Origin: an uncultured Planctomycetales bacterium
Lineage (GTDB): Bacteria; Omnitrophota; Gorgyraeia; Gygaellales; Profunditerraquicolaceae
Reading direction: 5' to 3'
Assembly: GCA_964545575.1 (NCBI GenBank)
Contig: CAZJFL010000005.1
Span: forward strand, 8,617-72,616
DNA: 64,000 nucleotides
Shown: one piece after another, positions 1-64,000 of the stretch
How positions within the stretch are numbered: position 1 is the first letter of the stretch
How the letters are laid out: every line of letters begins with the position of its first letter
Translations under genes and position numbers: made by a program
The notes under the pieces: model-generated
Databases searched by the model: none
The model's input: only the letters and a program-made list of their open reading frames with translations
What the model was told of the DNA's origin: nothing

Positions 1-201
1 GGGACTTTAGCAGGCCCGAGTATCCAGGCAATAAAGAGTTTATTAAAAAGCGGGATAGGCGTTATCGCTGCGGGAGGAATATCTTCTCTGGAAGATATTC
101 GTAAGCTCTCTAGCTTAAGGAGCAAAGGGCTGGCGGGTATAATTATAGGTAAGGCGCTTTACGAAGGCAGGTTTACTTTGCCGCAGGCATTAAAAATCTG
201 A
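1..201 (+). CDS. hisA: 3' end of the HisA isomerase gene (1-(5-phosphoribosyl)-5-[(5-phosphoribosylamino)methylideneamino]imidazole-4-carboxamide isomerase), partial
   Basis: Frame 1 translation ...GIGVIAAGGISSLEDIRKL...GIIIGKALYEGRFTLPQALKI* matches a HisA C-terminus; stop at 199-201; immediately upstream of hisF/hisI. Confidence 0.65.
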   Translation, partial: GTLAGPSIQAIKSLLKSGIGVIAAGGISSLEDIRKLSSLRSKGLAGIIIGKALYEGRFTLPQALKI

Positions 202-225
202 CCCAAAAGGCGGAAGGAGGAAAAG

Positions 226-678
226 ATGTTTCGCAAAGTCGTTATTTTTTCTTTTTTATTTGCTTCCCTGATTTTACTTAACGGTTGCGCATCCGGGCGC
301 CGCTCAAGCGATATGGAAATACAGGGTTTAAAAAACCAGGTTTCACTTTTAGAGTCGCAGGTGCAGTCTAAGGATGAAGAGATAAACAGCCTCAGGGACT
401 CTTTAAACAAAGCTCAGGCAGAAAAAGAAACGGTTACCAGAGAAAAGCTAAAAAAGAAGGTGATTGCGGAAGTCTGGACACGCCCCAAAGTCAGGGATAT
501 ACAGATTGCCTTGCTCAATGCCGGTTATAATCCCGGGGCGGTAGACGGCAGGATGGGCAAACAGACTAGAAACGCCATCAGGGCATTCCAGAAGGCGCAT
601 AATTTAGCGCTAACCGGTAAAGTGGGTAAAAAAACTTGGGCCTTGTTGAGAGAATATCTGGAGAAGAAGGTTAAGTAA
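226..678 (+). CDS. lipoprotein with coiled-coil and C-terminal peptidoglycan-binding (PG_binding_1-like) domain
   Basis: Lipobox LLNGC after a hydrophobic leader; C-terminal [32 protein letters not shown] resembles the PF01471 PG-binding motif. Confidence 0.6.
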
Positions 679-680
679 CT

Positions 681-1496
681 GTGTTAACTAAACGTATAAT
701 CCCTTGTTTAGATATCAAAGACGGCCGGGTAGTAAAGGGTGTCAAATTCTTAGGGCTTCGGGATGCAGGCGACCCGGTAGAAGTAGCCAGGGTCTACGAC
801 CAGCAGGGCGCCGATGAGCTGGTGTTTTTAGATATCACTGCCAGTTTTGAGAACAGAAAAACGCTAGTTGAGCTGGTGGAGGCGATAGCTAAAAATATTT
901 TTATGCCTTTTACCGTCGGCGGAGGGATCAGGGATATAACCGATATCAGGGACCTCTTGAACGCCGGAGCGGATAAGGTATCGATAAATACGGCAGCGGT
1001 AAAATTGCCGGATCTGATCGCGGAGTCTGCGCTGAAGTTCGGCAGCCAGTGTATAGTTGTAGCCATAGATGCTAAGTCGGTTCAGAGTTCAGAGTTCAGA
1101 GTTCAGAGTAAAGAACCAAGAACTATGAACAATGAACCACGAAGTAAAACATGGGAAGTGTACATTAACGGGGGCAGGACGCCGACAGAGCTGGATGCCC
1201 TGGAATGGGCCAAGCAGGCGGCCAATCTGGGAGCAGGCGAGCTCCTACTTACCAGCATGGATTACGACGGCACCAAAGACGGCTATGACATCGGGCTTAC
1301 CAAGCAGATAACCGAGTTAGTGAATATTCCGGTGATTGCTTCCGGAGGCGCAGGCAAGCTGGAGCATTTTTACGATGTCTTTGCCCGCGCAGGGGCGGAT
1401 GCGGCGCTGGCCGCTTCTATTTTTCACTACCAAGAGTATTGCGTTAAAGAGGTAAAAGATTACCTGGAAGGAAAGGGAGTTCCGGTGAGGCTATGA
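681..1496 (+). CDS. hisF: imidazole glycerol phosphate synthase cyclase subunit HisF; GTG start; about 18-aa loop insertion built from heptamer repeats
   Basis: N-terminus [16 protein letters not shown]..., SGGAG and AALAASIFH motifs typical of HisF; 271 aa versus about 253 for canonical HisF. Confidence 0.9.
1080..1107 (+). repeat. (GTTCAGA)x4 tandem heptamer array inside hisF, followed by degenerate 7-nt units to about 1135
   Basis: Read directly: gttcaga gttcaga gttcaga gttcaga gtaaaga accaaga ...; encodes [14 protein letters not shown]... in a loop that is longer than in HisF homologs. Confidence 0.9.
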
Positions 1497-1825
1497 AAAA
1501 GATAAAGTTCGCCGTAAAAAAATTAAAGTTCGATAAAGAAAAACTGATCCCGGCGATAATACAGGATTATAAGACGGATGAAGTATTGATGCTAGCTTAT
1601 ATGAACTCTGAATCCGTCAGGCGGACTTTAAAATCAGGCAAGACCTGTTTCTGGTCGCGTTCGCGCCGGGAATACTGGATAAAAGGAGCGACCTCCGGAA
1701 ATTACCAGTATGTAAAATCAATCGCTTATGATTGCGATATGGATGCGCTGCTGATTAAAGTGAGGCAGGTGGGAGTGGCCTGCCACACCGGCAACCGCTC
1801 GTGTTTCTACAGGAAAATAAAATAA
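1493..1825 (+). CDS. hisI: phosphoribosyl-AMP cyclohydrolase HisI
   Basis: [23 protein letters not shown]...[11 protein letters not shown]...CHTGNRSCF matches the HisI core; overlaps hisF stop by 4 nt. Confidence 0.85.
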
Positions 1826-3312
1826 TGTATTATCCGGCTCTAAAAGAATTCTTAAAGCTATCTAAAAAGGGCAACGTCATCCCGGTCTATAAGGAAATAA
1901 ACGCCGACCTGGATACGCCGGTATCTGCCTTTTTAAAGATTAAAAAAGACGACTACGCTTTTCTCCTGGAATCCGTAGAGGGGCAGGAGAATATTGCGCG
2001 CTATTCTTTTTTAGGCAGTAACCCGTCATTGATTTTTAAAAGCAAGGGGCGCAATATCCGGATCATCCGCCCCAATAAAAAAACAGCGCGTAATTTTAAT
2101 ACCAGAGATGACCCCTTAAGCGAAATCAAAAAAGTGATGCGCGGGTTTCAGGCCGTCCAGATCAAAGGCCTGCCGCGTTTCTCGGGCGGGCTGGTCGGGT
2201 TTATCGGCTATGACATGGTCAGGTTTTTTGAAGAGATAGCGGATAAGAATCCCGATGATTTGCAATTACCGGATGCGGTTTTTATCCTGACCGACACGAT
2301 CCTCGTCTTTGACCATGTCAACCATACCATCAAGATTGTCTCTAATGTTATGCTGCCGAAGGCGCGCGGTGAGGTTTCCAAGACAGAGAAGACCAGGGCT
2401 TATCAGCACGCCCTCAGAAAGATAGAGGTTATCCACCAGGACTTAAAGCGGCCACTGGCAGAGCGCAAAATTGGCTTGACAGCTGTCCCCCGGGCAGCTA
2501 TAGTATCTAACTTTAAAAGAAAGCAATTTTGTGGTATCGTTAATCAGGCCAAGGCCTATATAAAAAAGGGGGATATTATTCAGGCGGTCCTCTCGCAGAG
2601 GTTTAAGCTTAAGATTAAAAAAAGCCCCTTTGATATTTACCGCGCCCTGCGCAGCCTTAACCCTTCCCCCTACATGTTCTTTTTAAAATTAAAGGATCTG
2701 ACCCTGGCAGGCGCTTCTCCGGAGATGCTGGTGCGCGTGGAGGACGGGCGGGTAGAGACCCGCCCCATTGCCGGGACGCGGCCGCGCGGGAAAAATGAGG
2801 TGGAAGATAAAAAACTAGAGAAAGAACTACTCGCTGATATTAAGGAAAAAGCAGAGCATATCATGCTTGTGGATTTGGGGAGAAATGATTTAGGCAGGGT
2901 CTGCCGGGCAGGAGAGGTGAAGGTAAGTGAGTTTATGCATGTGGAAAAATATTCGCACGTGATGCATTTAGTCACCGCAGTAAGCGGAAAGCTGAATAGA
3001 AGATATGATAGTTACGACGTGCTTCGGGCGAGTTTCCCCGCCGGGACAGTCACCGGTAGCCCCAAGATCCGCGCCATGGAGATCATTGACGAGCTGGAAA
3101 ACCTGCGGCGCGGCCCTTATGCCGGCTGCGTGGGTTATTTCAGTTTTTCGCATAATCTGGATACCTGTATTACGCTGCGCACAGTGATCATCAAGGGTAA
3201 TACCGCTTATGTCCAGGCAGGGGCGGGTATCGTCGCGGATTCTGTTCCGGAAAAAGAATATCAGGAGTCGATCAATAAAGCAAAAGCATTAATAGAGGCG
3301 ATTAACGATTAA
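1825..3312 (+). CDS. trpE: anthranilate synthase component I TrpE (ORF track starts at 1801; a TAATG-overlapped start at 1825 is preferred)
   Basis: LLESVEG (TrpE LLES feedback motif) and chorismate-binding C-terminal domain (GAGIVADSVPEKEYQE); encoded apart from trpGDCFBA. Confidence 0.8.
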   Translation: MYYPALKEFLKLSKKGNVIPVYKEINADLDTPVSAFLKIKKDDYAFLLESVEGQENIARYSFLGSNPSLIFKSKGRNIRIIRPNKKTARNFNTRDDPLSEIKKVMRGFQAVQIKGLPRFSGGLVGFIGYDMVRFFEEIADKNPDDLQLPDAVFILTDTILVFDHVNHTIKIVSNVMLPKARGEVSKTEKTRAYQHALRKIEVIHQDLKRPLAERKIGLTAVPRAAIVSNFKRKQFCGIVNQAKAYIKKGDIIQAVLSQRFKLKIKKSPFDIYRALRSLNPSPYMFFLKLKDLTLAGASPEMLVRVEDGRVETRPIAGTRPRGKNEVEDKKLEKELLADIKEKAEHIMLVDLGRNDLGRVCRAGEVKVSEFMHVEKYSHVMHLVTAVSGKLNRRYDSYDVLRASFPAGTVTGSPKIRAMEIIDELENLRRGPYAGCVGYFSFSHNLDTCITLRTVIIKGNTAYVQAGAGIVADSVPEKEYQESINKAKALIEAIND

Positions 3313-3323
3313 AGGAGGAGTAT

Positions 3324-3569
3324 ATGGCAGTAAGAGTCCGTTTAAGAAGGATAGGCAAGAACCCCAAGAAAAGGCCGTTTTTCAGGTTAAGCGTTTTTGA
3401 AGAAACCCGCAACCGCGACGGCAGGTTCATCGAAGAAATAGGTTTTTATAATCCGGTTACCGGAACCGCAAAAATAAAGCAGGAGCGCCTCGATTATTGG
3501 GTGAAAAACGGAGCGCAGGTTTCGCCGACCATCAAGAGTTTAGCCAGAAAAGCCAAAAAGGAGGCATAA
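3324..3569 (+). CDS. rpsP: 30S ribosomal protein S16
   Basis: MAVRVRLRRIGKNPKKRPFFRLSV... is a canonical S16 N-terminus; RBS aggagg upstream. Confidence 0.9.
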   Translation: MAVRVRLRRIGKNPKKRPFFRLSVFEETRNRDGRFIEEIGFYNPVTGTAKIKQERLDYWVKNGAQVSPTIKSLARKAKKEA

Positions 3570-3572
3570 AAA

Positions 3573-3869
3573 ATGCCAGCACAGGCCAATCCGCTAGCAA
3601 GTTTTTTTCCTTTAGTCCTTATTTTTGTTATTTTTTATTTTTTGCTTATCCGCCCGCAAAAGACAAAGGAGAAAGAGCACCAGAAGATGATCAGCGCTCT
3701 TAATAAAAATGACGAAGTGGTCACTTCCGGGGGAATCCACGGGACGATCATCAACGTAAAAGACCGGACCCTGATTTTAAGGATAGACGAAAACGTCAAG
3801 ATAGAAATAGAGAAGAGTTGCATTGTTTATCTAAAGAAGGCGCAAAGCGCAGCCACTCCAGGAGCCTAA
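3573..3869 (+). CDS. yajC: preprotein translocase subunit YajC
   Basis: Single TM helix then ...EVVTSGGIHGTIINVKD... YajC signature; directly precedes secDF. Confidence 0.85.
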   Translation: MPAQANPLASFFPLVLIFVIFYFLLIRPQKTKEKEHQKMISALNKNDEVVTSGGIHGTIINVKDRTLILRIDENVKIEIEKSCIVYLKKAQSAATPGA

Positions 3870-3873
3870 GGTT

Positions 3874-6075
3874 ATGGAAAGAAAACTTTTATATAAGACA
3901 ATCCTCATTTTAGCAGTGGTAGGCACCTGCGCCTATTTTACTTTCCCTTTGCAGAAAAGGATAAACTTAGGATTAGATTTAAGAGGGGGGATGCACCTTT
4001 TGCTAAAGGTCGATATGAGCAAGCTTTCCGATAAGGCCAAGGTCGATGCCGCCGATAGGGCAGTGGAGGTAATCAGGAACAGGATCGATGAGTTCGGCGT
4101 AAGGGAGACTTCCATCCAAAGGCAGGGAGAGGATGAAATTGTGGTGCAGTTGCCCGGCGTTACCGATAGGGGCCGGGCCATAGATATCATCGGCAAAACC
4201 GCGCTCCTGGAGTTTAAAATCGTTTCCACCGATAGCGATAAAATCAAACAGGCCATTGAAGGCAATCTGCCGGAAGGTTATGAATTGAAATATGCGCAGG
4301 AAGATAATGAACCCCTGCTTTTAGAAAAGCAGGCGGTTTTGACCGGGGATGCGCTTTCTAATGCGGCAGTGCGTTTTGACCAGAGCCAGTTTAATGAACC
4401 GCTGGTAGGATTAGAGTTTAATGCCGAGGGGGCAAAGAAGTTTGCCGAGATCACCGCTGCCAATGTAGGTAAGCGGCTGGCGATTGTCTTAGACGGAAAA
4501 GTCCAGTCTGCGCCGCGCATCAGGGAAGCCATACCCTCGGGGCAGGCAGTGATTCAGGGCCGTTTTGATATTCAGCAGGCGCAGGACCTGGCGATTATCT
4601 TAAGAGTAGGCGCGCTTCCCGCGCCGATGTATATAGAGGAAGAAAGGACGGTCGGCCCTTTATTAGGGCAGGACTCGATTAATAACGGAATCAAAGCCAC
4701 CCTTATCGGAGGCACCCTGGTATTTGTTTTTATGGCGGTATATTATCTTCTGGCGGGGATTATTTCCGACATTGCGCTATTTTTAAACTTACTGATGATT
4801 CTAGGGGGGTTAGGGATTTTACCGGTATTATTCCCCGGCGTATCCGCAACCCTGACTTTACCCGGCATAGCCGGTATTGCTTTATCTTTGGGTATGGCGG
4901 TAGACGCAAACGTACTGATTAACGAGCGTATCAGAGAGGAATTAAAGGCAGGCAGGCCTTTGCGTGCCGCTATAACTAACGGTTATGACCGCGCCTTCAG
5001 CGCTATTTTTGATTCTAACTTCACTACTTTGATTGCGGCCTTTCTCTTATTTCAGTTCGGCACCGGGCCGATCAGGGGTTTCGCCGTCACTTTGACCATC
5101 GGCCTTATCGCCAGCATGTTTACCGCAATCGTGGTCACGCGCACGATATTTGAGGTTCTCTTAGGGTTTGGTTGGTTGAAGTCTCTGCCGATGCTGCAGC
5201 TGATCAAGGAGACAAAGTTTGATTTTATCGGCAAGAGAAAGATTTTTTACGCGGTGTCTTTAATAGTCATCGCTATCGGTTTATTTTCGTTTTTTACCAA
5301 AGGCCATAAAGCCTACGGCATTGATTTTGCCGGAGGCCAGCTGCAGGAATATAGTTTTAAGTCCCCGGTTTCGGTAGACCGGGTGCGTGCAGCGCTTAAG
5401 GAATTGAACTTAGGCGACGCCTCCATACAGCAATTCAAAGAAAAACCCAACGTCCTGCTGATTAAGACAGTGGAAGATAAAAACCAGGCGATTACGGATA
5501 AATTAAAAGAGATATTCCCCGACCAGGATATACAGATTTTAAGGATCGAACGCGTTGGCCCGATAGCGGGGAAACACTTGAAGGACAAGGCAACTCATGC
5601 TTTACTCTGGTCTTTGATCGGGATCCTGATTTACGTAGGTTTCCGGTTCAAGCATATCAACTTTGCGATAGCCGGCATCATCGCGCTATTTCATGACGTT
5701 TTGGTAACCTTAGGGTTTTTGGCGTTTACCGGCAGGCAGATAGATTTATTAAGCATCACTGCCTTCCTGACCATTGTAGGCTATTCTATCAACGATACTA
5801 TCGTCATTTATGACCGCGTCAGGGAGAATGGCCGCCTTTACCGGAAACTCTCTCTTGCGGAATTAATAAACTTAAGCGTAAACCAGACCCTGGGCCGCAC
5901 CATCCTTACTTCCGGCGTCACCTTGCTGGTAGTCATTTCCATTTTATTCTACGGAGGAGAAGTCTTAAGTAACTTTGCTTTCGCGTTACTGGTAGGTTTT
6001 ATTTCAGGCGTTTACTCTACGGTTTATATTGCCTCGCCATTAGTTCTTGCCTGGGGCCGCAAAAGCGCGAAATAG
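3874..6075 (+). CDS. secDF: protein translocase subunit SecDF (fused SecD-SecF)
   Basis: 733 aa; SecD periplasmic domain (LGLDLRGGMHLLLKVD) and duplicated 6-TM SecD/SecF cores. Confidence 0.9.
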   Translation: MERKLLYKTILILAVVGTCAYFTFPLQKRINLGLDLRGGMHLLLKVDMSKLSDKAKVDAADRAVEVIRNRIDEFGVRETSIQRQGEDEIVVQLPGVTDRGRAIDIIGKTALLEFKIVSTDSDKIKQAIEGNLPEGYELKYAQEDNEPLLLEKQAVLTGDALSNAAVRFDQSQFNEPLVGLEFNAEGAKKFAEITAANVGKRLAIVLDGKVQSAPRIREAIPSGQAVIQGRFDIQQAQDLAIILRVGALPAPMYIEEERTVGPLLGQDSINNGIKATLIGGTLVFVFMAVYYLLAGIISDIALFLNLLMILGGLGILPVLFPGVSATLTLPGIAGIALSLGMAVDANVLINERIREELKAGRPLRAAITNGYDRAFSAIFDSNFTTLIAAFLLFQFGTGPIRGFAVTLTIGLIASMFTAIVVTRTIFEVLLGFGWLKSLPMLQLIKETKFDFIGKRKIFYAVSLIVIAIGLFSFFTKGHKAYGIDFAGGQLQEYSFKSPVSVDRVRAALKELNLGDASIQQFKEKPNVLLIKTVEDKNQAITDKLKEIFPDQDIQILRIERVGPIAGKHLKDKATHALLWSLIGILIYVGFRFKHINFAIAGIIALFHDVLVTLGFLAFTGRQIDLLSITAFLTIVGYSINDTIVIYDRVRENGRLYRKLSLAELINLSVNQTLGRTILTSGVTLLVVISILFYGGEVLSNFAFALLVGFISGVYSTVYIASPLVLAWGRKSAK

Positions 6076-6076
6076 C

Positions 6077-6096
6077 CCTGCCTGCCGGCAGGCAGG
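6077..6096. terminator. 20-bp perfect palindrome CCTGCCTGCCGGCAGGCAGG between secDF and mfd; hairpin without a U tract
   Basis: Sequence is its own reverse complement; flanked by aaaagcgcg ... gcgcaaaagcgc. Confidence 0.4.
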
Positions 6097-6116
6097 CGCA
6101 AAAGCGCTAGCGTAAT

Positions 6117-8003
6117 ATGTTTAAATCCCTCAAACTCTACACAGACGGCACGCTTGATTTAGAGGCTGTTATCGCTTCGCTGGTTGATTTCGGTTACAGC
6201 CGGCAGGAAAGGACAGCGCAGGAAGGAGATTTTTCCCGCCGCGGCGGAATCCTGGATATATTCCCCTTCACTTTTGAATTACCCATCCGCATAGAATTAG
6301 ACGGAGACAGGGTTGTTTCGATTAAAACATTTAATCCTGCTTCCGGGGAATCCCTCTGGGAACACAAGATGGTGATTGTCCTGCCGATAAAGAAAACCCA
6401 TGCCCTAAAGACAGCCACTTTTCAGGAAGATTTCCCCGTGGAGAACTTTGTTGACCTGGATATCGGCGATTATGTCGTGCATACCCAGCATGGCATCGGA
6501 AAATTCCTGGGTCTGGATAAAATAAAAATAAAAGATAAGCCTAAAGACCACCTGGTTATCGAATACGACCATCAGGAGAAATTATATGTTCCGGTGGAGG
6601 AGATGCATCTGGTGCAGAAGTATATTACTTTCGAGACCAGAAGGCCGAAGTTATACCGTTTAGGCAGCAAGGAATGGACCCGCACCAAGGAAAAAACCAG
6701 GAAAGCAATTCAGAAGTTTGCCTGGGAGATTTTGTCTTTACAGGCGATGCGCCTGAGCGTGGAGGGGTTCGCCTATGCTAAAGATACGGACTGGCAGAAA
6801 CAGTTCGAGGAGACCTTTGCCTTTAAAGAGACTCCTGACCAGGTCAGGGCAACCGAAGAGGTCAAGCGCGATATGGAATCAGCCAAGCCCATGGACAGGC
6901 TGCTTTGCGGCGATGTCGGCTATGGCAAGACAGAGGTAGCGATGCGCGCGGCATTTAAGGCGGTGATGGATAATAAGCAGGTAGCCTTTCTTGTCCCCAC
7001 CACTATTTTGGCCGAGCAGCATTATCAGAACTTTAGCCAGCGCCTCGGCGATTTTCCCTTAAGGGTAGAGATGCTTTCGCGCTTTAAGAGCCCCAGAGAG
7101 CAGAAAGAGATTAGCGCAGGTATCGCCTCCGGAGCCGTGGATATGGTCATCGGTACGCACCGGCTAGTGTCCGAGGATATAAAGTTTAAAGATTTGGGCC
7201 TGGTGATTATCGACGAAGAGCAGCGCTTCGGGGTAAGGACAAAAGAAAAGCTCAAGACCTTAAGGCTCAATACCGACGTGCTTACCCTTACCGCTACCCC
7301 GATTCCGCGCACTCTCTACATGAGCCTGATGGGGGCTAAGGATCTCTCGGCAATCAACACTGCGCCACAAAATAGGTTGCCGATCAAGACGGTTGTGGTA
7401 GAATATGATACAGACCTGCTGCGCCAGGCGATATTGCGGGAATTAGGCAGAAAAGGGCAGGTATATTTTGTCCATAACCAGGTGCAGGATATTGAAAAAA
7501 TAAAGGATAAAATTACCCGCATCCTGCCCCCCGAGGTGAGGATCGCCGTAGCGCACGGGCAGATGCCCGGTGCGGTGCTTGAGCAGGTGATGTCGGATTT
7601 CCTGAAAGCAAAAATAGATATATTGCTCTGCACCATGATCATCGAGTCCGGCATAGATATACCTAATGTCAATACCATTATTGTTAACAATGCCCACCAT
7701 TTCGGTTTATCGGACCTGCATCAGCTGCGCGGCAGGGTGGGCAGGTTTAACCGCCACGCCTACGCTTATTTTGTCATTCCGCGTCAGGAAGTCCTGGATA
7801 CAGATGCCCAAAAAAGATTAAACGCGATACAGGAATACGCGCATCTGGGCGCCGGTTTTAAGATTGCGATGGAAGACTTAGAGATCAGAGGCGCCGGAAA
7901 TCTCCTGGGGTTAGAGCAGCACGGGTTTATTGCTGCGGTGGGGTTCGATCTTTATTGCAGGTTATTAAGGGAAGCAGTAGGTACGCTTAAAAAGGTCGTC
8001 TAA
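6117..8003 (+). CDS. mfd: Mfd-like transcription-repair coupling factor, short form (628 aa): partial N-terminal region, RID/CarD-like domain and SF2 translocase; no D1/D3 or C-terminal D7
   Basis: GDFSRRGGILDIFP motif, GDYVVHTQHGIGKF (RNAP-interaction domain), Walker A GDVGYGKTEVA, DEEQRFGV, QLRGRVGR and TRG-like tail; protein ends about 30 aa after motif VI. Confidence 0.75.
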   Translation: MFKSLKLYTDGTLDLEAVIASLVDFGYSRQERTAQEGDFSRRGGILDIFPFTFELPIRIELDGDRVVSIKTFNPASGESLWEHKMVIVLPIKKTHALKTATFQEDFPVENFVDLDIGDYVVHTQHGIGKFLGLDKIKIKDKPKDHLVIEYDHQEKLYVPVEEMHLVQKYITFETRRPKLYRLGSKEWTRTKEKTRKAIQKFAWEILSLQAMRLSVEGFAYAKDTDWQKQFEETFAFKETPDQVRATEEVKRDMESAKPMDRLLCGDVGYGKTEVAMRAAFKAVMDNKQVAFLVPTTILAEQHYQNFSQRLGDFPLRVEMLSRFKSPREQKEISAGIASGAVDMVIGTHRLVSEDIKFKDLGLVIIDEEQRFGVRTKEKLKTLRLNTDVLTLTATPIPRTLYMSLMGAKDLSAINTAPQNRLPIKTVVVEYDTDLLRQAILRELGRKGQVYFVHNQVQDIEKIKDKITRILPPEVRIAVAHGQMPGAVLEQVMSDFLKAKIDILLCTMIIESGIDIPNVNTIIVNNAHHFGLSDLHQLRGRVGRFNRHAYAYFVIPRQEVLDTDAQKRLNAIQEYAHLGAGFKIAMEDLEIRGAGNLLGLEQHGFIAAVGFDLYCRLLREAVGTLKKVV

Positions 8004-8004
8004 G

Positions 8005-8922
8005 ATGAAGAAAATTCCTGCGATCATTTTATTATTTATAGCTTGGGGTTTGGGGTTTGGGATTTGGAATGCCCATGCCCAGGACAAAATCGTGGCTATT
8101 GTCAATAATGACATCGTCACCCAGAAAGACCTGGATGACTTTATCAATGTGATGCGCATCCAGTTATCAGAGGAGCTGCAAGGCAAAGAGCTGGAGAGTA
8201 AAATCCAGTCCATCAAGCTGGATTTGCTGGACAAACTTATCGAAGACCGCCTTATCCTGCAGGAGGCAAAGAAAGAAAAGCTCCGGCCTAACGAAGGCAT
8301 GATCAAGGGTAAAATTGAGGAGATGAAGAAGCATTATGATTCAGAAGAAGCGTTCAACAATGCCTTGGTCAAGCAGGGGCTGGTGCAGGCGGATTTAGAG
8401 GATAAGATCAGGGAGCAGCTCTTGATGCGCGGCATCGTAGAGAGCAAGGTAAAAGCGAGGATTTCGGTCAGCCCTAATGAAGTTATGGATTTTTACCAGA
8501 GGAACATGGAGAAATTCAAGCTCCCCGTGCAGCGCGAACTGGAAGTAATAAGCATGAAAAGCCAGAGCCTGGCCGGCGAGATTTTTAATGGTTTAAAACA
8601 AGGTAAGACCGTGCAAGAGCTTTTAGAGAAATATTCGCTTGTCACAGATAAGATTACCGCGATGCAAAACGGCCAGTTAAGAAAGGATATCGAAGATAAA
8701 ATATTCCAGCTTAATCTTGGCGAGTCAACTGACAGTATTCAGGTCGAAGACAATTATTATATATTTAAATTAGTCGCAATAATCCCTCCGCAGCAGCAAA
8801 CCCTCTCGGAAGTACAAGAAGAAATCCGTTCCTTCCTGCTGGAAGAAAAGATGCAGAAAGAATTAGCCAAGTGGATAGATGAGCTTAAGAAACGTTCCTA
8901 CATCAAAATCTACCAGAATTAG
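8005..8922 (+). CDS. SurA-like periplasmic chaperone / parvulin-type PPIase
   Basis: Signal peptide; SurA N-domain-like IVAIVNNDIVTQKDLD; parvulin-like middle domain; sits between mfd and pdxA as in the classical surA-pdxA-ksgA arrangement. Confidence 0.7.
   Translation: MKKIPAIILLFIAWGLGFGIWNAHAQDKIVAIVNNDIVTQKDLDDFINVMRIQLSEELQGKELESKIQSIKLDLLDKLIEDRLILQEAKKEKLRPNEGMIKGKIEEMKKHYDSEEAFNNALVKQGLVQADLEDKIREQLLMRGIVESKVKARISVSPNEVMDFYQRNMEKFKLPVQRELEVISMKSQSLAGEIFNGLKQGKTVQELLEKYSLVTDKITAMQNGQLRKDIEDKIFQLNLGESTDSIQVEDNYYIFKLVAIIPPQQQTLSEVQEEIRSFLLEEKMQKELAKWIDELKKRSYIKIYQN
8044..8071 (+). repeat. (TTGGGGT)x2-TTGGGAT-TTGGAAT heptamer array encoding the SurA signal-peptide core WGLGFGIW
   Basis: Read directly; same heptamer family as in the lptD and SPOR-protein signal peptides. 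Confidence 0.85.
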
Positions 8923-9856
8923 GGTTGGTATAACCATCGGCGATCCCTCAGGCATAGGCCCTGAGATAACCCTTAAGGCGATAGGTAAATTAAAGGGCAG
9001 GGCGGAGTTTGTTATCATCGGGGATAAATGGGTCATTAATAAGGTTCAGGGTTCAGGGTTCAGGGTTCAGGGTTTTAGGCTGGTAGACTTAAATAATGTA
9101 GCGCATAAAAATTTCTCTTTCGGTAAGATTAAAGCCGAATACGGGAGAGCTTCGGTTGAATATTTAGACAAGGCGCTGGAATTACTCCGGAAAAAAGAAA
9201 TAGATTGCCTGGTTACCTGCCCGATATCTAAGGAAGCAATTAATCTCGCCGGTTTCAAGGGGTTTTCCGGCCATACCGAATACCTGGCAAAATGCCTGGG
9301 GCTAGAAGATTTCGTAATGTTATTATTGAATAAAAAGTTAAAGTTTAGCCTGCTTACCAGGCACGTTCCTTTGAGGGAGGTGCCTTTTAAACTGGACAAA
9401 GAAAAAATAGGCAAGAATATAATTTTGACCATTCGAGCGCTTAAAGACCTGTTTGCCGTCAGGGATCCGCGCATCGTCGTCTGCGGCCTTAACCCGCATG
9501 CCTCGGATAACGGCGTGATCGGAGACGAGGAAAACAGGATGATTAAGCCGGCGCTGGCGAAATTAAGGATAAAGAATGTCTTCGGGCCGTATTCATCCGA
9601 TGTGGCTATCGCCGGGGCCCTGCATAGAAAATACGACTGCGTGATTGCTATCTATCATGATCAGGCGCTTATCCCCCTGAAGCTCTCGGGAAATAATCAG
9701 GGGGTGAATATGACCTTAGGGCTACCTTTTGTCAGGACTTCTCCTTTACACGGCACCGCTTTCGATATCGCCGGAAAAAATATCGCCTCATCCGATTCCT
9801 TGGTAGAAGCGATCAAGCTAGCCACTAGATGCGCCTTAAACCTAAAAAAAGCCTAG
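8879..9856 (+). CDS. pdxA: 4-hydroxythreonine-4-phosphate dehydrogenase PdxA (overlaps surA-like 3' end by 44 nt)
   Basis: GDPSGIGPEI, GHTEY, VCGLNPHA and TLGLPFVRTSPLHGTAFDIAG motifs. Confidence 0.85.
   Translation: MSLRNVPTSKSTRIRVGITIGDPSGIGPEITLKAIGKLKGRAEFVIIGDKWVINKVQGSGFRVQGFRLVDLNNVAHKNFSFGKIKAEYGRASVEYLDKALELLRKKEIDCLVTCPISKEAINLAGFKGFSGHTEYLAKCLGLEDFVMLLLNKKLKFSLLTRHVPLREVPFKLDKEKIGKNIILTIRALKDLFAVRDPRIVVCGLNPHASDNGVIGDEENRMIKPALAKLRIKNVFGPYSSDVAIAGALHRKYDCVIAIYHDQALIPLKLSGNNQGVNMTLGLPFVRTSPLHGTAFDIAGKNIASSDSLVEAIKLATRCALNLKKA
9044..9071 (+). repeat. (GTTCAGG)x4 heptamer array inside pdxA
   Basis: gttcagg gttcagg gttcagg gttcagg gtttt; encodes VQGSGFRVQGF in a variable region. Confidence 0.9.
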
Positions 9857-10614
9857 GCCAGAATTTTCTCACCGATAAAAACATCCAGAGGAAAATAATC
9901 CGCGCCTGCGCGTTTAATTCATCCGACTCCGTACTTGAGATAGGACCGGGAACCGGGGAATTGACCGCGCTGATCGCCGAGCAGGTAAATAGATTATACG
10001 CCGTAGAAATAGACCCGCGGTTATACGCCGGTTTAAAAGAGAGATTTCAGGGTTATTCTAGAGTCAAGATAATCAATGCCGACATCTTAAAAATTAACCC
10101 AAAAATTTACGCTAGAGGCAAATCTGCCAGGATCAAGGTCATTGGCAATATTCCCTACTATATTACTACGCCCATTATCGGGCATCTTTTTAAGTTCAGG
10201 GATAAAATAAAGCATATTTTTTTGACCGTACAGAAAGAGTTTGCCCAGAGGATCACCGCTTCCGCCGGCTCCAAAGATTACGGCTCTTTTAGCTGTTTCG
10301 TGCAGTATTATACAAAAGCCAAACAACTCTTTCTGATCAAGAAGACCAGTTTCTGGCCTGCGCCAAAAGTAGATTCCTGTTTTTTAAGTTTAGAAATAAA
10401 AGAGAAGCCCGATATCATCGTCAAAGATGAGGCGCGCTTTTTTAAAATTATCCGGCAGGCCTTTAACCAGAGGAGGAAGACCTTAAGGAATAGCCTGCGC
10501 GGGCTAATCGCTGCGGAAGAGCTGGAACATTTTTTTAGTAAGTATAGCATTAACAGCAAGATACGCCCCGAAGACCTCAGCTTAAAGGAGTTCGCGGATT
10601 TAAGTAACATCTAA
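9829..10614 (+). CDS. rsmA: 16S rRNA (adenine1518/1519-N6)-dimethyltransferase RsmA/KsgA
   Basis: LGQNFLTD...VLEIGPGTGELT...GNIPYYITTPI motifs. Confidence 0.9.
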   Translation: MRLKPKKSLGQNFLTDKNIQRKIIRACAFNSSDSVLEIGPGTGELTALIAEQVNRLYAVEIDPRLYAGLKERFQGYSRVKIINADILKINPKIYARGKSARIKVIGNIPYYITTPIIGHLFKFRDKIKHIFLTVQKEFAQRITASAGSKDYGSFSCFVQYYTKAKQLFLIKKTSFWPAPKVDSCFLSLEIKEKPDIIVKDEARFFKIIRQAFNQRRKTLRNSLRGLIAAEELEHFFSKYSINSKIRPEDLSLKEFADLSNI

Positions 10615-10627
10615 TCATATTTTTCCC

Positions 10628-10656
10628 TTGACGTTTTGATTTTATGCGCTATAATA
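10628..10656 (+). promoter_or_regulatory. candidate sigma70 promoter (TTGACG-16/17-TATAAT) upstream of the TPR protein
   Basis: cttgacgttttgattttatgcgctataat read directly. Confidence 0.4.
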
Positions 10657-10667
10657 TAAAAAAATAT

Positions 10668-11678
10668 ATGTCCAGCCAATCTCTCAAAAATAATATAAAA
10701 AATCTGGCGTTGGTATTACTTTTCGTAAGTTTTTCTTCTTTCCTCTTTGCCCAGGAACAGGTTCCCAATAATCAGGCGGCAAACCGCGGTTATATTGCCG
10801 CCAGCGACCTGCGGGAGGTAAAAAAGGGCACGGTCATATTTGAGGAAAAAGCCCCTAAACAGGCACCGATAGAGAGCGAGCAGGGCCTGACTGCGCTACA
10901 GAAACAGGCCAGGCTTTACCGCGCTCAAGGCTACGAGGCCCAGTCCACGGGTAATCTGGATATCGCCTTAAGTTTTTATCAGAAAGCAGTACAATTAGAC
11001 CCCGGCTATGCGGTGGTCTATAATGATTTGGGCGTCGTCTATGAAGACGCCGGCTTAACTGACCGCGCCGAAGGAAATTACCTGAAGGCAATTAAACTTG
11101 ACCCCGGATATTTAAGCGCGTATTCGAATCTCGCATTATTATACGAAAACAAGCGCGAGCTGGATAAGGCGGTTTTTTACTGGAAGAAAAGGGTGGAGTT
11201 AAGCGATAGCGATGACCTTTGGACAGCGCGGGCAAAGAAAAGGTTAAATGACCTGGCGCAAGTAGTGCCCAGCTATAAACAGGCATTAGCAGAGGCAGAG
11301 ACGATTAATCTGATCAGACAGGTAGCGCAGAATAAGCAGGCGAAGCAAGAGGTGTCTTTTAAGCAAGCAGCGCAGTACCTGGCCTCGGCTAAGAATCTTT
11401 ACAATAGAGGCCAATATGAGCAGGCGATGGAAGAAATCAACAAGGCCTTAGCAGCAGACCCTCAGGATAAACAAAAGCTTTGGCTGAAAGAAAAGATAGC
11501 CTCGATATTGAAAGAGCGCTACGATAAAGCCCAGGCGAAAGAGAGGCAGGAGAGCGTTAGGAAGATGAGGGCTTCTTTTGATCAAGGGGTGAAATATTAC
11601 CAACAGGGCAATCCGGAGGCAGCAGAGCTAGAATTCAATAAGATTATTGAACTCACCGCAGCACATCAAAAAAATTAA
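10668..11678 (+). CDS. secreted TPR-repeat protein (alternative start at 10644)
   Basis: Signal peptide ...LFVSFSSFLFAQEQ; multiple TPR units (LDIALSFYQKAVQLDPGYAVVYNDLGVVY...). Confidence 0.7.
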   Translation: MSSQSLKNNIKNLALVLLFVSFSSFLFAQEQVPNNQAANRGYIAASDLREVKKGTVIFEEKAPKQAPIESEQGLTALQKQARLYRAQGYEAQSTGNLDIALSFYQKAVQLDPGYAVVYNDLGVVYEDAGLTDRAEGNYLKAIKLDPGYLSAYSNLALLYENKRELDKAVFYWKKRVELSDSDDLWTARAKKRLNDLAQVVPSYKQALAEAETINLIRQVAQNKQAKQEVSFKQAAQYLASAKNLYNRGQYEQAMEEINKALAADPQDKQKLWLKEKIASILKERYDKAQAKERQESVRKMRASFDQGVKYYQQGNPEAAELEFNKIIELTAAHQKN

Positions 11679-11704
11679 TTTTCCACCTACTCTCTAATCC
11701 TGTA

Positions 11705-14242
11705 ATGAATAATCAGCGGATATTCTTAATAGATGCTACCGCATTCTGCTACCGCGCATTTTACGCCGTAACCGGCCTGGCTACATCTTTCGGGCAGCCC
11801 ACCAACGCCATCTACGGCTTTGTGAACATGCTGCTTAAGGTTATAAAGGAGAAAAGGCCAGAGTTTCTCGGCGTCTGCTTCGATGTTTCGCGGGATACGT
11901 TCCGGCAGAAAAAATTCGCTGATTATAAAAAACAGCGCCCGGCAATGCCGGATGAATTATCCGGCCAGATACCCTTGATTAAGGAAATAGTTTCGGCCTA
12001 CGGTATCCCGATATTTGAAAAAGAGGGCTTTGAAGCCGACGATGTAATCGCCAGCCTTAATAAACAAGCTAAGGAAAAAGGTTTTTCCGTCACCATTATT
12101 AGCTCGGATAAAGATATGTTGCAACTGGTGGATGAGGCCACAGAGGTATTTAGCCCCTATAAAGATGAAGGCATAACCTATGATTATAAAAGAGTGCTGG
12201 AGCGTTTTGGCGTGGAGCCGGCAAAGATACCGGATATTATCGCCCTGATGGGAGACGCTGCGGATAATATACCCAACGTCCCCGGTATAGGGGAAAAGAC
12301 GGCGCTAGATTTGATCAAGAGTTTTGGTTCGCTGGAGAAATTATTGGATAATATCGGCGAGCTAAAACAACAAAAGTTAAAGACTGCTATTCAGGATAAT
12401 ATAGCAAGCATTAAGCTGAGTAAAGAATTAGCAATGCTGGATAGCAATATGGAGTTAGGTTTTACTTTGGAAGGTTTAAAAATCAAAGAGCCAGACTACA
12501 AGGAAGTCCAGCGGCTCTTTAAATACCTGGAGTTTAAAAAGTTTTTGAAAGACTTGGCCTTAGCAAGCCCGGTTGCCCCAGAGATAAAAGCAGAGACTAT
12601 AGAAGATGCGCAGTTAGAGGGCATATTTGGCGCGGATGAGGAAATGGTTTTTTATCGCGGTGACGAGGGCGGTATTATATTTTCTGCCCAGGATAGGCCA
12701 TTACGTTTAGAAAGCTTCGGCAGCAATATCGCAAAGATTTTATCTAGCCCTAAGATAAAAAAGATCAGTCACGGCTTAAAAAAAATAAAGACATCCTTGG
12801 TACAAGTTAACATTATCTTGGAAGGAATATATTTCGATACGATGGTTGCTGCTTATTTGCTCAATCCCGCCAGAGGAGAATACAGCCTCGGCGATATCAG
12901 CACGGATTATCTTGATGCGCCGCCAGGCGATCCGGGAGTCGGATCGTCCGCAGCGCTGGATTTGATTTTAAAATTAAGGCCGAAGTTGGAAGAGGAATTG
13001 CGCCAGAAACAATTATGGGAACTTTTTAATACCCTGGAGATGCCGCTGGTAGAGGTATTGACGGATATGGAGTTAGCCGGGATCAAATTAGATTTAAAGG
13101 TCCTGGAGGAGTTATCGCAGGATCTGGAAAAAAGGCTGATCCGGCTGATCGAGGAGATCTATGCGGCAAGCGATGCCCAATTCAATATCAACTCCCCGAA
13201 ACAACTCAGAGAAATTTTATTCGAGAAACTTAAGTTGCCGGTGGTAAAAAGGAGCAAGACTGGCCCGTCTACCGACGAAGAAGTTTTAAGAAAATTAGCG
13301 GATAAACATAAACTACCGGCTTTGTTGCTGGAGTACCGGCAATTAGCCAAGCTTAAATCTACTTACATCGATGCGCTGCCCGAGCTGGTAAATCCTAAAA
13401 CCGGGCGGGTGCATAGCTCGTTTAATCAGACCGGCACTGAAACCGGGAGGCTCAGTTCCAGCAAGCCGAACCTCCAGAATATCCCGATTAAAACGGACAT
13501 CGGCCGCAATATCCGGCGGGCAATCATCGCTTCGGCTCCAGATAATTATCTTTTAGCCTGCGATTATTCACAGATAGAATTAAGAGTCCTGGCGCATCTT
13601 TCAAAAGACGGTAATCTGATCGAGGCCTTTAGGGAGAATAAAGACATCCATCGCATTACTGCTTCCCTGATTTACGGCTTAGCCGAAGAGCAGGTTGATG
13701 ATGCCATGCGCGATGTGGCTAAAAGGGTCAATTTCGGGATCGTCTACGGCCTGAGTTCCTACGGCTTGGCGCGGGACCTGAATATCCCGCAGGGCGAGGC
13801 CCAGATTTTTATCGACCATTATTTCTTAAGATACCCCAAAGTAAAAGATTATATAGAGGAGCAAATTGAAAAGGCCCGTAAAGACGGCTTTGTGACTACG
13901 CTTCTGGGGAGAAGAAGGTATATTCCGGAAGTGAATAATAAAAATCAGGGCTTAAGGCAGTTTGCCGAGCGCCAGGCAGTGAATGCCCCGATCCAGGGTT
14001 CTGCCAGCGACCTGATAAAATTAGCCATGGTTGATATACACCGGGAAATAAAACAAAAACCCTGGAAATCCCGGATGATTTTACAGATTCACGACGAATT
14101 ATTGTTTGATCTGCCGCTTCCGGAATTAAGCGGTTTTGCCGCTTTGGTAAGAAATAGGATGGAGAACGTGCTTAAACTCGATGTGCCGGTAAAGGTAGAT
14201 ATTAAAAAAGGAAGAAATTGGCTAGAGATGGAGCCTGTGTGA
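11705..14242 (+). CDS. polA: DNA polymerase I (845 aa; 5'-3' nuclease, vestigial 3'-5' exonuclease region, polymerase)
   Basis: FLIDATAFCYRAFYA N-terminus; polymerase motifs DYSQIELR, RRxAKxxNFGxxYG, QIHDELLF. Confidence 0.9.
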   Translation: MNNQRIFLIDATAFCYRAFYAVTGLATSFGQPTNAIYGFVNMLLKVIKEKRPEFLGVCFDVSRDTFRQKKFADYKKQRPAMPDELSGQIPLIKEIVSAYGIPIFEKEGFEADDVIASLNKQAKEKGFSVTIISSDKDMLQLVDEATEVFSPYKDEGITYDYKRVLERFGVEPAKIPDIIALMGDAADNIPNVPGIGEKTALDLIKSFGSLEKLLDNIGELKQQKLKTAIQDNIASIKLSKELAMLDSNMELGFTLEGLKIKEPDYKEVQRLFKYLEFKKFLKDLALASPVAPEIKAETIEDAQLEGIFGADEEMVFYRGDEGGIIFSAQDRPLRLESFGSNIAKILSSPKIKKISHGLKKIKTSLVQVNIILEGIYFDTMVAAYLLNPARGEYSLGDISTDYLDAPPGDPGVGSSAALDLILKLRPKLEEELRQKQLWELFNTLEMPLVEVLTDMELAGIKLDLKVLEELSQDLEKRLIRLIEEIYAASDAQFNINSPKQLREILFEKLKLPVVKRSKTGPSTDEEVLRKLADKHKLPALLLEYRQLAKLKSTYIDALPELVNPKTGRVHSSFNQTGTETGRLSSSKPNLQNIPIKTDIGRNIRRAIIASAPDNYLLACDYSQIELRVLAHLSKDGNLIEAFRENKDIHRITASLIYGLAEEQVDDAMRDVAKRVNFGIVYGLSSYGLARDLNIPQGEAQIFIDHYFLRYPKVKDYIEEQIEKARKDGFVTTLLGRRRYIPEVNNKNQGLRQFAERQAVNAPIQGSASDLIKLAMVDIHREIKQKPWKSRMILQIHDELLFDLPLPELSGFAALVRNRMENVLKLDVPVKVDIKKGRNWLEMEPV

Positions 14243-14246
14243 TTTG

Positions 14247-14290
14247 CCCCTCACCCAGAAAGCCATAGTAAGGTAGCGCTGGGTGAGGGG
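14247..14290 (+). terminator. hairpin CCCCTCACCCAG-N20-CTGGGTGAGGGG after polA
   Basis: 12-bp inverted repeat read directly; no clear U tract (rho is encoded in this window). Confidence 0.45.
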
Positions 14291-14300
14291 TTAATTCGCA

Positions 14301-14352
14301 CACATAACTTATGTCGCGCTTCGCGCTCCATAAGTTATGTGCTCATTAAATG
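14301..14352 (+). promoter_or_regulatory. 13-bp inverted repeat CACATAACTTATG-N15-CATAAGTTATGTG followed by CTCATTAAA, just upstream of the glgA RBS; shares the core AACTTAYG/CRTAAGTT + TGCTCATTAAA with the uxs upstream motif
   Basis: Read directly; near-identical arrangement at 52665-52707. Confidence 0.5.
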
Positions 14353-14363
14353 GAGGAGGTAAA

Positions 14364-15752
14364 ATGAAAATCGTAATTTCTGCTTCTGAGGTGGTGCCTT
14401 TTGCAAAGACGGGTGGGTTGGCGGATGTCGCCGGAGCTTTACCCTTAGCGTTAGAACGGGAGGGCGCGGAAGTGATTATCACCCTGCCGCGTTATAAAGC
14501 AATTAAAGATTCCAGTTTCCAGATCCAGAGGCTAAAAGAGGATATCTCTTATTCGGTTATCGGTAAAAATATCAAGGTTTATTTTATAGAGAACGATAAA
14601 TACTTTAACCGCGACGGGCTTTACGGAGACAAGAACGGGGATTATCCGGATAACCTGGAGAGGTTCTCTTATTATTGCAAGCGTACGCTCACCCTGCTTA
14701 AAGAAATCAATTTTAAGCCTGAGATCATTCATCTGCACGACTGGCAGGCTTCTTTGATTCCGGTGTACCTGAAAAATATCTATCTGCTGGATGCTTTTTA
14801 TAAGCGCATCAAGACGGTCTTGACCATCCACAACATCGGCTATCAGGGGCTTTTTCCCAAAGAGGAGTTTCCGAAGCTCGGGTTGGACTGGAGCCTCTTT
14901 CAGATCGAAGGGTTAGAATTTTACGACAAAATAAATATCTTAAAAGGCGGGATGGAGTTTTCGGACATCATCAATACGGTGAGTGAAACTTACAGTAAAG
15001 AGATCCAGACTAAAGAGTTTGGCTTCGGGCTGGAGGGGGTCTTAAATAAGCGCCGGGATAGCGTCTTCGGGATCTTAAACGGCCTGGACTATTCTATCTG
15101 GAACCCCGAGAGCGATAAGTTCATTGCCAAAAATTATTCCCTTAAAACCATAAAGGACAAATATAAAAATAAAGAAAACCTGCAGAGGGTCTGCAAGCTT
15201 CCGGTGAGGCAGGATGTCCCGCTTTTCGGCATCGTCTCCCGCTTAGCCGAACAGAAAGGGTTTGATATCCTAGCGGAAGCAGTGGATACTATCTGCAGGA
15301 TGAAGATTCAACTGGTCATTTTAGGGACGGGAGATTTAAAGTATCACCTGATCATGGAGGATATGGTTAAAAAATATCCCGAGGTTATCTCGCTCTCTTT
15401 AAAGTTCGACGATGCCCTGGCACATAAAATATACGCCGGTTCCGATATTTTCCTGATGCCTTCCAAATACGAACCCTGCGGCCTGGGCCAGCTGATCAGC
15501 TTAAGGTACGGGACGATACCGCTGGTATTTAAGACCGGAGGCCTGGCAGATACGGTTAACGGCGACAACGGGTTTATCTTTGACCGTTACAGCAAAGACG
15601 ATTTAATCAAAACCGTGGAGAAGGCAGTGGCCGCGTTTAAGAATAAGAAAAAGCTGGATAGCCTGATAAATAAAGCCATGAAATGCAATTTCTCCTGGGA
15701 CGCCTCTGCTAAGAAATATATCCGTCTCTATGAATTGGCAAAATCGCGCTAG
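14364..15752 (+). CDS. glgA: glycogen synthase GlgA (ADP-glucose type; ORF track start 14337, ATG after AGGAGG at 14364 preferred)
   Basis: MKIVISASEVVPFAKTGGLADV N-terminus (KTGGL motif); GT-B/GT5 C-terminal motifs. Confidence 0.85.
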   Translation: MKIVISASEVVPFAKTGGLADVAGALPLALEREGAEVIITLPRYKAIKDSSFQIQRLKEDISYSVIGKNIKVYFIENDKYFNRDGLYGDKNGDYPDNLERFSYYCKRTLTLLKEINFKPEIIHLHDWQASLIPVYLKNIYLLDAFYKRIKTVLTIHNIGYQGLFPKEEFPKLGLDWSLFQIEGLEFYDKINILKGGMEFSDIINTVSETYSKEIQTKEFGFGLEGVLNKRRDSVFGILNGLDYSIWNPESDKFIAKNYSLKTIKDKYKNKENLQRVCKLPVRQDVPLFGIVSRLAEQKGFDILAEAVDTICRMKIQLVILGTGDLKYHLIMEDMVKKYPEVISLSLKFDDALAHKIYAGSDIFLMPSKYEPCGLGQLISLRYGTIPLVFKTGGLADTVNGDNGFIFDRYSKDDLIKTVEKAVAAFKNKKKLDSLINKAMKCNFSWDASAKKYIRLYELAKSR

Positions 15753-16344
15753 GAAAAAAATCATCTTAGGGGTAACCGGAAGCTTTGGCAGCGGTAAGAG
15801 TACGGTAGCCGGGATTTTTAAGTCTTACGGCGCCCTAGTCATCGATGCGGATAAGATCGCCCGCCGGGTCAGCCTACCGGGCGGGGGGGCGTATAAAAAT
15901 ATCGTGCGTACATTCGGAGAGGGAATCCTACGGAAAAATAAACGCATAGACCGCAGTAAATTAGCCGGAATAGTATTTAACAATAGAGCCTTACTGCGTA
16001 AGTTAAACGAGGCTGTGCATCCCGAGGTTATCCGGAATATAAAAAAAGAAATAAAGAAGTCCGGGGGAAAGATAGTTGTTTTGGATGCGCCCCTGCTGAT
16101 CGAGGCAGGATTAAAGGGTTTAGCAGATAAATTGATCGTGGTAAAGATAGACCGGCAGAAGCAGATATCCAGGCTTTTTAAGAAAATGCGCATTACTAAA
16201 AGGGCAATACGGGAAAGGATAAAGGCACAGCTGCCCTTGGAGAATAAGGTCCGCCTTGCGGATTTTGTAATAGATAATAACGGCTCGCTAGAGGAGACTA
16301 GGATTCAGGTAAAACAAATAAGGAGGTTGTTGTGGAGAAATTAG
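15730..16344 (+). CDS. coaE: dephospho-CoA kinase
   Basis: [18 protein letters not shown]-loop; about 200 aa CoaE architecture. Confidence 0.8.
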
Positions 16345-17588
16345 ATATCGGAAACTTAAAGGAAATGAAAATCACCGAATTAAATAAAGTAGCCAAGGAG
16401 CTTGCCGTCAACGGGATCAGCGGCATAAAAAAACAGGACCTGATCTTTAAGATTCTGCAGGCTCAGGCGGAGAAAGAGGGCCTGATGTTCGGAGAAGGGA
16501 TTTTAGAGATACTCCCCGAAGGCTTCGGGTTCCTGCGTTCGCCCAATTACAATTACCTGCCCTGCCCGGATGACATTTATATTTCTCCTTCGCAGATCAG
16601 GAAGTTCGATTTAAAGACCGGGGATACCGTCAGCGGCCAGATCCGCCCGCCTAAAGAGGGGGAAAAATATTTTGCCTTGCTTAAGGTGGAGGCGGTAAAT
16701 TTTGAGAATCCCGAAGAGGCCAAGGATAAAATACTCTTTGATAACCTCACCCCGGTATACCCCCGCGAGCATTTTATCCTGGAGACTAGGCCCGATGAAA
16801 TATCCATGCGCATCATGGATCTGCTCACCCCCATCGGCAAAGGCCAGCGCGGCCTGATTGTCGCCCAGCCTTATAGCGGGAAGACCGTATTGTTACAGAA
16901 GATCGCCAATGCCATCACCAGCAACCAGCCGGACGTGATCTTGATTGTGCTTTTGATAGACGAGCGCCCTGAGGAAGTCACGGATATGCAGAGGAATGTC
17001 AGAGGCGAAGTCATCTCTTCCACCTTTGACGAGCCTCCGGAAAGGCACGTGCAGGTGACTGAGATCGTCCTGGAAAAGGCAAAAAGGCTGGTAGAACACA
17101 AGAAAGACGTAGTTATCCTTCTGGATAGCCTGACCCGCTTAGCGCGCGCCTATAATGCGGTGGTGCCGCATAGCGGTAAAGTTTTATCCGGCGGTATAGA
17201 CTCTAATGCCCTGCAGAAGCCCAAGAGATTTTTCGGGGCAGCGCGCGCCATAGAAGAAGGGGGGAGCCTGACGATCATCGCTACTTCTTTGGTTGATACC
17301 GGAAGCCGCATGGATGAAGTTATCTTTGAAGAGTTTAAAGGCACCGGTAACATGGAGTTGCAGCTGGACAGGAACTTATTCCAGCGCAGGATTTACCCTG
17401 CTATCGATATCAAGCGTTCTAACACCCGGCACGAAGAGTTGCTTTTAAAGCCGGAGATACTGCAGAAGGCCTGGATCCTAAGGAAGGTATTGAACGAACT
17501 GAATAACGTCGAGGCGATGGAGCTTTTGATCGAAAAGCTGGCCAAAACCAAAAACAACGAAGAGTTTTTAAACAGTATGAACCAGTAA
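16332..17588 (+). CDS. rho: transcription termination factor Rho
   Basis: N-terminal RNA-binding domain, Walker A (GKT), Q and R loops; 418 aa. Confidence 0.9.
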
Positions 17589-17599
17589 AGGAGATAAAA

Positions 17600-17812
17600 A
17601 TGAAAGACAAGATTCATCCTAAGTATCAGGACTGCGTCATTGTCTGTGCCTGCGGCAACACCATACACACGCGTTCCACCAAACCTAACATCAGGGTGGA
17701 AGTCTGTTCGCGCTGCCATCCATTTTTTACCGGTAAACAGAAGTTCGTAGATTCCGCCGGGAGAGTGGATAAGTTTATGAAAAAATACGCCAAGAAGGAA
17801 GCGCAAGAATAA
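17600..17812 (+). CDS. rpmE: 50S ribosomal protein L31 (Cys-containing type A)
   Basis: MKDKIHPKY...VCACGNT...[10 protein letters not shown]. Confidence 0.9.
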
Positions 17813-18870
17813 TGTTAGAGCAGTTAGAAAAGTTAGAAGCCCGTTATCAGGAACTGGAAAAGATACTTGCCTCTTATGAGGCTATTTCCGACAAAGAGCA
17901 GTACAATAAATACGCCAAAGAATTATCTCTTTTGAGGGAACCGGTATCTCTCTGGCGGGAATACAAGAAGGTCTCTCTAGAATTAGAGGGCCTGGAGGCG
18001 GTGCTTAAAGAAAAAAACGAAAAGGAATTATCGGAGTTGGCCCGGGAAGAACTGCCGAAACTGGAAAATAAAAGGCGCCAGATCCAAGAGAAACTTAAAA
18101 GTATCCTCAAAGGCGAAGATAAGGACGCCGGATGCGACGTAATCGTAGAAATACGGCCGGGCACCGGAGGAGATGAAGCAGGTTTATTTGCCGCCGACCT
18201 TTACCGCATGTATACCAAGTATGCGGCAAATAAAGGATGGGCCCAAGAGCCCCTGTCGGCCAATACCACCGAGGTGGGCGGTTTTAAAGAAATGCTCTTC
18301 AGTTTAAAGGGCAGGGATGTTTATAGGAGACTTAAGTTCGAAAGCGGGGTGCACCGCGTGCAGCGCGTGCCTACTACGGAAGCGCAGGGCAGGATACATA
18401 CCTCTACGGCGACGGTGGTAGTGCTGGTAGAGCCTGAAGAAGTGGAGATGGTGATTGAGCCCAAAGACTTGAGGATAGATACCTATCGCTCTTCCGGCCC
18501 CGGAGGCCAGCATATGCAAAAAACCGATTCGGCAGTGAGGATTACGCATATACCTACGGGGGTAGTGGTAGCCTGTCAGGATGAGCGCTCGCAATTAAAA
18601 AATAAAAATAAAGCGATGCGGATTTTAGGCGCCCGGATGCTGGATATGAAAAGGCAGGAGGAGTCCCGGAAGATCTCCGCAGCGCGCAAGTCCCAGATAG
18701 GCACCGGAGACCGCAGCGAAAAAATACGCACTTATAATTTTCCCGACCGGCGCGTAACCGACCATCGCATCAACTTTACCTCGCACCGGCTGGAAGCGAT
18801 ACTGGAGGGCGACTTAGACGAGCTTTCCGATGCCCTGATAAAGGCGTCCGAAGAGAAATCAAATGAATGA
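17812..18870 (+). CDS. prfA: peptide chain release factor 1
   Basis: PxT-type recognition region, GGQ motif ([24 protein letters not shown]). Confidence 0.9.
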
Positions 18871-19666
18871 GGCAGAGTTACTCTTTAGCGAGACATTAAA
18901 TTGCAGCCGCACGGATTTATACCTGAATAAGGCCTTGAGGCTAAATAGCGCCCAGGTTTCATTTATAGCCGGCGCCTTAAAAAGAAGATTATCCGGAGAG
19001 CCCCTAGAGTATATCTTAGGCAAGACCGAGTTTATGGGTTTAGAGTTTAAACTGGATGAAAATGTTTTTATCCCCCGGCCGGAGACGGAGCTTCTTGTAG
19101 AGAAGGTATTGGCATTGTTAGAGAACAGAGAACAGAGAACAGAGAACAGAGATATTTTGGAGTTGGGGACGGGTTCAGGATGTATTGCTGTATCTGTGGC
19201 AAAATATCTGGATAATGTCCGCATCACCGCAACGGATATTTCGGAAAAAGCCCTGCAGGTTGCTAGGATAAATGCCAGGATTAATCGCGTAGAAGATAAA
19301 ATCGTATTCTTAAGAAGTAATTTATTTGAGGCGATAAGCGATAAGCGCTATGCGCTATGCGTATGCAATCCTCCCTATATACCCAGCGCAGAAATTGATA
19401 ATTTGCAGCCTGAAGTAAGGCATGAACCGCGCCTCGCCCTGGACGGCGGAGAAGACGGTTTGGATTTTTATCGCCGGATGATTAAAGAGGCCGGGCAGTA
19501 CCTGGAAAAAGACAGTTATCTGATTATGGAGATGGGGTTCGGCCAGAAGGATGCCATAAAAGATATAGTTGGCGCATCAGGGATCTTTAAGACAAATAAG
19601 ATCATTAAAGATTATAGCGGTATAGACAGAATCATATTAGTCAGCAGAGAGGAAAGAGATGGATAA
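18863..19666 (+). CDS. prmC: release factor glutamine N5-methyltransferase PrmC/HemK
   Basis: [14 protein letters not shown] motif and NPPY catalytic motif; downstream of prfA. Confidence 0.85.
19121..19148 (+). repeat. (GAGAACA)x4 heptamer array inside prmC, an insertion of about 5 aa ([10 protein letters not shown]) relative to HemK homologs
   Basis: gagaaca gagaaca gagaaca gagaaca gaga read directly. Confidence 0.9.
19331..19365 (+). repeat. 7-nt periodic block GCGATAAx2-GCGCTATx2-GCGTATG inside prmC just before the NPPY codons
   Basis: gcgataa gcgataa gcgctat gcgctat gcgtatg read directly. Confidence 0.8.
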
Positions 19667-20921
19667 AATAGTTCTTGAGGGAGGCGCAAGGCTTAAGGGA
19701 GAGATCACCATATCCGGCTCTAAGAACTCGGTGCTACCGATTTTAGCCGCGACTTTATTGACTGATGAACCCTGCCTGATCAGGGAAGTGCCTAATTTAC
19801 GCGACACCCATACAATGCTAAGAATCCTGCGTTCTTTAGGCAAGGCGGTGGAGTTTGATAAAGGCATAGTCGCGGTCAATCCCACAAGGCATGCCCATTT
19901 CGTGGCGGATTATAAATTGGTTTCCACCATGCGCGCTTCTTTTTGCGTCTTCGGGCCGCTCTTAGGGAAGTTAAAGAAAGCCAAGGTTTCCCTCCCCGGG
20001 GGATGCGTGATTGGTATACGGCCCGTAGACCTGCACTTAAAAGGGATGAAGGCGTTGGGCGCGGATATTAATATTGAATCAGGTTATGTGGTAGCAAAAG
20101 CAGCGCGGCTAAAAGGCGCGCATATGTATTTAGGCGGAGTTTACGGCTCTTCGGTTTTAGCCACGGGAAACGTGATGATGGCTGCGGCTTTAGCCCGGGG
20201 CAAGACGATCATTGAATCCGCTGCCTGCGAGCCGGAAGTCATTGATTTGGCGGATTTCCTGATTAAGATGGGCGCCAGGATTAAAGGCCAGGGTACCCCG
20301 ATTATAGAAATTGAAGGCGTAAAACAACTGCAGGGGGCAGAACATACGGTTATCCCCGACCGCATTGAAGCCGGCACATTCATAGCGGCGGCGCTGATCA
20401 CCAAAGGCGATATTCTGATTAAAAACGTTTTCTACCGGCATCTGGGCGCGGTGATCGATAAATTAGAAGAGGCGGGCGCCTGGATAACTAAAACCGACCA
20501 CTCCCTGCGCGTGCGTTTAAAAAGAAGGATCAGCCCGATCAATATTACCACACTTCCTTATCCGGGATTCCCTACTGATATGCAGGCGCAAGTGATGAGT
20601 TTAATGACCGTCACCCCGGGTATAAGCGTGATTACCGAAAAGATTTATCCGGACCGGTTCATGCACGTAGCCGAGCTTAACCGTATGGGCGCGCATATCC
20701 AGAGGGAGGGGCCGCATGCGATTGTGGAAGGCATCAAATATCTTTCGGGAGCGCCGGTGATGGCCTCGGACTTACGCGCCTCGGCCAGCCTTTTACTTGC
20801 CGGTTTAGTCGCCCGCGGTAAAACCTCGATATCCAGGATTTACCATCTGGAGCGCGGCTATGAGAATATGGATTTAAAATTAGAGCGGCTGGGAGCAAAG
20901 ATCTGGAGAGAAAAAGAATGA
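19659..20921 (+). CDS. murA: UDP-N-acetylglucosamine 1-carboxyvinyltransferase
   Basis: [24 protein letters not shown]... MurA N-terminus; 420 aa EPSP-synthase fold. Confidence 0.9.
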
Positions 20922-21481
20922 TTTTAATGATCGATAATTACGATTCTTTCACCTACAACCTGGTGCAGTATTTAGGGGAATTAGGGCGGGAGGTTTGTGT
21001 TTACCGTAATGACAAAATAACCCTGAATCAGATCAGGAAACTAAAACCCGAAAAGATTTTAATTTCTCCCGGCCCCGGCAGGCCGGAAGATGCCGGGATT
21101 TCCTGCGCCGTGATCAGGGAATTCGCCGGTAAAATCCCCCTTTTAGGGGTCTGCCTCGGTCATCAGGCCATCGGCTATGTTTACGGGGGAAAGATCGTCG
21201 GCGCAAAGAAGCTGATGCACGGCAAAACCTCACCAATTTATCACGCTCGGAAAGGGTTATTCAAAGGGCTGCCCAATCCTTTCCTGGCTACGCGCTATCA
21301 CTCCCTGATTGTAGAGAAAAAATCATTACCGAGGGACCTCTTGATCACGGCCTGGACTAAAGAGGGAGAGATTATGGGCCTTAAACACAAGAAATATCCG
21401 CTTTGGGGAGTGCAGTTTCATCCGGAATCTATTTTAACGCCGGCCGGCAAAGACCTGTTGGCTAACTTCTTAAGACAATGA
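20918..21481 (+). CDS. trpG: anthranilate synthase component II (glutamine amidotransferase) TrpG
   Basis: Class I GATase catalytic triad context (GVCLGHQAI ... HPE); first gene of the trpGDCFBA cluster. Confidence 0.8.
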
Positions 21482-22485
21482 TCAAAGACTTGATTGCTGA
21501 ATTAGCGCAAAAAAAAGATTTAAGCCCCGAGCAGATGCAGCAGGCAATGGAGGAGATTTTAACTGGCGCAACCGCAACCGCCGATATCATCGAATTCCTG
21601 GCTTATCTTAATGATAAGGGAGAAACAGTCGAAGAGCTGACTGCGGCAGTTAAGGTGATGTTGAAATATGTCGACCCGATTATCGTGGATAAGCCAAATA
21701 TCCTGGATACCTGCGGCACCGGAGGCGACAAAAAAGGGACATTTAATATTTCTACGATCAGCGCAATTGTCGCCAGTGGCGCAGGCGTAACTGTGGCTAA
21801 ACACGGCAACCGTTCGGTTTCCAGTAAATGCGGCAGCGCCGATATACTGGAGGCATTAGGCGTCAATATCGCCATGGATAAGGAAAAAATAAAAAAGTGC
21901 CTCCAAGAGATAGGCATTGCTTTTCTTTTTGCCCCCAGTTTACACCCGGCAATGCAACAGGTAATGCCGGCAAGGAAGCAAATGGCTCAAAAAACCATGT
22001 TTAATATACTCGGGCCTTTAATCAATCCGGCCAGAGCCACTAACCAGTTAATCGGAGTTTATAGTCCGGAGTGGACCAAGATCCTGGCGCGCGTTTTGTC
22101 TAATTTTGGCACGCTGCATGTCTTGGTGGTACACGGCAAAGACGGATTAGATGAGGTGACGACTACGGATAAAACTTTTGTCTGTGAAGCTAATAGAGGG
22201 GTTTTCAGGGATTATGAGATCGCTCCCGAAGATTTCGGTTTCCGGCGGGCAAAAATTGAAGATTTAATAGGCGGGGGCATTTCGGAGAATGTCCAAATCG
22301 TGCTGGATATACTCGGCGGTAAAGCTGGTCCTAAGCGCGACATTGTGCTTTTAAACGCCGGGTGCGCCATCTATGCGGCGGATAAAGCCGCCTCGATTAA
22401 TGCAGGGATAAAACTGGCGGTGGAGGCCATAGGTTCGGGAAAGGCGCTTCGGAAATTAGAATTATTAAAGAAATATTCTCAATGA
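21478..22485 (+). CDS. trpD: anthranilate phosphoribosyltransferase TrpD
   Basis: [26 protein letters not shown]...[15 protein letters not shown] motifs. Confidence 0.9.
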
Positions 22486-23273
22486 TGAATAAAACGGACT
22501 GCTTGAAAGGAATCGTCTTAAAAAAGAAAGAAAGGGTAACACTGGCCAAGCAATCCTTCCCGGAGGAAGTATTAAAGGAGAAACTCGCGGGGTTGCCGGC
22601 TACGCGCGGCTTTAGAGAAGCGATCAATAAGCCCCGGGAAATATCCCTGATCGCAGAGATAAAGAGGCAATCTCCTTCTGCGGGGGTGATCTCAGGCGAT
22701 TTTAACCCCGCCCAGATCGCCAAAACCTATCAAGAGGCAGGAGTCCAGGCAATCTCCGTATTAACCGAGGAGGACTTTTTCGGCGGGAGTCCGGCTTATC
22801 TTAACGAGGTAAAAAATGCGGCGGATGTTGCGGTATTAAGAAAGGATTTTATTTTAGAGCCTTATCAGGTTTATGAGTCCAGGGTTTACGGGGCAGATGC
22901 CATACTTTTGATCGCCGGCCTCTTAACCCGGGAAACTTTATCGGAATTAATGGGGTTGGCAGATAGCTTAGGCCTGGAGTATTTAGTGGAAGTCCACGAC
23001 GAAAAAGAATTAAAAAAGGTCCTCAATCTAGGAGTCCCGCTGATCGGGATAAATAACCGCAATCTGCATACTCTGGAGGTGGATTTTAAAACTACGGAAA
23101 AACTTTTCCTGCTTATTCCTAAAGATAAAATAGTGGTGGTGGAAAGCGGGATAAAGAGTTATCAGGATGTGCTCTTTTTGAAAATCTTAGGGATTAAGGC
23201 AGTACTGGTGGGCGAGGCGATTATGCGCGCAGAAGATAAGAAGAAAAAGATCGCAGAGCTGATGGGATGGTAA
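22482..23273 (+). CDS. trpC: indole-3-glycerol phosphate synthase TrpC
   Basis: IAEIKRQSPSAG ... GINNRNL ... TIM-barrel IGPS motifs. Confidence 0.85.
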   Translation: MMNKTDCLKGIVLKKKERVTLAKQSFPEEVLKEKLAGLPATRGFREAINKPREISLIAEIKRQSPSAGVISGDFNPAQIAKTYQEAGVQAISVLTEEDFFGGSPAYLNEVKNAADVAVLRKDFILEPYQVYESRVYGADAILLIAGLLTRETLSELMGLADSLGLEYLVEVHDEKELKKVLNLGVPLIGINNRNLHTLEVDFKTTEKLFLLIPKDKIVVVESGIKSYQDVLFLKILGIKAVLVGEAIMRAEDKKKKIAELMGW

Positions 23274-23881
23274 GGGTTAAGATATGCGGGATAACTAATT
23301 TAGAAGATGCGCTGAATGCGGTAGACGCCGGGGCCGATGCGTTGGGGTTTGTCTTCTATAAAAAAAGCCCGCGCTATATTACGCCAGATGATGCCGGGGA
23401 TATAACTAAAAGGTTACCGGCAAGCACGATAAAGGTCGGGGTATTTGTGAATGCGAGGGAAAAGTCGATTAAAAGAATTGCCAGAATCTGCGGGTTAAAT
23501 ATGCTTCAGTTTCACGGGGACGAATCGCCCGAGTTTTGCAGTAGATTTCAGGGGTATAAAATCATTAAGGCCTCCCGCATCAAAGGTGCGCTGGATATCC
23601 TTAAGATATTAAGATATAAGCCATATGCTTATCTTTTTGATACCTGGGTGAGTAATAAGGCAGGGGGCACAGGAAAGAGATTTAACTGGAGTTTGTTGAA
23701 GAATTTTAGTAAGATAGGGCGTAGGATATTCTTATCCGGCGGCCTTAATGCCACAAATGTAAAACAGGCTATAAATATAGTGCATCCTGAGTGGGTGGAT
23801 GCCTCAAGCGGAGTTGAGGTGAGGTCGGGTAAAAAGGACACGCGGAAATTAAAAAAATTTATTCAGGCGGCTAAATTATGA
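23267..23881 (+). CDS. trpF: phosphoribosylanthranilate isomerase TrpF
   Basis: [12 protein letters not shown] ... LQFHGDE ... [10 protein letters not shown]. Confidence 0.85.
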
Positions 23882-25062
23882 AATTACCGGATAAATCAGG
23901 ACATTTTAACGGCTTTGGCGGCAGGTTTGTGCCGGAAACGCTGATTTTTGCCTTAGACGAATTAGAGAAAGAATATTGCCGGGCGAGAAGCGATAAAAAG
24001 TTTAAGCAGGAGCTCGCCTATTATCTTAAAGAATATGCCGGCCGGCCCACGCCCTTATACCTGGCGCGGAACTTAAGCCAAGAACTGGGTATTTCTAAGG
24101 TCTACCTTAAACGCGAAGACCTCCTGCATACCGGCGCCCATAAGATCAATAATACTTTGGGGCAGGGGCTGCTTGCGCTGCGCATGAAAAAGCCGCGCGT
24201 CATTGCCGAGACCGGAGCAGGCCAGCACGGAGTGGCGACCGCTACCGTGGCAGCATTGTTCGGATTAAAGTGCGATGTCTATATGGGCGAGGAGGATATA
24301 GAACGGCAGAAGCTTAACGTATTCCGGATGAAACTCTTGGGGGCGCGGGTGATACCGGTAGCAAGCGGGGCTAAGACTTTAAAAGACGCGATGACTGAGG
24401 CATTAAGAGATTGGGTAACTAACGTGCGCCATACCCATTATATAATAGGTAGCGTAGCCGGCCCCCATCCCTATCCGGCGATGGTCAGGGATTTTCAATC
24501 TATAATCGGGCAAGAAGCAAAAAAGCAGGTCTTAGCTAAAGAAAAGCGGCTTCCGGATTATCTGATTGCTTGTGTCGGCGGCGGCAGCAACGCCTTAGGA
24601 CTGTTTTATCCTTTCTTTAAAGATAAAAAAGTAAAGTTTATAGGCGTTGAAGCCGCAGGTTTAGGCTTGGCCTCTGGCAAACATTGCGCCACTTTGGTAA
24701 GCGGTAGTCCCGGAGTCCTGCACGGCTCAAAATCCGAGCTTTTAGAGGATAAATTCGGTCAGGTCAAGCCTACGCATTCCATTGCCGCGGGGTTAGATTA
24801 TCCCGGCGTAGGCCCGGAGCACGCTTATTATAAAAAAATAGGGCGTGCTGCTTATGTTGCGGTAAGCGACGAGGAGGCGCTGGAAGGATTCCGCCTGCTC
24901 TCTGAAAGCGAAGGCATAATTCCCGCGCTTGAGCCGTCGCATGCAATTGCTTATTTAAAGAAGGCGCGCCGTAAATTCAAAAAAGATTCTTTAATAATTG
25001 TCTGCCTTTCCGGAAGAGGAGATAAAGATATGTATAGCGTTTCCGGAAAATTACACTTATGA
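23878..25062 (+). CDS. trpB: tryptophan synthase beta chain TrpB
   Basis: [21 protein letters not shown] (PLP-lysine), GGGSNA motifs. Confidence 0.9.
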
Positions 25063-25844
25063 ACCGTATAGAAAAAAAATTTAAGTTTTTAAAAAAGAAC
25101 GGCAAAAAAGCCTTCATTGCTTTTATTACCGCCGGCTACCCTAATTTAAAGATTACTGGGAGATTAGTGCTGGAGTTTGCCCGCCTGGGAGTGGATGTCG
25201 TAGAATTAGGCGTTCCCTTTTCCGATCCCTTAGCCGACGGCCCGCTGATCCAGGCGGCATCTGGCGCAGCCTTGCGTAAAAAAGTAAATTTGCCCAAGAT
25301 ATTAAAGTTAGTCAGAGAGATACGTAAAGATACGCAAATACCTATCTGTCTGATGACTTATTTTAACCCGATTTTCTGTTTCGGAGAGAAGAAATTTGTG
25401 GAAGAGGCGGTTTTATCCGGAGTAGACGGGGTGATTATACCTGATCTTCCTCCGGAAGAGGGCAGGCTTTTTATCGCCGCCGCTGGTAAAAAAGGGCTGG
25501 ACGTAATCTGTTTTATTTCACCGACTACTTCCCGGGCGCGTATAAAATATATATCCCGAATAGTCAAAGGTTTTATTTATTATGTTTCTCTGACCGGAGT
25601 TACCGGGCCGCGAGAGGGGCTTTCTACCGGCCTGGTCGCCCATTTAAAGGCGATCAAAAGGATCACTGCCAAGCCTGTTTGCGTAGGTTTCGGTATTTCC
25701 AATACCCGCCAGATAAGACAGCTTTACCGCCATGCCGACGGCGTAATCGTCGGAAGCGCAATCATTAAAAAAATCAGAGAGAATATCAAAAGTCCCGGAT
25801 TAGTCAGGAGAGTAGGCAGCTTTGTGCGGAGCCTAAAAAGATGA
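25059..25844 (+). CDS. trpA: tryptophan synthase alpha chain TrpA
   Basis: GYPN..., [15 protein letters not shown]..., YVSLTGVTG motifs. Confidence 0.9.
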
Positions 25845-27121
25845 ATTCATTATATAAAAAGACTACTCTGGATAACGGGGTAAGGGTTATTACTTATCCT
25901 ATGGCAGAGAGGCAATCCGTAGCCATAGGCGTCTGGATGAAAGTGGGGGGCAGGTACGAATCGCGCGATAATAAGGGTATCGCCCATTTTCTGGAACATA
26001 TGTGTTTTAAGGGGAGCGAAAAATATTCCTGCCGCCGGATAAAAGAATCCATTGAGGGCAGGGGCGGGGCTTTAAACGGCTTTACTTCGGAAGAATTGAC
26101 CTGTTATCTGGCAAAAATGCCGGCCAGCCATATAAATTTGGCGTTGGATATCCTTGCGGATATGGCGATTAACCCGCTGCTGGCCGAAGATGAAATAGAA
26201 AAAGAGAGAACGGTAATTCTAGAAGAGATGAAGATGTATAAAGATCTGCCTCAGGCTTACGTCTATGATTTGCTGGATGAGCTTTTATGGCCGGATCATC
26301 CTTTAGGGATGAGTATTATCGGTTACGCCGAGTCGGTAGGAAAAATCAAAAAACAGGACATTGGCCTCTTTAAAGAAAAGTTCTACACTCCGCTTAATAT
26401 CGTGCTGAGCGCTTGCGGAAATTTAGACCACGATGACTTTACCGGTAAAGTAAAAGATATTTTTTCCGGGCTTAAAGATAAAAATATAAATACCGACCTT
26501 ACGGCAGAGGAGAAACAGGATAGCCCTAAACTGAATGTCTTTGATAAGGATACCGAGCAGACGCATTTGGCCTTAGGGTTTCATAGCCTTAAAAGAGATC
26601 ACCCCGCAAGGCACGCTTTAGGGATGCTTAATATTATACTTGGCGCTAATATGTCCAGCCGCCTTTTTGATGAATTAAGGGAGAAGAGAGGATTGTGTTA
26701 TGAAATCGGCACGCAGGTCAAACGTTTTCGGGATACCGGCGCTTTCATCGTGCATGCCGGGATGGATAACCTAAAGGTAAGCGAAGCGCTGGGTCTGATT
26801 TTAAAAGAGTTCGACAAGATCAAACGCGAGCCGGTTAGCCACGATGAGTTCGAGCGCGCCAAAGAGTTCTACCTCGGCCAGCTCATGCTTATCCTGGAAG
26901 ATACGCTGGACCATATGCTTTGGATCGGCGATTCGACCGCCGTGCTGGATAAAACCTATAGCTTGGAGGAGATAATCAGAGAAGCCAATCAAGTCAAGCC
27001 GCAGGATATCCGGGAAGTCGCCGGCAGGATATTTCAGGAAAATAATTTGAACTTAGCGCTGATCGGTCCGCTTAAAGATAGCCAGGATAAAATACGCAGC
27101 CAGCTGCATTTCAGCCCATAA
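25841..27121 (+). CDS. M16-family zinc peptidase (insulinase/PqqL-like)
   Basis: HFLEHMCFKG inverted zinc motif (HxxEH); two M16 domains; 426 aa. Confidence 0.75.
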   Translation: MNSLYKKTTLDNGVRVITYPMAERQSVAIGVWMKVGGRYESRDNKGIAHFLEHMCFKGSEKYSCRRIKESIEGRGGALNGFTSEELTCYLAKMPASHINLALDILADMAINPLLAEDEIEKERTVILEEMKMYKDLPQAYVYDLLDELLWPDHPLGMSIIGYAESVGKIKKQDIGLFKEKFYTPLNIVLSACGNLDHDDFTGKVKDIFSGLKDKNINTDLTAEEKQDSPKLNVFDKDTEQTHLALGFHSLKRDHPARHALGMLNIILGANMSSRLFDELREKRGLCYEIGTQVKRFRDTGAFIVHAGMDNLKVSEALGLILKEFDKIKREPVSHDEFERAKEFYLGQLMLILEDTLDHMLWIGDSTAVLDKTYSLEEIIREANQVKPQDIREVAGRIFQENNLNLALIGPLKDSQDKIRSQLHFSP

Positions 27122-27134
27122 GAGGGATTAGCAA

Positions 27135-28166
27135 ATGGTTTTATTATTTCCGTTGCCGTTAATATTGATATTTTTACTGGTTCTGGCTCTTTTATCTTTT
27201 TTCTTTTCCGCTTCTGAAACCGCCATCATCGGCTTAAGCAAGATCAGGCTGCGCAATATGATCCGTAAAGGCATAAAACGGGCCCAGAGTATACAGAACC
27301 TGATTACCAAGCTGGATAAGTTCATCGCAGCCATCCTTATAGGTAATGATTTCGTAAACATCGCAATTTCTGCCATTGTCACCGCAATATTCGTTCAGGT
27401 CTTCGGTTACCGCTGGGGCGTGGTCATCGCTACTTTTAGTTCTACTTTCTTCGTCCTTATCCTCTGCGAAATAACTCCTAAAATATTAGCCATCAAGCAT
27501 GCTGAAAAAATAGCCCTTTTTACCGCCCCAATTATGGAATTATTTATTCGCGTCTTCAAGCCGATTATCCTGATTTTTACGGTAACCAGCAGCGTGATCT
27601 TAAGGGTATTCGGCATAAAGCCGGTAAAGCGCTCTCCGTTGATTACTGAAGAGGAATTGCGCATGATGATCGAGGTAGGCAAGGAGGAGGGTGTTTTAAG
27701 CGAGCAGGAAAGGAAGATGCTGCATCGTATCTTTGAATTTGGCGATACTAAGGTAGCCGACGTGATGGTACCGAAGGGAAAAATCATCGCAGTCAATATA
27801 AACTCTAGCGCCGAAGAAGTACTAAACATCTTTGCCGAAGAGGGCCACGCCAGGCTTCCGGTTTATTCCGGGTCTATCGATAATATCGTAGGCATGCTTT
27901 ATGCCCGCGACCTGCTTTATATCTTAAAGGACAAGGGATTATTTTTATTGCAGGATTTATTGCATGCGATATATTTTGCTCCCGGAAATATGCGCGTAAA
28001 TGAGCTTCTGATTAAGTTTCAGGCCGAAAAAATACAGATTGCAGTCATCGTGGATGATAAGAAAAATACCTCCGGTATAGTCACCCTTGAAGATCTGATC
28101 GAGGAAATAGTGGGGGAGGTCAAAGAAAAGCACACTAGGCATAGTTCCGGCCGCCCCAAAAATTAA
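27135..28166 (+). CDS. CNNM/HlyC-CorC-family membrane protein (DUF21 + CBS pair), apparently without the C-terminal CorC_HlyC domain
   Basis: 4-TM DUF21 N-terminus; tandem CBS modules (VADVMVPKGKIIAV..., VIVDDKKNTSGIVTLEDLIEEIVGE). Confidence 0.7.
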   Translation: MVLLFPLPLILIFLLVLALLSFFFSASETAIIGLSKIRLRNMIRKGIKRAQSIQNLITKLDKFIAAILIGNDFVNIAISAIVTAIFVQVFGYRWGVVIATFSSTFFVLILCEITPKILAIKHAEKIALFTAPIMELFIRVFKPIILIFTVTSSVILRVFGIKPVKRSPLITEEELRMMIEVGKEEGVLSEQERKMLHRIFEFGDTKVADVMVPKGKIIAVNINSSAEEVLNIFAEEGHARLPVYSGSIDNIVGMLYARDLLYILKDKGLFLLQDLLHAIYFAPGNMRVNELLIKFQAEKIQIAVIVDDKKNTSGIVTLEDLIEEIVGEVKEKHTRHSSGRPKN

Positions 28167-28178
28167 TTATATTTTTTC

Positions 28179-28207
28179 TTGACATTATTTATTAAATATG
28201 ATAAAGT
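28179..28207 (+). promoter_or_regulatory. candidate sigma70 promoter TTGACA-17-TAAAGT upstream of the 28234 membrane protein
   Basis: cttgacattatttattaaatatgataaagt read directly. Confidence 0.4.
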
Positions 28208-28233
28208 TAGACAAAATATAAAGGAGGTGGAAG

Positions 28234-28911
28234 ATGAGTAATTGGAATGCAGTTTTAGTGGAACCAGCCAAGCTCGTGCTTTTCCAGATCGGGCAGTTCC
28301 TAGTGAGCGTGCTTCTGGTAATTATTATCCTCATCATTGGTTGGTTGATCGCAAAACTCATCAAAGCACTGGTTATAAAGGTGCTAAGGGTGGCGAAACT
28401 CGATGACCTTTCCGACCGTATCGAGTTGGATAGCTTGTTAGCCAAGGGCGGCATCGGATATTCGCTTTCCGAACTGATCGGCGCGATTTGCTACTGGCTG
28501 GCGCTTTTAGTCACCTTCATGGTCGCTATCAATGCTATAGGTTTAACTATTGCTGCGGACCTGTTGAATAAGATAGTCCTCTATATACCTAATATTATTG
28601 CGGCAATATTCATCCTGATATTGGGTATGTTTATATCTACAATCGTGAGGAATATCGTTCAGACAGCAGCTAATAACGCGGGCCTGGATTATGCTAAGGT
28701 TTTAGCAAAAATAGTTGATATCGCGGTGATGGTTTTTGCAGTAGCCATTGCTTTGGAACAGCTCAACATCGGCTCCAGCATGATTCAGCTAACCATCAGT
28801 GTAATATTAGGCGCTATAGGTTTAGCCATAGCTTTAGCCTTCGGCTTAGGCTGCAAAGATATCGCGGCTAAGTCTATGTCAGAGTTTATTGATAAGCTAA
28901 AAAAGAAATAA
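28234..28911 (+). CDS. small multi-TM membrane protein, possibly a TM-helix-repeat (mechanosensitive-channel-associated, PF05552-like) protein
   Basis: 225 aa, 4-5 predicted TM helices with repeated A/I/L-rich helices; no enzymatic motifs. Confidence 0.45.
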   Translation: MSNWNAVLVEPAKLVLFQIGQFLVSVLLVIIILIIGWLIAKLIKALVIKVLRVAKLDDLSDRIELDSLLAKGGIGYSLSELIGAICYWLALLVTFMVAINAIGLTIAADLLNKIVLYIPNIIAAIFILILGMFISTIVRNIVQTAANNAGLDYAKVLAKIVDIAVMVFAVAIALEQLNIGSSMIQLTISVILGAIGLAIALAFGLGCKDIAAKSMSEFIDKLKKK

Positions 28912-28933
28912 TGTTGGTTGTTTGAAACCTATT

Positions 28934-28976
28934 TAACCCCCTGCTCTCGTTTTGAGGGCAGGGGGTTAATATTTTT
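28934..28976 (+). terminator. rho-independent terminator (AACCCCCTGC ... GCAGGGGGTT stem, then AATATTTTT)
   Basis: Inverted repeat plus T run read directly after the 28234 gene. Confidence 0.6.
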
Positions 28977-29000
28977 AGGGCGGCTTTTTAAAAAAAACCT

Positions 29001-30293
29001 ATGCTTTTCATAAAAAAAACGCCGGTAGAGCTATCCATAATATTGCCTGTATGCAATGAAGAAAAGAACTTGGCCGTCCTTCTCCCTGATCTTAAAAAAA
29101 AATTACAGGCCTGTGTAAAGTCGTTTGAAATTATTGTAGTTGATGCCGGCTCCAAAGATAATAGCGTAAGCATTGCTAGCAACTTAGGGGCTAAGGTATT
29201 TGTGCAGAAGCAGAAAAAATTTGCAGCCGCTATTAAGGAAGGAATAGAGGCCTCTTGCGGTGAGTATGTGATAACGTTGGATGCGGACAATTCTCATCCT
29301 CCGGAACTGATCCGGGAATTGATCGATGCCATAAAAGAAGCCGATCTGGTTATCGCTTCGAGGTATATCAAAGGAGCTGTTTTCCGGACTAATATATTCA
29401 GGAGGATGGGCAGCCAGCTATTAAATAAAATCTTCAAATATATTCTTTCCCTATCCGTAAACGACTTGTCAAGCGGTTTCAGGATATACCGGCGAGAGGT
29501 ATTAAAGGGCATTCAAATAGAATCGCAGGGTTTTGACATAGAATTAGAGACACTCATAAAAATAATTAGTGCCGGTTGGTGTGTTAAGGAAATTCCGTTA
29601 TCATACAAAAAAAGATTGTTCGGACGATCAAAGGCGAGCTGGAGTAATTGCGTAGCATTTTTTAAAACGTGCATTAGGATGTATAAATTAAGGAATTCTA
29701 TACTTTCAGGCGACTATGATGACCGTGCTTCTAGCAGTAAATTATTGCTGCAGAGGCTCTGGCATAAATATAAAGATAGGATGGCATTTGAATATGTAAA
29801 AAAGGAAGCATTCTCTCTGGATGCCGGATGCGGTTCGGGAAGCTTTATCCAGAATTTTAGTAACGTTGTAGGCTTAGATACGGATATGAATAAGGCACGA
29901 TACCTTAAGCGCGCCAAAGGATTAAAAAATCATATTCCGTTAGGAAGCATCACGGATATGCCCTTTAAAAACGAAACGTTTGAGCAGGTTATGTGCTCAG
30001 AGGTTATAGAGCATGTCCCTAAAGTAGGCAGGGTATTTCGGGAGTTCTGGCGAGTGCTTAAACCTAATGGCAGACTGATTATTACCACGCCGGATTATGG
30101 CCGGCCTATTTGGCCTTTTTTCGAATGGTTTTACCATAAGGCCATACCGGATGGTTATGCGGATCAGCATATCAGCCATTATGATTATAACGAATTACAG
30201 CGATTACTCAAAGACAATAATTTCGAGATCATCGACCACAGGTCTTTTCTTGGCGCTATAATTATTCTGAAAGCAAAAAAGCGTGGCGCCTAA
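29001..30293 (+). CDS. bifunctional GT2 polyprenyl-phosphate glycosyltransferase (DPM1/ArnC-like) fused to a class I SAM-dependent methyltransferase
   Basis: N-terminus LSIILPVCNEE...VVDAGSKDNS...LDADNSHPP (GT2 DxD context); C-terminus LDAGCGSGSF...VMCSEVIEHVP...LKPNGRLIITTPD (Methyltransf_11-like). Confidence 0.7.
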   Translation: MLFIKKTPVELSIILPVCNEEKNLAVLLPDLKKKLQACVKSFEIIVVDAGSKDNSVSIASNLGAKVFVQKQKKFAAAIKEGIEASCGEYVITLDADNSHPPELIRELIDAIKEADLVIASRYIKGAVFRTNIFRRMGSQLLNKIFKYILSLSVNDLSSGFRIYRREVLKGIQIESQGFDIELETLIKIISAGWCVKEIPLSYKKRLFGRSKASWSNCVAFFKTCIRMYKLRNSILSGDYDDRASSSKLLLQRLWHKYKDRMAFEYVKKEAFSLDAGCGSGSFIQNFSNVVGLDTDMNKARYLKRAKGLKNHIPLGSITDMPFKNETFEQVMCSEVIEHVPKVGRVFREFWRVLKPNGRLIITTPDYGRPIWPFFEWFYHKAIPDGYADQHISHYDYNELQRLLKDNNFEIIDHRSFLGAIIILKAKKRGA

Positions 30294-31596
30294 ATTGAGT
30301 ATGCAGATAATGAATTTTTGGAATCAGCCGTTTGTGAAAAAGACCGTTACCGTATCTATTTTTTTAACATTATCAGTGGGCATATTTCTTCGTATCAATA
30401 ACCTCAATAACGTCAATTACAGAACGCCGGACGAAGTTACATATACCTACCAAGCTACAGAAATAGCCAGGTTTGGCACTGGTGCTGTGAAAATATTGGT
30501 TTCCGAATATAATAATGATAATAGGTCCTGGTTTTATCCATCTCCGATCCGCATCGGATATATTGGTTTAGTTGCCGTCATTATGAAAATGACACATACC
30601 CTGGGTGATGAAAGAGCAGGGGCTTATGTGGCGTGCTTTTTTAGCATCATCGGCTTATTGATTCTCATAGCGGCGGGTCTTAAGTTTTTAAATCCGTACA
30701 TAACTTTATTCGGCCTTATTTTTTTAAGTGTCTCACCGATGGACCTGGCTATTGCAAGGCGCGCATGGCAGGACGCCATGCTCGGGAGCCTGGCGGCATT
30801 ACTTATTTACTTATCCTGCGCAATAACGAGTTCCCGCCGCAAAATAATATTGTACGCGTTATTTGTGTTCACGGGAAGTTACTGTATTTTGATTAAAGAA
30901 TCCGGCACTATAATTTATACGATATGTTTGTTATGGGTCCTCTGGATGCTATCGGTCAAGAAGCGGTTATTCCCGGAAGGGGTTTTTTTAACAACCGCAA
31001 GCATTTTGGGCGGATGCCTCAGCATTACCGTCCTTGCTTATATTGGCGGCGGTTTTCCGGTCATTATAGAGGCTTTGAAACATCATCTGGGATCGATACC
31101 AAATAACCAATATGCGCTGATATATCAATCCGGACCATGGTACAATCTTCCGCTGGGGCTCTGGATAGTAGATCCGGTAAATACGATTTTGTGTCTTATC
31201 GGCACCATTACAGCGCTCTTTAATGGCGTGTCTAACCTAAAAAATTTAGACGAGCAAGATTACGAAAAACGATTTGCTGTGCCCGGGATAGCATTTTTTA
31301 TGATAGCGTTTCTGGCTATTACCATGCTTGCCCCGCATTGTCAAAACCTGAGATATTTAAGCGTTTTATACGTGCCGTTTTATCTTATGGCTGGATTGGG
31401 ACTATGGCGTTTTATTTTGTTTTGCAAAAACAGGAAAAATACATTACTTTTTATGATTATCGCTGCAGCCGTTTTTGGAATAATAATTACAACGGCAATA
31501 GGAAACTATTTAATTTTCAAGAATCTTTTTGTCGATGTAGGGCTCAATGACCTCTCGGTTAATCTGTTAAAAAAATACGCCCTTATTGTCAGATAA
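30283..31596 (+). CDS. GT-C-fold membrane glycosyltransferase (ArnT/PMT-like, GT39/GT83-like)
   Basis: About 11 predicted TM helices; first-loop acidic motif YRTPDEVTY; immediately downstream of the GT2 fusion. Confidence 0.6.
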   Translation: MAPKLSMQIMNFWNQPFVKKTVTVSIFLTLSVGIFLRINNLNNVNYRTPDEVTYTYQATEIARFGTGAVKILVSEYNNDNRSWFYPSPIRIGYIGLVAVIMKMTHTLGDERAGAYVACFFSIIGLLILIAAGLKFLNPYITLFGLIFLSVSPMDLAIARRAWQDAMLGSLAALLIYLSCAITSSRRKIILYALFVFTGSYCILIKESGTIIYTICLLWVLWMLSVKKRLFPEGVFLTTASILGGCLSITVLAYIGGGFPVIIEALKHHLGSIPNNQYALIYQSGPWYNLPLGLWIVDPVNTILCLIGTITALFNGVSNLKNLDEQDYEKRFAVPGIAFFMIAFLAITMLAPHCQNLRYLSVLYVPFYLMAGLGLWRFILFCKNRKNTLLFMIIAAAVFGIIITTAIGNYLIFKNLFVDVGLNDLSVNLLKKYALIVR

Positions 31597-31688
31597 TAAG
31601 ATCGAAAGGTGGGGTGTCCCATTGAGGACGGGAGGACGGGGACGTTTCCCAAAGGGACAGCATAATAGTACATAACCATTGTAATATA

Positions 31689-32879
31689 ATGAATAACAAG
31701 GGTGTGCATATAAGAACTTTCGGCTGCCAAATGAATGTCCGCGATTCGGAAGTCATCTGCGGGCTGCTAAAGAAAGAGGGGTATAAAATAGTAGACGAGC
31801 CGAAGAAGGCAGATATCCTAATTTTTAATACCTGTTCCGTCAGGCAGCATGCAGAAGAAAAAATTTGGTCGGCGTTAGGTAAACTCAGGGTTCATAGTTT
31901 AGCTAAGCCCACAATTGGGCTTATCGGCTGTATGGCACAGAATTACAAAGAGAAAATTTTTGAACGCGCGCCAAACGTTGATTTTGTAATCGGCCCATCC
32001 GATATTGCCAAGATTCCTGAGATGATTTCACGGTTCACGGTTCACGGTTCTCGGTTATCGCAATCAGGAAATAAACGAACACCGAACACCGAACACCGAA
32101 CACCGAGCGCTGAGCTCTTTGAGCGCAAAATCTGGGAAACTGATGGCGATATCCGGCCGGAAGAAATTTATCATACCGGATTTTACGAAGACAAAAATCA
32201 CGCCTATGTGGTCATTTCCGAGGGCTGCTCTAATTTCTGCTCTTATTGCGTAGTGCCTTATGTGCGGGGCCCTTTACATAACCGAAATCATAAGGATATA
32301 TTAAAAGAGATAGAAGGGGCAGTGGAGCAGGGTATAACCCGGATTACCCTTCTGGGGCAAAATGTTAGCGCTTATAAAGATAATCAAGTTGGGTTCGTGG
32401 AATTAGTTAAATTAGTTGAATTAGTGAAGGGGTTGGAGGAGTTTAGTTTTATTACATCTCATCCGAAAGATACATCGGCCGAGCTGTTTAAAGCCATGCG
32501 CGATAGGGGAAAATTAAAAAAATACCTGCATCTTCCGGTGCAGTCCGGATCAGACCGGATTTTGCAATTGATGAACCGCGGATACACCCGAAAATTTTAT
32601 TTAGGTTTAATAGATAATTATCGTAAAGTAGTAAAAAATGGCGTGTTGACTACGGATATAATTGTTGGCTTTCCGGGCGAGACCGAAGATGATTTCAAGG
32701 ATACATATAATTTAGTTAAAGAGGTACAATTTGACGCGGCCTATATTTTTAAATATTCTCCCCGGCCGAATACCCAAGCCGAAAAGTTAGGTGATGGTGT
32801 GCCTAAAAACGAGAAAGAGAGCAGGCACGCGCTTATACTAGAATTGCAGAAGAAGATATCTAAGAGTAAAAAATGTTAA
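31689..32879 (+). CDS. miaB: MiaB-like radical-SAM methylthiotransferase (tRNA-i6A37 2-methylthiolation); about 25-aa linker insertion; TRAM domain apparently absent
   Basis: MTTase N-domain cysteines (FGCQMN...NTCSVR...GCMAQ), radical SAM CSNFCSYCVVPY; only 396 aa; miaA two genes downstream. Confidence 0.75.
   Translation: MNNKGVHIRTFGCQMNVRDSEVICGLLKKEGYKIVDEPKKADILIFNTCSVRQHAEEKIWSALGKLRVHSLAKPTIGLIGCMAQNYKEKIFERAPNVDFVIGPSDIAKIPEMISRFTVHGSRLSQSGNKRTPNTEHRTPSAELFERKIWETDGDIRPEEIYHTGFYEDKNHAYVVISEGCSNFCSYCVVPYVRGPLHNRNHKDILKEIEGAVEQGITRITLLGQNVSAYKDNQVGFVELVKLVELVKGLEEFSFITSHPKDTSAELFKAMRDRGKLKKYLHLPVQSGSDRILQLMNRGYTRKFYLGLIDNYRKVVKNGVLTTDIIVGFPGETEDDFKDTYNLVKEVQFDAAYIFKYSPRPNTQAEKLGDGVPKNEKESRHALILELQKKISKSKKC
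32027..32061 (+). repeat. (TTCACGG)x3 + TTCTCGG + TTATCGC heptamer array inside the miaB-like linker
   Basis: ttcacgg ttcacgg ttcacgg ttctcgg ttatcgc read directly. Confidence 0.9.
32076..32103 (+). repeat. (CGAACAC)x4 heptamer array inside the miaB-like linker, 15 nt after the previous array
   Basis: cgaacac cgaacac cgaacac cgaacac cgag; encodes NTEHRTPNTEHRTPS-like low complexity. Confidence 0.9.
32399..32425 (+). repeat. 9-nt tandem repeat GAATTAGTT-AAATTAGTT-GAATTAGTG inside miaB-like (encodes ELVKLVELV)
   Basis: Read directly. Confidence 0.8.
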
Positions 32880-33679
32880 ATCCAAAACAGAAATTTTGTC
32901 ATTGGGTATTTGTATTTGGGATTTATTTTGAATTTTGTGCTTTGGTATTTGGATTTTACAGTAATGCTTATGCCCTCGATTTGACCAAGGTCAAGGCCTG
33001 CTTTCTAAAAGGCGATTATAAGTCTGCGATAATAGAAGGAGAAAAAAACTTGGGTAGTGCCACCGGTAACAGCTATGGATTAGATGAGCTTTATTATATC
33101 TTAGGTTTAAGTTATCTAAAAGATGGTAATTATCTGCGCGCTACGGATATATTCGAGATTATTTTAAGGGAGTTTAAAAGGAGCGCCTTTGGAGATGAGG
33201 CTAAATTAGCTTTGGGCGATACCTATTTTTTAAAAGGCGAATACGCAAGAGCGCAAACATATTATAAAGAGCTGGCGGATAGCAAGCGCCAGCATAAACT
33301 GAAGCCTTTGGCATACGAGCGCCTCAGCCAGTGCGCCCTGAAAACCGGCAATACCGGGGAAGCAAGAAATTATTTAGCCAAGCTTAAGATTGAGTTTCCG
33401 CTTGCCCTTAACCTGGGAAATCAGATTAATAAAGAAGCAGCTATCCCTTCGGATTTATACTACACCGTGCAGGTAGGTTCCTTTTCCAATCAGGTAAATG
33501 CCAGGAATCTGGCGCAGAACTTAATTAATCAAGGCTGCCCCGCCTACCTGGAAGAATCAAATTCTCAGGGAGAAGTAAGTTACCGCGTCAGGGCAGGGAA
33601 GTTCCATTCCCGGCAGGAGGCGGCGGATTTAGAAAAGAAGCTCGTAGCGCTTGGCTATCCCACTAAGATATTCCCTTAG
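32873..33679 (+). CDS. secreted TPR + SPOR-domain protein (septal peptidoglycan-binding)
   Basis: Signal peptide; TPR units; C-terminal SPOR-like YYTVQVGSFSNQVNARNLAQNL...YRVRAGKFHSRQEAADLEKKL. Confidence 0.7.
   Translation: MLNPKQKFCHWVFVFGIYFEFCALVFGFYSNAYALDLTKVKACFLKGDYKSAIIEGEKNLGSATGNSYGLDELYYILGLSYLKDGNYLRATDIFEIILREFKRSAFGDEAKLALGDTYFLKGEYARAQTYYKELADSKRQHKLKPLAYERLSQCALKTGNTGEARNYLAKLKIEFPLALNLGNQINKEAAIPSDLYYTVQVGSFSNQVNARNLAQNLINQGCPAYLEESNSQGEVSYRVRAGKFHSRQEAADLEKKLVALGYPTKIFP
32902..32957 (+). repeat. 8 consecutive 7-nt periodic units (TTGGGTA TTTGTAT TTGGGAT TTATTTT GAATTTT GTGCTTT GGTATTT GGATTTT) encoding the SPOR/TPR signal peptide
   Basis: Read directly; same TTGGGRT/TTTGGAT family as the surA and lptD signal peptides. 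Confidence 0.75.
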
Positions 33680-33688
33680 GGGTTAAAT

Positions 33689-34606
33689 ATGAAGCCTGAA
33701 ATTTTATTCCTTGTCGGCCCCACCGCAGTAGGTAAAAGCGAAATTGCGGCTAAGTTAGCTCAAAAATTAAGAGCTGAAATCATCTCCTGCGACTCCATGC
33801 AGATCTACCGGGGGATGGAGATCATTACTTCTTATCCTGCGCCTGCCTTACGAAAAAAGGTTAAACACCATTTGCTCGGCATGGTTTCACCGCTAGCAGA
33901 ATTTGATGTTTCCCGCTACCGCAGGGAGGCGTTAAGAAAAATAAAGGCAATCATCAAGAAAGGCAAAATCCCGCTTTTTGTCGGCGGGACAGGGCTTTAT
34001 CTGTCTATAGTTATAGACGGGATATTTAAAGCCAGGCCTGCGGATAAAAAAATCCGCACCCGGCTCTACAAGCAGGCAGAAAAGTTCGGCAACGGGCATC
34101 TACACGCACGTTTAAAGAAAGTTGATCCTGAGGCAGCCGCAAAAATCCACCCCCACGATACCAGACGCCTGATTAGGGCCCTGGAGGTTTTTACGGCCAC
34201 CGGCAAACCCATATCGCTGCTGCAAAAGCAAAGGCGGGGCCTGGATAAAGAATATACCTTCAAGATTTTCTGCCTGAATATGCCCGGTCAGGATTTAGAG
34301 CAGAGGATCCAGCGCCGTATCGAGAAGATGTTTAAGCAGGGCTTATTGAGCGAAGTAATACGCCTGGTTAAATTAAAATTGAGCCGGACTGCTGCCAGCG
34401 CTATCGGGATAAAAGAATTAAAGGGTTATCTAGAAGGCGCCTATGACCTGGAAGAGGCAAAGCGGCTATTGAAACGCAATACCCGTTTGTATGCTAAGCG
34501 GCAACTTACCTGGTTCAGGAAGGATAAGCGGATAAACTGGGTTAATATAGAAGAGAAAGAAAAGCCCGGGCAGATTGCGATGCGGATATGGAAAGAGCTT
34601 TATTAG
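33689..34606 (+). CDS. miaA: tRNA dimethylallyltransferase MiaA
   Basis: P-loop LFLVGPTAVGKSEIA, SCDSMQIYRGMEI, 305 aa. Confidence 0.9.
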   Translation: MKPEILFLVGPTAVGKSEIAAKLAQKLRAEIISCDSMQIYRGMEIITSYPAPALRKKVKHHLLGMVSPLAEFDVSRYRREALRKIKAIIKKGKIPLFVGGTGLYLSIVIDGIFKARPADKKIRTRLYKQAEKFGNGHLHARLKKVDPEAAAKIHPHDTRRLIRALEVFTATGKPISLLQKQRRGLDKEYTFKIFCLNMPGQDLEQRIQRRIEKMFKQGLLSEVIRLVKLKLSRTAASAIGIKELKGYLEGAYDLEEAKRLLKRNTRLYAKRQLTWFRKDKRINWVNIEEKEKPGQIAMRIWKELY

Positions 34607-35847
34607 TCAGTATAAGGTTTGATTCCGAAATTGAAGAATGGCAGCTAGAAGATACTGCCAGTGAATTGGAAGAATTAGTTTCTGCCTGCGCGGTCAAGAT
34701 GGTGGATAATGTCAGCTGTTTACGCGATAAGCCAACCCCTAATCTGCTCATCGGAAAAGGCAAGGTCGAGGAACTGGCCTATTTCTGCCAGGAAGAAGAA
34801 ATAGATACGGTAATTTTCAGCCACGATCTGTCAGGCACGCAGCAAAGGAACCTGGAAGATGCAATAGGCAAGAAGACCATTGACCGGACGCAGGTAATTT
34901 TAGATATTTTTGCCCGTCACGCCAAAACCCCGCAAGGAAAAATGCAGGTAGAATTAGCGCAATTACAGTATCTGCTTCCGCGCCTGGTAGGAAAAGGAAT
35001 CATCCTTTCGCGTCTGGGCGGGGGTATCGGAACAAGAGGTCCGGGAGAGCAGAAACTTGAAATTGACCGACGCCGGATCAGGGAGAAGATCGATAAGCTA
35101 AAAGCCGATCTTAAGAAATATTCTCTGCACCGCCTGACCGCTAAGAAAAAAAGAAAAGAAAGCGCGATACCATCCGTCGCCTTAGTCGGTTATACTAACG
35201 CCGGAAAATCCACGCTTTTAAATACCCTCACCGGGGCGTCTCAGGCCGTAGCCGACGGCTTATTTACTACCTTAGACCCGCTCTCTAAAGGGTTAGTCCT
35301 GGATAACGGAGAGCACATTGTGCTCTCGGATACGGTAGGTTTTTTGCATCATCTTCCGCACCACCTGATAGAGGCCTTTAAGGCTACTCTGGAAGAGGTG
35401 GTAGAAGCGGATTTATTAATCCATGTACTTGATGTGTCTTCACCAAACATATACGAATATAATCGTGCCGTGCACGCGGTGTTAAAGCAGCTGGGAACGG
35501 ATAAGAAGCCGATGATCACGGCTTTGAATAAAATAGATCTTTTAGATGACCAAGCATGGCTAGGCAAGCTCAAGCAAGATTTTATCAATCCCATCCCGGT
35601 ATCGGCAAAGCTTAAGCAGAACCTGGATATTCTGGTGCAGGAGTTAGAAAAGCATTTTAGCGCTCGGATGGAACACCTTGAATTGCTCCTGCCGCATGCG
35701 CGAATGGACCTGGTGGATTTATTTTACCGTCAAGGCAAGGTTGAAGAAATAAAATACCTGCAGAAAGGGATAAAAGTTAAAGTAAACCTGCCAAAGACCC
35801 TAGCCTACAACTTATTAAAAAGCAAGGCGATAGAAAAAGTCGATTAG
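34588..35847 (+). CDS. hflX: GTPase HflX
   Basis: HflX N-domain, G1 VALVGYTNAGKSTLLN, G3 DTVGF, G4 NKID. Confidence 0.9.
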   Translation: MERALLVSIRFDSEIEEWQLEDTASELEELVSACAVKMVDNVSCLRDKPTPNLLIGKGKVEELAYFCQEEEIDTVIFSHDLSGTQQRNLEDAIGKKTIDRTQVILDIFARHAKTPQGKMQVELAQLQYLLPRLVGKGIILSRLGGGIGTRGPGEQKLEIDRRRIREKIDKLKADLKKYSLHRLTAKKKRKESAIPSVALVGYTNAGKSTLLNTLTGASQAVADGLFTTLDPLSKGLVLDNGEHIVLSDTVGFLHHLPHHLIEAFKATLEEVVEADLLIHVLDVSSPNIYEYNRAVHAVLKQLGTDKKPMITALNKIDLLDDQAWLGKLKQDFINPIPVSAKLKQNLDILVQELEKHFSARMEHLELLLPHARMDLVDLFYRQGKVEEIKYLQKGIKVKVNLPKTLAYNLLKSKAIEKVD

Positions 35848-35853
35848 TATGCA

Positions 35854-35880
35854 TTAGCACTCTTAAGTAGAGAGTGCTAA
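35854..35880 (+). promoter_or_regulatory. CIRCE operator TTAGCACTC-N9-GAGTGCTAA (HrcA binding site)
   Basis: Perfect match to the CIRCE consensus read directly, overlapping the -35 of the hrcA promoter. Confidence 0.9.
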
Positions 35881-35887
35881 AAATAGG

Positions 35888-35915
35888 TTGACAAAGCAGG
35901 CATTTGTGTTAAAAT
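35888..35915 (+). promoter_or_regulatory. candidate sigma70 promoter TTGACA-16-TAAAAT for the hrcA-grpE-dnaK-dnaJ operon
   Basis: ggttgacaaagcaggcatttgtgttaaaat read directly, immediately after CIRCE. Confidence 0.55.
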
Positions 35916-35965
35916 TTATTTTTTGGCACTCCTATAGGGGATAATAGCTAAAGAGGCAAGTAAAT

Positions 35966-36703
35966 ATGGTTAAAAATATAGACCACGAATCCAGAAGAAG
36001 GGCGGTTTTGGCGGCGACCATCAATATGTATATAAAAGAAGCTTTACCTGTGGCTTCCGAAGATATCGCCCGGGATTTCGGCGTCAGTTCCGCCACTATC
36101 CGCAATATCTTTGCTGAGCTGGAGGACTCCGGATATATCACCCATCCTTATACTTCCGGCGGCAGGATCCCCACTAATAAAGGTTACCGTTACTACGTAG
36201 ATTTTTTGATTTTACAGATGCAGCTTTTAGGGGCGGAAAAGCAACGCATCCTGAATGAATATAAAAAAGAGGCATGCCGGCTGGAGGATGCCCTGGAGCA
36301 GACTTCCGAGATCCTCTGTGATATTACGCATTACGCCGGTATTGTTTCTCTCTCTGACCGGCAGGACAGATTTTACTATAAAGGAATAAGTTATATATTA
36401 GAGCAGCCGGAGTTCCGTAATATAGACAGGATGCGCTTGATGGTCAGGATGCTGGAAGAGAAACACGATTTACTGGGCGTGATTAACCGTGATCCGGGGG
36501 ATAAAGTGAGGGTCTATATCGGAGGCGAATTAGACTGTCCCGGAATGGAGGATTGTTCATTAGTGGTTTCCGCTTACAGTTTAAAAGATAGGCCTTTAGG
36601 CAGAATCGCCGTTTTAGGGCCGGCACGGATGGAATACAGGCATACTATTCCGGCGCTGGAATACATCTCGGAGGTTTTAACCGGGGTCTTGGAAGGAATC
36701 TAA
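35966..36703 (+). CDS. hrcA: heat-inducible transcription repressor HrcA (short, 245 aa)
   Basis: N-terminal winged-helix region (RRRAVLAATINMYIKEALPVASEDIARDFGVSSATIRNIFAELEDSGYITHPYTSGGRIPT); CIRCE upstream; grpE-dnaK-dnaJ downstream. Confidence 0.8.
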   Translation: MVKNIDHESRRRAVLAATINMYIKEALPVASEDIARDFGVSSATIRNIFAELEDSGYITHPYTSGGRIPTNKGYRYYVDFLILQMQLLGAEKQRILNEYKKEACRLEDALEQTSEILCDITHYAGIVSLSDRQDRFYYKGISYILEQPEFRNIDRMRLMVRMLEEKHDLLGVINRDPGDKVRVYIGGELDCPGMEDCSLVVSAYSLKDRPLGRIAVLGPARMEYRHTIPALEYISEVLTGVLEGI

Positions 36704-36704
36704 T

Positions 36705-37220
36705 ATGCCCGAGCATAAAGAGAATAATAAAGAAGAAAAAATAGTTTCCCTAAAAGAATCGGAATATTTAAAATTAAAAGAGGACGCCGCAAAGGCCGGA
36801 GAATACTGGGATAGGATTTTAAGGCTGCAGGCTGATTTTGAGAATACGCGTAAGCGCCTGGAAAAAGATAAGCAGGACTTTGCTAAGTTCGCTAATGAGG
36901 GGATTGTTCTAGAGCTGCTGAATATCTTGGATGATTTAGAACGGGCAGTAGATTTGGCAGAGTCAAAGCATCAGGACCTCCCCGGCTTTTTAAAAGGCGT
37001 AGAAATGATCCTGGCGCACCTTTACGAATTATTGAAGGAATACGGGGTCAGGCCTATCGAGGCAAAAGGCAAGCCTTTTGACCCGCATTACCACGAAGCG
37101 CTGATGCAGATAGAGGATAAAAACGTTCCTGAGCATACAATCGTAGAGGAAATGCAAAAAGGTTATTTATTAAACGATAAGGTGATCAGAACCGTAAAAG
37201 TAAAAGTTTCTAAAAAATAA
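36705..37220 (+). CDS. grpE: nucleotide exchange factor GrpE
   Basis: RLQADFENTRKR ... GIVLELL ... GYLLNDKVIRTVKV motifs. Confidence 0.85.
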   Translation: MPEHKENNKEEKIVSLKESEYLKLKEDAAKAGEYWDRILRLQADFENTRKRLEKDKQDFAKFANEGIVLELLNILDDLERAVDLAESKHQDLPGFLKGVEMILAHLYELLKEYGVRPIEAKGKPFDPHYHEALMQIEDKNVPEHTIVEEMQKGYLLNDKVIRTVKVKVSKK

Positions 37221-37316
37221 CACCCGGCCATATCGGATTGGCCGGTGCGCCCTTTCTGGACAAGCACCCAATCCTAAAGGATGGATTGGTGTGTGTCCCT
37301 ACACAAGGAGGTTAAT

Positions 37317-39230
37317 ATGGCAAAAGTAATTGGTATTGATTTGGGGACTTCTAACTCAGCAGCCGCGGTAATGGAGGCGGGGAGGCCGGTGATTATCCCT
37401 TCCGCGGAAGGTGCCGGCGTTGCCTCGGGAAAGGCGTTTCCTTCTTATGTTGCTTTTACCAAAGACGGGCAGCGCTTGGTCGGCGAGCCGGCAAGAAGGC
37501 AGGCAGCGATAAATGCCGAGGGGACAATCCAGGCAGCTAAACGTAAGATGGGCACGGATTTTAAGTTTAAGGTCTTTGGTAAGGAATATACACCGCAGCA
37601 GATCTCTGCTTTTATCCTGCAGAAGATCAAGCAGGATGCTGAAAGTTATCTTGGCGATAAAGTAGAGGAGGCAGTAATTACCTGCCCCGCATATTTTGAC
37701 GATAATCAGCGCACCGCGACCAAAGACGCCGGAGAGATCGCAGGATTAAAGGTCTTAAGGATCATCAATGAGCCGACAGCCGCGTGTCTGGCCTACGGCC
37801 TGGAGAAGGCCGGGAAAGAATTAAAGATCCTGGTTTTTGATTTCGGCGGCGGAACCCTAGACGTCACGATTATGGAAATGTGGAAAGAGGGCGGCTTTAA
37901 GGTTATGGCTACCAGCGGCGATACGCAGCTGGGCGGTACGGACATGGATAACGTGCTCATTGATTATATTGCCAATCAATTTAAGCGCGAGACCGGGATA
38001 GACCTCAAGAATGACAAAATGGCGATGCAGCGCCTGCGCGAAGGAGCAGAAAAAGCTAAGGTGGAACTTTCTAGCACTCTGACGACAGACATTAACCTGC
38101 CCTTTATTACCGCCGATGCTAGCGGCCCCAAGCATTTAACTATGCCGATTAACCGCGCAAAACTGGAAGAGTTGGTCGGCCCGATTATTGAAAGATGCCA
38201 GGGCCCTTTAGAAAGGGCATTAAAGGATGCCAGGGAGGCTTTTTCCAAAGAAGGGGTGGAGTTTGGAGAGAAGGGCGTAGATAGGATTATTATGGTCGGC
38301 GGCCCGACCAGGATGCCTATTGTGCAGAAGTTTGTGGAGGATTATTTCGGCAAGAAGATCGAACGCGGAGTAGACCCGATGGAGTGCGTTGCCTTGGGTG
38401 CAGCCATCCAGGCAGCGATCATTAAGGGAGATGTTAAGGATGTGCTGCTTTTGGATGTTACTCCGCTATCTTTAGGCATTGAGACCTTAGGCGGAGTAAA
38501 TACCAAGCTCATTGAGAGGAATACTACTATTCCTACCAAAAAGAGCCAGATATTTTCTACGGCGGCGGATAATCAGACCGCGGTGACCATCCGTGTTCTC
38601 CAGGGCGAGCGTTCTATGGCAGACGATAACGTAGAATTGGGAAGATTCGACTTGGTAGGAATACCGGCAGCGCCCCGCGGAGTCCCGCAGATCGAAGTCG
38701 CCTTTGATATCGATGCTAACGGTATCGTGCACGTTGCGGCAAAAGACTTAGGCACGGGTAAAGAACAGAAAATCCAGATTAGCGCGCCTAAGAAGCTGTC
38801 TAAAGAAGAAATTGACAAGATGGTTAAAGACGCGGATAAGTTTGCCGCGGAGGATGCTAAGAAGAAAGAAGAAGTAGAGGCTATTAATCAGGCAGATAAT
38901 CTGGTTTACGCTACCGAAAAATCGCTGAAAGATTACGGCGATAAAGTGAGCCAGCAGGAACGCGCTGACATCGAGTCTAGAGCTAATGATTTAAAGACAG
39001 CGATTAAAGATAAGAACTTAGAGAGGATTAAAAAAGGCATGGATGAATTGACCAAGGCCTCGCATAAGTTAGCCGAAGAGATCTATAAGCAGGCAGCGGC
39101 GAAGCAACAGCAGTCGCAGGGAGCTGCCGGCGGCGGCAAGGCAGCAGGAGAGGGGCCGCAGGAAGAGCCGAAGAAAAAAGAAGAAGATATTATCGACGCG
39201 GAATATAAGGAAGAAGATGATAAAAAATAA
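37317..39230 (+). CDS. dnaK: chaperone DnaK (ORF track start 37281; ATG after AAGGAGG at 37317 preferred)
   Basis: [30 protein letters not shown]... Hsp70 signatures; EEDD-rich C-terminus. Confidence 0.95.
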
Positions 39231-40348
39231 TGGCAGCTTCTACCAAACGTGATTATTACGAAATACTAGGGGTTAAGAAGAACGCCTCACTTGACGAAAT
39301 AAAAAAGGCTTACCGCGAGATGGCGCTGCGTTTCCATCCTGATCGCGTACCGGCGGAGCAAAAAAAAGAATCCGAAGAGAAGTTTAAGGAAGTCTCCGAG
39401 GCATACGCGGTTTTATCAGATGCCCAAAAGCGCGCCCTCTACGACCAGTACGGCCATGCTGGAATAGACCAGAAGTACGCCTACGAAGATATTTTTAAGG
39501 GTGCGGATTTTAGCAGCGTATTTCAGGATCTCGGTGACTTTGGCGTCGGGGGAGGGCTTTTTGATGAGATTTTTAGTGACCTGGGGTTTAATATTTTCGG
39601 CGCGCGCGGCGGTGGCGCCAGGGGCGGCGGAAGGCGGCGGGGAAGGGATTTAGAGATAGCCGTAGAAATAGCTTTAGAAGAAGCAGCCGGCGGTAGCGAA
39701 AAGACGATTACCGTCCCCCGTTACGAAATTTGTCCTAGTTGTTCAGGAAGCGGGGCAAAGCCGGGTACCAAAAAAATAACCTGCCCGCAGTGTAAGGGTT
39801 CAGGCCGCACCGTGGTCTCTAACGGTTTTTTTCAATTAGCTCAAACCTGTCCTCGCTGCCGGGGCGAGGGTTCGGTTATTCAGGCGCCATGTCCCGCATG
39901 CCGCGGTGAAGGAAGGGCCAAGGTAACCCGGCGGATTAAAGTTAAGATCCCCGCCGGCGTGGATACGGGTTCGCATTTAAGAATAAGAGGCGAGGGGGAG
40001 GCAGGCAGCGCCGGCCACGGCGATTTATATGTCATTATTGAAGTCCGGCCGCATCCGGTTTTCCAAAGGCACGGCAATGATTTGCTTGCCGAGGTCAACG
40101 TATCTTTAAGCAAGGCGGTATTAGGAGGGGAGGTAAAGGTGCCTACACTGGCCGGCCATGTAGAAATGAAGATACCTTCCGGTACCCAGAGCGGAAAGGT
40201 TTTCCGTTTAAGAGAAAAAGGGGTTCCCGACGTGCATACCAGGGACCGGGGCGATGAGCTAGTCAGAGTCAACGTAGAAATCCCCCTGCGCCTGAATTCT
40301 GCCCAGCGCAAGCTGATGGAAGAGTTTGCCAGGCTCTCCGGAGAATGA
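39230..40348 (+). CDS. dnaJ: chaperone DnaJ
   Basis: J-domain HPD motif (FHPDR), G/F-rich region, four CxxCxGxG zinc-finger repeats. Confidence 0.95.
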
Positions 40349-40362
40349 TATAATCTTTACCC

Positions 40363-41640
40363 ATGCCCAAGATAAGGCCTTTTAAAGCAGTAATCTACAA
40401 TCAGGAGGCGGTCAAAAAATTATCTTCCCTGGTCTGCCCTCCCTACGATGTTATTTCTCCCGCCGAGCAGGAGTATTACCATAACCAGAGCCCCTATAAT
40501 TTTATCCACATACTTTTAGGCAAAGATATCCCCGGCGAAGATAAATACCGCAGGTCATCCGTTTTATTTAAAGATTGGTTTAAAAACAAAATCCTAATCC
40601 AGCAGGAAACGCCGGCAATATATTTCTATGCCCAACAGTATAGCCTTAAAGGAGAAAAAAGAACGCGCACCGGGTTTATCGCGCTTTTGGATCTGGATGA
40701 GAAAAGCGCTTCGGTTTTTGCGCATGAGTACACGCGGGCCGCTCCTAAAGAAGATAGGCAGAGGCTCTTAAAGAGCGTAAAGGCAAACTTAAGCCCGATA
40801 TTTGCGGTTTTTTCCGATAAAGACCGTATCGTCAGGCGGTTAGAACAATACCTTAAAGATGAGCAGCCTTTTGTGGATATCACCGACGAGGCAAAAATAA
40901 ACCATAAATTGTGGAAAATCGATTCCCCCGATATCTTAAGCAAGATACAAAATAGCATGAAAGACAAAAATATCTTCATTGCTGACGGCCACCACCGCTA
41001 TGAGGTCGCCTGTGCTTACCGCGATGAGATGAAGAAAAAAACGGAGGGGCTTACCGGCGAAGAAGATTTTAACTATATCCTGGCTTATTTTACGAGCACC
41101 GAATCTCGCGACCTGACCATACTGCCGGTGCACCGGCTGGTAAAATTGGGTCCTAAAATAGAGATGCACGGGTTCCTTACGTCTTTACGCGAATATTTTG
41201 ATTTGGAAGAGGTTAAAGACAAGACAAAGTTTTTCTTCCTGATGGAAAAAGGCGGGCGCACAGAGCATGTCTTAGGGATGTACAAAGATAAAAAATACTG
41301 GCTGCTGCGTTTAAAGAATATCAAAATATTAGATAAAATGATTGCCGATAAGCCTAAAGAGTACAGGTTGCTGGATGTGGCTATTTTAAACTCCCTAGTC
41401 TTAAAGAAAATCCTCGGGCTGAACCTGGAAACTAACGAAGAGATAATGTTTAGCCAGAATGCGGATGATTTTATTGAGCGGGTCGATAAAAATAAAAGTT
41501 ATCTTGCCTTTTTGCTAAATCCGGTGAAGATCGAACAGATCACTTCCGTGGCCTTGACCGGAAACCGGATGCCGCCCAAATCTACCTATTTTTACCCTAA
41601 GGTATTGTCAGGTTTAGTCATAAATAAGTTCGGAGCTTAA
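40363..41640 (+). CDS. DUF1015-family protein of unknown function
   Basis: N-terminus MPKIRPFKAVIYN... and overall 425-aa length resemble DUF1015 proteins; no recognizable catalytic motifs. Confidence 0.5.
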   Translation: MPKIRPFKAVIYNQEAVKKLSSLVCPPYDVISPAEQEYYHNQSPYNFIHILLGKDIPGEDKYRRSSVLFKDWFKNKILIQQETPAIYFYAQQYSLKGEKRTRTGFIALLDLDEKSASVFAHEYTRAAPKEDRQRLLKSVKANLSPIFAVFSDKDRIVRRLEQYLKDEQPFVDITDEAKINHKLWKIDSPDILSKIQNSMKDKNIFIADGHHRYEVACAYRDEMKKKTEGLTGEEDFNYILAYFTSTESRDLTILPVHRLVKLGPKIEMHGFLTSLREYFDLEEVKDKTKFFFLMEKGGRTEHVLGMYKDKKYWLLRLKNIKILDKMIADKPKEYRLLDVAILNSLVLKKILGLNLETNEEIMFSQNADDFIERVDKNKSYLAFLLNPVKIEQITSVALTGNRMPPKSTYFYPKVLSGLVINKFGA

Positions 41641-41658
41641 GAGCCGGGAGTTTGGAGT

Positions 41659-42498
41659 ATGGCGCTTTTCGGAAAGCCGAAATACACGATAGTCAGATTA
41701 AAGAAAAAAGATATCCCGGAAGGCCTCTGGACAAAGTGCGAGGGGTGCTCCGAGGCGCTTTACAACAAAAACCTGGAAGAAAACTTTAAAGTTTGCCCGA
41801 AGTGTAATTATCATTTTGTCTTGGGGGCTTACGAAAGAATCGCTATGCTGCTGGAGGCGGGTACCTTTCTGGAATACGATAAAGATATGGTTTCGGACGA
41901 CCCTCTGGAGTTTAAGGGCCCCAAGACCTATGCCGAGAAGATCGCTTCTGACCAGGCTGCAACCGGCTTAAAAGAGGCGGTAGTGACGGGAGAAGGGCTG
42001 TTGGGTCAGCAGCCGCTGATAATTGCGGTTACGGATTCTCGTTTTATTATGGGTTCTATGGGTTCGGTAGTGGGAGAGAAGATTACGCGCGCTATCGAGG
42101 CGGCGACTAAAAAAAGGCTCCCTCTGGTTATTATTTCCGGATCAGGAGGCGGCGCCAGGATGTACGAAGGGATGTTTAGCCTGATGCAGATGTCTAAGAC
42201 TTCCGCCGCGCTTTCTTATCATCATCGGGCGGGGCTCGCCTATATTTCTGTTTTAACTAATCCTACTATGGCGGGGGTGATGGCGTCTTTCGCGGGATTA
42301 GGCGATATGATTATCGCGGAACCCAAGGCCTTGATTGGTTTTACCGGCCCCAGGGTTATCGAGCAGACTATCCGGCAGAAGCTGCCTGTAGGCTTTCAGC
42401 GTTCGGAGTTTCTCCTGGAACACGGCCTGATTGATATGATTGTGCAGCGCAAAAATATGAAGGAAACGATAAGTCAATTGCTTGACTATCTGAGTTGA
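41659..42498 (+). CDS. accD: acetyl-CoA carboxylase carboxyltransferase beta subunit AccD
   Basis: N-terminal zinc ribbon CEGCSEALY...CPKCNYH; carboxyltransferase core; accA is not adjacent. Confidence 0.85.
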   Translation: MALFGKPKYTIVRLKKKDIPEGLWTKCEGCSEALYNKNLEENFKVCPKCNYHFVLGAYERIAMLLEAGTFLEYDKDMVSDDPLEFKGPKTYAEKIASDQAATGLKEAVVTGEGLLGQQPLIIAVTDSRFIMGSMGSVVGEKITRAIEAATKKRLPLVIISGSGGGARMYEGMFSLMQMSKTSAALSYHHRAGLAYISVLTNPTMAGVMASFAGLGDMIIAEPKALIGFTGPRVIEQTIRQKLPVGFQRSEFLLEHGLIDMIVQRKNMKETISQLLDYLS

Positions 42499-42569
42499 TT
42501 TTAGAAATATTGTTGGTATAATAGCGGCTCAAATAAGATTTTTATTCCGACCAACGGAGCGAGGAGTAT

Positions 42570-43673
42570 ATGGCGCAGGTAAGCCTAAAGGATGTTTCAA
42601 AGGTCTTTACCAACGGAAACCGCGTAGTCAATAACGTAAACCTTGGCGTAGAGAATAAGGAGTTTATGGTTTTGGTCGGCCCTTCCGGATGCGGTAAATC
42701 CACGACCCTGCGCATGATTGCGGGTCTCGAAGACATCACTAAGGGTGATATCTACATCGGCAATAAGCGCGTAAATGATATACCGGCCAAAGACCGCGAC
42801 ATCGCCATGGTCTTTCAGAATTATGCCCTTTATCCGCATATGACGGTTTTTGAAAATATGTCCTTTGGTTTAAGATTACGGCATTATCCGAGGGCCGAAA
42901 TTACCCAGCGGGTCAAAGAGGCAGCGGATATTTTAGGTATAAAGCACCTCTTGGACCGCAGGCCGCGCGAGCTTGCCGGAGGCGAGAGGCAGCGCGTTGC
43001 CGTAGGCAGGGCAATCGTCAGAAAGCCGCTGGTATTTTTATTCGACGAGCCTTTAAGCAACCTCGACGCAAAATTACGCGTGCAGATGCGCACCGAGATT
43101 CATAAATTGCATATCCGGCTGCAGACCACCATTATTTACGTTACCCATGACCAGGTGGAGGCCATGACCATGGGCGACCGCATTGCGGTAATGCGCGATG
43201 GCGTTTTACAGCAATTAGCCGATCCGATCACGGTTTACGACCATCCTAAAAATAAGTTTGTGGCTGGTTTTATCGGTTCGCCCCCGATGAGTTTCATGAA
43301 AGGCCGGATTATAAAAAAAGAAAACCGGCTCTATTTTGACGAAGGCAAGATTCAGGTAAGGATTGTCGAAGATATGCACGTTAAGCTCAAAGGGTATCTA
43401 GAGAGGGATATCATCTTCGGCATCCGCTCCGAAGATATCTATGATAAATTATTTGTTTCCGAGGCGCCCCAGGAGAATATCGTCAGGGTAAATTGCGAAG
43501 TCGTCGAACCCATGGGCTCGGAGGTTTATCTGTATCTCAATACCGGAAAGCACACCTTTATCGCGCGGGTCGGCGCGCATGATAAGCCTCAGGTTAACCA
43601 GGACATAGACGTAGTGTTTGACATGAGCAAGGTGCACTTTTTTGATAAAGATACCGAAGAAACCATCATCTAA
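42570..43673 (+). CDS. ABC transporter ATP-binding protein, MalK/UgpC-like, with C-terminal TOBE-type regulatory domain; no permease or binding-protein genes adjacent
   Basis: Walker A GPSGCGKST, signature LSGGERQRVAVGRAI, Walker B LFDEPLSNLD, 367 aa. Confidence 0.8.
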   Translation: MAQVSLKDVSKVFTNGNRVVNNVNLGVENKEFMVLVGPSGCGKSTTLRMIAGLEDITKGDIYIGNKRVNDIPAKDRDIAMVFQNYALYPHMTVFENMSFGLRLRHYPRAEITQRVKEAADILGIKHLLDRRPRELAGGERQRVAVGRAIVRKPLVFLFDEPLSNLDAKLRVQMRTEIHKLHIRLQTTIIYVTHDQVEAMTMGDRIAVMRDGVLQQLADPITVYDHPKNKFVAGFIGSPPMSFMKGRIIKKENRLYFDEGKIQVRIVEDMHVKLKGYLERDIIFGIRSEDIYDKLFVSEAPQENIVRVNCEVVEPMGSEVYLYLNTGKHTFIARVGAHDKPQVNQDIDVVFDMSKVHFFDKDTEETII

Positions 43674-44982
43674 ATATAAAAATCTTTTTTCTTCCTTGGC
43701 GAATTCCCCTCTCCTTAAAATTGCTGTTTCCGGAGCCTCGCTGTTCCTTTTTTACATACTCCTGCCCGTAGGATTAATCACCCGCGCTAAACCGGTACGT
43801 CTTTTATGGTTATTTATATTTTATTTGGCTGTTTGCGCGAGCCTCGTTTATTTGCTGCAGAAAAACTCCGGCAGAAAACGCAGGCTCCAGCTTAAGACCG
43901 AGGACATAGAGGAGAAAACAAACCTCTTAAACATCGAGTATGCCAAAGGAATCAAGAATCAGATTGCCCTGCAGGAAAAAATCAAGCGTTATAACAGCCT
44001 AAAGAGCATCATCGAGGAGATAAATCAGAATCCCGCCCTGGAGGCGATAGCCAACCGCCTTTGCGAAATAACCTTCTCTTTGATTTCGCGCCAGAAAGGC
44101 ACCTGTATACTTTATTTGGTCGACCCCGAGACCCATAAACTCTGCCTTTTTAAAACCAAAAAAGAAGACGAGGCAGTAGTAGTCAAGGCAAAAGAAGGAG
44201 ATGCTTTTGATCTGTGGGTCTTAAGGCATTCCAGCCCCCTGATCATCGAGGACGTAAAGAAAGACTTCCGTTTTGACCCGGATAAATTAAAAAGAGAAGA
44301 TAGCCGGCAGTTTTTTTCCCTGATCAGCGCACCCTTAATCAGCGAAAATAAGTTTTTAGGTATCTTAAGGCTGGATAACCCCACAGCAGGGTTTTATTCT
44401 CAGGATGATTTAAGGTTTTTAGTGACCATTGCTGACTTGGGTGCGGTAGCCTTGGAAAACGGAGAACTTTTTCAGAAGATGCAGGATCTGGCTATACACG
44501 ACGGGCTGACCCTGCTTTATACCAAAGGTTACTTTTTAGAGCGCCTGAAAGAAGAGTGCAAAAGAAGCATCCGCCAGGATACCGCTCTCTCCTTATTAAT
44601 GCTGGATATAGACCACTTTAAAAACTACAACGATACCTTCGGGCATACCGCAGGAGATATAGTCTTGAAAAAAATAAGCCTGGATATATCGGATTTTTTA
44701 AAAGAGGCAAATCCCATCATCAGCCGTTTCGGGGGCGAGGAGTTTTGTATTGCCCTTATGCGCACAGATAAAAAAAAGGCTAGAGTTTTAGCGGAGCAGC
44801 TAAGGGCGAGGATAGAAAAGACCCGTATCGTCCTGCGCCGTCAGGAAACCAAAATAACCGTTTCTATCGGAGTAGCGAGCCTCGGTAAAGACACCAGCGA
44901 AGAAGATGAACTGATTATGCGGGCGGACCAGGCGATGTATGAGGCAAAGCAGAAGGGCAGAAACCGGGTATGTGGAATATAG
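43642..44982 (+). CDS. membrane-anchored GAF-GGDEF diguanylate cyclase
   Basis: Two N-terminal TM helices, coiled coil, GAF-like region, GGDEF domain with RFGGEEF active-site motif. Confidence 0.8.
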   Translation: MIKIPKKPSSKYKNLFSSLANSPLLKIAVSGASLFLFYILLPVGLITRAKPVRLLWLFIFYLAVCASLVYLLQKNSGRKRRLQLKTEDIEEKTNLLNIEYAKGIKNQIALQEKIKRYNSLKSIIEEINQNPALEAIANRLCEITFSLISRQKGTCILYLVDPETHKLCLFKTKKEDEAVVVKAKEGDAFDLWVLRHSSPLIIEDVKKDFRFDPDKLKREDSRQFFSLISAPLISENKFLGILRLDNPTAGFYSQDDLRFLVTIADLGAVALENGELFQKMQDLAIHDGLTLLYTKGYFLERLKEECKRSIRQDTALSLLMLDIDHFKNYNDTFGHTAGDIVLKKISLDISDFLKEANPIISRFGGEEFCIALMRTDKKKARVLAEQLRARIEKTRIVLRRQETKITVSIGVASLGKDTSEEDELIMRADQAMYEAKQKGRNRVCGI

Positions 44983-45968
44983 CGGTATTGGCATTATTGA
45001 CTGTTTTCTTTTATCTCTGGCTTAAATCTACTCTCGATAACAATTTTTTAAAGGGCCAGAGGCACTATGACGATATCAACGTAAAATACAACGGATTATT
45101 GCAGGATAATACGCGCCTAGAGGAGGAAAACGCGGGCCTGGAAGAAAAGGTCGAATATAATGTCGCCCTTTACGATATTACCAGAGCGCTTTGTAAATCT
45201 TTGGAAGAGGAAAAAGTATTTGCTATTTTTAAGGAGCAGTTAAAGAAGTACATCGGGGTAAGCGATTGTAAGTTTACCAGAGAAGATATAGAGCCGCAAG
45301 AATATAAAGAAAAAACCGTCGTCCCTTTAAAAATAGATAAGGATAATCTGGGCCTTTTGATTGTGGGCGGGATAAGAGAGCGAGATTTGGATACCTTCAA
45401 TATCCTGGCCCAGCAGTTTCTCCTGGGGGTTAAGCGGGCTATTTTATACCAGCGCGTCCAGGCCATTGCCATTACCGATGGCCTGACACAGGTTTTCAGC
45501 CGCCGGTATTGCCTGGGAAGGTTCCGGGAAGAAATAGAACGATCAAAGAAGTTCAAGCATAACTTTTCTTTTATGATGATTGATATAGATTATTTCAAGA
45601 ATTATAATGACCGATACGGCCATTTGGTGGGAGACGCGGTCTTAAGAGAAGTAGCTGATACCATCAAGGAGAGCGTCAGGCAGATAGACCTGGTCGGCAG
45701 GTACGGCGGCGAGGAGTTTTTGATTATTTTGGTTGAGACCGCAGCCCAGCAGTCCGGGTTTGTTGCCGAACGTATCCGCAAGGCGGTCGAAGATAGGCAG
45801 ATCAAGGTATACGATGAGGACATTAAGGTTACGATCAGTATCGGAGTAGCTACTTTCCCCGAAGACGCCCGGGAGCCCCAAGCTATAATTGAGCGGGCAG
45901 ACAGGGCCCTCTACCGCGCAAAAGAAGCCGGCAGGAATAAGGCCTGCCTTTACAGCGATACTAAGTAG
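44970..45968 (+). CDS. membrane-anchored GGDEF diguanylate cyclase (paralog of the upstream gene)
   Basis: N-terminal TM helix, coiled coil, GGDEF domain with RYGGEEF motif. Confidence 0.8.
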   Translation: MWNIAVLALLTVFFYLWLKSTLDNNFLKGQRHYDDINVKYNGLLQDNTRLEEENAGLEEKVEYNVALYDITRALCKSLEEEKVFAIFKEQLKKYIGVSDCKFTREDIEPQEYKEKTVVPLKIDKDNLGLLIVGGIRERDLDTFNILAQQFLLGVKRAILYQRVQAIAITDGLTQVFSRRYCLGRFREEIERSKKFKHNFSFMMIDIDYFKNYNDRYGHLVGDAVLREVADTIKESVRQIDLVGRYGGEEFLIILVETAAQQSGFVAERIRKAVEDRQIKVYDEDIKVTISIGVATFPEDAREPQAIIERADRALYRAKEAGRNKACLYSDTK

Positions 45969-46014
45969 TATTAATCCTTGCAATTAAAATCGCTTTAAGC
46001 TAAAATAAAAAGCT

Positions 46015-46941
46015 ATGGTAGAAGATTTTATCATCGCGATTGACTTGGGCGGCACAAACTTAAAAATTGCCCTGCTTGATGCCAAATACAGGATCAGGGA
46101 CAGGCGCTTTTTAAATACCCGCCGGTTTGGCGAAAAAGAAGGACTGATCCGGGGTATGGCCGAAGCAATAAATGATTTGTTGGGTTGTAACCGTTTGAGC
46201 AAGAAAAAGATACGCGGCCTAGGTGTTGGTTTGCCCGGCCCGGTAGATAACCGCCGGGGTATCGTGCATTTCCTGCCTAATATTGCTGGATGGAAAGAAG
46301 TGAGGCTGAAGCAGATTTTAGAAAAAAAATTAGGGCTCGCCGTTTTTTTGGATAACGACGCTAATCTAATGAGCCTGGCGGAGTATAAATTAGGGGCAGC
46401 GCAGGGTAGCCGTTATGCGGTCTGCCTTACTTTAGGCACCGGTGTCGGCGCGGGTATCATTATCGAAGGGAAGATCTACCGCGGGGCAGATAACGCAAGT
46501 GCCGAGGTCGGCCACATCCCCATTAATGAAAACGGCCCGCGCTGTAAGTGCGGAGGTAGAGCTTGTCTTGAATCCTATATCGGCAACCGTAGTATCGAGA
46601 AGCTGGCGCGCAGGTTATTCGGCCGCAATATTTCTTTGGAAGAATTGGGCGCGCGGGCTAAAGCAGGAAACAAAAAAGCGCTGGCCATCTGGTCGAGCCT
46701 GGCGCATCGCTTAGGCGTGGCTTTGGTCGGGGTGGTAAACCTGCTTAACCCGGATTGTATTGTTATCGGCGGCGGTGTGGCGGGCGCCGGCAAGATATTG
46801 TTTGAGCGGGTAAGAAAGGTGGTAGAAAAACAGGCGATGCGGATACAAGGCCGCCGGGTCAAGATATTGCAGGCAAGGTTAGGTAGTGATGCCGGCCTGA
46901 TCGGAGCGGCGATTATGGTAAGAGAAGCACGGGCGAAATAG
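46015..46941 (+). CDS. ROK-family sugar kinase (glucokinase-like)
   Basis: IAIDLGGTNLKIALLD N-terminus; ROK zinc motif CKCGGRACLESY. Confidence 0.8.
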   Translation: MVEDFIIAIDLGGTNLKIALLDAKYRIRDRRFLNTRRFGEKEGLIRGMAEAINDLLGCNRLSKKKIRGLGVGLPGPVDNRRGIVHFLPNIAGWKEVRLKQILEKKLGLAVFLDNDANLMSLAEYKLGAAQGSRYAVCLTLGTGVGAGIIIEGKIYRGADNASAEVGHIPINENGPRCKCGGRACLESYIGNRSIEKLARRLFGRNISLEELGARAKAGNKKALAIWSSLAHRLGVALVGVVNLLNPDCIVIGGGVAGAGKILFERVRKVVEKQAMRIQGRRVKILQARLGSDAGLIGAAIMVREARAK

Positions 46942-46943
46942 AA

Positions 46944-49088
46944 ATGCAAAAATATTTAAAATTATTTAATTTTGTTTTTTTAGTTTGGATTTTGATATTT
47001 GGATTTTGGATTTATGCATCTGCCCAGGCGCACAAAGACTCGATAATCATTAACGGCGATACCGTGGAATACTCCACAGAGAAAAATGAAGCTACCGCCA
47101 TAGGTAACATTGTGATAAATTACAAAGGCGCGATACTCACCTGTGATAAGTTAACGATCAATACCCTCACCAAAGAAGGTATTGCCGAGGGAAACGCAAA
47201 GCTAGAAGATGAAAGGGGGGTTATTACCGGTTCCAAGATCACTTATAATTTTAATACTAAGGCCGGTACGATCATTGACGCCGGTTTCCGGTCTAATCCT
47301 TATTTCGGCAAGGCCGAAAGGATAGAAAAGATAAACGATCGGGAGTTTATCTCGCTTGGCGGTTATATGAGTACCTGTAACTATGACCATCCGCACTACA
47401 GCATCGGGTCAAAAAAGATAGATTTCTTCCCCAAAGATAAAGTAGAGATTAAGGGCGCTGCGGTTCATCTTTTGGGTATCCCGATATTATATCTGCCCAA
47501 ATTTACCCATAGCCTGGTTGAGGATAGACCTAAAATAATGAATATACAGGTCTCTCCCGGCATGAGAAAAGAATGGGGCCCTTATCTGCTTACCGGCTGG
47601 CGTTATAACCTTACGGAAAACATTATGGGCAGGCTTTACCTGGATTACCGCTCGAAGCTGGGGGTAAGCGAAGGCGTGGGTTTTAATTATAGGTCGCCGG
47701 TGGGCAACGGAGACTTTAAGTTTTATTACACCCAGGAACATCCGCAAAACCATCCCGTAGAAGGCCCTGATGAGTTTGAAAGGTATTTTGCGCGCCTACG
47801 CCATAAATGGGATATAGACAAACGCACGAATCTCACCGTAGAGTATTATAAGATCGCCGACCAGGAAAGAAGGCTGCCTCTCTATCCGGGCGATTTATTA
47901 AAAGATTATTTTTACCGCGAATACGAAAAGAATTCCCAGCCGGTATCTTACGCCCTGCTTTATCATAATTTCAGTTATTCCAGCCTCGGCTTGCTTTTAC
48001 AGAGGCGCACTAACCACTGGTATGAACAGCTCAATAAAACCCCGGAGCTGTCTTATAGTTTGCCCAGCATACGTATCGGCAGCACCCCGTTTTATTTTGA
48101 AAACAATACTACCGCCGCAAACTTTGACAAAAAGGCAACCACCTACCCTTACACCAGCGATGATGTAACCGTATCCAGATTTGATACCAGCAATACCCTT
48201 TCCCTGCCGCTTAAGCTATTCTTTGTAGAGTTTACGCCCTTCGTAGCCGGACGCGAGACTGTCTATGATAAGGGCGCAGGCGGTTTTTCCGTTCCGAAAA
48301 GGACGATATTCTCTGGCGGGGCAAACTTAAGCACCAAAATTTTCCGCCTATTTGATGTTAAATCGGATTTCTTGGGGCTAGATATAAACGGCATCCGGCA
48401 CATCATTACGCCGATAGTAAAGTATGTCTATAACCACCGACCGACCATCTCCGCCAGCAAGCTTCAGCAGATAGATGCGATTGATTCTCTCGCTGCAAGC
48501 GAATATATCTCTTTGGAATTATCCAATAAACTGCAGACAAAGAGAGAAGGAAAGGCTGTAGACCTGGCGAACTTGCGCATAAACACGTTATACAATTTGA
48601 AGACTAAAGACGGCCCCGGCTCAAGTTTTTCCGATTTTTACCTGGATCTGGAATTGCGCCCTTATGCATGGCTGCGTATTAAGTCCGACGCTAGCTACGG
48701 CTATAAAGAAAAATACTTTAAGGAAGCCAACGTCAATTTATACGCTACCTTAGGTAAAGAAAGGTATCTAGGCGTCGGCCACCGGTATTTGAGGGGCGGC
48801 GGCAAAGAGATGACTTCGGAATTGGCCTGGCGGCTGAACCCTAAGTGGAAATTCAAGGTATACGAACGTTATCAATTTGCAGATTCCCAGAGCCGCGGAC
48901 TGATGGAACAGGAATATACATTAACCCGCGACCTGCATTGCTGGGAGACCGATATCAGTTATAATATCAGTAAAACAGACGGCCATACCCTGTGGTTTGT
49001 GTTCAGGTTAAAGGCCTTTCCGGAGCTTGAGTTTGGCTTCCAGCAGAGTTACCACCCGGATCAGTCAGGCTCCCAATCTAACCCTTAA
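46944..49088 (+). CDS. lptD: LPS-assembly outer-membrane protein LptD
   Basis: Signal peptide; OstA-like N-domain (IINGDTVEYSTEKNEATAIGNIVINYKGAILTCDKLTIN...); about 600-aa beta-rich C-terminal domain. Confidence 0.75.
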   Translation: MQKYLKLFNFVFLVWILIFGFWIYASAQAHKDSIIINGDTVEYSTEKNEATAIGNIVINYKGAILTCDKLTINTLTKEGIAEGNAKLEDERGVITGSKITYNFNTKAGTIIDAGFRSNPYFGKAERIEKINDREFISLGGYMSTCNYDHPHYSIGSKKIDFFPKDKVEIKGAAVHLLGIPILYLPKFTHSLVEDRPKIMNIQVSPGMRKEWGPYLLTGWRYNLTENIMGRLYLDYRSKLGVSEGVGFNYRSPVGNGDFKFYYTQEHPQNHPVEGPDEFERYFARLRHKWDIDKRTNLTVEYYKIADQERRLPLYPGDLLKDYFYREYEKNSQPVSYALLYHNFSYSSLGLLLQRRTNHWYEQLNKTPELSYSLPSIRIGSTPFYFENNTTAANFDKKATTYPYTSDDVTVSRFDTSNTLSLPLKLFFVEFTPFVAGRETVYDKGAGGFSVPKRTIFSGGANLSTKIFRLFDVKSDFLGLDINGIRHIITPIVKYVYNHRPTISASKLQQIDAIDSLAASEYISLELSNKLQTKREGKAVDLANLRINTLYNLKTKDGPGSSFSDFYLDLELRPYAWLRIKSDASYGYKEKYFKEANVNLYATLGKERYLGVGHRYLRGGGKEMTSELAWRLNPKWKFKVYERYQFADSQSRGLMEQEYTLTRDLHCWETDISYNISKTDGHTLWFVFRLKAFPELEFGFQQSYHPDQSGSQSNP
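46984..47011 (+). repeat. (TTTGGAT)x4 heptamer array (one TTTGATA variant) encoding the LptD signal-peptide core ILIFGFWI
   Basis: tttggat tttgata tttggat tttggat read directly. Confidence 0.85.
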
Positions 49089-49092
49089 AAAG

Positions 49093-50394
49093 ATGAACAT
49101 CTCTATTATAGGTTCGGGTTATGTGGGTTTAGTCACCGGCACCTGCCTTGCGGAGCTGGGCAATAAAGTCGTCTGTTGCGATAACGACATAAAAAAGATC
49201 ACGGCTCTTAAAAAAGGCATGATGCCGATATATGAGCCGGGATTGGAAGAATTGGTGAGAGCCAATGTGAAAAAGAAAAAGCTCTCCTTTACCCACAGTT
49301 TTAAAGAAGCGGTCGCTAATTCCGAGCTGATTTTTATTGCCGTGGGCACGCCCTCCCTGGAGAACGGCGATGCCGACCTGACCGGAATAGAAAATGTGAC
49401 GCGTAATATCGCCATCAATATGACCGGTTACAGGCTAATCGTGGAAAAATCCACGGTCCCGGCCGAGACCGGAGAGCGCATTAAACAGACCGTATCCAGT
49501 CACCTGCAGAAGAGAGTAAAATTTGACGTTGCCTCAAATCCGGAGTTTCTGCGGGAGGGGCAGGCAATCAATGATTTTATGCATCCGGACAGGATTGTGA
49601 TCGGCGTAGAATCCAAAAAGGCCAGGGATATGCTGGTAAGCCTTTATAAGCCTTTAAATGCGCGCCTGGTGATAACCGACATTAAGTCCGCAGAGTTGAT
49701 AAAACATGCCTCCAATTCTTTCTTAGCTACCAAGGTCTCCTTTATTAATGCCATTGCGCGTATCTGCGATAAGCTGGGAGCGGATGTGCAGGAAGTAGCA
49801 GAGGGCATGGGATTAGATAAAAGGATAGGGCAGGCATTTTTAAACGCCGGAATCGGATACGGGGGAGCTTGTTTCCCCAAAGATTTAGATGCCTTTATCT
49901 ATATCTGTAAAAGACTAGGTTATGATTTTGAATTGCTGAAAGCAACCAGGGAAATTAACCGCCAGCAGAAGAACGAGTTTTTAAACAAGATACACGATGG
50001 GCTATGGGTAATTAAAGATAAGGCTATCGGCGTCTTGGGGCTCGCTTTTAAACCCAACACCGACGACATACGCAATGCCCCGTCTCTGGATATAATAGAT
50101 GCCTTAATCGCGCAAGGCGCCAGATTAAAGGTTTACGACCCTCAGGCAATGAAAAAAACTAGAGGCCTGTTGGGTGAAAGGGTGAAGTTTTGCCGTGATC
50201 CCTACGAGGTATGCCGGGGGAGCGAATGCCTCTTAGTTATTACGGAGTGGGATGAGTTTAAGGAGTTGGATTTTTCTAAAGTCAAAAAATTGCTCAAGAG
50301 GCCGTTGGTTATCGACGGCCGCAATATTTATGACCGTAAGATCATGAAAAAATTAGGGTTTACTTATATCACTATGGGCAGGGGGGAAACCTAA
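49093..50394 (+). CDS. ugd: UDP-glucose 6-dehydrogenase (ORF track start 49027; ATG at 49093 preferred)
   Basis: MNISIIGSGYVGLVTG Rossmann N-terminus; catalytic Cys context GGACFPKD. Confidence 0.85.
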   Translation: MNISIIGSGYVGLVTGTCLAELGNKVVCCDNDIKKITALKKGMMPIYEPGLEELVRANVKKKKLSFTHSFKEAVANSELIFIAVGTPSLENGDADLTGIENVTRNIAINMTGYRLIVEKSTVPAETGERIKQTVSSHLQKRVKFDVASNPEFLREGQAINDFMHPDRIVIGVESKKARDMLVSLYKPLNARLVITDIKSAELIKHASNSFLATKVSFINAIARICDKLGADVQEVAEGMGLDKRIGQAFLNAGIGYGGACFPKDLDAFIYICKRLGYDFELLKATREINRQQKNEFLNKIHDGLWVIKDKAIGVLGLAFKPNTDDIRNAPSLDIIDALIAQGARLKVYDPQAMKKTRGLLGERVKFCRDPYEVCRGSECLLVITEWDEFKELDFSKVKKLLKRPLVIDGRNIYDRKIMKKLGFTYITMGRGET

Positions 50395-50404
50395 AAGGAA
50401 TAGT

Positions 50405-51715
50405 ATGGCTAACTTTATGAAAAGTTTCTTAAAAAGGTTAAAGAAAAAAGAGGTTAAAATTGCCGTGGTGGGCTTAGGCTATGTGGGGTTGCCGCTGGTG
50501 CTCGAGTTTATAAAAAAAGGGTTTTACGTATTGGGGGTAGATCTAGATAAAGACAGGATAGCCGGGATTCAACAGAGGAAATCATACATTACCGATGTTT
50601 CCGACACGGATTTGCGAAAAGCCATAGCAAGCGGAAGGTTTCGTGCTACGGGAGATTTTCATTTGTTAAAGCAGGTTGATGTAATTCTTATCTGTGTGCC
50701 TACGCCGCTAAAAAGAAAATATCTTCCGGATATATCTTTTATCAAAGGCGCCGTCAGAGAAATCTTGGTAAATATGAAACAGGGCGCTTTGATTATTCTG
50801 GAAAGCACCACCTATCCCGGCACCACCGAAGAGGTCATCCTGCCTTTGCTTGAATCGCGCGGCTCTCAGCACGGTAGGGATTTTTATCTCTGTTTCTCTC
50901 CCGAGAGGATAGACCCGGGAAACGCCAAATACCCGCCCCAGAAGATCCCCAAAGTTATCGGCGGCATTAATCAGGAAGCGACTACGCTAGGAAAAGCAGT
51001 TTACGCAAGTATCATTAAACAAGTCGTTCCCGTATCTTCTTCCCGGGTTGCCGAAACAGTGAAGTTACTGGAAAACACCTTCCGTATCGTTAATATCGGC
51101 TTAATCGATGAAATAGCGATGATGGCGCATAAAATGAAGATAGATATCTGGGAAGTGGTCGAGGCGGCCAAAACTAAACCTTTTGGTTTTATGCCTTTTT
51201 ATCCCGGCCCCGGCGTGGGCGGCCACTGCATACCAAAAGACCCGCTCTACCTTTATTGGAAGGCGAAAAGGTTCGGCTTCCGGTCGCGTTTTATCAAGCT
51301 CGCCTCCGAGGTAATCGCCGCTATGCCCGAATATGTGGTAGAGAGGGTCGCTAGTATTTTGAGTAAAGAAAGGATAAGCCTGGCTCAAGCCGAGATTCTG
51401 GTCTTAGGGGTAACCTATAAGAAAGATATCAAAGATTTGCGTCAGTCTCCGTCCATAGATATTATTGAAATATTAGAAAAGAAGGGCGTATCCGTTTCTT
51501 ACCATGATCCGCTGATCCCGTATCTCAAATTAAACCGCATAAATCTTAAATCCGCCGATTTAACCGCTGCCAATCTTAATAAGTTGGACTTTGTGATTAT
51601 CGCCACCGATCACACTTCGGTCGATTACAGATTTATATTAAAGCATTCGCGGCGGGTCTTTGATACCCGTAATGTCTATAAAAATATTAATCAGGGAAGA
51701 GTCTTTAGGCTATGA
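50405..51715 (+). CDS. UDP-N-acetyl-D-glucosamine/mannosamine dehydrogenase family (WbpA/WecC-like)
   Basis: VKIAVVGLGYVGLPL ... GGHCIPKD catalytic Cys context; 436 aa. Confidence 0.75.
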   Translation: MANFMKSFLKRLKKKEVKIAVVGLGYVGLPLVLEFIKKGFYVLGVDLDKDRIAGIQQRKSYITDVSDTDLRKAIASGRFRATGDFHLLKQVDVILICVPTPLKRKYLPDISFIKGAVREILVNMKQGALIILESTTYPGTTEEVILPLLESRGSQHGRDFYLCFSPERIDPGNAKYPPQKIPKVIGGINQEATTLGKAVYASIIKQVVPVSSSRVAETVKLLENTFRIVNIGLIDEIAMMAHKMKIDIWEVVEAAKTKPFGFMPFYPGPGVGGHCIPKDPLYLYWKAKRFGFRSRFIKLASEVIAAMPEYVVERVASILSKERISLAQAEILVLGVTYKKDIKDLRQSPSIDIIEILEKKGVSVSYHDPLIPYLKLNRINLKSADLTAANLNKLDFVIIATDHTSVDYRFILKHSRRVFDTRNVYKNINQGRVFRL

Positions 51716-52665
51716 AGAAAGTTTTAGTTACCGGAGGCGCAGGGTTCATCGGTTCGCACTTGACCGAGGCTTTAGTGAAAAGAGGCTATTCTGTCAGGGT
51801 CTTGGATAATTTCTCAAGCGGTAAAAGAGATAACCTAAAAGGCCTGATAAATAAAATAGATTTAATCAGGGGCGATATTCGTTCTCTCGCCGTCTGCCAG
51901 AGAGCGGCAGGAGGCATAGACCTGATTTTTCATCAGGCGGCTCTGCGCAGCGTCCCTAAGTCGCTGGCTCATCCGGCAGAATATAATGAAGTCAATATCC
52001 AGGGCACTTTAAACCTATTGCAGGCAGCGGTTAAAAATAAGGCGAAACATTTCATCTTTGCTTCCTCCAGCTCCGTCTATGGAGATGTCAAAACTTTTCC
52101 CGAAAAGGAAGATTTTGTTCCGCAGCCGATCTCTCCTTACGCCCTGACCAAGCTTACCGGAGAATATTATTGCCGGATGTTTAGTTATCACTACCGCTTG
52201 CCTACGGTGGCTTTAAGGTACTTCAATGTGTTCGGGCCCCGGCAGTCTTTAGACGACGAGTATGCCGTGGTCATACCGAAGTTTATCAGCTGCATGTTAA
52301 AAAACGAGCCGCCTCCGATATTCGGCACAGGCAGGCAGTCAAGGGATTTTACCTACGTAGAAAATGTGGTGCAGGCCAATATTCTGGCAGCGGCCAAGAC
52401 CGGGCTTAAGGGAGAGGTTTTTAATATCGCCGGCGGCAGGGACTACAGTATCTTAGAGTTAGTCAGGATACTCAACAGTATAATGGGTAAAAAAATAAAA
52501 CCGGTTTTCTTAGGCCTGCGTCCGGGGGATGTATTCAGGACTCAGGCGGATTTAACCAAGGTAAGGCGGGTTTTAGGTTTTCAGCCGAAGGTGGATTTTA
52601 TTAGCGGGCTGGAATCATCCATTAATTCGCAGACGCTGATAGATAAGCAAAATGAGGGACGCTAA
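51712..52665 (+). CDS. NAD-dependent nucleotide-sugar 4-epimerase (GalE/WbpP family)
   Basis: [13 protein letters not shown]..., YxxxK context SPYALTKLTGEYY, 317 aa extended SDR. Confidence 0.75.
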   Translation: MKKVLVTGGAGFIGSHLTEALVKRGYSVRVLDNFSSGKRDNLKGLINKIDLIRGDIRSLAVCQRAAGGIDLIFHQAALRSVPKSLAHPAEYNEVNIQGTLNLLQAAVKNKAKHFIFASSSSVYGDVKTFPEKEDFVPQPISPYALTKLTGEYYCRMFSYHYRLPTVALRYFNVFGPRQSLDDEYAVVIPKFISCMLKNEPPPIFGTGRQSRDFTYVENVVQANILAAAKTGLKGEVFNIAGGRDYSILELVRILNSIMGKKIKPVFLGLRPGDVFRTQADLTKVRRVLGFQPKVDFISGLESSINSQTLIDKQNEGR

Positions 52666-52707
52666 AACTTACGTCACTTCGTTCCGTAAGTTTTCTGCTC
52701 ATTAAAA
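52665..52707 (+). promoter_or_regulatory. palindromic motif AAAACTTACG-N11-CGTAAGTTTT followed by CTGCTCATTAAAA, filling the epimerase-uxs intergenic space right up to the uxs ATG
   Basis: Read directly; same core as the glgA upstream element at 14301-14352. Confidence 0.5.
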
Positions 52708-53640
52708 ATGCCTAAGAAAACAGCGGTGATTACCGGCGGGGCAGGCTTTATCGGTTCGCATTTATGCGACAGATTGCTTGACGCAGGTTTTAAGGTTATC
52801 TGCCTGGATAATCTGATCACCGGAAGCTTAAAAAATATAAAACACCTCTTAAGCCGCAAGGATTTTATTTTTATAAAACATAATGTGACAAAATATATTA
52901 GCCTTGCGGGCAAAGTTGACTATGTCCTGCATTTTGCCTCACCCGCTTCGCCCGATGACTATTTAAAATACCCCATCCAGACTTTAAAGGTGGGCTCCCT
53001 GGGCACGCATAATGCCTTAGGATTAGCCAAAGCCAAAAAAGCCAAGTTTCTGCTCGCTTCTACCTCGGAAGTCTACGGCGACCCGCTCGCGCACCCGCAG
53101 GCAGAAAGTTACTGGGGGCATGTCAATCCTGTAGGGGTACGCGGATGTTACGATGAGTCAAAACGCTTTGCCGAAGCAATCACCATGGCCTATCAGAGAA
53201 CCCACAAGCTGGATACCAGGATAGCCAGGATTTTTAACACCTACGGCCCGCGCATGCGTATTCACGACGGAAGGGTGGTGCCTAATTTTATTTATCAGGC
53301 CTTAAATAATAGGCCCTTGACGGTATACGGAACGGGAAAACAGACGCGCAGTTTCTGCTACGTAGAGGATTTAATTACGGGTTTGCTGGAGTTGATGAAA
53401 AGCCCCCTGAATACGCCGATAAATTTGGGCAATCCCGAAGAGTTTACGGTTTTAGCCTTAGCCAAACTGGTGATTAAATTAACCTGCGCCGGGAGCAAGC
53501 TTGTATTTAAAAGCCTGCCGCAGGATGACCCGCGCCAGCGCCAGCCGGATATTACTCAAGCCAGAAGACTCCTTAAATGGCGCCCTAAGGTTAAATTAGA
53601 AGCGGGGCTCAAGAAAACTATTGCCTGGTTTTCGCTCTAA
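52708..53640 (+). CDS. UDP-glucuronate decarboxylase (UDP-xylose synthase, UXS/ArnA-C-like)
   Basis: [38 protein letters not shown] (YxxxK) typical of UXS; downstream of ugd. Confidence 0.75.
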
Positions 53641-53714
53641 TCCCCTCCGCAGAAATCCCCAGGCTTTAGCCTGAGGATGAATGTACAGCGGAGAATTATT
53701 TCTGCTACAGGGAG

Positions 53715-53754
53715 GGAACCCCGGCCTTTAGGGCGAGGGGGTTCCACATTTTTC
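53715..53754 (+). terminator. rho-independent terminator (GGAACCCC-N14-GGGGTTCC then ACATTTTT)
   Basis: Read directly after the uxs stop. Confidence 0.6.
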
Positions 53755-53947
53755 GGCCTTGCGAGTTTGCATTGGGGTAGAGGGCATGTTATACTTTATA
53801 TAGAAATCATCCATTATTTAAGAATAGGCAGGGCAATGTTTTTATAAGTTAAATTAAGCGGTAAAATTAACCTATTCTTCACCCTTATAACAGTAAGGGC
53901 GGGCTTTAGTTACAGATAAAGCCGTAATGGAAGAATAGGTTTTTTAT

Positions 53948-53976
53948 TTGACAAAAGGCAAAATGGGTGGTATAAA
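53948..53976 (+). promoter_or_regulatory. strong sigma70-type promoter TTGACA-17-TATAAA upstream of pilin gene 1
   Basis: tttgacaaaaggcaaaatgggtggtataaata; about 30 nt upstream of the GGAGG RBS. Confidence 0.6.
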
Positions 53977-54004
53977 TAGAAAAAAGGGAGGAGGTTTATT
54001 ATAA

Positions 54005-54400
54005 ATGGGAAGAAAAAGAGGTTTTACGCTCGTAGAAATCATGATCGTAGTGGCGATTATCGCTTTGCTTGCTGCGATAGCAATACCTAACTTGCTTCAG
54101 GCAAGAAGGACTGCCAATGACGTAGCTGCCAAGGCCACCGTGCGCAGCCTTATGATTGCAGCCGAGGTATATTCCACTGCTCACAGCGGCCAATACCCAA
54201 ATACCACAACTCTGTTGGCCACATATATAACCTCAGCGCCTACCTATTGCCCAGGGCCATCACTAGTACAAGGTTTTACCTATTCCTGTACTTTGACTGT
54301 CGGGGGTTATAACGTTACTGCAGCTCCTTCGAACTTAAACGTGACAGGAACCACCACCTATTATGGTACCACAGGCGGAGTATTGATGCCGTTAACGTAA
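54005..54400 (+). CDS. pilA: type IV major pilin (class III signal, G|FTLVE), Thr-rich C-terminus, copy 1
   Basis: MGRKRGFTLVEIMIVVAIIALLAAIAIPNLL prepilin leader and N-methylation site; C-terminal disulfide pair (YCPGP...YSC). Confidence 0.85.
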   Translation: MGRKRGFTLVEIMIVVAIIALLAAIAIPNLLQARRTANDVAAKATVRSLMIAAEVYSTAHSGQYPNTTTLLATYITSAPTYCPGPSLVQGFTYSCTLTVGGYNVTAAPSNLNVTGTTTYYGTTGGVLMPLT

Positions 54401-54418
54401 GTTGTCTGCTCATTTTAC

Positions 54419-54447
54419 TTGACAAATCAGCAAGGAGGTGGTATAAA
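54419..54447 (+). promoter_or_regulatory. sigma70-type promoter TTGACA-17-TATAAA upstream of pilin gene 2 (duplicate of the pilin-1 promoter), about 180 nt before the ATG
   Basis: cttgacaaatcagcaaggaggtggtataaata read directly. Confidence 0.55.
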
Positions 54448-54604
54448 TAATTTTAATAATAAGGCGACTGGCGTTTTTTTGAGGGGGTTTCTTATCGCAG
54501 GTTGGAACAGGTAGTTATATATACATAGATTCAAAAAGATAAGAAGCCGATAAAGAAAAGCGCTAAAAAAGTCAATCTTACCTTAGAGAGGAGGCTTATT
54601 ACAA

Positions 54605-55003
54605 ATGAGAAAAAAAAGAGGTTTTACACTCGTAGAAATCATGATCGTAGTGGCGATTATCGCTCTTTTGGCAGCCATAGCAATTCCTAACTTGCTTCAG
54701 GCAAGAAGGACTGCTAATGACGTAGCTGCCAAGGCCACCGTGCGCAGCCTTATAGTTGCAGCCGAGACATATTCTACTGCTAACAGCGGCCAATACCCAA
54801 ATACCACAACTCTGTTACAGACATATATAACCTCAGCGCCTACCTATTGCCCAGGGCCATCACTAGTACAAGGTTTTACCTATTCCTGTACTTTGACTGT
54901 CGGGGGTTATAACGTTACTGCAGCTCCTTCGAACTTAAACGTGACAGGAACCACCACCTATTATGGTACCACAGGCGGAGTATTGTCACCATTAACTCCG
55001 TAA
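54605..55003 (+). CDS. pilA: type IV major pilin, copy 2 (tandem near-identical paralog)
   Basis: Identical to copy 1 except a few substitutions (R3/K3, M50/I50, V55/T55, H60/N60, A72-T/Q-T) and the C-terminal tail. Confidence 0.85.
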   Translation: MRKKRGFTLVEIMIVVAIIALLAAIAIPNLLQARRTANDVAAKATVRSLIVAAETYSTANSGQYPNTTTLLQTYITSAPTYCPGPSLVQGFTYSCTLTVGGYNVTAAPSNLNVTGTTTYYGTTGGVLSPLTP

Positions 55004-55031
55004 AACAACTTGTTTGTAGCAAAGAATCAGA

Positions 55032-55061
55032 GAGGGGGAGAGTAAATCTCCCCCTTTTTTT
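55032..55061 (+). terminator. rho-independent terminator (GGGGGAGA-gtaaa-TCTCCCCC + TTTTTTT) after pilin 2
   Basis: Read directly. Confidence 0.75.
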
Positions 55062-55070
55062 AAATATTTT

Positions 55071-57032
55071 ATGTTAAACTTTAAAATTAAGTTATTCCTG
55101 TCGGTTTATCTTGCCATTGCCTGCCTATGCCTACTTTTTTACTGGGGCACACTACACAACCCTTTTATCCTGGATGACGGGGGGCTAATTATAAAAAATT
55201 CCTCAATCCTTGATTGGCATTATTGGGATAAGGCTTTTACCAGCGATATGCATTTCGGAAACATGGGCGGGGGCGGCTCTAATTTTTACCGGCCGGTACA
55301 GACACTCAGTTTCATGTGGGATTATCATTTCTGGCGCCTCAATCCTTTGGGCTACCATATTACCAATATCTTACTGCAAAGTATAGTTGCCTTCTTGGTT
55401 TTTCTGCTCGTCTATATGCTTTCTGATAAAATGCCCCTTGCTTTTGTAAGTTCTTTATTATTCGCCATTAACCCGTTGCATACAGAGGCGGTCACATATA
55501 TTTCCGGAAGAGCAGATATGCTTATGGCTGTATTTCTTTTACTTTCACTTTTATTGTTCATTAAAAGCGAAAACTCCGTGAAATATAGGAGGGCACTCTA
55601 TCTTTTATCTTCTTTATTATTATTTATTTTAGGGCTACTCTCCAAGGAGTTGGCTTTTATATTCCCTTTAGTTATACTTCTTTTTGTATTTATTTATAAA
55701 AGAAGCAATTTTAAGGACCCCTGGTATACGGCGCTGGTGATTTTTCCGTTTTTCGCGATTGATTTAATATATGCAATCACGAGGTATACGCTTTTACAAT
55801 TTAGTACCCTCTGGGTAGCGGAATTGAGCAGATATCCTTTGGTTTTAAGGATATATATGGTGCCAAAAGTATTTTTTACATATATCCGCCTGTTATTTTT
55901 CCCCGTCGGCTTGCATATGTCCTGGGGGCTGGCCGCGCCTGGCGGGATTATAGAGGTTGTCTTGTCGTGGTTTTTGTTAACAGTGTTCATAGGCGTAATC
56001 TGGCATATCTTATGCAAGTATAATAAGAAGGAAGGGTATTTTCTTTTTTGGTTGTTTTTTATATTTTTAGCCCCTCAGCTTGGGGTTTACCCTATCAATG
56101 CCTTTTTGGCAGAGCATTTCATTTATATTTCGTCAATAAGTTTCTTTGTGGCAATCTCGTATTTATTATTTAAATACTTAAGAAAAAGCTTATTATTTTT
56201 TTGCGTTTTAGCGCTATTACTGTTTTACGGAACCCTTACTTTAGCGCGCAATTACGAGTGGAGTAATCCGTTTATCTTTTATCAGGGTATCGTCAAATTT
56301 TCTCCGGATAGCTTCTTGGCCCACAATAACCTCGGCGTCCAGTATGCATATATAAATAAGGACGATTCTGCGATTGCTGAATTTAAGAAGGCAGTAAGGA
56401 TAAACCCTACCCGAATAGACGCCCGCTCTAATCTGGCTAAAGTTTATCAAAAGACAGGCAGATTCAAAGATGCCGAGAGTGAATATGCTGTACTTGAGAA
56501 AATCACGCCTTACGATAAAGCTGGCGAATTGCAGAATGAGATTGCTGTTTTATATGAAACCGAAGGCCATTTTGATAAGGCGCTTGATAGGTACAGGCTG
56601 GCATTACGTTTTAATCCGAGTATTTTTTTCCTACATTTTAACATTGCGCGCCTTACGGCAGATTCCGATAAAGCAGCCGGGGAAATAATAAAGTCATTAC
56701 AGCCGGTAGATTCCAATCAGCCTCCGGACAAAGCGCTTCTGGGAGCCGTAAAAAAATACATAAAAGAGTCAGGATACTCCGGCTGCGCTGTTTCTTTTTA
56801 TAATAATCTCGGTATAAATCTTGCTCAGGCAGGCTTTGATAAAGAGGCCATCCGTTCTTTTAAGAGGGTTTTGGAGTTATCTCCGGAATATGCTGATGCG
56901 CACTTTAATCTGGGGTTGACTTACTGGAACTGCGGGCGTAAACAAAAGGCAATATCGGAATTCAGGGTTGTATTGAAGATACAGCCACAGCACTATAAGG
57001 CAAGGGGGTTTCTTTATAATCTTGCCCGTTAG
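55071..57032 (+). CDS. GT-C-fold membrane glycosyltransferase (PMT_2/TMTC-like) with C-terminal TPR repeats, embedded in the pilin cluster
   Basis: About 11-13 TM helices, first-loop FILDDGG acidic motif and YRP motif typical of PMT/ArnT-like GT-C enzymes; C-terminal TPR repeats (AHNNLGVQYA..., AHFNLGLTYWNCG...). Confidence 0.6.
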   Translation: MLNFKIKLFLSVYLAIACLCLLFYWGTLHNPFILDDGGLIIKNSSILDWHYWDKAFTSDMHFGNMGGGGSNFYRPVQTLSFMWDYHFWRLNPLGYHITNILLQSIVAFLVFLLVYMLSDKMPLAFVSSLLFAINPLHTEAVTYISGRADMLMAVFLLLSLLLFIKSENSVKYRRALYLLSSLLLFILGLLSKELAFIFPLVILLFVFIYKRSNFKDPWYTALVIFPFFAIDLIYAITRYTLLQFSTLWVAELSRYPLVLRIYMVPKVFFTYIRLLFFPVGLHMSWGLAAPGGIIEVVLSWFLLTVFIGVIWHILCKYNKKEGYFLFWLFFIFLAPQLGVYPINAFLAEHFIYISSISFFVAISYLLFKYLRKSLLFFCVLALLLFYGTLTLARNYEWSNPFIFYQGIVKFSPDSFLAHNNLGVQYAYINKDDSAIAEFKKAVRINPTRIDARSNLAKVYQKTGRFKDAESEYAVLEKITPYDKAGELQNEIAVLYETEGHFDKALDRYRLALRFNPSIFFLHFNIARLTADSDKAAGEIIKSLQPVDSNQPPDKALLGAVKKYIKESGYSGCAVSFYNNLGINLAQAGFDKEAIRSFKRVLELSPEYADAHFNLGLTYWNCGRKQKAISEFRVVLKIQPQHYKARGFLYNLAR

Positions 57033-57125
57033 TTTCGCTTTAATTTTGTTAATTTTTCTTGCAGGGCGGTTCTTTTTGTATTAGAATATAAACATATTGG
57101 AATATAATATAGTTAGGTTGATTTT

Positions 57126-57542
57126 ATGCAAAACATAAAAGCCCGCAGTTTTGTTTTAATCATGGTTATTATTGCCGCAACGGCTTTAATTTTAAGGTTT
57201 GCCATCGGTTGTATTATAAAAATGAATATCGCGCAGAACGAATCCAATGCCTCCGTAACTTTAAAATTCATTTCCGCAGCCCTGCAAAATTATGCCAGGG
57301 ACCACAACGGTAATTTTCCATCGGACCTGGCGTTGCTAGCGAATAATACCCCGCCTTATTTAGATGATGACGATGTTGCCAAATCGCCCGTAAAAGGGTA
57401 TAATTATGTTTGCGCAAGGCTTGAGCCGTCCGGCTACAGCTGTTCGGCAACGCCGCTTAAGTGCGGCCTGACCGGGACTGCGTCTTATACTATTTCCACA
57501 GGGGGCCTGATTGTTTCTGAAGAATGTAATAAAAAAGAATAG
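57126..57542 (+). CDS. pilin paralog with degenerate prepilin signal (no Gly-1, Glu+5 deleted)
   Basis: Globular domain aligns with the major pilins (FISAALQNYARDHNGNFP / MIAAEVYSTAHSGQYP; GYNYVC / GFTYSC; TGGLIV / TGGVLM) but the N-terminus is KARSFVL-IMVIIAA instead of KRGFTLVEIMIVVAI. Confidence 0.6.
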   Translation: MQNIKARSFVLIMVIIAATALILRFAIGCIIKMNIAQNESNASVTLKFISAALQNYARDHNGNFPSDLALLANNTPPYLDDDDVAKSPVKGYNYVCARLEPSGYSCSATPLKCGLTGTASYTISTGGLIVSEECNKKE

Positions 57543-57966
57543 CGGTTTTAGCCTTCCGGAATTGATGCTGGCGGTGGCGATCCTTGCTTTTGTGCTGACG
57601 GGGATGCTCCTGCTTTTTATCAACTGCATAATAATAAATTCGACAAGCCGCTACCTGACCATTGCCACGAGCCATGCCGAATTTGTGATGGAGGATATAA
57701 GAAACAGCACTACCACTAGCGCCAATTTTAATTCTACCCGCGATGACATTATAAATAATAATCCTAATAACTGGGATTGGGATACGGCAACTATTAATAA
57801 TAAAGGCCTGGTTGCCTTAAGTGGTGAAAATATCGATACCTCAGGGACAGTCATAAACTCAACTCTCCTAGGCGATCTCCTCAAAATTACTGTCACAGTA
57901 AACTGGCAGGACAGGGCAGCGGTAGAAAGGAATACGACACTGGAAACCTTTATTGCGACGCCATGA
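57511..57966 (+). CDS. minor pilin / pseudopilin with prepilin-type N-terminal methylation domain
   Basis: KKNSGFSLPELMLAVAILAFVLTGML leader (G|FSLPE). Confidence 0.7.
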   Translation: MFLKNVIKKNSGFSLPELMLAVAILAFVLTGMLLLFINCIIINSTSRYLTIATSHAEFVMEDIRNSTTTSANFNSTRDDIINNNPNNWDWDTATINNKGLVALSGENIDTSGTVINSTLLGDLLKITVTVNWQDRAAVERNTTLETFIATP

Positions 57967-58496
57967 AAGGCATAACATTAGTAGAAATTTTGCTCACTGT
58001 CTTGATCACGAGCTTTATCGTCGCAGCTATATACGGCACCCTGACCACGGGCAACCTGACCTATCTCACTGATATGGGTATGCTGGATTTGCAGCAACAG
58101 GCGCGTCAGGGCATGGACAGGATGCTGCGCTATATCAGAGAGACCAGCGGCGCAAATATAACTTCTATAGTCCAGGATCCCCCTTCAATTACTTTTAAAC
58201 TCAACAATATCTTTACCGGCAATGTTTCGACCAGCATTACCTATAGCCTGGATCAAACTAACCACATTATTAATTTTAACAGTACTCCGGCTATACCCGG
58301 TTATAACATACCCAAAATAGCAACCGGCATAACTTCATTGAGTTTCTTCTGCTGCCCGGGAGGTGTCAACTGTGGTACCAGTTGCGACGCCAGTACTACC
58401 GTAGTGCAAATTCAAATCGTAGCTAACAGCACTGTAATGAACAAGCCTTTGGCATTTAACCTAACCGAGAAAGTGAGGTTGAGAAATGGGAATTAA
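57963..58496 (+). CDS. minor pilin (PilW/GspJ-like)
   Basis: MKGITLVEILLTVLITSFIV prepilin leader (G|ITLVE); 177 aa. Confidence 0.7.
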   Translation: MKGITLVEILLTVLITSFIVAAIYGTLTTGNLTYLTDMGMLDLQQQARQGMDRMLRYIRETSGANITSIVQDPPSITFKLNNIFTGNVSTSITYSLDQTNHIINFNSTPAIPGYNIPKIATGITSLSFFCCPGGVNCGTSCDASTTVVQIQIVANSTVMNKPLAFNLTEKVRLRNGN

Positions 58497-59679
58497 TAAT
58501 AGGCGCGGTATAACACTCTTAGCTGCATACCTGGTAATAGCAGTCCTGGCTATTTTAGGCACTGCCTTTGTGGTGCGCAGCATCTCCGAAGGCCTGACCA
58601 TAAAAAAACATGCGGATTCAAGCAACGCTTTTTGGATTGCGGAGACGGGTATACAGAAAGCCTTGTGGGAGAAAAATTATAACAATTGCGCAAACTGCAC
58701 TAGTTGTGGTTCCAGCCTTTGCCTGAATGGAAATTTAGCTTCGGGTAGCTATAGTGTGACTATCAGCGGTACGGTAATTACCTCAGTTGGCACTTCTTCT
58801 CTGGGCGCAATCAGGAGAATCAGGGTTGATACCATAGGCGGCTCTCCGTTTACTTATGCGATGTTCGGGGCAAGCTCCATATATATGACAAACAACGCCC
58901 ATACCGACAGCTATGATTCTTCCTTAGGGCCTTACGGCGGCGATAACGCATATCATAACGGAGACGTCGGCACTAACGGCACGGCTACGGGCGCGATAAC
59001 CATATTAAATAACGGCGTCATAGAAGGAGATGCTAATACCGGCCCGGGAGGGACAATCGAGAAGTCGCAAAATGCCGAAATTACCGGAGATATAACCCAC
59101 GACAATAATATCTCATTACCTCTGGTTTATGCCCCGCAGGGTTTTACTACAGAGCCCGGAGGAGACCTGAATGTGTCCGGAGACGAGACGCCGACGCTTA
59201 ATTCAGGCGATTATAGATACAACTCCATAAGCATAAGCAATAATGCCATATTGACTATCAGCGGCACGGTAAGAATTTATGTGACCAGCACCGCTCAAGC
59301 GCTAGAGATCCTCAATAACGCGCATCTCAATATCGCTAGCGGGGCTAATTTAGTCCTTTATAGCGACGGTAAGTGCGATCTGGGCAATAACGGATTAGTG
59401 AATAATACTGCAAAGCCGGAGAATTTTGTCTTATGGAGCGCTTATTCCGGAAGTAACGGCGTGCAGATTAACAATAACGGAAATATGTACGGCGTAATCT
59501 ATGCCCCCAACGCAAACATCTCGGTTACTAATAACGGCAGCATATTCGGCTCTATTATAGGAAATGAACTGAGTGTTTCAAATAACGCGCATGTTCATTA
59601 CGACGAACATTTACCTCAGGTGTTATCTTATCCGGAAGGAAATTCCAAGATTTCCGTTAAGAACTGGCAGGAACTATAA
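58486..59679 (+). CDS. PilX-N-domain large minor pilin / putative pilus-tip protein with Asn/Gly-rich beta-helix-like repeats
   Basis: RRGITLLAAYLVIAVLAILGTAFVVRS...NAFWIAETGIQKAL (PilX_N-like); Cys cluster NCANCTSCGSSLC; repeated NNGxI/NNAHL units. Confidence 0.6.
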   Translation: MGINNRRGITLLAAYLVIAVLAILGTAFVVRSISEGLTIKKHADSSNAFWIAETGIQKALWEKNYNNCANCTSCGSSLCLNGNLASGSYSVTISGTVITSVGTSSLGAIRRIRVDTIGGSPFTYAMFGASSIYMTNNAHTDSYDSSLGPYGGDNAYHNGDVGTNGTATGAITILNNGVIEGDANTGPGGTIEKSQNAEITGDITHDNNISLPLVYAPQGFTTEPGGDLNVSGDETPTLNSGDYRYNSISISNNAILTISGTVRIYVTSTAQALEILNNAHLNIASGANLVLYSDGKCDLGNNGLVNNTAKPENFVLWSAYSGSNGVQINNNGNMYGVIYAPNANISVTNNGSIFGSIIGNELSVSNNAHVHYDEHLPQVLSYPEGNSKISVKNWQEL

Positions 59680-59739
59680 AATGTTTTTTAAAACTCTTAA
59701 ATTTAGCCGCTAGTTTGGCTAAGAAAGGGAGGCCGGAAG

Positions 59740-61077
59740 ATGAAAATAAATAATAAACGCGGGATAGCCCTGATAGCCGCTTATATGGTGATTGCGGTTT
59801 TGAGTTTCTTGAGCGCTGCCTTTGTGATCAGGAGCACTTCTGAGAGCCGGACAATTCGCGGGTATGAAAATTCCAACAAGGCATTCTGGCTTGCAGAGGC
59901 CGGTATCCAGAAGGCGCTCTGGGACATAAATTATAATGGCTGCAGCCAGTGTTGCGGTGTGCCTTACACGGCCTGTACTCACGCCTGTTCTACGCCGTGG
60001 TGCATGCAGATCACTGCCGATGGTTATGATGTGAAAAAAGACGGCTCGACGATTATTTCCACTGCTACTGTCGGGGAGGCTCCGTCTCCGCGGGTCACGC
60101 GCACAATTCAGGTAACGCTTGGCACCGGCACAACGCCCAAACCTTTTACTTCTCCGATTTTTGGAAATTCCTCGATACATATGTATCAGAATGCATTGAC
60201 GGATAGCTACGATTCTTTAAAAGGACCTTACGAGGACCAGCTCGGGGCTAATCGTTCAATGAATGGCAGTGTAGGTACAAACGGAAGTATGCCAGGAGTT
60301 GTCACCATAGATAATAACGGCTATATATATGGCATGACAACTACCGTAGGAGGAACAGTAGAGAAGGCTAATGGCGCTTACATTTATTGCCAAGCTTGCC
60401 CACTAGGCGGAGAAGAATGCGAGAACGACTGTATAAACAATCTTGCTAAGACTCGGGATTTACCTCTTATCGATGCTCCTGATGAGCTTAAAAACGCGCT
60501 TACTGAAGGGCCATATACGGTTCTTAAGAGTGCGTCCGCGATTTTACCCATGGGCGACCACCGTTATGATTCAATTAACATAGGGATTGGTGGGACATTG
60601 AATGTCAGCGGTAAGACGCGGCTCTACCTTACCGCGGCACAAGCAATAGATATTGGTAATAATGGAGTAATCCATATTATGCCGGGAGCCAGCCTGACAA
60701 TCTATACTACAGGTTCCGCTAATCTGGGGAATAACGGTTTGTTCAATGATACGCAATTTCCGAAGAATTTCATACTTTACAGCACGTATTCCGGGCCAAA
60801 CGTAATGACTATTTCTAATAACGTTGATTGGTACGGAGCGATTTATGCCCCTAATACGAATATAACAATCACTAATAACGGCCGCCTCTTTGGCGCTATC
60901 GTGGGCAACAATCTTAATGTTTTTAACAATGCGCAAATTCATTTTGACGAACAGCTCCAGACTGTAACGGGAACAGAAACACCCCCCCCCTCGGAGAAAC
61001 CATCCATAACCAGCTGGCAGGAATGCAAGTACCCAGACTGTCATCAAGACCTAGGCGGAGGCGCGGGAGGCCTGTAA
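59740..61077 (+). CDS. paralog of the 58486 gene: PilX-N-domain putative tip protein with Cys-rich module
   Basis: KRGIALIAAYMVIAVLSFLSAAFVIRS...KAFWLAEAGIQKAL; CSQCCGVPYTACTHACSTPWC; C-terminus NNGRLFGAIVGNNLNVFNNAQIHFDEQL parallels the upstream paralog. Confidence 0.6.
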   Translation: MKINNKRGIALIAAYMVIAVLSFLSAAFVIRSTSESRTIRGYENSNKAFWLAEAGIQKALWDINYNGCSQCCGVPYTACTHACSTPWCMQITADGYDVKKDGSTIISTATVGEAPSPRVTRTIQVTLGTGTTPKPFTSPIFGNSSIHMYQNALTDSYDSLKGPYEDQLGANRSMNGSVGTNGSMPGVVTIDNNGYIYGMTTTVGGTVEKANGAYIYCQACPLGGEECENDCINNLAKTRDLPLIDAPDELKNALTEGPYTVLKSASAILPMGDHRYDSINIGIGGTLNVSGKTRLYLTAAQAIDIGNNGVIHIMPGASLTIYTTGSANLGNNGLFNDTQFPKNFILYSTYSGPNVMTISNNVDWYGAIYAPNTNITITNNGRLFGAIVGNNLNVFNNAQIHFDEQLQTVTGTETPPPSEKPSITSWQECKYPDCHQDLGGGAGGL

Positions 61078-61080
61078 AAC

Positions 61081-62079
61081 ATGGATTTATTTAAGCCCAA
61101 AGAAAAATTTTCGCTGGGGCTGGATATCGGCACCTCCCAGATAAAGCTGGTAAAATTAAAGCTGGGCAAGGATACGACCGAACTTTGCGCCTTTGCCATT
61201 GAGCCGTTTCAGGACAGCCCGCTGGCGGCGTTAAAGAAAATTGCCGCGGCAGAAGCGGTTAAGAAAGTAAACATCTCTGTTTCCGGCCCCGCGGCAATTA
61301 TCAGGTATGTAAACCTGCCCCGCATGAACACGGAAGAGCTGAGGCAGTCATTAAAGTTCGAGGCGGAAAAACATATTCCCTTCCCCGCATCCGAAGTAAA
61401 TACCGATGCCTCTATTTTAAAAGCCGACTTACCGGATAATAAAATGCTGGTTTTGATCGCCGCGGTAAAAAAAGAGTTCGTCAACCAGCGCATAAAATTA
61501 GTCGAAGAGGCCGGTTTAAAAGTTAATGCCATAGATATCGATTCGCTCGCCATTATCAATGCCTTTAATTTCAATTATCCCGGAAGCGATAATCCTAAGG
61601 CCGTGGGGTTATTGAATATCGGCGCGACCTATAGCAACCTCAATATTCTGGAGGGGGCTCTCCCGCGCCTGAGCCGCGATATACATATTGCCGGAAATAG
61701 CTTTACGCGGAAGGTTTCCGATGCCCTGACTTTGGACAAGGAGCCTATAGAGGCATTAAAGGTCAGCCCGGATAAAGAGCATGCCGATAGGTCAAGCGCT
61801 AGTGTTGACGCATCTTTTTTGCAATTAGTCGGTGAAATAAGGACATCTTTCGATTATTATGAAAGCCAGAGCGCTTCTTCCGTAACCAAGATTTTCTTAA
61901 GCGGGGGAGCCAGCCTTTTTCCCGGGCTTAAGGATAACTTGGCTAATATGTTGGGCATAGAAGTAGATTATTGGGACCCCATAAAGCAGCTCACTCTTTC
62001 CAGCAGAGTCGATAGAGAAGCCATAAAAGCAGTGTCTCTGGAATTAGCCACGGCAGTAGGCCTGAGTTTGCGTTTTTAA
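61081..62079 (+). CDS. pilM: type IV pilus assembly protein PilM (actin-like ATPase fold)
   Basis: FSLGLDIGTSQIKLVKL N-terminus; 332 aa; followed by pilNOPQ. Confidence 0.85.
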   Translation: MDLFKPKEKFSLGLDIGTSQIKLVKLKLGKDTTELCAFAIEPFQDSPLAALKKIAAAEAVKKVNISVSGPAAIIRYVNLPRMNTEELRQSLKFEAEKHIPFPASEVNTDASILKADLPDNKMLVLIAAVKKEFVNQRIKLVEEAGLKVNAIDIDSLAIINAFNFNYPGSDNPKAVGLLNIGATYSNLNILEGALPRLSRDIHIAGNSFTRKVSDALTLDKEPIEALKVSPDKEHADRSSASVDASFLQLVGEIRTSFDYYESQSASSVTKIFLSGGASLFPGLKDNLANMLGIEVDYWDPIKQLTLSSRVDREAIKAVSLELATAVGLSLRF

Positions 62080-62081
62080 AA

Positions 62082-62657
62082 ATGATAGAGATAAACCTTC
62101 TACCTCAGGAATTAAAACATAAACCTAAGAAACCGGGTATCGACTTTGAGTCTAAAGAGACGCTTTATTTTATCCCGCTTGTTGTAGGTGTAATTTTAAT
62201 CCTGCATGTTTTCCTTGGCGGCATACTTGTTTTAAGGAATTTTCAGGCTGTCGGGATGAACGCAAGATGGCAGAAATTGGAGTCGCAAAGAAAGGCCTTG
62301 GAGGTTTTTCGCAGCGAAGCCGCGCATCTTTCGGCGGATGCCTTAGCCCTGCAGCAAATCCATGATAAAACCATAAAATGGGCCCCGAAATTAAACAAAC
62401 TAAGCCTTGATTTACCCTCGGGGATATGGTTCAGGAGCATTAATTTTACCTCCAATCTTCTGGACATCCGCGCATCGGTGGTATCCCTAAAGATGAGCGA
62501 GTTGGTTCTGATTAACCAGTACATAGATAATCTTAAGAAAGATAATGATTTCTTTGCCGATTTCTCAAAACTTGACCTTGATTCCGTGGAAAAAAAGAAA
62601 ATCGGCGGCTACGAAATAGCCGAATTCTCACTGGCCGCTAAGCCGAAAGAAAAATGA
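62082..62657 (+). CDS. pilN: type IV pilus assembly protein PilN
   Basis: MIEINLLPQELK N-terminus, single TM, 191 aa. Confidence 0.8.
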   Translation: MIEINLLPQELKHKPKKPGIDFESKETLYFIPLVVGVILILHVFLGGILVLRNFQAVGMNARWQKLESQRKALEVFRSEAAHLSADALALQQIHDKTIKWAPKLNKLSLDLPSGIWFRSINFTSNLLDIRASVVSLKMSELVLINQYIDNLKKDNDFFADFSKLDLDSVEKKKIGGYEIAEFSLAAKPKEK

Positions 62658-63220
62658 CGCAGATATTAAGCAAATTACAAAATTTTCCCCTCGATAAGAA
62701 GAAAATAATAGCGATCCTGGCCTTTGTCGCAGTGCTTGTTTTCTTAGACGTGTCTTTTATAATCAAGGCACAGATTAAAAGCATAAAGAATGTTTCGGGA
62801 AAAGTCGCAAATTTAAAGAAAAAAATTGATACACTAAACAATGAGCTCGCCCTAATGAAGCAGGTGCAGGTAGAACGCAAACTTAAGGTGCCGCCCAAGG
62901 TAAAAAAAATAATTTCCGGAAGCGACCTTCCCGCTCTGATACAGGATATAGATGCGCTGGCAAAGAAGAATAACGTCAGAGTCACCCAGATAAAACCCGG
63001 TTGGAGCATGGGCGATCAAAAAATCGCCGTCGGTAATTTCTCCCCGGTTTCCATACTGCTGGAGATGAATTGTAATTACCATCAGTTCGGCAGCTTTATA
63101 AATGATTTAGAAAATGCGCAGAATTTTATAGCGGTTGAACAGATGGAGATCGTGCCGCTTGGGAATGATTGTTTTCAGCAAAAGATAAAGCTTCTTTTAA
63201 GGACATATGTTAAAAAGTAG
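62654..63220 (+). CDS. pilO: type IV pilus assembly protein PilO
   Basis: Single TM, coiled coil, 188 aa; position between pilN and pilP. Confidence 0.7.
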   Translation: MTQILSKLQNFPLDKKKIIAILAFVAVLVFLDVSFIIKAQIKSIKNVSGKVANLKKKIDTLNNELALMKQVQVERKLKVPPKVKKIISGSDLPALIQDIDALAKKNNVRVTQIKPGWSMGDQKIAVGNFSPVSILLEMNCNYHQFGSFINDLENAQNFIAVEQMEIVPLGNDCFQQKIKLLLRTYVKK

Positions 63221-63617
63221 GATTAGTTCGGGGTTCAGCGTTCAGCGTTCAGTGCTTTTCGTCATAGGTATTTTGTTATTTTCTTCATTGCTAAAGTTTT
63301 CTTTAGCGCAAAACGATTATGTTTATGACTCAAAAGGCAAGCGCGACCCTTTTATTCCTCTGGTAAGCCCCGCAGGTGTGTTGGTGAAATTAGATAAGGA
63401 TGAAGGGACGGTGGCGTCTGAGCTAAAAATCGAGGGTATCATCTTCGACAAAAACGGAGCCTCCTATGCCATTGTGGGCGCAAAAGTAGTCAGGGTCGGG
63501 GATTCAATCACCGACGGATGCCAAGTTTTAAAAATAGAACAGGATAAAGTTATTTTTATTAAAGAGGGCGTGCCTTTGGAGATCCATTTGAAGGAGGATA
63601 GCAATAATGCTAAATAG
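63207..63617 (+). CDS. pilP: type IV pilus assembly lipoprotein-like PilP
   Basis: Signal peptide, RDPFIPL motif, beta-rich C-terminal domain; immediately upstream of pilQ. Confidence 0.7.
   Translation: MLKSRISSGFSVQRSVLFVIGILLFSSLLKFSLAQNDYVYDSKGKRDPFIPLVSPAGVLVKLDKDEGTVASELKIEGIIFDKNGASYAIVGAKVVRVGDSITDGCQVLKIEQDKVIFIKEGVPLEIHLKEDSNNAK
63233..63253 (+). repeat. GTTCAGC-GTTCAGC-GTTCAGT heptamer array in the pilP 5' region (encodes GFSVQRSV)
   Basis: Read directly; same GTTCAGN family as in hisF and pdxA. Confidence 0.85.
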
Positions 63618-64000
63618 GCTCAAAGTTATTAAGTTTATAAGACGGGCTTTTTTAAGTTTGGCCTGTGTTGCTTTTTTGATCACCGTTGGTTTTGCCGAAG
63701 TAAATAACGAAGAGACAAACACAACTGCAGAGGCCCAGATCCAGCAGGAGACAGCTAGCGTTCCGCCGCAGTTTCAGCCCGGCATATCGGAGAATTTATC
63801 CGCGTCAGAAAACGTGACTATGGATTTTAAGGATGCCGATATCCAGAATGTCTTAAGGATTATTTCCTATAAAGCAGGCGTCAATATCGTCACTACGCCG
63901 GAAGTCATGGGAAACGTAACCATAAGATTGGTGGATGTGCCCTGGGAAGAGGCGCTGGATATAATATTAAAAACTTACGGCTTTAGTTATCAGAAGCAGG
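63608..64000 (+). CDS. pilQ: type IV pilus secretin PilQ, N-terminal part (truncated by window end)
   Basis: Signal peptide; NVTMDFKDADIQNVLRIISYKAGVNIVTTPEVMGNVTIRLVDVPWEEALDIIL matches secretin N0/AMIN-type domains. Confidence 0.8.

Follow-up and report, generated by a model that had tools for sequence, protein, structure and literature searches.

A GT2–methyltransferase fusion encoded beside a minimal GT-C glycosyltransferase: a candidate unit for extracytoplasmic glycosylation

Two adjacent genes in the 64,000-nucleotide stretch of DNA analysed here (the window), which is assigned to Candidatus Omnitrophota by the names that homologs and their loci carry, encode, respectively, a glycosyltransferase of family 2 (GT2) fused to a class I SAM-dependent methyltransferase (MT), and a polytopic membrane protein of the GT-C fold. 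On balance we lean towards the view that the two genes act as a single unit in extracytoplasmic glycosylation, by way of a lipid-linked, and possibly methylated, sugar. The parts are of known kinds; the building of a methyltransferase into the donor-making enzyme looks like a new and widespread twist. O-antigen seroconversion, the modification of lipid A (and with it polymyxin resistance), the decoration of teichoic acids and protein O-mannosylation all depend on glycosylation in the periplasm from polyprenyl-monophosphate sugars. A first-pass annotation, made from the sequence alone, had likened the gene pair to the logic of ArnC/ArnT or Ppm1/PMT, a comparison for which homology, fold and gene context now give good support. 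What we observe directly, and set out below, is the identity and fold of each domain, the intactness of the catalytic motifs, and the conserved association of GT2, MT and GT-C.

Both open reading frames lie on the + strand where they had originally been placed, the fusion gene at 29001..30293 (430 aa, with Pfam domains in both halves) and the second frame at 30283..31596 (437 aa when counted from a GTG). The 11-nt overlap reported for the two genes holds only with GTG 30283 as the GT-C start, and the ATG at 30310 is in better agreement both with database gene calls (P0001, 428 aa) and with the alignment to relatives. From that ATG the GT-C gene (30310..31596, +) encodes 428 aa and begins after a 16-nt gap from the fusion stop at 30293. 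The genes are tightly linked whichever start is chosen. The 5′ boundary of the two-gene unit is set by a terminator-like hairpin (28933..28969, +; a 17-bp stem with nine G-C pairs, followed by a T-run), which ends the upstream MscS-like gene.

The first half of the fusion (29025..29693, +; residues 9–231) is a GT-A-fold GT2 domain of the polyprenyl-phosphate glycosyltransferase type, and here the matches to Pfam and to solved structures agree with the DPM1/ArnC-like identity first given to it. Pfam Glycos_transf_2 spans residues 12–169 (8e-29), and a phmmer search of the PDB returned as the best relative 5mlz (2e-25, residues 9–231), the dolichyl-phosphate mannose synthase (DPMS) of P. furiosus, followed by ArnC (3e-16) and GtrB (5e-14). 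Foldseek gave the same order for the GT2 half of an AlphaFold model of the fusion (pLDDT 90.9, pTM 0.87), with 5mlz at 2.6e-16 (rmsd 2.1 Å over 237 columns, 30% identity), then ArnC and GtrB. The best NCBIfam matches all fell under their equivalog cut-offs, namely AglJ (106.7 bits vs a cut-off of 325), DolP-hexose transferase (81 vs 375), ArnC (76 vs 529) and PpgS (50 vs 370). The ArnC score indicates that the fusion is not an ArnC ortholog, and, judged by these profile matches, the GT2 half is a member of the broad polyprenyl-phosphate glycosyltransferase class and the ortholog of no named enzyme. The metal-binding DXD motif is present as D94-A-D96 (29280–29288) and the acceptor-loop motif as DLSSGFRIY (residues 155–163), with D94, D155, R161 and Y163 invariant across 48 homologs. 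A crude hydropathy scan found no transmembrane (TM) segments in the fusion, and a hydrophobic-moment scan for an interface helix returned nothing specific. In place of the C-terminal TM anchor that GtrB, ArnC, the P. furiosus enzyme and type I/III DPMS have, the fusion continues from its GT2 domain into the MT domain; both human DPM1 and PpgS are likewise free of TM helices.

The second half (29706..30290, +; residues 236–430), comprising the MT domain with a conserved linker/lid, is an intact class I SAM methyltransferase by both Pfam and motifs, which bears out the original description of the gene as a fusion. Methyltransf_11 matches residues 273–361 (1e-18; 68 bits, cut-off 21) and Methyltransf_23 residues 252–412 (2e-16; 60 bits, cut-off 27), with Methyltransf_25 and _31 likewise above their gathering scores. 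Motif I reads D274-A-G-C-G-S-G (29820–29840), and the acidic D293 follows strand 2. Across the 48 homologs D274, G276, C277, G278, D293, E337 and H390 are invariant in the MT domain, as are R231, D238, Y239, D240 and R242 in the linker. The conservation of motif I and of the pocket-like residues H390, Y386 and E375, which do not vary among 48 sequences as distant as 38% identity, points to retained MT catalysis in the window fusion's own family.

We considered and rejected a quinone methyltransferase of the UbiE, MenG or UbiG type for this half, an identity that, with no link to glycosylation, the first-pass annotation had named as telling against its own reading. The corresponding models match at only ~30–41 bits vs curated cut-offs of 103–420 (UbiG 41 vs 103; MenG_MenH_UbiE 38.6 vs 158; UbiE models 29–34 vs 216–378), there are no quinone genes near the fusion, and the relatives are mostly fused to GT2. 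Among the 150 closest representatives out of 1.84 billion proteins, 98 have the GT2-MT architecture and one has MT-GT2; thus the clade is tied to this glycosyltransferase and not to quinone synthesis. Foldseek matches of the MT half include 3l8d, MitM, PMT and PmtA, and the solved structures closest to it belong to generic methyltransferases of small molecules or lipid head-groups (3l8d, MitM, phosphoethanolamine and PE N-methyltransferases, a GPP C-methyltransferase), with no sugar O-methyltransferase among them. Classification by the closest characterised homologs therefore places the domain in class I, and stops short of the choice between sugar O-methyltransferase and lipid methyltransferase that had been hoped for; O-, N- and C-methylation are indistinguishable here, since sequence and structure searches gave generic class I methyltransferases alone.

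The GT-C protein has no match in Pfam, NCBIfam or the PDB even at E = 10, and a profile built from its family found no PDB sequence; its identity is thus not readable from a domain search, and fold prediction was needed. The AlphaFold model (44 homologs in the alignment; pLDDT 93.6, pTM 0.93) matched STT3, ArnT, ALG9, EmbA/B, AglB, PglB, AftB and Pmt4 in Foldseek, all with probability 1.0 and TM-scores of 0.52–0.62. On the strength of this model we are confident that the second gene encodes a GT-C fold protein. The model has ~11–13 membrane helices, short loops and no soluble periplasmic domain. An R-T-P-D-E motif (30421..30435, +) follows directly on TM1, within the first extracytoplasmic loop, at the expected site of GT-C catalytic acidic residues, and R38, D41 and E42 (numbered from ATG 30310) of the family motif R-[ST]-P-D-E are invariant in the 44 aligned sequences. 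PF13231 (PMT_2) is matched by 34 of the 44 family members, with weak scores (best 5e-10), the window protein itself being unmatched. Fold model, family PMT_2 matches and motif together uphold the early call of a polytopic GT-C enzyme with an RTPDE loop. GT-C enzymes use lipid-phosphate-linked donors (PMC11127046).

Whether the gene pair is co-conserved had been raised from the outset as the other point on which its interpretation could fail. The same pair occurs in one relative (L121, 75% and 71% identity), and a GT2 and/or MT gene directly flanks the GT-C ortholog in 20 of the 27 evaluable loci: 13 have an MT-GT2 fusion, one has MT and GT2 as separate genes, two have MT alone, and four have a GT2-bearing gene without an intact MT. 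The usual partner is thus a fusion in the reverse order, 565 aa long, the GT2 domain of which also matches AglJ, PpgS and DPMS. Its identity to the window fusion is only 23–28%, from which it follows that GT2, MT and GT-C have come together on more than one occasion. In a neighbour-joining tree without support values, used to examine a possible 'in-situ displacement' of an ancestral MT-GT2 gene by GT2-MT, the window GT-C branches beside, not inside, the MT-GT2-partnered clade, a placement compatible with change in either direction.

The alternative that survives best leaves the pairing of donor synthase and GT-C as it is, and makes the MT mainly a structural, oligomerisation or SAM-sensing module, or has it methylate an unrelated substrate. 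We regard this as unlikely, if worth keeping in view. The domain sits where GtrB, ArnC and DPMS have their TM anchor, and as such a module it would stand in for the C-terminal membrane helices that join GtrB and ArnC tetramers; against this stand the invariance of motif I, the strand-2 acidic residue and H390/Y386/E375 in the 48 sequences of the window family, and the MT genes that remain beside GT-C though unfused (L015, L023, L033). The partner fusions speak for it. Five of the 16 MT-GT2 partners, all in one subclade (L030, L034, L035, L036, L038), have lost the SAM-binding glycine loop, with motif I destroyed and ~20 residues deleted, and nevertheless keep the MT domain and intact GT2 motifs; this GT-C family can thus do without methylation, and the structural neighbours of the MT offer no hint of a sugar substrate. 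Were the MT non-catalytic, the family would still show a soluble domain replacing the membrane anchor of GtrB-type enzymes.

For the reading we prefer, with a catalytic MT, we infer a lipid carrier, sugar, methylation target and acceptor as follows. At the cytoplasmic face the GT2 domain would charge polyprenyl (undecaprenyl) phosphate with a hexose-type sugar taken from a nucleotide sugar, in the manner of DPM1, GtrB and ArnC, and the fused, apparently active MT would most likely methylate the lipid-linked sugar head-group or the nucleotide-sugar precursor, a step analogous to the cytoplasmic-face tailoring carried out by ArnD, NaxD and AglP. A flippase would carry the lipid-linked sugar across the membrane, and at the periplasmic face the GT-C would pass the (methyl)sugar to its acceptor by means of the Asp-Glu pair in the first outer loop. 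There is no GtrA or ArnE/F-like flippase gene in the two-gene unit, and an EamA/ArnE-like gene (114 aa) was seen only at one locus (L037); the flippase could be encoded elsewhere in the genome, beyond the 64-kb window. The lack of a soluble domain in the GT-C makes a folded protein a less likely acceptor than a glycolipid embedded in the membrane (LPS, lipid A-core or another lipid-linked glycan). The presence of LptD in the window indicates that the organism makes LPS, and an acidobacterial GT-C ortholog adjoins lpxK, kdtA and a GT9 gene.

That same lipid A and core context, together with the missing soluble periplasmic domain in the window GT-C and most of its family (PMT, STT3, PglB and TMTC each have one), argues against protein O-glycosylation of the Ppm1/PMT or TMTC type, in which the GT-C would glycosylate Ser/Thr residues of periplasmic or surface proteins, for example pilins, and not a glycolipid. 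We consider this improbable. The PMT_2 matches in the GT-C family would fit it, but they are weak and do not extend to the window protein. The C-terminal TPR found in only three distant family members (P0057–P0059) would suit protein acceptors, TPR-bearing membrane proteins are frequent neighbours, and a polytopic TPR protein is encoded in a pilin-like locus elsewhere in the window. The suggestion that the genome invests in GT-C glycosylation more generally proved weak, its second candidate (55071–57032) being polytopic, with TPR repeats and no PMT_2 match.

Three-component periplasmic glycosylation is outlined, in the work of Mann & Whitfield (2016) as cited in PMC11127046, as a GtrB-type GT2, a GtrA-type flippase and a GT-C enzyme. 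The window unit resembles such systems in having a polyprenyl-phosphate-type GT2 encoded beside a GT-C, and in the implied lipid-monophosphate sugar made inside and used outside. It differs from them in that it contains no flippase gene, its GT2 is fused to a SAM methyltransferase and is devoid of TM helices, and its GT-C is minimal (~430 aa) with no periplasmic domain.

ArnC, ArnD, ArnE-F and ArnT make up the lipid A aminoarabinose pathway, to which LgmA-C and FlmF2/NaxD/FlmK are related. The likeness here is of an ArnC-like GT2 paired with an ArnT-like GT-C, one ortholog of which lies near lipid A/core genes. Both would also tailor the lipid-linked sugar at the cytoplasmic face ahead of flipping, the known systems by deformylation or deacetylation and the window unit, as we propose, by methylation. 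The differences are that the tailoring enzyme here is an MT and is fused, that the window locus has no arnA, arnB or arnD genes, and that ArnT has the periplasmic domain that the window GT-C does not. With Ppm1/PMT and eukaryotic DPM1/PMT the unit shares a DPM1-like GT2 (DAD..H and SGFRxY motifs, closest to a solved DPMS) and a GT-C family with PMT_2 matches and a loop-1 D-E pair, although the window GT-C fails the PMT_2 model and is without the MIR/loop-5 domain. In M. tuberculosis Ppm1 the GT2 is fused to an Lnt-like domain, where the window GT2 is fused to an MT.

In haloarchaeal N-glycosylation there is already a case of a glycan that is methylated by a SAM-dependent enzyme while attached to a lipid phosphate, ahead of its passage across the membrane. 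There AglJ, the best NCBIfam match of our GT2 half, is a Dol-P hexosyltransferase, and AglP is a SAM methyltransferase acting on the glycan while it is linked to dolichol phosphate, with transient 3-O-methylation in Halobacterium salinarum (PMC4335974). The differences are that the pathway is archaeal, its enzymes are separate proteins, an oligosaccharide is methylated, and the STT3-type AglB transfers to protein Asn.

At least 525 metagenome loci carry a member of the GT2-MT family, which has at least 120 full-length homolog clusters. In 14 of 41 evaluable loci (about one third) the gene right next to the fusion encodes a polytopic protein, and seven of the ten such neighbours scanned were GT-C types (PMT_2 in four, DUF2079, YfhO and GT87); PMT_2 neighbours also occur at L039 and L122. 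The enrichment over distal genes of the same loci is modest (18/122 vs 21/298, p = 0.017). Neighbour clustering around 80 fusion loci recovered other GT2 and GT4 enzymes, PBP5, TPR-membrane proteins and PMT_2 proteins as recurrent, and no recurrent tailoring enzyme (deacetylase, aminotransferase) or flippase.

WsaE and WbdD are methyltransferase–glycosyltransferase chain terminators, similar to the window fusion in that a SAM methyltransferase is fused or coupled to glycan-building enzymes, yet they act in the cytoplasm on growing Und-PP-linked polymers, have GT domains of types other than DPM1/GtrB, and are not known to pair with GT-C enzymes. WbdD is mentioned in PMC11127046. That the fusion likewise builds polysaccharide or caps its chains in the cytoplasm, and lies next to a GT-C merely through a shared envelope-glycan neighbourhood, might be read from the GT2, GT4 and ABC-transporter ATPase genes often found around the family and from the many GT2-MT genes without an adjacent GT-C, but is very hard to credit given a GT2 half specifically closest in sequence and structure to DPMS, ArnC, GtrB, AglJ and PpgS, and an association that recurs with at least five GT-C families in two fusion orders.

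We put forward more tentatively, as a reading that may well be wrong, that the MT yields a methylated polyprenyl-phosphate monosaccharide donor from which several GT-C families then place methyl-sugars on envelope glycolipids or proteins in the periplasm. In the papers that could be searched, mainly from outside the subscription journals, no methylated lipid-linked donor class is described for bacterial GT-C enzymes, and none of them reports a GT-C paired with a GT2-MT fusion. Methylation could serve as a commitment or flipping signal, by analogy with Halobacterium, where dolichol-linked glycans have to be methylated transiently. If the donor is indeed methylated, the three-component paradigm would be extended by a new tailoring step, perhaps with new donor chemistry, and glyco-engineers would have a compact cassette. 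The large GT2-MT family, with its two domain orders and several GT-C families, suggests a common and unstudied route to methylated surface sugars in environmental phyla. The taxa named for the methylated-donor reading are Omnitrophota, Acidobacteria, Nitrospirae and Deltaproteobacteria.

A strong terminator-like hairpin (28933-28969; a 17-bp stem, then a T-run) lies directly 5' of two tightly linked plus-strand genes, so that the two appear to form a transcription unit of their own. The first gene (29001-30293; 430 aa) encodes a GT2 glycosyltransferase domain fused to a C-terminal SAM methyltransferase (MT) domain, here GT2-MT, and the second (30283-31596; 437 aa from GTG) a polytopic glycosyltransferase, here the GT-C. 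Both open reading frames and their tight linkage are as described in the first-pass annotation, but its 11-nt overlap is less likely than a 16-nt gap: gene calls in databases and the alignment of relatives both point to ATG 30310 as the probable GT-C start. By ORF and domain annotation the pair is set among unrelated housekeeping genes, with trpB, trpA, an M16 peptidase, a CNNM/CBS protein and an MscS-like membrane protein on the 5' side and miaB, miaA, hflX, hrcA and grpE on the 3' side. The gene directly upstream, beyond the hairpin (28234-28911, plus strand), encodes a 225-aa membrane protein built entirely from repeats of the 'MscS conserved TM helix' unit (two PF05552 matches; 86 bits for NCBIfam msc, under the cut-off of 100), without the MscS beta/cytoplasmic domain. 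Over 28-32 kb G+C is about 0.41, lower than the 0.45-0.50 of the flanking sequence. A second such stretch (~0.41) lies at 54001-58000, with 0.45-0.50 elsewhere in the window; polytopic glycosyltransferase-like genes occupy both (28001-32000, 54001-58000), and membrane-protein composition or horizontal acquisition could account for the low values.

The fusion had been read as a DPM1/ArnC-like GT2 joined to a class I MT, and Pfam bears this out: residues 12-169 match Glycos_transf_2 (8e-29), and residues 252-412 match Methyltransf_11, _23, _31 and _25, all above gathering scores. The closest solved relatives of the GT2 half are the Pyrococcus furiosus dolichyl-phosphate mannose synthase (PfDPMS) 5mlz (2e-25, residues 9-231), ArnC and GtrB; its top NCBIfam matches are AglJ, a haloarchaeal Dol-P hexose transferase, ArnC, PgfS and PpgS, each scoring far under the equivalog cut-off. 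An AlphaFold model built with 48 homologs is confident as a single body (pLDDT 90.9, pTM 0.87), and its GT2 half fits 5mlz best (2.1 Å over 237 columns, 30% identity), then ArnC and GtrB. Across the GT2-MT family the DAD motif (D94-D96) and a DLSSGFRxY loop are invariant or nearly so, as are, in the MT, motif I (D274, G276, C277, G278), D293, E337 and a C-terminal cluster (Y366, W371, E375, Y386, H390); the linker between the domains is also unusually conserved (R231, D238-Y239-D240, R242). Given this conservation of MT and linker residues, the MT looks catalytically competent. No TM helix is predicted in the fusion, and the MT domain takes the place of the membrane helices of GtrB, ArnC and PfDPMS.

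Searches of Pfam, NCBIfam and PDB with the GT-C sequence gave no match up to E = 10, and the profile of its family matched no PDB sequence. Its homologs form 61 clusters, nearly throughout from Candidatus Omnitrophota and in some sources named ArnT family or GT39, and PF13231 (PMT_2) is matched by 34 of the 44 aligned family members. The AlphaFold model (pLDDT 93.6, pTM 0.93) resembles STT3, ArnT, ALG9, EmbA/B, AglB, PglB, AftB and Pmt4 (probability 1.0, TM-scores 0.52-0.62). The RTPDE loop pointed out in the first-pass annotation recurs in the family as R-[ST]-P-D-E directly after TM1, with R38, D41 and E42 invariant, at the site where GT-C enzymes carry catalytic acidic residues. By predicted structure and family context only, the protein is a polytopic GT-C, as proposed; in the model it is a minimal one, with 428 residues, nearly all in membrane helices, and no soluble periplasmic domain.

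The suggestion that the two genes would be conserved together was borne out from the GT-C side. We scanned the ORFs of 25 loci from GTDB species genomes and several metagenome contigs with HMMs of the window GT2 half, the MT half and the GT-C family, and a GT2 and/or MT gene directly adjoined the GT-C ortholog in 20 of 27 evaluable loci. The partner was a fusion in reverse order (MT-GT2, ~565 aa), immediately downstream, in 13 loci, separate MT and GT2 genes on both sides in one (L015), MT only in two (L023, L033) and GT2 without an intact MT in four (L031, L036, L037, L038); in two more (L014, L017) the partner lay one gene away. The MT-GT2 proteins share only 28% (GT2) and 23% (MT) identity with the fusion of the window, and the best matches of their GT2 are likewise AglJ, PpgS, Dol-P hexose transferase and PfDPMS. 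The window arrangement itself is kept in locus L121, with a 75% identical fusion, a 13-nt overlap and a 71% identical GT-C. That GT2, MT and GT-C occur together in two fusion orders and also as split genes argues strongly, on grounds of gene context, that they serve one pathway.

Several of these loci hold further genes. The gene separating GT-C ortholog and partner in L014 (9235-10698) encodes a B12-binding radical SAM protein, a class that includes C-methylases. L037 (6713-10353) combines a distant GT-C family member, a stand-alone DPM1-like GT2, a PIG-V-like mannosyltransferase and an EamA/ArnE-like protein of 114 aa with four helices; these make up a full three-component-type set, with no MT. 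The ortholog in an Acidobacteria MAG (L012, 1-6479) lacks a GT2 or MT neighbour; the genes beside it, from which it is divergently oriented, are those for an MFS transporter, kdtA (Glycos_transf_N), lpxK and a heptosyltransferase-like GT9 gene. Further polytopic proteins of 450-730 aa are common in the Omnitrophota loci (L008 7949-11227; L010 2756-4825 and 8572-10029; L021; L024), some with TPR tails and mostly without a Pfam match; these may be more GT-C-like enzymes drawing on one donor synthase.

The GT2-MT family is far larger than the GT-C family, with at least 120 clusters of full-length coverage (37-75% identity) in Omnitrophota, Nitrospirae, Acidobacteria and Deltaproteobacteria, and at least 525 metagenome loci. 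Among 41 loci flanked by 1.3 kb or more on either side, a same-strand polytopic protein was directly adjacent in 14 and within two genes in 18. The enrichment is modest in these loci, where glycan genes are abundant (18/122 vs 21/298 for genes at least three positions off; odds ratio 2.3, p = 0.017). Ten polytopic neighbours were scanned: four matched PMT_2 (one with TPR), and the others DUF2079, YfhO/DUF6541, GT87, a TPR membrane protein, DUF7024 (weakly) and nothing. Fusion relatives 55-58% identical to that of the window adjoin another PMT_2 protein (536-543 aa), whose sequence is unrelated to that of the window GT-C, and other GT2-MT genes have no GT-C nearby. With such varied GT-Cs among its neighbours, the fusion behaves like a portable donor module.

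The MT need not always act as an enzyme. The glycine-rich SAM loop (G-x-G-x-G) is lost in 5 of 16 MT-GT2 partners, all directly downstream of a GT-C ortholog: L030, L034 and L035 read GCRDD there, with a ~20-residue deletion, whereas L036 and L038 read SCADE. Both GT2 motifs, HPDYQYDP and EYHSGFRAY, are perfectly conserved in four of these (L030, L035, L036, L038), the L034 protein ending with its contig before the second motif, and those loci with downstream sequence carry an extra stand-alone GT2 (~230-250 aa). With the GT2 motifs outlasting the loop, this GT-C family can do without methylation, and the MT domain is able to persist as a non-catalytic module. This persistence keeps alive the alternative that its role is partly structural, for example standing in for the membrane/oligomerisation helices of GtrB-type enzymes.

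As for the kind of methylation, the MT half (residues 236-430) had 63 relatives at E ≤ 1e-30 among 1.84 billion representatives, and the best 150 included 98 GT2-MT, one MT-GT2, four MT-MT and 41 short MT-only proteins, part of them fragments. Its closest structures (3l8d, an uncharacterised Bacillus MT; MitM; plant phosphoethanolamine N-MTs; TM1293; geranyl-diphosphate C-MT; bacterial PE N-MT) did not settle the substrate class. Clustering of neighbouring genes revealed no recurrent deacetylase or aminotransferase near GT2-MT loci, which weakly favours a neutral sugar over an amino sugar. Scores of 29-41 bits against UbiE, MenG and UbiG (cut-offs 103-420) and the predominance of GT2-fused relatives do not fit a quinone-type MT unconnected with glycosylation.

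By homology to DPMS, ArnC and GtrB, the GT2 domain would synthesise a polyprenyl-phosphate sugar on the cytoplasmic side, and the fused MT would then methylate the sugar head-group or its precursor. There is archaeal precedent: AglP methylates Dol-P-linked glycans, and in Halobacterium a transient methylation step is obligatory (PMC4335974). A flippase would move the lipid-linked sugar across the membrane; none was found within the 64-kb window, and in L037 the EamA/ArnE-like gene completes a system of this kind. Finally, the GT-C, with its modelled fold and acidic motif, would transfer the sugar at the periplasmic face. A membrane-embedded glycolipid is one candidate acceptor, consistent with the lack of a soluble domain in the GT-C, with LptD in the window and with the lpxK, kdtA and GT9 neighbours of the acidobacterial ortholog. 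A protein is the other, to which the TPR repeats of a few GT-C family members and many neighbours point.

The pair shares its logic with 'three-component' periplasmic glycosylation systems and ArnC/ArnT (PMC11127046), and its components carry generic database names (dolichol-phosphate mannosyltransferase, ArnT family, GT39). In the literature searched we found no description of a SAM MT fused to a donor synthase, of the two domain orders or of the recurrent pairing with GT-C enzymes; thus the components are known in kind and their combination is apparently new. A putative role in periplasmic glycosylation offers a clear, cheap-to-test hypothesis on a widespread family.

Elsewhere in the window, plus-strand genes at 46944-53640 encode LptD, then two UDP-glucose/GDP-mannose dehydrogenase family proteins and two SDR epimerases/dehydratases; LptD (LPS transport) and these sugar-nucleotide genes show LPS production by the organism, and the dehydrogenase and SDR genes could supply unusual nucleotide sugars. 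The protein previously called a TMTC-like GT-C (55071-57032, plus strand; 653 aa, ~10 N-terminal TM segments) adjoins pilin-like genes (57511-61077) and has C-terminal TPR repeats as its only Pfam matches, without PMT_2, which leaves that label tentative. At 43642-45968 (plus strand), two successive genes encode GGDEF diguanylate cyclases, of which the first also has a GAF domain.

Follow-up and report, generated by a model that had tools for sequence, protein, structure and literature searches.

Our data identify two adjacent heptamer arrays, translated within a predicted miaB gene, as part of a family of heptanucleotide repeats that lies in frame in essential enzymes throughout an uncultured phylum, the Omnitrophota, and is orthologous over deep divergence. 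Heptamer repeats are the commonest long microsatellites of bacteria and have been viewed as intergenic curiosities, since 7 is not a multiple of 3. The original prediction had treated the two arrays as a feature of a single gene, and thereby missed both the genome- and phylum-wide family and its recurrent inverted architecture. According to the reading that we favor, and that we hold to be probable with moderate confidence, the arrays are slippage-maintained heptanucleotide microsatellites, often in inverted pairs, which are tolerated only where they are stop-free, frame-neutral, and placed in loops.

Two inverted heptamer arrays in a predicted miaB gene

The features at this locus are as follows, with positions counted within the window, i.e., the whole 64,000-nucleotide stretch of DNA that was analyzed.

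31689..32879, + strand: miaB, predicted tRNA i6A37 methylthiotransferase without a TRAM domain, 396 aa (from the ORF, Pfam, TIGR01574, and 7MJV)
32027..32061, + strand: left arm, the older array, read directly as TTCACGG x3 (32027-33, 32034-40, 32041-47), TTCTCGG (32048-54), and TTATCGC (32055-61); GTTC core on the + strand
32062..32075, + strand: spacer between the arms, AATCAGGAAATAAA, 14 nt, partly native linker sequence
32076..32110, + strand: right arm, the younger array, read directly as CGAACAC x4 (32076-32103) and CGAGCGC (32104-10); GAAC core on the + strand (GTTC on the - strand)
32399..32425, + strand: 9-nt repeat of about three copies encoding ELVKLVELV (TRF, period 9, 2.8 copies at 32401-32425)
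33689..34606, + strand: miaA, IPP transferase, the enzyme that supplies MiaB with its i6A37 substrate (Pfam IPPT, E=4e-81)

Direct reading and TRF both recovered the two adjacent, different arrays that had been predicted for this MiaB-like gene. TRF placed the left arm at 32027-32056 (period 7, 4.3 copies, 95% matches, score 53) and the right arm at 32076-32106 (period 7, 4.4 copies, 100% matches, score 62), and the arrays are heptanucleotide long SSRs in the sense of at least three head-to-tail units beyond chance. The gap proposed between them is present as well, with a length of 14 nt instead of 15. The arms are inverted relative to each other: the left arm carries its GTTC core on the + strand and the right arm on the - strand, and the two are complementary in this 4-nt core only (4/7).

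Since five further, independent assemblies of the same species (L087 to L091) reproduce the region with 0 to 5 substitutions and no indel, the miaB arrays are not an assembly artifact. An artifact of assembly or sequencing, or a decaying pseudogene, would be in keeping with metagenome-assembled sequences, in which repeats are prone to assembly error; with identical arrays in all six assemblies, an intact ORF that retains all catalytic residues, and orthologous arrays in JGI, ENA, and NCBI data, we rejected this explanation and regard its probability as practically negligible.

The ORF contains the MiaB Pfam domains UPF0004 (PF00919, residues 6 to 102) and Radical_SAM (PF04055, residues 174 to 343). 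It scores 373.8 bits against the MiaB equivalog model TIGR01574 (cutoff 355.3; profile positions 2 to 372 of 437 matched), stays under the cutoffs of the MtaB and RimO models, and matches 7MJV, the solved MiaB of Bacteroides uniformis, with an E value of 1.5e-74. C49, C81, C180, C184, and C187 are invariant in the homolog alignment and C13 is present in an FGCQMN motif; because all catalytic Cys residues are invariant, the gene is probably functional. The ORF thus encodes a TRAM-less protein of the MiaB subfamily with a predicted methylthiotransferase activity, and the assignment is supported by its context, as miaA lies two genes downstream and the gene order is the same in L001.

That the 396-aa protein has no recognizable TRAM domain, as had been claimed, agrees with all three comparisons: Pfam matched only PF00919 and PF04055, with no TRAM match, the TIGR01574 match ends short of the profile, and 7MJV extends 68 residues beyond the end of the alignment. 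TRAM is absent from the best 120 homologs, and the core-clade Omnitrophota orthologs that were checked end 0 to 15 aa past the radical-SAM match, whereas the MiaB proteins of Planctomycetota and deep-branching Omnitrophota keep a TRAM-like tail of 64 to 100 aa. Loss of TRAM by misassembly or frameshift was ruled out by these homologs and orthologs and by the next ORF, a TPR/SPOR protein that overlaps the stop codon; a misassembled 3' end, which would have undermined the prediction, was looked for and is not the case. The missing domain is therefore a trait of a large Omnitrophota subclade, which poses the separate question of how the enzyme recognizes tRNA. Canonical MiaB (B. uniformis 7MJV and the E. 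coli type) has in common with the window protein the three-Cys N-terminal MTTase domain, the radical-SAM CxxxCxxC core, and the neighboring miaA, but differs in having TRAM and in lacking the repeat insert by which the window linker is 19 to 24 residues longer.

Both arrays are read in the ORF between the UPF0004 and Radical_SAM domains and encode residues ~113 to 141, a predicted disordered interdomain loop. Relative to 7MJV, the linker has 19 extra residues, with 5 more just downstream, close to the ~25 residues that had been estimated between the N-domain and CxxxCxxC. In the structure model, residues 121 to 144 are the sole MiaB segment with a pLDDT below 50, and together with the domain positions and the 7MJV alignment this bears out a translated, low-complexity linker insertion. 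The arrays add about 22 to 28 disordered residues to MiaB, with no demonstrated role. The 9-nt repeat, which had been listed alongside the arrays, exists; because its region is unchanged in length compared with homologs and lies within a modeled helix (H236-244), it is not an insertion. It is also identical in L001, and is native helix sequence outside the heptamer family.

At the RNA level, the miaB pair folds only weakly (z -1.8 for the window, z -3.5 for L001), and a strong mRNA hairpin was ruled out. Stop-codon avoidance was likewise rejected as the sole cause of the incomplete complementarity of the arms: since none of the right-arm units contains a stop when reverse complemented, the arms at miaB could have formed a perfect palindrome.

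History of the miaB arrays and unit turnover

Comparison with relatives resolves the miaB insert into two steps. The left arm aligns gap-free with L001 and with the single array of L004 (63% MiaB identity; CGGTTCT CGGTTCT CGGCTCT CGGTTAT), while the distal spacer and the right arm form a 45-nt block that, compared with L004, is present only in the window and L001. By eye, the spacer part GGAAATAAA resembles GGAAAGAATA of L004; MAFFT, in contrast, puts the distal spacer part within the 45-nt gap of L004. From these alignments, the left arm is orthologous to the L004 array and the right arm is part of a later 45-nt addition, and the earlier suggestion of repeated rounds of the same process at one site is thereby supported.

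Units also change in concert. In the left arm, units 1 and 2 match each other in each genome but differ from genome to genome (TTCA/TTCA in the window, CTAT/CTAT in L001, and TTCT/TTCT in L004), whereas units 3 and 4 are conserved. The right arm of L001, an 81%-identical relative, has five perfect units versus four in the window at equal total array length. Homologs of the same linker length without periodicity had been named as evidence that would count against the prediction; the only homolog of this linker length, L001, is heptamer-periodic too. The proposed comparison of copy number among related MAGs found no variants at miaB in the five further samples of the species (no indel in L087 to L091). 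Across 56 orthologs, an insert of +7 aa is the commonest nonbaseline state at this site, about 25 of the 56 have no insert there, and the units at one miaB site differ freely between lineages.

Further heptamer arrays in the window made it possible to follow the same behavior at other loci.

1080..1143, + strand: hisF array pair, (GTTCAGA)x4.3 followed by degenerate (AAGAACC)x4.7, a ~20-aa insert in a beta-hairpin turn
8043..8067, + strand: array in the signal-peptide region of a SurA-like gene, (TTGGGGT)x3.6
9043..9074, + strand: pdxA array, (GGTTCAG)x4.6
19120..19152, + strand: prmC array, (AGAGAAC)x4.7, in the linker that joins the N-domain to the methyltransferase domain
19331..19366, + strand: second prmC heptamer pair, (GCGATAA)x2.4 followed by (GCGCTAT)x3.3, units without the GTTC core
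63233..63252, + strand: array near the 5' end of ORF 63207-63617, (GTTCAGC)x2.9

The hisF arrays have orthologs in L082 and L085, with arm changes of -7 and -14 nt; in L085, the left arm is shortened by 7 nt and the right arm by 14 nt, a net change of -21, and HisF ortholog lengths cluster at 251, 257, 264, 271, and 278 aa, i.e., in steps of ~7 aa. Replacement of units at equal length was seen in pdxA (GGTTCAG in the window versus GGTCCAC in L085) and, between clades of relatives, in alaS (GTTCAGA versus GCCTCAA, with 5/7 positions different), so that concerted change of units is found in the miaB left arm, pdxA, and alaS. Perfect periodicity is kept over ~20 to 37% protein divergence. The SurA-like gene array of L082 has the same length as that of the window and is barely periodic. 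An 18-nt mfd indel between L082 and L083 is not array related.

A single-unit polymorphism was observed once: L085 and L086, with 0 substitutions over 7,881 nt, are set apart by an indel of a single 7-nt unit in the array of alaS, a frameshift that splits alaS in L085 relative to L086 and that could be a minority allele or an assembly artifact. Because 7 nt is not a multiple of 3, each single-unit slip shifts the frame, and the arrays might therefore be contingency (phase-variation) loci that turn miaB and other genes on and off as bet hedging. Heptanucleotide SSRs are among the phase-variation repeats of Haemophilus (PMC2651432), and those loci, like ours, carry intragenic units that are not multiples of 3. 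They belong, however, to host-adapted pathogens, whereas the hosts here are housekeeping or essential genes (alaS, hisF, pdxA, prmC, and miaB) instead of surface or virulence genes, and the arrays are short (4 to 5 units). No switching is seen at miaB, where the arrays are identical in six assemblies and of equal length in L001, and the arrays of L082, L083, and L084 are identical. We consider phase variation very improbable, and at miaB we rejected it on the lack of copy-number variants in the five further samples.

These observations lead back to slippage-maintained microsatellites. In a first step, the old array, ~4 units long and adding 21 nt (7 aa), arose, which is common to distant relatives, and in a second, a 45-nt block (distal spacer plus ~6 units) was added in the lineage of the window and L001. 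Periodicity would be upheld by continual gain and loss of units, through replication slippage or intra-array conversion that homogenizes them. Host-gene selection would retain only variants that are stop-free on the sense strand and located in loops and linkers, and would hold the net length change to a multiple of 3, either by 21-nt steps or by compensating changes across two arms. We infer slippage as the mechanism, selective filtering, and the absence of function alike; most likely, the arrays are passengers, either selfish or neutral. No copy-number variation accompanies this reading at miaB itself in the five samples, which counts against slippage there.

The heptamer family across Omnitrophota and its possible dispersal

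Period-7 arrays in the window exceed chance, as judged by TRF scores in 100 first-order Markov simulations. At a score of at least 30, the window has 15 such arrays versus a simulated mean of 1.34 (maximum 4), and at a score of at least 50 it has five versus none in all 100 simulations; these five are its only tandem repeats of any period at that score. A GTTC/GAAC core is shared by 7 of 10 window arrays against a background of 3.5% (p=7e-9). None of the seven falls outside an ORF, and hisF, pdxA, prmC, and miaB together contain five. A known RNA family over the arrays was ruled out, as Rfam gave no match anywhere in the window at gathering score.

The same pattern extends across 56 miaB-containing Omnitrophota sequences, comprising 55 loci and the window. 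Long-period arrays number 34 per Mb at period 7, compared with 4.5 at period 6 and 3.4 at period 8. In these 56 sequences, miaB carries 29% of the heptamer arrays on 7.3% of the DNA (p=2e-12), concentrated at three hotspots. In-frame translated arrays occur in unrelated genes, namely, hisF, pdxA, prmC, and miaB in the window and alaS in relatives. A 5-mer is common to both units in 34% of the pairs compared within a genome and in 9.5% of those compared between genomes, and adjacent array pairs are inverted in 19 cases versus ~1.9 expected, with 15 of the 19 more alike inverted than direct. Beyond the phylum, (GTTCAGN)>=4 arrays are found in at least 119 metagenome contigs with GC contents of 0.3 to 0.7, which rules out a heptamer unit private to the lineage; a literature search for the GTTCAGG unit yielded nothing relevant.

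Pure local slippage does not account for the core shared by arrays at unrelated loci, nor does slippage alone produce the excess of inverted adjacent pairs. Nor does it explain why, in one clade, alaS and hisF have both the unit and its reading frame in common, while the ortholog of this alaS array in another clade has a different unit.

One explanation for this sharing is that a mobile or copied hairpin element (MITE-, REP-, or RPE-like) seeded or overwrote the arrays by transposition-like or template-switch copying, with slippage modifying them afterwards. Genome-specific unit families across nonhomologous loci, the alaS and hisF arrays of one clade, and the recurrence of inverted pairs, the intergenic ones being near-perfect palindromes (z -5 to -10), all fit such copying. 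Further, in other lineages the same three miaB sites host a bona fide dispersed palindromic element, GGGGACAGTCCCC x2, with near-identical copies at all three sites in L011; a 21-nt perfect hairpin is nested in the pdxA array of L082; and unrelated GC-rich contigs contain (GTTCAGG)n..(CCTGAAC)n pairs. The L085 contig has a Y1 transposase (Y1_Tnp) fragment at its end. The window arrays, however, have by inspection no conserved termini, shared flank motif, or target-site duplication, and what they share is a 4- to 6-nt core and no longer element. Within genes, complementarity between paired arrays is confined to the core (4/7 bases), and arrays at the same site are gap-free orthologs over deep divergence instead of presence/absence polymorphisms. 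No transposase, Y1 transposase included, reverse transcriptase, or nuclease was found among the window ORFs scanned, which were those outside 57.5 to 63.2 kb. On balance, we regard a mobile element as unlikely. The GGGGACAGTCCCC element as the source of the window insert was ruled out, since it is absent from the window. The excess of arrays at miaB and the hotspots shared with this element nevertheless suggest targeting or dispersal.

Selection on the motif itself would also drive arrays at different loci to converge, if GUUC/GTTC heptamers served a lineage-specific factor that binds RNA or DNA, as periodic sites of binding or as structural rungs, or formed mRNA hairpins that pause ribosomes at domain boundaries or stabilize transcripts. 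Unrelated arrays in one clade do converge on GTTCAG, periodicity persists despite the protein divergence given above, the hisF pair folds strongly (-28.4 kcal/mol, z -6.1), and the grpE-dnaK spacer of L001 holds an intergenic array pair where the window has a GC-rich hairpin. The weak fold of the miaB pair, the free variation of same-site units between lineages, the orthologs without an insert at the miaB site, and the absence of any candidate binding protein or Rfam match in the window speak against such a function, which we judge improbable.

A broader possibility is that a lineage-specific, sequence-directed process makes or rewrites heptamer arrays genome-wide, so that nonhomologous loci converge on GTTCAG. 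Its agent would be an unrecognized array-copying or repeat-adding activity, or a factor selecting periodic GUUCAG/GTTCAG, and throughout Omnitrophota it would plant translated "ladder hairpins" in the loops that essential genes encode. We consider this decidedly unlikely; if true, the ladder hairpins may serve as structured or hypermutable control points, and the repeat system would be distinct from classical microsatellites and from transposon-derived MITEs. Slippage-maintained microsatellites remain our preferred reading, with the GTTCAG-core convergence and the hotspots shared with the palindromic element pointing to a mechanism of dispersal or selection.

Relation to known repeat systems

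Long SSRs in prokaryotes were described by Mrazek et al. (2007), who, as related in PMC4679880 and PMC4692102, found period 7 to be overrepresented and proposed polymerase slippage; the period-7 excess seen here matches that bias as those articles describe it. The arrays resemble Mrazek's heptanucleotide SSRs in their head-to-tail 7-nt units, in having 3 to 5 or more copies, and, as far as the alaS and hisF arrays are concerned, in changing length by unit steps. Those SSRs are mainly intergenic, with coding DNA favoring units in multiples of three, whereas the present arrays are mostly in frame in housekeeping genes, have orthologs over deep divergence, and vary in length by steps of 21 nt.

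Genome-specific heptamer families include TAACTGA in Beggiatoaceae, Cyanobacteria, and Bacteroidetes (PMC4679880) and GGGAATC in Xanthomonas and GGGGA(T/C)T/STRR in Nostoc (PMC4692102). As in our arrays, one heptamer or core per genome is favored at many loci, inverted (convergent) pairs occur occasionally, the phylogenetic distribution is scattered, and the mechanism of dispersal is not known. Members of these families lie mainly between genes (ahead of start codons, or as repeats that form G-quadruplexes), with intragenic copies rare and at protein termini; the Omnitrophota arrays differ in having a 4- to 6-nt core (GTTC, GTTCAG) with a variable remainder, in occupying internal enzyme loops, and in belonging to a different phylum.

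Rickettsia palindromic elements (RPE) are ~150 bp long, encode a conserved peptide, and fall into defined families (PMC10969869). With RPE and intragenic MITEs, our arrays have in common that repeat DNA, here with inverted arms, is translated in frame in unrelated metabolic genes at fold-compatible positions, but the inserts here measure 20 to 90 nt, consist of tandem 7-nt units without conserved termini, and evolve by unit turnover. REP/BIME sequences, in contrast, are extragenic and associated with RAYT transposases.

The arrays offer a natural system in which to measure slippage, concerted evolution, and reading-frame selection in very short arrays. For the annotation of Omnitrophota MAGs, they are a warning: they make proteins vary in length, give rise to odd low-complexity peptides, and produce frameshift "pseudogenes," of which the split alaS is an example. 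They also provide a map of insertion-tolerant loops in MiaB, HisF, PdxA, PrmC, and AlaRS.

The miaB arrays and their host protein

Direct sequence reading and TRF (scores of 53 for the left array and 62 for the right) confirmed the two adjacent heptamer arrays, TTCACGG and CGAACAC x4, of the original prediction; the gap between them, put there at 15 nt, measures 14 nt. The gene was assigned with TIGR01574 and Pfam, and its array parts were placed by direct reading.

31689-32879, + strand: miaB ORF, 396 aa
32027-32047, + strand: left arm, perfect units, TTCACGG x3
ending at 32061, + strand: left arm, degenerate units, TTCTCGG and TTATCGC
32062-32075, + strand: inter-arm spacer, 14 nt
32076-32110, + strand: right arm, CGAACAC x4 perfect plus degenerate CGAGCGC

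The ORF scores 373.8 bits against TIGR01574 (cutoff, 355.3), carries the Pfam domains UPF0004 (6-102) and Radical_SAM (174-343), and lies two genes upstream of miaA. Compared with 7MJV, the solved Bacteroides uniformis MiaB, its linker is longer by 19 residues, and 5 others are added just past it, close to the 25 or so anticipated. In an AlphaFold model (mean pLDDT, 83.6), the sole segment below 50 is the insert, residues 121-144; the arrays are predicted to give MiaB about 22 to 28 disordered residues between two domains, and they probably lack a function there. The TIGR01574 match ends at position 372 of 437, and past the aligned end 7MJV has another 68 residues, its TRAM, which bears out the reported lack of this domain. 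TRAM gave no hit in the top 120 homologs, of which several are labeled Omnitrophota or Omnitrophica at source, and core-clade orthologs terminate 0 to 15 aa past the profile match, while a TRAM-like tail of 64 to 100 aa is retained in Planctomycetota and a few deep-branching Omnitrophota. Given this distribution, the TRAM-less MiaB characterizes a large subclade of Omnitrophota and is not the 3' misassembly that had been considered. The 9-nt x3 repeat encoding ELVKLVELV is present as described and is native sequence: it is part of a modeled helix (H236-244) where the protein does not vary in length, and the closest relative has it unchanged. Two database homologs, P0024 and P0079, seem to join MiaB with the product of the TPR/SPOR gene that follows it; reading through ATGTTAA, where the two genes overlap, is the probable cause.

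The closest relative, L001 (P0002; 81% amino acid identity), has an insert exactly equal in length to that of the window. Its left arm shows concerted unit change, with units 2 and 3 reading CTATCGG for TTCACGG (the same three changes in both), and in its right arm five units are perfect, versus four in the window. Far from being a same-length homolog devoid of periodicity, which had been named as counterevidence, L001 has heptamer units in both arms. The more distant L004 (63% identity) has one array only, CGGTTCT CGGTTCT CGGCTCT CGGTTAT, which aligns without gaps to the window left arm (CGGTTCA CGGTTCA CGGTTCT CGGTTAT); a block of 45 nt, made up of the distal spacer and the entire right arm, has no counterpart in L004. 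These alignments show that the left arm is old and that the right arm was gained later, in the lineage of the window and L001, in support of the proposed repeated rounds at one site. Furthermore, left-arm units 1 and 2 are alike within a genome and different among the three (TTCA in the window, CTAT in L001, and TTCT in L004), with units 3 and 4 conserved, a pattern that indicates three independent homogenizations. Arrays of about four units occupy the same miaB position in other lineages (CGAGCAC, CTATAGA, CTTTCAG, and AGACCAC).

Immediately upstream of miaB, L001 has a large serine recombinase gene (110-1780; Resolvase/Recombinase/Zn_ribbon_recom) where the window has a membrane-protein gene (30283-31596), a synteny break beside the array-bearing gene.

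A heptamer family and its dynamics

The miaB arrays are members of a family. A run scan of the window gave 10 period-7 runs, compared with 0 to 3 for each of periods 5, 6, and 8 to 12, and 15 period-7 arrays reached a TRF score of at least 30 (mean of 1.34 in 100 Markov-1 simulations), 5 of them at least 50 (none in the simulations). The other arrays, and further period-7 repeats of the window, include the following.

hisF, inside the ORF: (GTTCAGA)x4.3, then (AAGAACC)x4.7
pdxA, inside the ORF: (GGTTCAG)x4.6
prmC, inside the ORF: (AGAGAAC)x4.7 plus a GCGATAA/GCGCTAT pair
SurA-like signal peptide, inside the ORF: (TTGGGGT)x3.6
ORF 63207-63617: (GTTCAGC)x2.9
46948-47013, 5' end of LptD-like ORF 46944-49088: T-rich period-7/period-14 repeats (TTTGGAT, TTTTATTTGGATT)

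GTTC or GAAC occurs in 7 of the 10 window arrays of at least 2.8 copies (background, 3.5%; p=7e-9). A 5-mer is common to the units of 34% of array pairs within a genome, versus 9.5% of pairs from different genomes. The 56 Omnitrophota sequences that contain miaB (55 loci and the window; 0.88 Mb in all) have, per Mb, 34 period-7 arrays of at least three copies, compared with 4.5 of period 6 and 3.4 of period 8. On 7.3% of this DNA, miaB holds 34 of the 118 period-7 arrays (p=2e-12), concentrated at three gene positions, which correspond to the hypervariable stretches (also three) of the aligned proteins. Nearly all long window ORFs with assigned function lie on the + strand (1-64000), about 60 codirectional housekeeping genes that overlap or stand close together; neither a tRNA nor an Rfam RNA scored above threshold in the window, and no Rfam family matched the arrays.

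Lengths are quantized: HisF orthologs group at 251, 257, 264, 271, and 278 aa, and hisF of the relative L085, short of the window by one left-arm unit and about two right-arm units, differs by -21 nt net. In pdxA, the window and L085 have arrays equal in length with all units different (GGTTCAG versus GGTCCAC). Unit-step polymorphism is seen between L085 and L086, identical over 7,881 nt save one CAAGCCT unit in the alaS array (L085, 4160-4179; L086, 2008-2034); this difference cuts the alanyl-tRNA synthetase gene of L085 into two ORFs and is either a true frameshift allele, in an essential gene, or a minority variant that was assembled. Such near identity suggests that arrays change by 7-nt steps on a shorter timescale than point substitution, and lineages keep frame-neutral outcomes only. 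The near-identical strains L082 (~16205) and L083 (6 substitutions in 17.6 kb) also differ by an in-frame indel of 18 nt in the Mfd-like gene, and this indel has no heptamer array associated with it.

The miaB feature behaves as a heptanucleotide long SSR and is similar to TAACTGA, GGGAATC, and STRR, heptamer families that are genome-specific (PMC4679880, PMC4692102). Unlike those families, the Omnitrophota arrays lie mainly within genes, where they occupy internal loops of housekeeping enzymes, and they show deep orthology and 21-nt quantization. They resemble Rickettsia palindromic elements (PMC10969869) in lying in frame in unrelated metabolic genes but, unlike these or MITEs, have no defined termini, target-site duplications, or long conserved element. 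A contingency locus was rejected, as the miaB array region shows 0 to 5 substitutions and no indel in five other same-species assemblies.

Inverted pairs, unit convergence, and proposed mechanism

Neighboring arrays (gap of at most 80 nt) form 19 pairs where about 1.9 are expected; units agree better inverted than direct in 15, and 9 match at 6 or more of 7 positions (null frequency, 1.5%). Intergenic pairs form very stable predicted ladder hairpins (fold z, -5 to -10), and the hisF pair also folds well, at -28.4 kcal/mol (z, -6.1). Folding is weak for the pair in miaB (z of -1.8 for the window, -3.5 for L001), and complementarity of pairs in housekeeping genes is limited to the 4-nt core.

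Considering these data, the best-supported account has four parts. Heptanucleotide microsatellites would be seeded at insertion-tolerant loops; slippage or intra-array conversion would uphold their periodicity; selection would pass those with a stop-free sense strand, a net length divisible by three, and a loop position; and the arrays are often arranged as inverted pairs. The layout of the arrays, their history, the concerted unit change, the length quantization, and the unit-step polymorphism were observed; slippage, the selective filter, and the absence of function are inferred. The slippage component is consistent with the published view that polymerase slippage underlies heptamer bias (PMC4679880, PMC4692102).

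Slippage is not expected to produce the convergence on GTTCAGR that arrays at nonhomologous loci show without homologous flanks. The alaS arrays of L082 and L086 lie at the same codons and are equal in length, with 5 of 7 unit positions different in every copy (GTTCAGA versus GCCTCAA). The alaS and hisF arrays of the window/L082 clade agree in both unit and reading frame and encode the same peptide, and GTTCAGA is the hisF unit in both this clade and that of L085/L086. This convergence keeps alive a copying or mobile mechanism, as well as selection for the GTTCAGR motif. A dedicated, sequence-directed process behind it is considered improbable. Neither is the unit private to the lineage of the window, as (GTTCAGN)>=4 occurs in at least 119 metagenome contigs with GC of 0.3 to 0.7. 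The matches listed include single GTTCAG-type arrays of up to 25 copies and perfect (GTTCAGG)n-spacer-(CCTGAAC)n inverted pairs in unrelated, mostly GC-rich contigs (L108, L111, L136, L168, L171, and L178); among them, GTTC-first order outnumbers GAAC-first by 10 to 2. A literature search found no mention of the GTTCAGG unit.

Palindromic elements and other hairpins

Across 56 orthologs, the array site of the window has a baseline linker in about 25, heptamer arrays in about 10, and another small palindromic element in about 12. This element, GGGGACAGTCCCC-N4-8-GGGGACAGTCCCC, lies in frame in miaB and is translated as GQSP, GDSP, or GTVP. It is absent from the window and occurs within miaB of L006, L009, L021, L022, L023, L028, L030, and L032 and at all three insertion hotspots of L011, where the copies at the first (HS1) and third (HS3) are near-identical, flanks included.

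L011, 4310-4340: GGGGACAGTCCCC element in miaB
L011, 4504-4534: GGGGACAGTCCCC element in miaB
L011, 4832-4862: GGGGACAGTCCCC element in miaB

The region upstream of miaB in the window (31597-31688) has G-rich motifs, GGGGTGTCCC, GAGGACGG x2, GGGGACGTTTCCC, and AAGGGACAG, that look like degenerate fragments of the palindromic GGGAC element.

CCTGCC-loop-GGCAGG, a family of small GC-rich hairpins, has sites in L082 (18413-18433, in pdxA, and 20201), L019 (10708), and the window (6077-6096), the last terminator-like in a 41-nt gap between SecDF-like and Mfd-like genes. The copy in L082 pdxA is a perfect 21-nt hairpin (7-nt stem, 7-nt loop, 7-nt stem), nested in the heptamer array, that lengthens the protein by 7 aa. 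A hairpin of heptamer arrays, (TAAATCC)~8..(GGATTTA)~5, lies in the grpE-dnaK spacer of L001 at 7161-7291, and the window has in its place an unrelated GC-rich hairpin, CACCCGGCC..GGCCGGTG, at 37221-37280. Array-rich L085 carries at its contig end (1-226) a Y1 transposase gene fragment (PF01797, IS200/IS605 or RAYT type), possibly linked to hairpin-repeat mobility.

Follow-up and report, generated by a model that had tools for sequence, protein, structure and literature searches.

A TPR-bearing GT-C-type glycosyltransferase encoded behind the type IV pilin genes of an Omnitrophota bacterium is a candidate pilin-modifying enzyme

In an Omnitrophota bacterium, two tandem type IV pilin genes are followed directly by a gene for a large membrane protein ending in tetratricopeptide repeats (TPR), and proteins of this kind are currently named in the databases only 'tetratricopeptide repeat protein'. 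What does such a protein do behind pilA, and on which molecule does it act? Type IV pili are present in nearly all Omnitrophota, where their supposed role is attachment to host cells. Based on the analysis of the surrounding 64,000-nucleotide stretch of DNA (the window), structure prediction, and a synteny survey of 80 loci from species-representative genomes, we consider it reasonably likely that the product is a GT-C glycosyltransferase of the inner membrane that serves specifically the type IV pilin of the neighboring upstream genes, acting as a periplasmic O-glycosyltransferase. We found no description in the literature searched of pilin glycosylation in Omnitrophota, or of a pilin-linked GT-C enzyme besides TfpW of Pseudomonas aeruginosa.

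Architecture and fold of the enzyme

55071..57032, + strand: open reading frame of the TPR-bearing membrane glycosyltransferase, ATG start, 653 aa
55071..56282, + strand: membrane domain, residues 1-404; 11 TM helices, GT-C fold (predicted), first periplasmic loop with invariant D35 D36
56283..57032, + strand: C-terminal TPR domain, residues ~405-653; ~7 repeats, predicted periplasmic

The initial annotation had described a 653-aa protein with a FILDDGG motif and a C-terminal TPR array, and this description holds: FILDDGG occupies residues 32-38, and TPR families cover residues ~404-650 (Pfam; TPR_2 E=9.8e-28, and many others). The predicted model contains 11 TM helices and 15 TPR helices, and the topology we infer has a cytoplasmic N-terminus and a periplasmic C-terminal TPR domain. 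The best match of this domain is the TPR of OGT, and it is probably the acceptor-binding module of the enzyme. No paralog of the gene was found elsewhere within the window.

Residues 1-404 matched no Pfam or NCBIfam family, even at E<=10, and comparison with PDB sequences returned nothing at the same threshold, either by phmmer or with a 23-sequence profile. That the membrane domain is PMT/TMTC-like is invisible to such searches, and was therefore established by structure prediction combined with motif comparison. Both structure models that were generated are confident (pLDDT 87.9 and 83.8). Foldseek retrieved only TPR proteins with the full-length model; with a TPR-less, domain-only model the best 28 matches were all GT-C enzymes, the closest in the PDB being the protein O-mannosyltransferase Pmt4. 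As modeled, the membrane domain is a member of the GT-C glycosyltransferase superfamily with its polytopic fold, and the first-loop acidic motif of the superfamily is present as D35 D36 in the loop after TM1. Across 56 full-length and 23 domain homologs, D35 D36, R74 P75, E139, R147, K192 E193, R260, H282, and H349 are invariant; in the predicted topology these residues lie in periplasmic loops or at the ends of helices, and they correspond to motifs M1-M4 and M7 of the TMTC enzymes.

TMTC1-4, the animal cadherin O-mannosyltransferases, likewise combine a GT-C domain with TPR; the shared layout is an 11-helix membrane part and, behind it, a TPR array located on the non-cytoplasmic side (for the window protein, by inferred topology). 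The agreement extends to M1 (DD at 35/36, against 31/32 in TMTC3), M2 (SHKSYRP; S70-N-F-Y-R-P75, against 66-72 in TMTC3), the TM3 string 'LLFAxxPLHTE' against 'LLFAVHPIHT', M3 (RxD; R147-A-D149, against 143-145 in TMTC3), and part of M4 (KE[T/Q]xxT), in which K192-E193 is kept and the T/Q and T are not. In contrast, M7 (ERxxY, EL5) reads A-E-H349-F-I-Y, with an invariant His replacing the Arg, and M5 (DW, EL4) has no DW counterpart; the loop taken as EL4, judged by position rather than by alignment with TMTC, carries the invariant H282 ('LHMS'). The window protein further differs in having fewer TPRs and a likely acceptor that is a pilin rather than a cadherin, and residues 1-404 do not match Pfam DUF1736 at E<=10, nor do any of 23 relatives, although human TMTCs match it at E<1e-30. 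Comparison with the PMT family (GT39, e.g., yeast Pmt4) gives only 11-14% identity; Pfam PMT and PMT_2 are unmatched by the window protein, only 3 of 23 relatives reach PMT, weakly (best E=3e-06), and the TPR domain stands where PMTs carry a luminal MIR beta-trefoil.

The pilin cassette and its conservation

53948..53976, + strand: promoter-like site before pilA1 (TTGACA, 17 nt, TATAAA), read by eye
54005..54400, + strand: pilA1, first copy of the major type IV pilin gene; 131-aa prepilin with leader MGRKRG/FTLVE; Pfam N_methyl E=1.7e-08; NCBIfam prepilin cleavage/methylation domain
54419..54447, + strand: promoter-like site before pilA2 (TTGACA, 17 nt, TATAAA), read by eye
54605..55003, + strand: pilA2, second copy of the major type IV pilin gene; product of 132 aa, almost identical to that of pilA1; Pfam N_methyl E=1e-09
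55034..55061, + strand: terminator-like hairpin after the stop codon of pilA2 and before the start of the glycosyltransferase gene, GGGGGAGA-gtaaa-TCTCCCCC followed by a T-run; from a consensus scan
57126..57542, + strand: p138, a degenerate pilin paralog without a prepilin cleavage site (KARSFVL where the pilin has KKRG/FTLVE)
57511..57966, + strand: PilV-like gene, first of the minor-pilin block 57511..61077; Pfam N_methyl in the block, NCBIfam PilV weak
57963..58496, + strand: 177-aa ORF of the minor-pilin block
58486..59679 and 59740..61077, + strand: two PilX_N/DUF7305 proteins of the minor-pilin block; Pfam DUF7305, PilX_N
61081..62079, + strand: pilM; Pfam PilM_2 E=2.4e-46
62082..62657, + strand: pilN, by position
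62654..63220, + strand: pilO; Pfam PilO E=7.9e-08
63207..63617, + strand: small ORF in the PilP position; weak T2SSB match

Both upstream genes match Pfam N_methyl and both translations contain 'NVTAAPSNLNVTGTTTYYGTTGG', confirming the tandem pilin pair reported at the outset, and the placement of the glycosyltransferase gene before minor-pilin-like genes was also as described; pilM and pilO follow further downstream. The Ser/Thr-rich C-terminal segments noted in these pilins proved to be conserved: pilin orthologs are 42-71% identical across loci, Ser and Thr make up 26% of the globular part, and the Thr/Ser-rich C-terminal tail, TYTA[ST]TGGVL[TS]PL, is near-invariant.

In a neighbor-joining (NJ) tree, the window's glycosyltransferase gene falls in a single clade, 36 of whose 37 members are pilin-linked and none of which (0/37) has an adjacent paralog. 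Pilins at the surveyed loci were sought by tblastn with the window's pilins; those of two loci (L004 and L074) have broken N-termini. The co-occurrence of the gene with pilA in related genomes, which the initial annotation had suggested checking, is borne out, pilA lying directly upstream at 34 of the 35 orthologous loci of the clade, and the orthologs of this clade are not scattered far from pilin loci. Moreover, pilin type co-varies with glycosyltransferase clade. The gene order of the pilus alignment genes (pilM, pilN, pilO, and the PilP-position ORF; 61081..63617) is kept across loci, but at six loci (L014, L018, L021, L025, L027, and L038) the glycosyltransferase-p138 pair occurs without a nearby pilM, and pilA is kept in all of these except L018; the pair is thus tied to pilin genes rather than to the assembly machinery.

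The gap between pilA2 and the glycosyltransferase gene is 68 bp, and a perfect-stem hairpin with a T-run was found in the corresponding gap at 23 of 45 pilin-linked loci, compared with 0 of 45 length-matched control segments taken from inside the glycosyltransferase gene. The hairpin at 55034..55061 likely attenuates read-through into this gene. The consensus scan does not list the site at 53948..53976, as it accepts only T in position 6 of the -10 hexamer.

Candidate acceptors and rival explanations

The sole characterized precedent for such a gene pair is TfpW of P. aeruginosa group IV strains (Pa5196/PA7), a pilin D-arabinofuranosyltransferase whose acceptor is the major pilin, and whose gene directly follows pilA in all species that carry it. 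[quoted passage not shown] The architecture, which had been supposed new for a pilin-modifying enzyme, is consequently not, as TfpW already combines all of its elements with the same genomic position. The two differ in that the present host belongs to a different phylum, and in that the strict YX6PFX7P motif near the TPR is absent from the window protein, the one string that comes near it being Y395-x4-P-F-x10-P412, of which Y395 is not kept in the family consensus. The accessory gene differs as well: we rejected p138 as a TfpX/TfpY-type accessory, since TfpX and TfpY are proteins of ~235 aa with three TM helices, and p138 is a single-TM pilin paralog. D-Araf pathway genes (DPPR synthase/DprE1/DprE2), which are unlinked to tfpW in P. 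aeruginosa too, were not found among the ORFs annotated between 6117 and 53640 with a length of 150 aa or more. Finally, the enzyme is near-universal within its Omnitrophota clade, and tfpW is strain-specific in Pseudomonas. With the gene fixed after pilA, pilin glycosylation would be a conserved trait, i.e., a regular part of the pili in this clade, rather than the occasional, strain-specific modification seen in Pseudomonas.

A periplasmic position for pilin glycosylation is also found with TfpO/PilO and PglL, polytopic membrane enzymes as well, and tfpO too lies directly downstream of pilA, its product targeting the C-terminal residue of the pilin. However, these enzymes belong to an unrelated family and transfer a preassembled undecaprenyl-diphosphate-linked O-antigen unit, and no TfpO/PglL-type domain was detected in the window glycosyltransferase with Pfam or NCBIfam.

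We propose that the pilin genes would be transcribed from their own strong promoters, and that the hairpin after pilA2 would let only a fraction of transcripts reach the enzyme gene, yielding little enzyme and much pilin. The enzyme would be inserted N-terminus-in, its 11 TM helices bringing to the periplasmic side both the TPR domain and a set of invariant polar residues (D35 D36, SNFYRP, R147, K192 E193, H282, and E348 H349 Y352). The TPR domain may then bind the globular head of the membrane-anchored pilin before assembly, and the catalytic site may use a polyprenyl-phosphate-sugar donor to place a sugar on a pilin Ser/Thr, for which the conserved C-terminal tail is the leading candidate site. 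The modification could serve, for example, to mask pili from phages or to tune host-cell attachment.

A more specific version of this proposal, which we regard as tentative, is that Omnitrophota pili are routinely glycosylated by enzymes that form a bacterial branch within the TMTC family and have a modified donor site (His for the phosphate-binding M7 Arg, and His in the metal-binding loop), with p138, a pilin mimic that cannot be cleaved and stays in the membrane, serving as their adaptor or primer. The locus pairs a bacterial TMTC-like enzyme with a small, defined candidate acceptor, and because no TMTC structure is among the PDB structural matches (Foldseek), the enzyme-pilin pair could help to show how a TPR-bearing GT-C enzyme recognizes its substrate; if the TMTC-branch assignment is correct, the pair would provide a small, genetically defined system for learning how such enzymes choose folded-protein substrates, and pilus glycosylation would contribute to the way in which these ultra-small epibionts or predators attach to their hosts. 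Thousands of genes now named 'tetratricopeptide repeat protein' would gain a more useful annotation.

The pilin-like gene next door offers the best-surviving alternative, namely that the enzyme is a real glycosyltransferase but that its main acceptor is p138, the additional pilin-like gene product encoded behind the enzyme at many loci, or the minor pilins, and not the major pilin. p138 matched no Pfam or NCBIfam family; it is 28% identical to pilA2 over 123 aa (E=2e-04), has a single TM segment and the fold pattern of a pilin, and contains a segment, 'TGTASYTISTGG', resembling that of the pilin. Its linkage to the glycosyltransferase gene, which it follows at 30 of 30 loci of the clade, is slightly tighter than that of pilA, and it persists beside this gene at L018, where pilA and pilMNO are absent, so that the true acceptor, or a second one, could be p138 or some other pilin-like protein. 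Nonetheless, pilA is nearly as tightly linked and its type follows the enzyme clade, eight divergent pilin-linked loci have pilA and no p138 (L039, L041, L044, L046, L049, L050, L053, and L072), and TfpW modifies the major pilin. We therefore consider p138 or the minor pilins unlikely as the main acceptor.

Still less probable is a general periplasmic protein O-glycosyltransferase, similar to actinobacterial PMT or to general O-glycosylation systems, which would act on many exported proteins and whose position at a pilus locus is incidental. The best structural match being Pmt4 is consistent with this explanation, and so is the size of the superfamily: 98,451 representatives were retrieved at E<=1e-3, and most of the paralogs in the 80-locus survey are not linked to pilin genes, so that family membership alone does not give function. 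The more distant paralogs, however, form pilin-free tandem arrays of up to 9 genes (L073 and L082), which suggests a narrow acceptor range for each, as in TMTC1-4; a general enzyme would also have no reason to co-vary with pilin type, and the place after pilA is kept in 34 of 35 species-level genomes of the clade, with an attenuator hairpin recurring between the two genes. A non-catalytic pilus assembly factor, in which the TPR would act in the manner of the secretin pilotins PilF/PilW/Tgl and the membrane domain would be a mere anchor, is very improbable, since those pilotins are small outer-membrane TPR-only lipoproteins, and the window protein begins with an 11-TM domain, lacks a lipoprotein signal, and scores well below the cut-offs of the pilotin families (Tgl, 66.3 vs 225 bits; PilW, 56.3 vs 154).

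Sugar-nucleotide genes and lipid-linked donors

49093..53640, + strand: sugar-nucleotide operon with ugd, a second UDP-sugar dehydrogenase, a WbpP-type 4-epimerase, and UXS; context only
29001..30293, + strand: fusion of a SAM methyltransferase with a GT2 domain of the polyprenyl-phosphate glycosyltransferase-like kind; Pfam Glycos_transf_2 plus methyltransferase

The enzyme labels first given to the upstream operon were correct: it encodes two proteins of the UDP-glucose/GDP-mannose dehydrogenase family, a WbpP/WbgU-type 4-epimerase, and a UDP-glucuronate decarboxylase/UXS (E=2e-109 against human UXS1). Its proposed role as the glycan supply of the glycosyltransferase was not upheld. None of 28 loci of the window's clade has ugd/UXS genes upstream of the pilin cassette; such an operon was seen in that position at four divergent loci (L040, L041, L049, and L050). 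In the window, the pilin genes are set off from the operon by a terminator-like hairpin (read by eye) and by promoters of their own. GT-C enzymes, moreover, use donors that are lipid-phosphate-linked, not nucleotide sugars.

The same observations make it highly improbable that the enzyme is an ArnT-like lipid or LPS modifier, which would transfer a pentose or uronic-acid derivative from the ugd/UXS pathway to lipid A or another envelope glycolipid; ArnT (GT83) is a 13-TM enzyme whose periplasmic domain is small and carries no TPR; it acts on a lipid acceptor and belongs to an arn operon, but no ArnB/C/D/E/F genes were found near the cassette or beside ugd/UXS, and the TPR-bearing GT-C enzymes with known substrates (TMTC and TfpW) act on proteins.

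For the pilin-directed glycosyltransferase that we favor, a possible source of the lipid-linked sugar donor, judging from sequence relationships, is the GT2 protein encoded at 29001..30293. It is the only polyprenyl-phosphate-sugar synthase seen in the window, and its best PDB relatives are dolichol-phosphate-mannose synthase (5mlz, E=7.5e-26), ArnC, and GtrB. The gene lies 25 kb from the cassette and appears to be paired with its own membrane ORF (30283..31596).

Gene order around the enzyme gene

Conserved gene order strongly supports a link between the enzyme gene and pilin genes, and the protein probably acts in periplasmic pilin O-glycosylation. The initial annotation had proposed this function, with the upstream sugar-nucleotide operon as a possible source of the glycan precursor, and translation reproduced the position, strand, length and FILDDGG motif it gave for the enzyme. 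The features considered here are as follows:

54005..54400 and 54605..55003, +, near-identical prepilin genes pilA1 and pilA2, each with an N_methyl match, directly upstream of the enzyme gene
55071..57032, +, enzyme, 653 aa, FILDDGG at residues 32-38
57126..57542, +, p138, a degenerate pilin paralog of 138 aa, first downstream of the enzyme gene
then, by Pfam/NCBIfam, genes for a PilV-like minor pilin, a 177-aa ORF and two PilX_N/DUF7305 proteins
further downstream, pilM, a gene in the pilN position, and pilO
upstream of the pilin genes, the sugar-nucleotide operon: two UDP-sugar dehydrogenases, a WbpP/WbgU-type 4-epimerase and a UDP-glucuronate decarboxylase

Homologs point to Candidatus Omnitrophota as the source lineage. 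Eighty loci encoding relatives, taken from species-representative genomes, were probed with the window's own neighbouring proteins. Among the 37 loci whose enzymes are at least 41% identical, and with each count limited to loci with enough flank, a pilin gene lies within 800 bp upstream on the same strand in 34/35, a p138 homolog downstream in 30/30 and pilM within 7 kb downstream in 18/23; a second paralog is adjacent in none of the 37. The orthologs thus do not show placement far from pilin loci with conserved non-pilin neighbours, the arrangement that would have spoken against the proposal. Five loci carry pilA, the enzyme gene and p138 with no pilM nearby, indicating that the conserved unit is a three-gene cassette and not the whole pilus operon.

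In a neighbor-joining tree, 36 of the 37 members of the window enzyme's clade are pilin-linked; L041, L049, L050 and L044 form a second pilin-linked cluster, smaller and in another part of the tree. In contrast to the orthologs, only 8/38 distant relatives (30-37% identical) are pilin-linked. An exhaustive profile search with the membrane domain (residues 1-404) returned 98,451 representatives at E<=1e-3; 13,615 of them pass E<=1e-30, and only about four score near the window's clade. The membrane domain is therefore part of a very large superfamily in which the pilin-linked group is a single narrow branch.

The distant relatives often stand in tandem arrays, head-to-tail and with no pilin genes nearby in L073 and L082 (nine copies each, the maximum) and in L045 and L081 (three each), suggesting a large expansion of acceptor-specific enzymes in some Omnitrophota. 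At the divergent locus L044 (7985..12103), a PilC-like gene precedes pilA, and a tandem pair of GT-C+TPR genes (494 and 701 aa) stands between pilA and the minor pilins.

Fold, catalytic motifs and comparison with TfpW

TPR repeats (residues ~404-650) are the sole Pfam/NCBIfam matches of the enzyme; residues 1-404 have none even at E<=10, and matched no PDB sequence as a single sequence or as a 23-sequence profile. A faint family-level signal comes from Pfam PMT, reached by 3/23 relatives (best E=3e-06), and from precomputed PMT or PMT_2 matches on a few database relatives. The predicted structure has 11 TM helices, and the polar residues among those invariant across homologs (D35 D36, R74 P75, H96, E139, R147, K192 E193, R238, R260, H282 and H349) all map to every other loop or to the same helix ends. 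This one-sided distribution, together with a basic N-terminus and basic inner loops, would make both the catalytic face and the TPR domain periplasmic. Full-length prokaryotic homologs of the TMTCs, the GT-C + TPR O-mannosyltransferases of animals, have been noted in the literature and are uncharacterised; the published TMTC motif set was compared with the enzyme family.

Published TMTC motifs and their counterparts in the enzyme family
M1, DD: D35 D36
M2, SHKSYRP: S-N-F-Y-R-P (70-75)
TM3, LLFAVHPIHT: LLFAxxPLHTE
M3, RxD: R147-A-D149
M4, KE(T/Q)xxT: K192-E193; T/Q and T not retained
M5, DW: no DW; invariant H282 in that loop
M7, ERxxY: E-H-F-I-Y; His in place of the phosphate-binding Arg

The residue numbers of M1-M4 are close to those in TMTC3, and structure and motifs together support the GT-C + TPR assignment made initially. 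This architecture had been considered new for a pilin-modifying enzyme, a claim contradicted by TfpW, the pilin D-arabinofuranosyltransferase of Pseudomonas aeruginosa group IV, which by its published description shares both architecture and placement: at 646 aa it has 11 TM helices, a DDX motif in periplasmic loop 1 and a large periplasmic TPR domain at its C-terminus, its membrane part was best modelled on ArnT, and in every species that carries tfpW the gene directly follows pilA. Unlike TfpW, the window enzyme lacks the YX6PFX7P motif in its strict form, and where TfpX/TfpY are three-TM accessory proteins, the accessory gene here encodes a single-TM degenerate pilin (p138). Among the window's ORFs of at least 150 aa annotated between 6117 and 53640, no D-Araf genes were found, and those of P. 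aeruginosa are likewise unlinked to tfpW. The literature searched highlights T4a pili as a near-universal feature of Omnitrophota and relates them to attachment to hosts, with no mention of pilin glycosylation there. The enzyme is best filed beside the TfpW-type pilin-linked GT-C+TPR enzymes, to which it is likened by description; its catalytic motifs are TMTC-like, and no such enzyme had been described from its phylum.

Probable acceptor and expression of the cassette

The Ser/Thr-rich segment originally quoted is present in both upstream pilins. Main-clade pilins (those beside enzymes of the window enzyme's clade) are short, at ~125 aa when mature; they contain two Cys, Ser/Thr makes up 26% of their globular part, and their C-terminal tail, T-Y-T-A-[ST]-T-G-G-V-L-[TS]-P-L, is near-invariant. 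We infer this tail to be the leading candidate glycosylation site. Pilins beside the second enzyme cluster end differently, so that pilin type co-varies with enzyme clade. The main rival reading is that the true acceptor is p138 or other pilin-like proteins. p138 homologs occur in L004-L038, L040 and L074, including L018, the sole pilA exception, where pilMNO are also absent yet p138 is retained. p138 is 28% identical to pilA2 and has KARSFVL in place of KKRG|FTLVE; with Ser at -1, Glu5 missing and no prepilin cleavage site, it would remain anchored in the inner membrane.

The window carries two tandem copies of the major pilin gene (54005..55003, +), with nearly identical coding sequences and a ribosome-binding site ahead of either copy, unlike most orthologous loci, which have a single pilin upstream and a more divergent one after the enzyme gene. 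A TTGACA-N17-TATAAA promoter-like site, read by eye, also precedes each copy. Between the pilA2 stop and the enzyme start, a strong hairpin followed by a T-run (55034-55061) resembles a terminator; when a perfect stem of 5 bp or more and a subsequent T-run are required, such hairpins occupy the pilA-enzyme gap in 23/45 pilin-linked loci, compared with 0/45 length-matched control stretches taken from within the enzyme gene. The arrangement fits abundant pilin and scarce enzyme, and matches what has been reported for the accessory genes of pilins in Pseudomonas and elsewhere. By eye only, a further GC-rich hairpin (GGAACCCC...GGGGTTCC) with a T-run lies at ~53715..53755 (+), just past the UXS stop codon, between the sugar-nucleotide operon and the pilin promoters.

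Donor supply

Sugar donors of GT-C enzymes are lipid-phosphate-linked, so the nucleotide-sugar operon could contribute only via a polyprenyl-phosphate glycosyltransferase. Sequence matches bore out the enzyme labels first given to the operon (UDP-glucuronate decarboxylase vs human UXS1, E=2e-109). Its proposed role as the glycan-precursor source did not hold as a conserved link: the ugd/UXS block is upstream of the cassette in 0/28 main-clade loci, where the commonest upstream neighbour is a MiaB-like radical-SAM gene (18/28), and in four divergent loci (L040, L041, L049 and L050). Only these four share the block LptD-like, ugd, (epimerase), UXS, pilA, enzyme (window 46944..55003), and the enzymes they encode show only 33-37% identity to that of the window; similarity of the enzymes and order of the flanking genes thus disagree. 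Two neighbouring diguanylate cyclase genes (GAF-GGDEF and GGDEF; 43642..45968, +) lie a few kb ahead of the pilus locus; the genes after them encode a ROK-family kinase and an LptD-like outer-membrane protein.

A GT2 gene 25 kb from the cassette (29001..30293, +), fused to a SAM methyltransferase, has dolichol-phosphate-mannose synthase (E=7.5e-26), ArnC and GtrB as its best solved relatives. Its end is overlapped by an unannotated ORF (30283..31596) for a polytopic membrane protein of 437 aa that has no match in Pfam, and the two look like a separate pair of lipid-linked-sugar synthase and membrane transferase.
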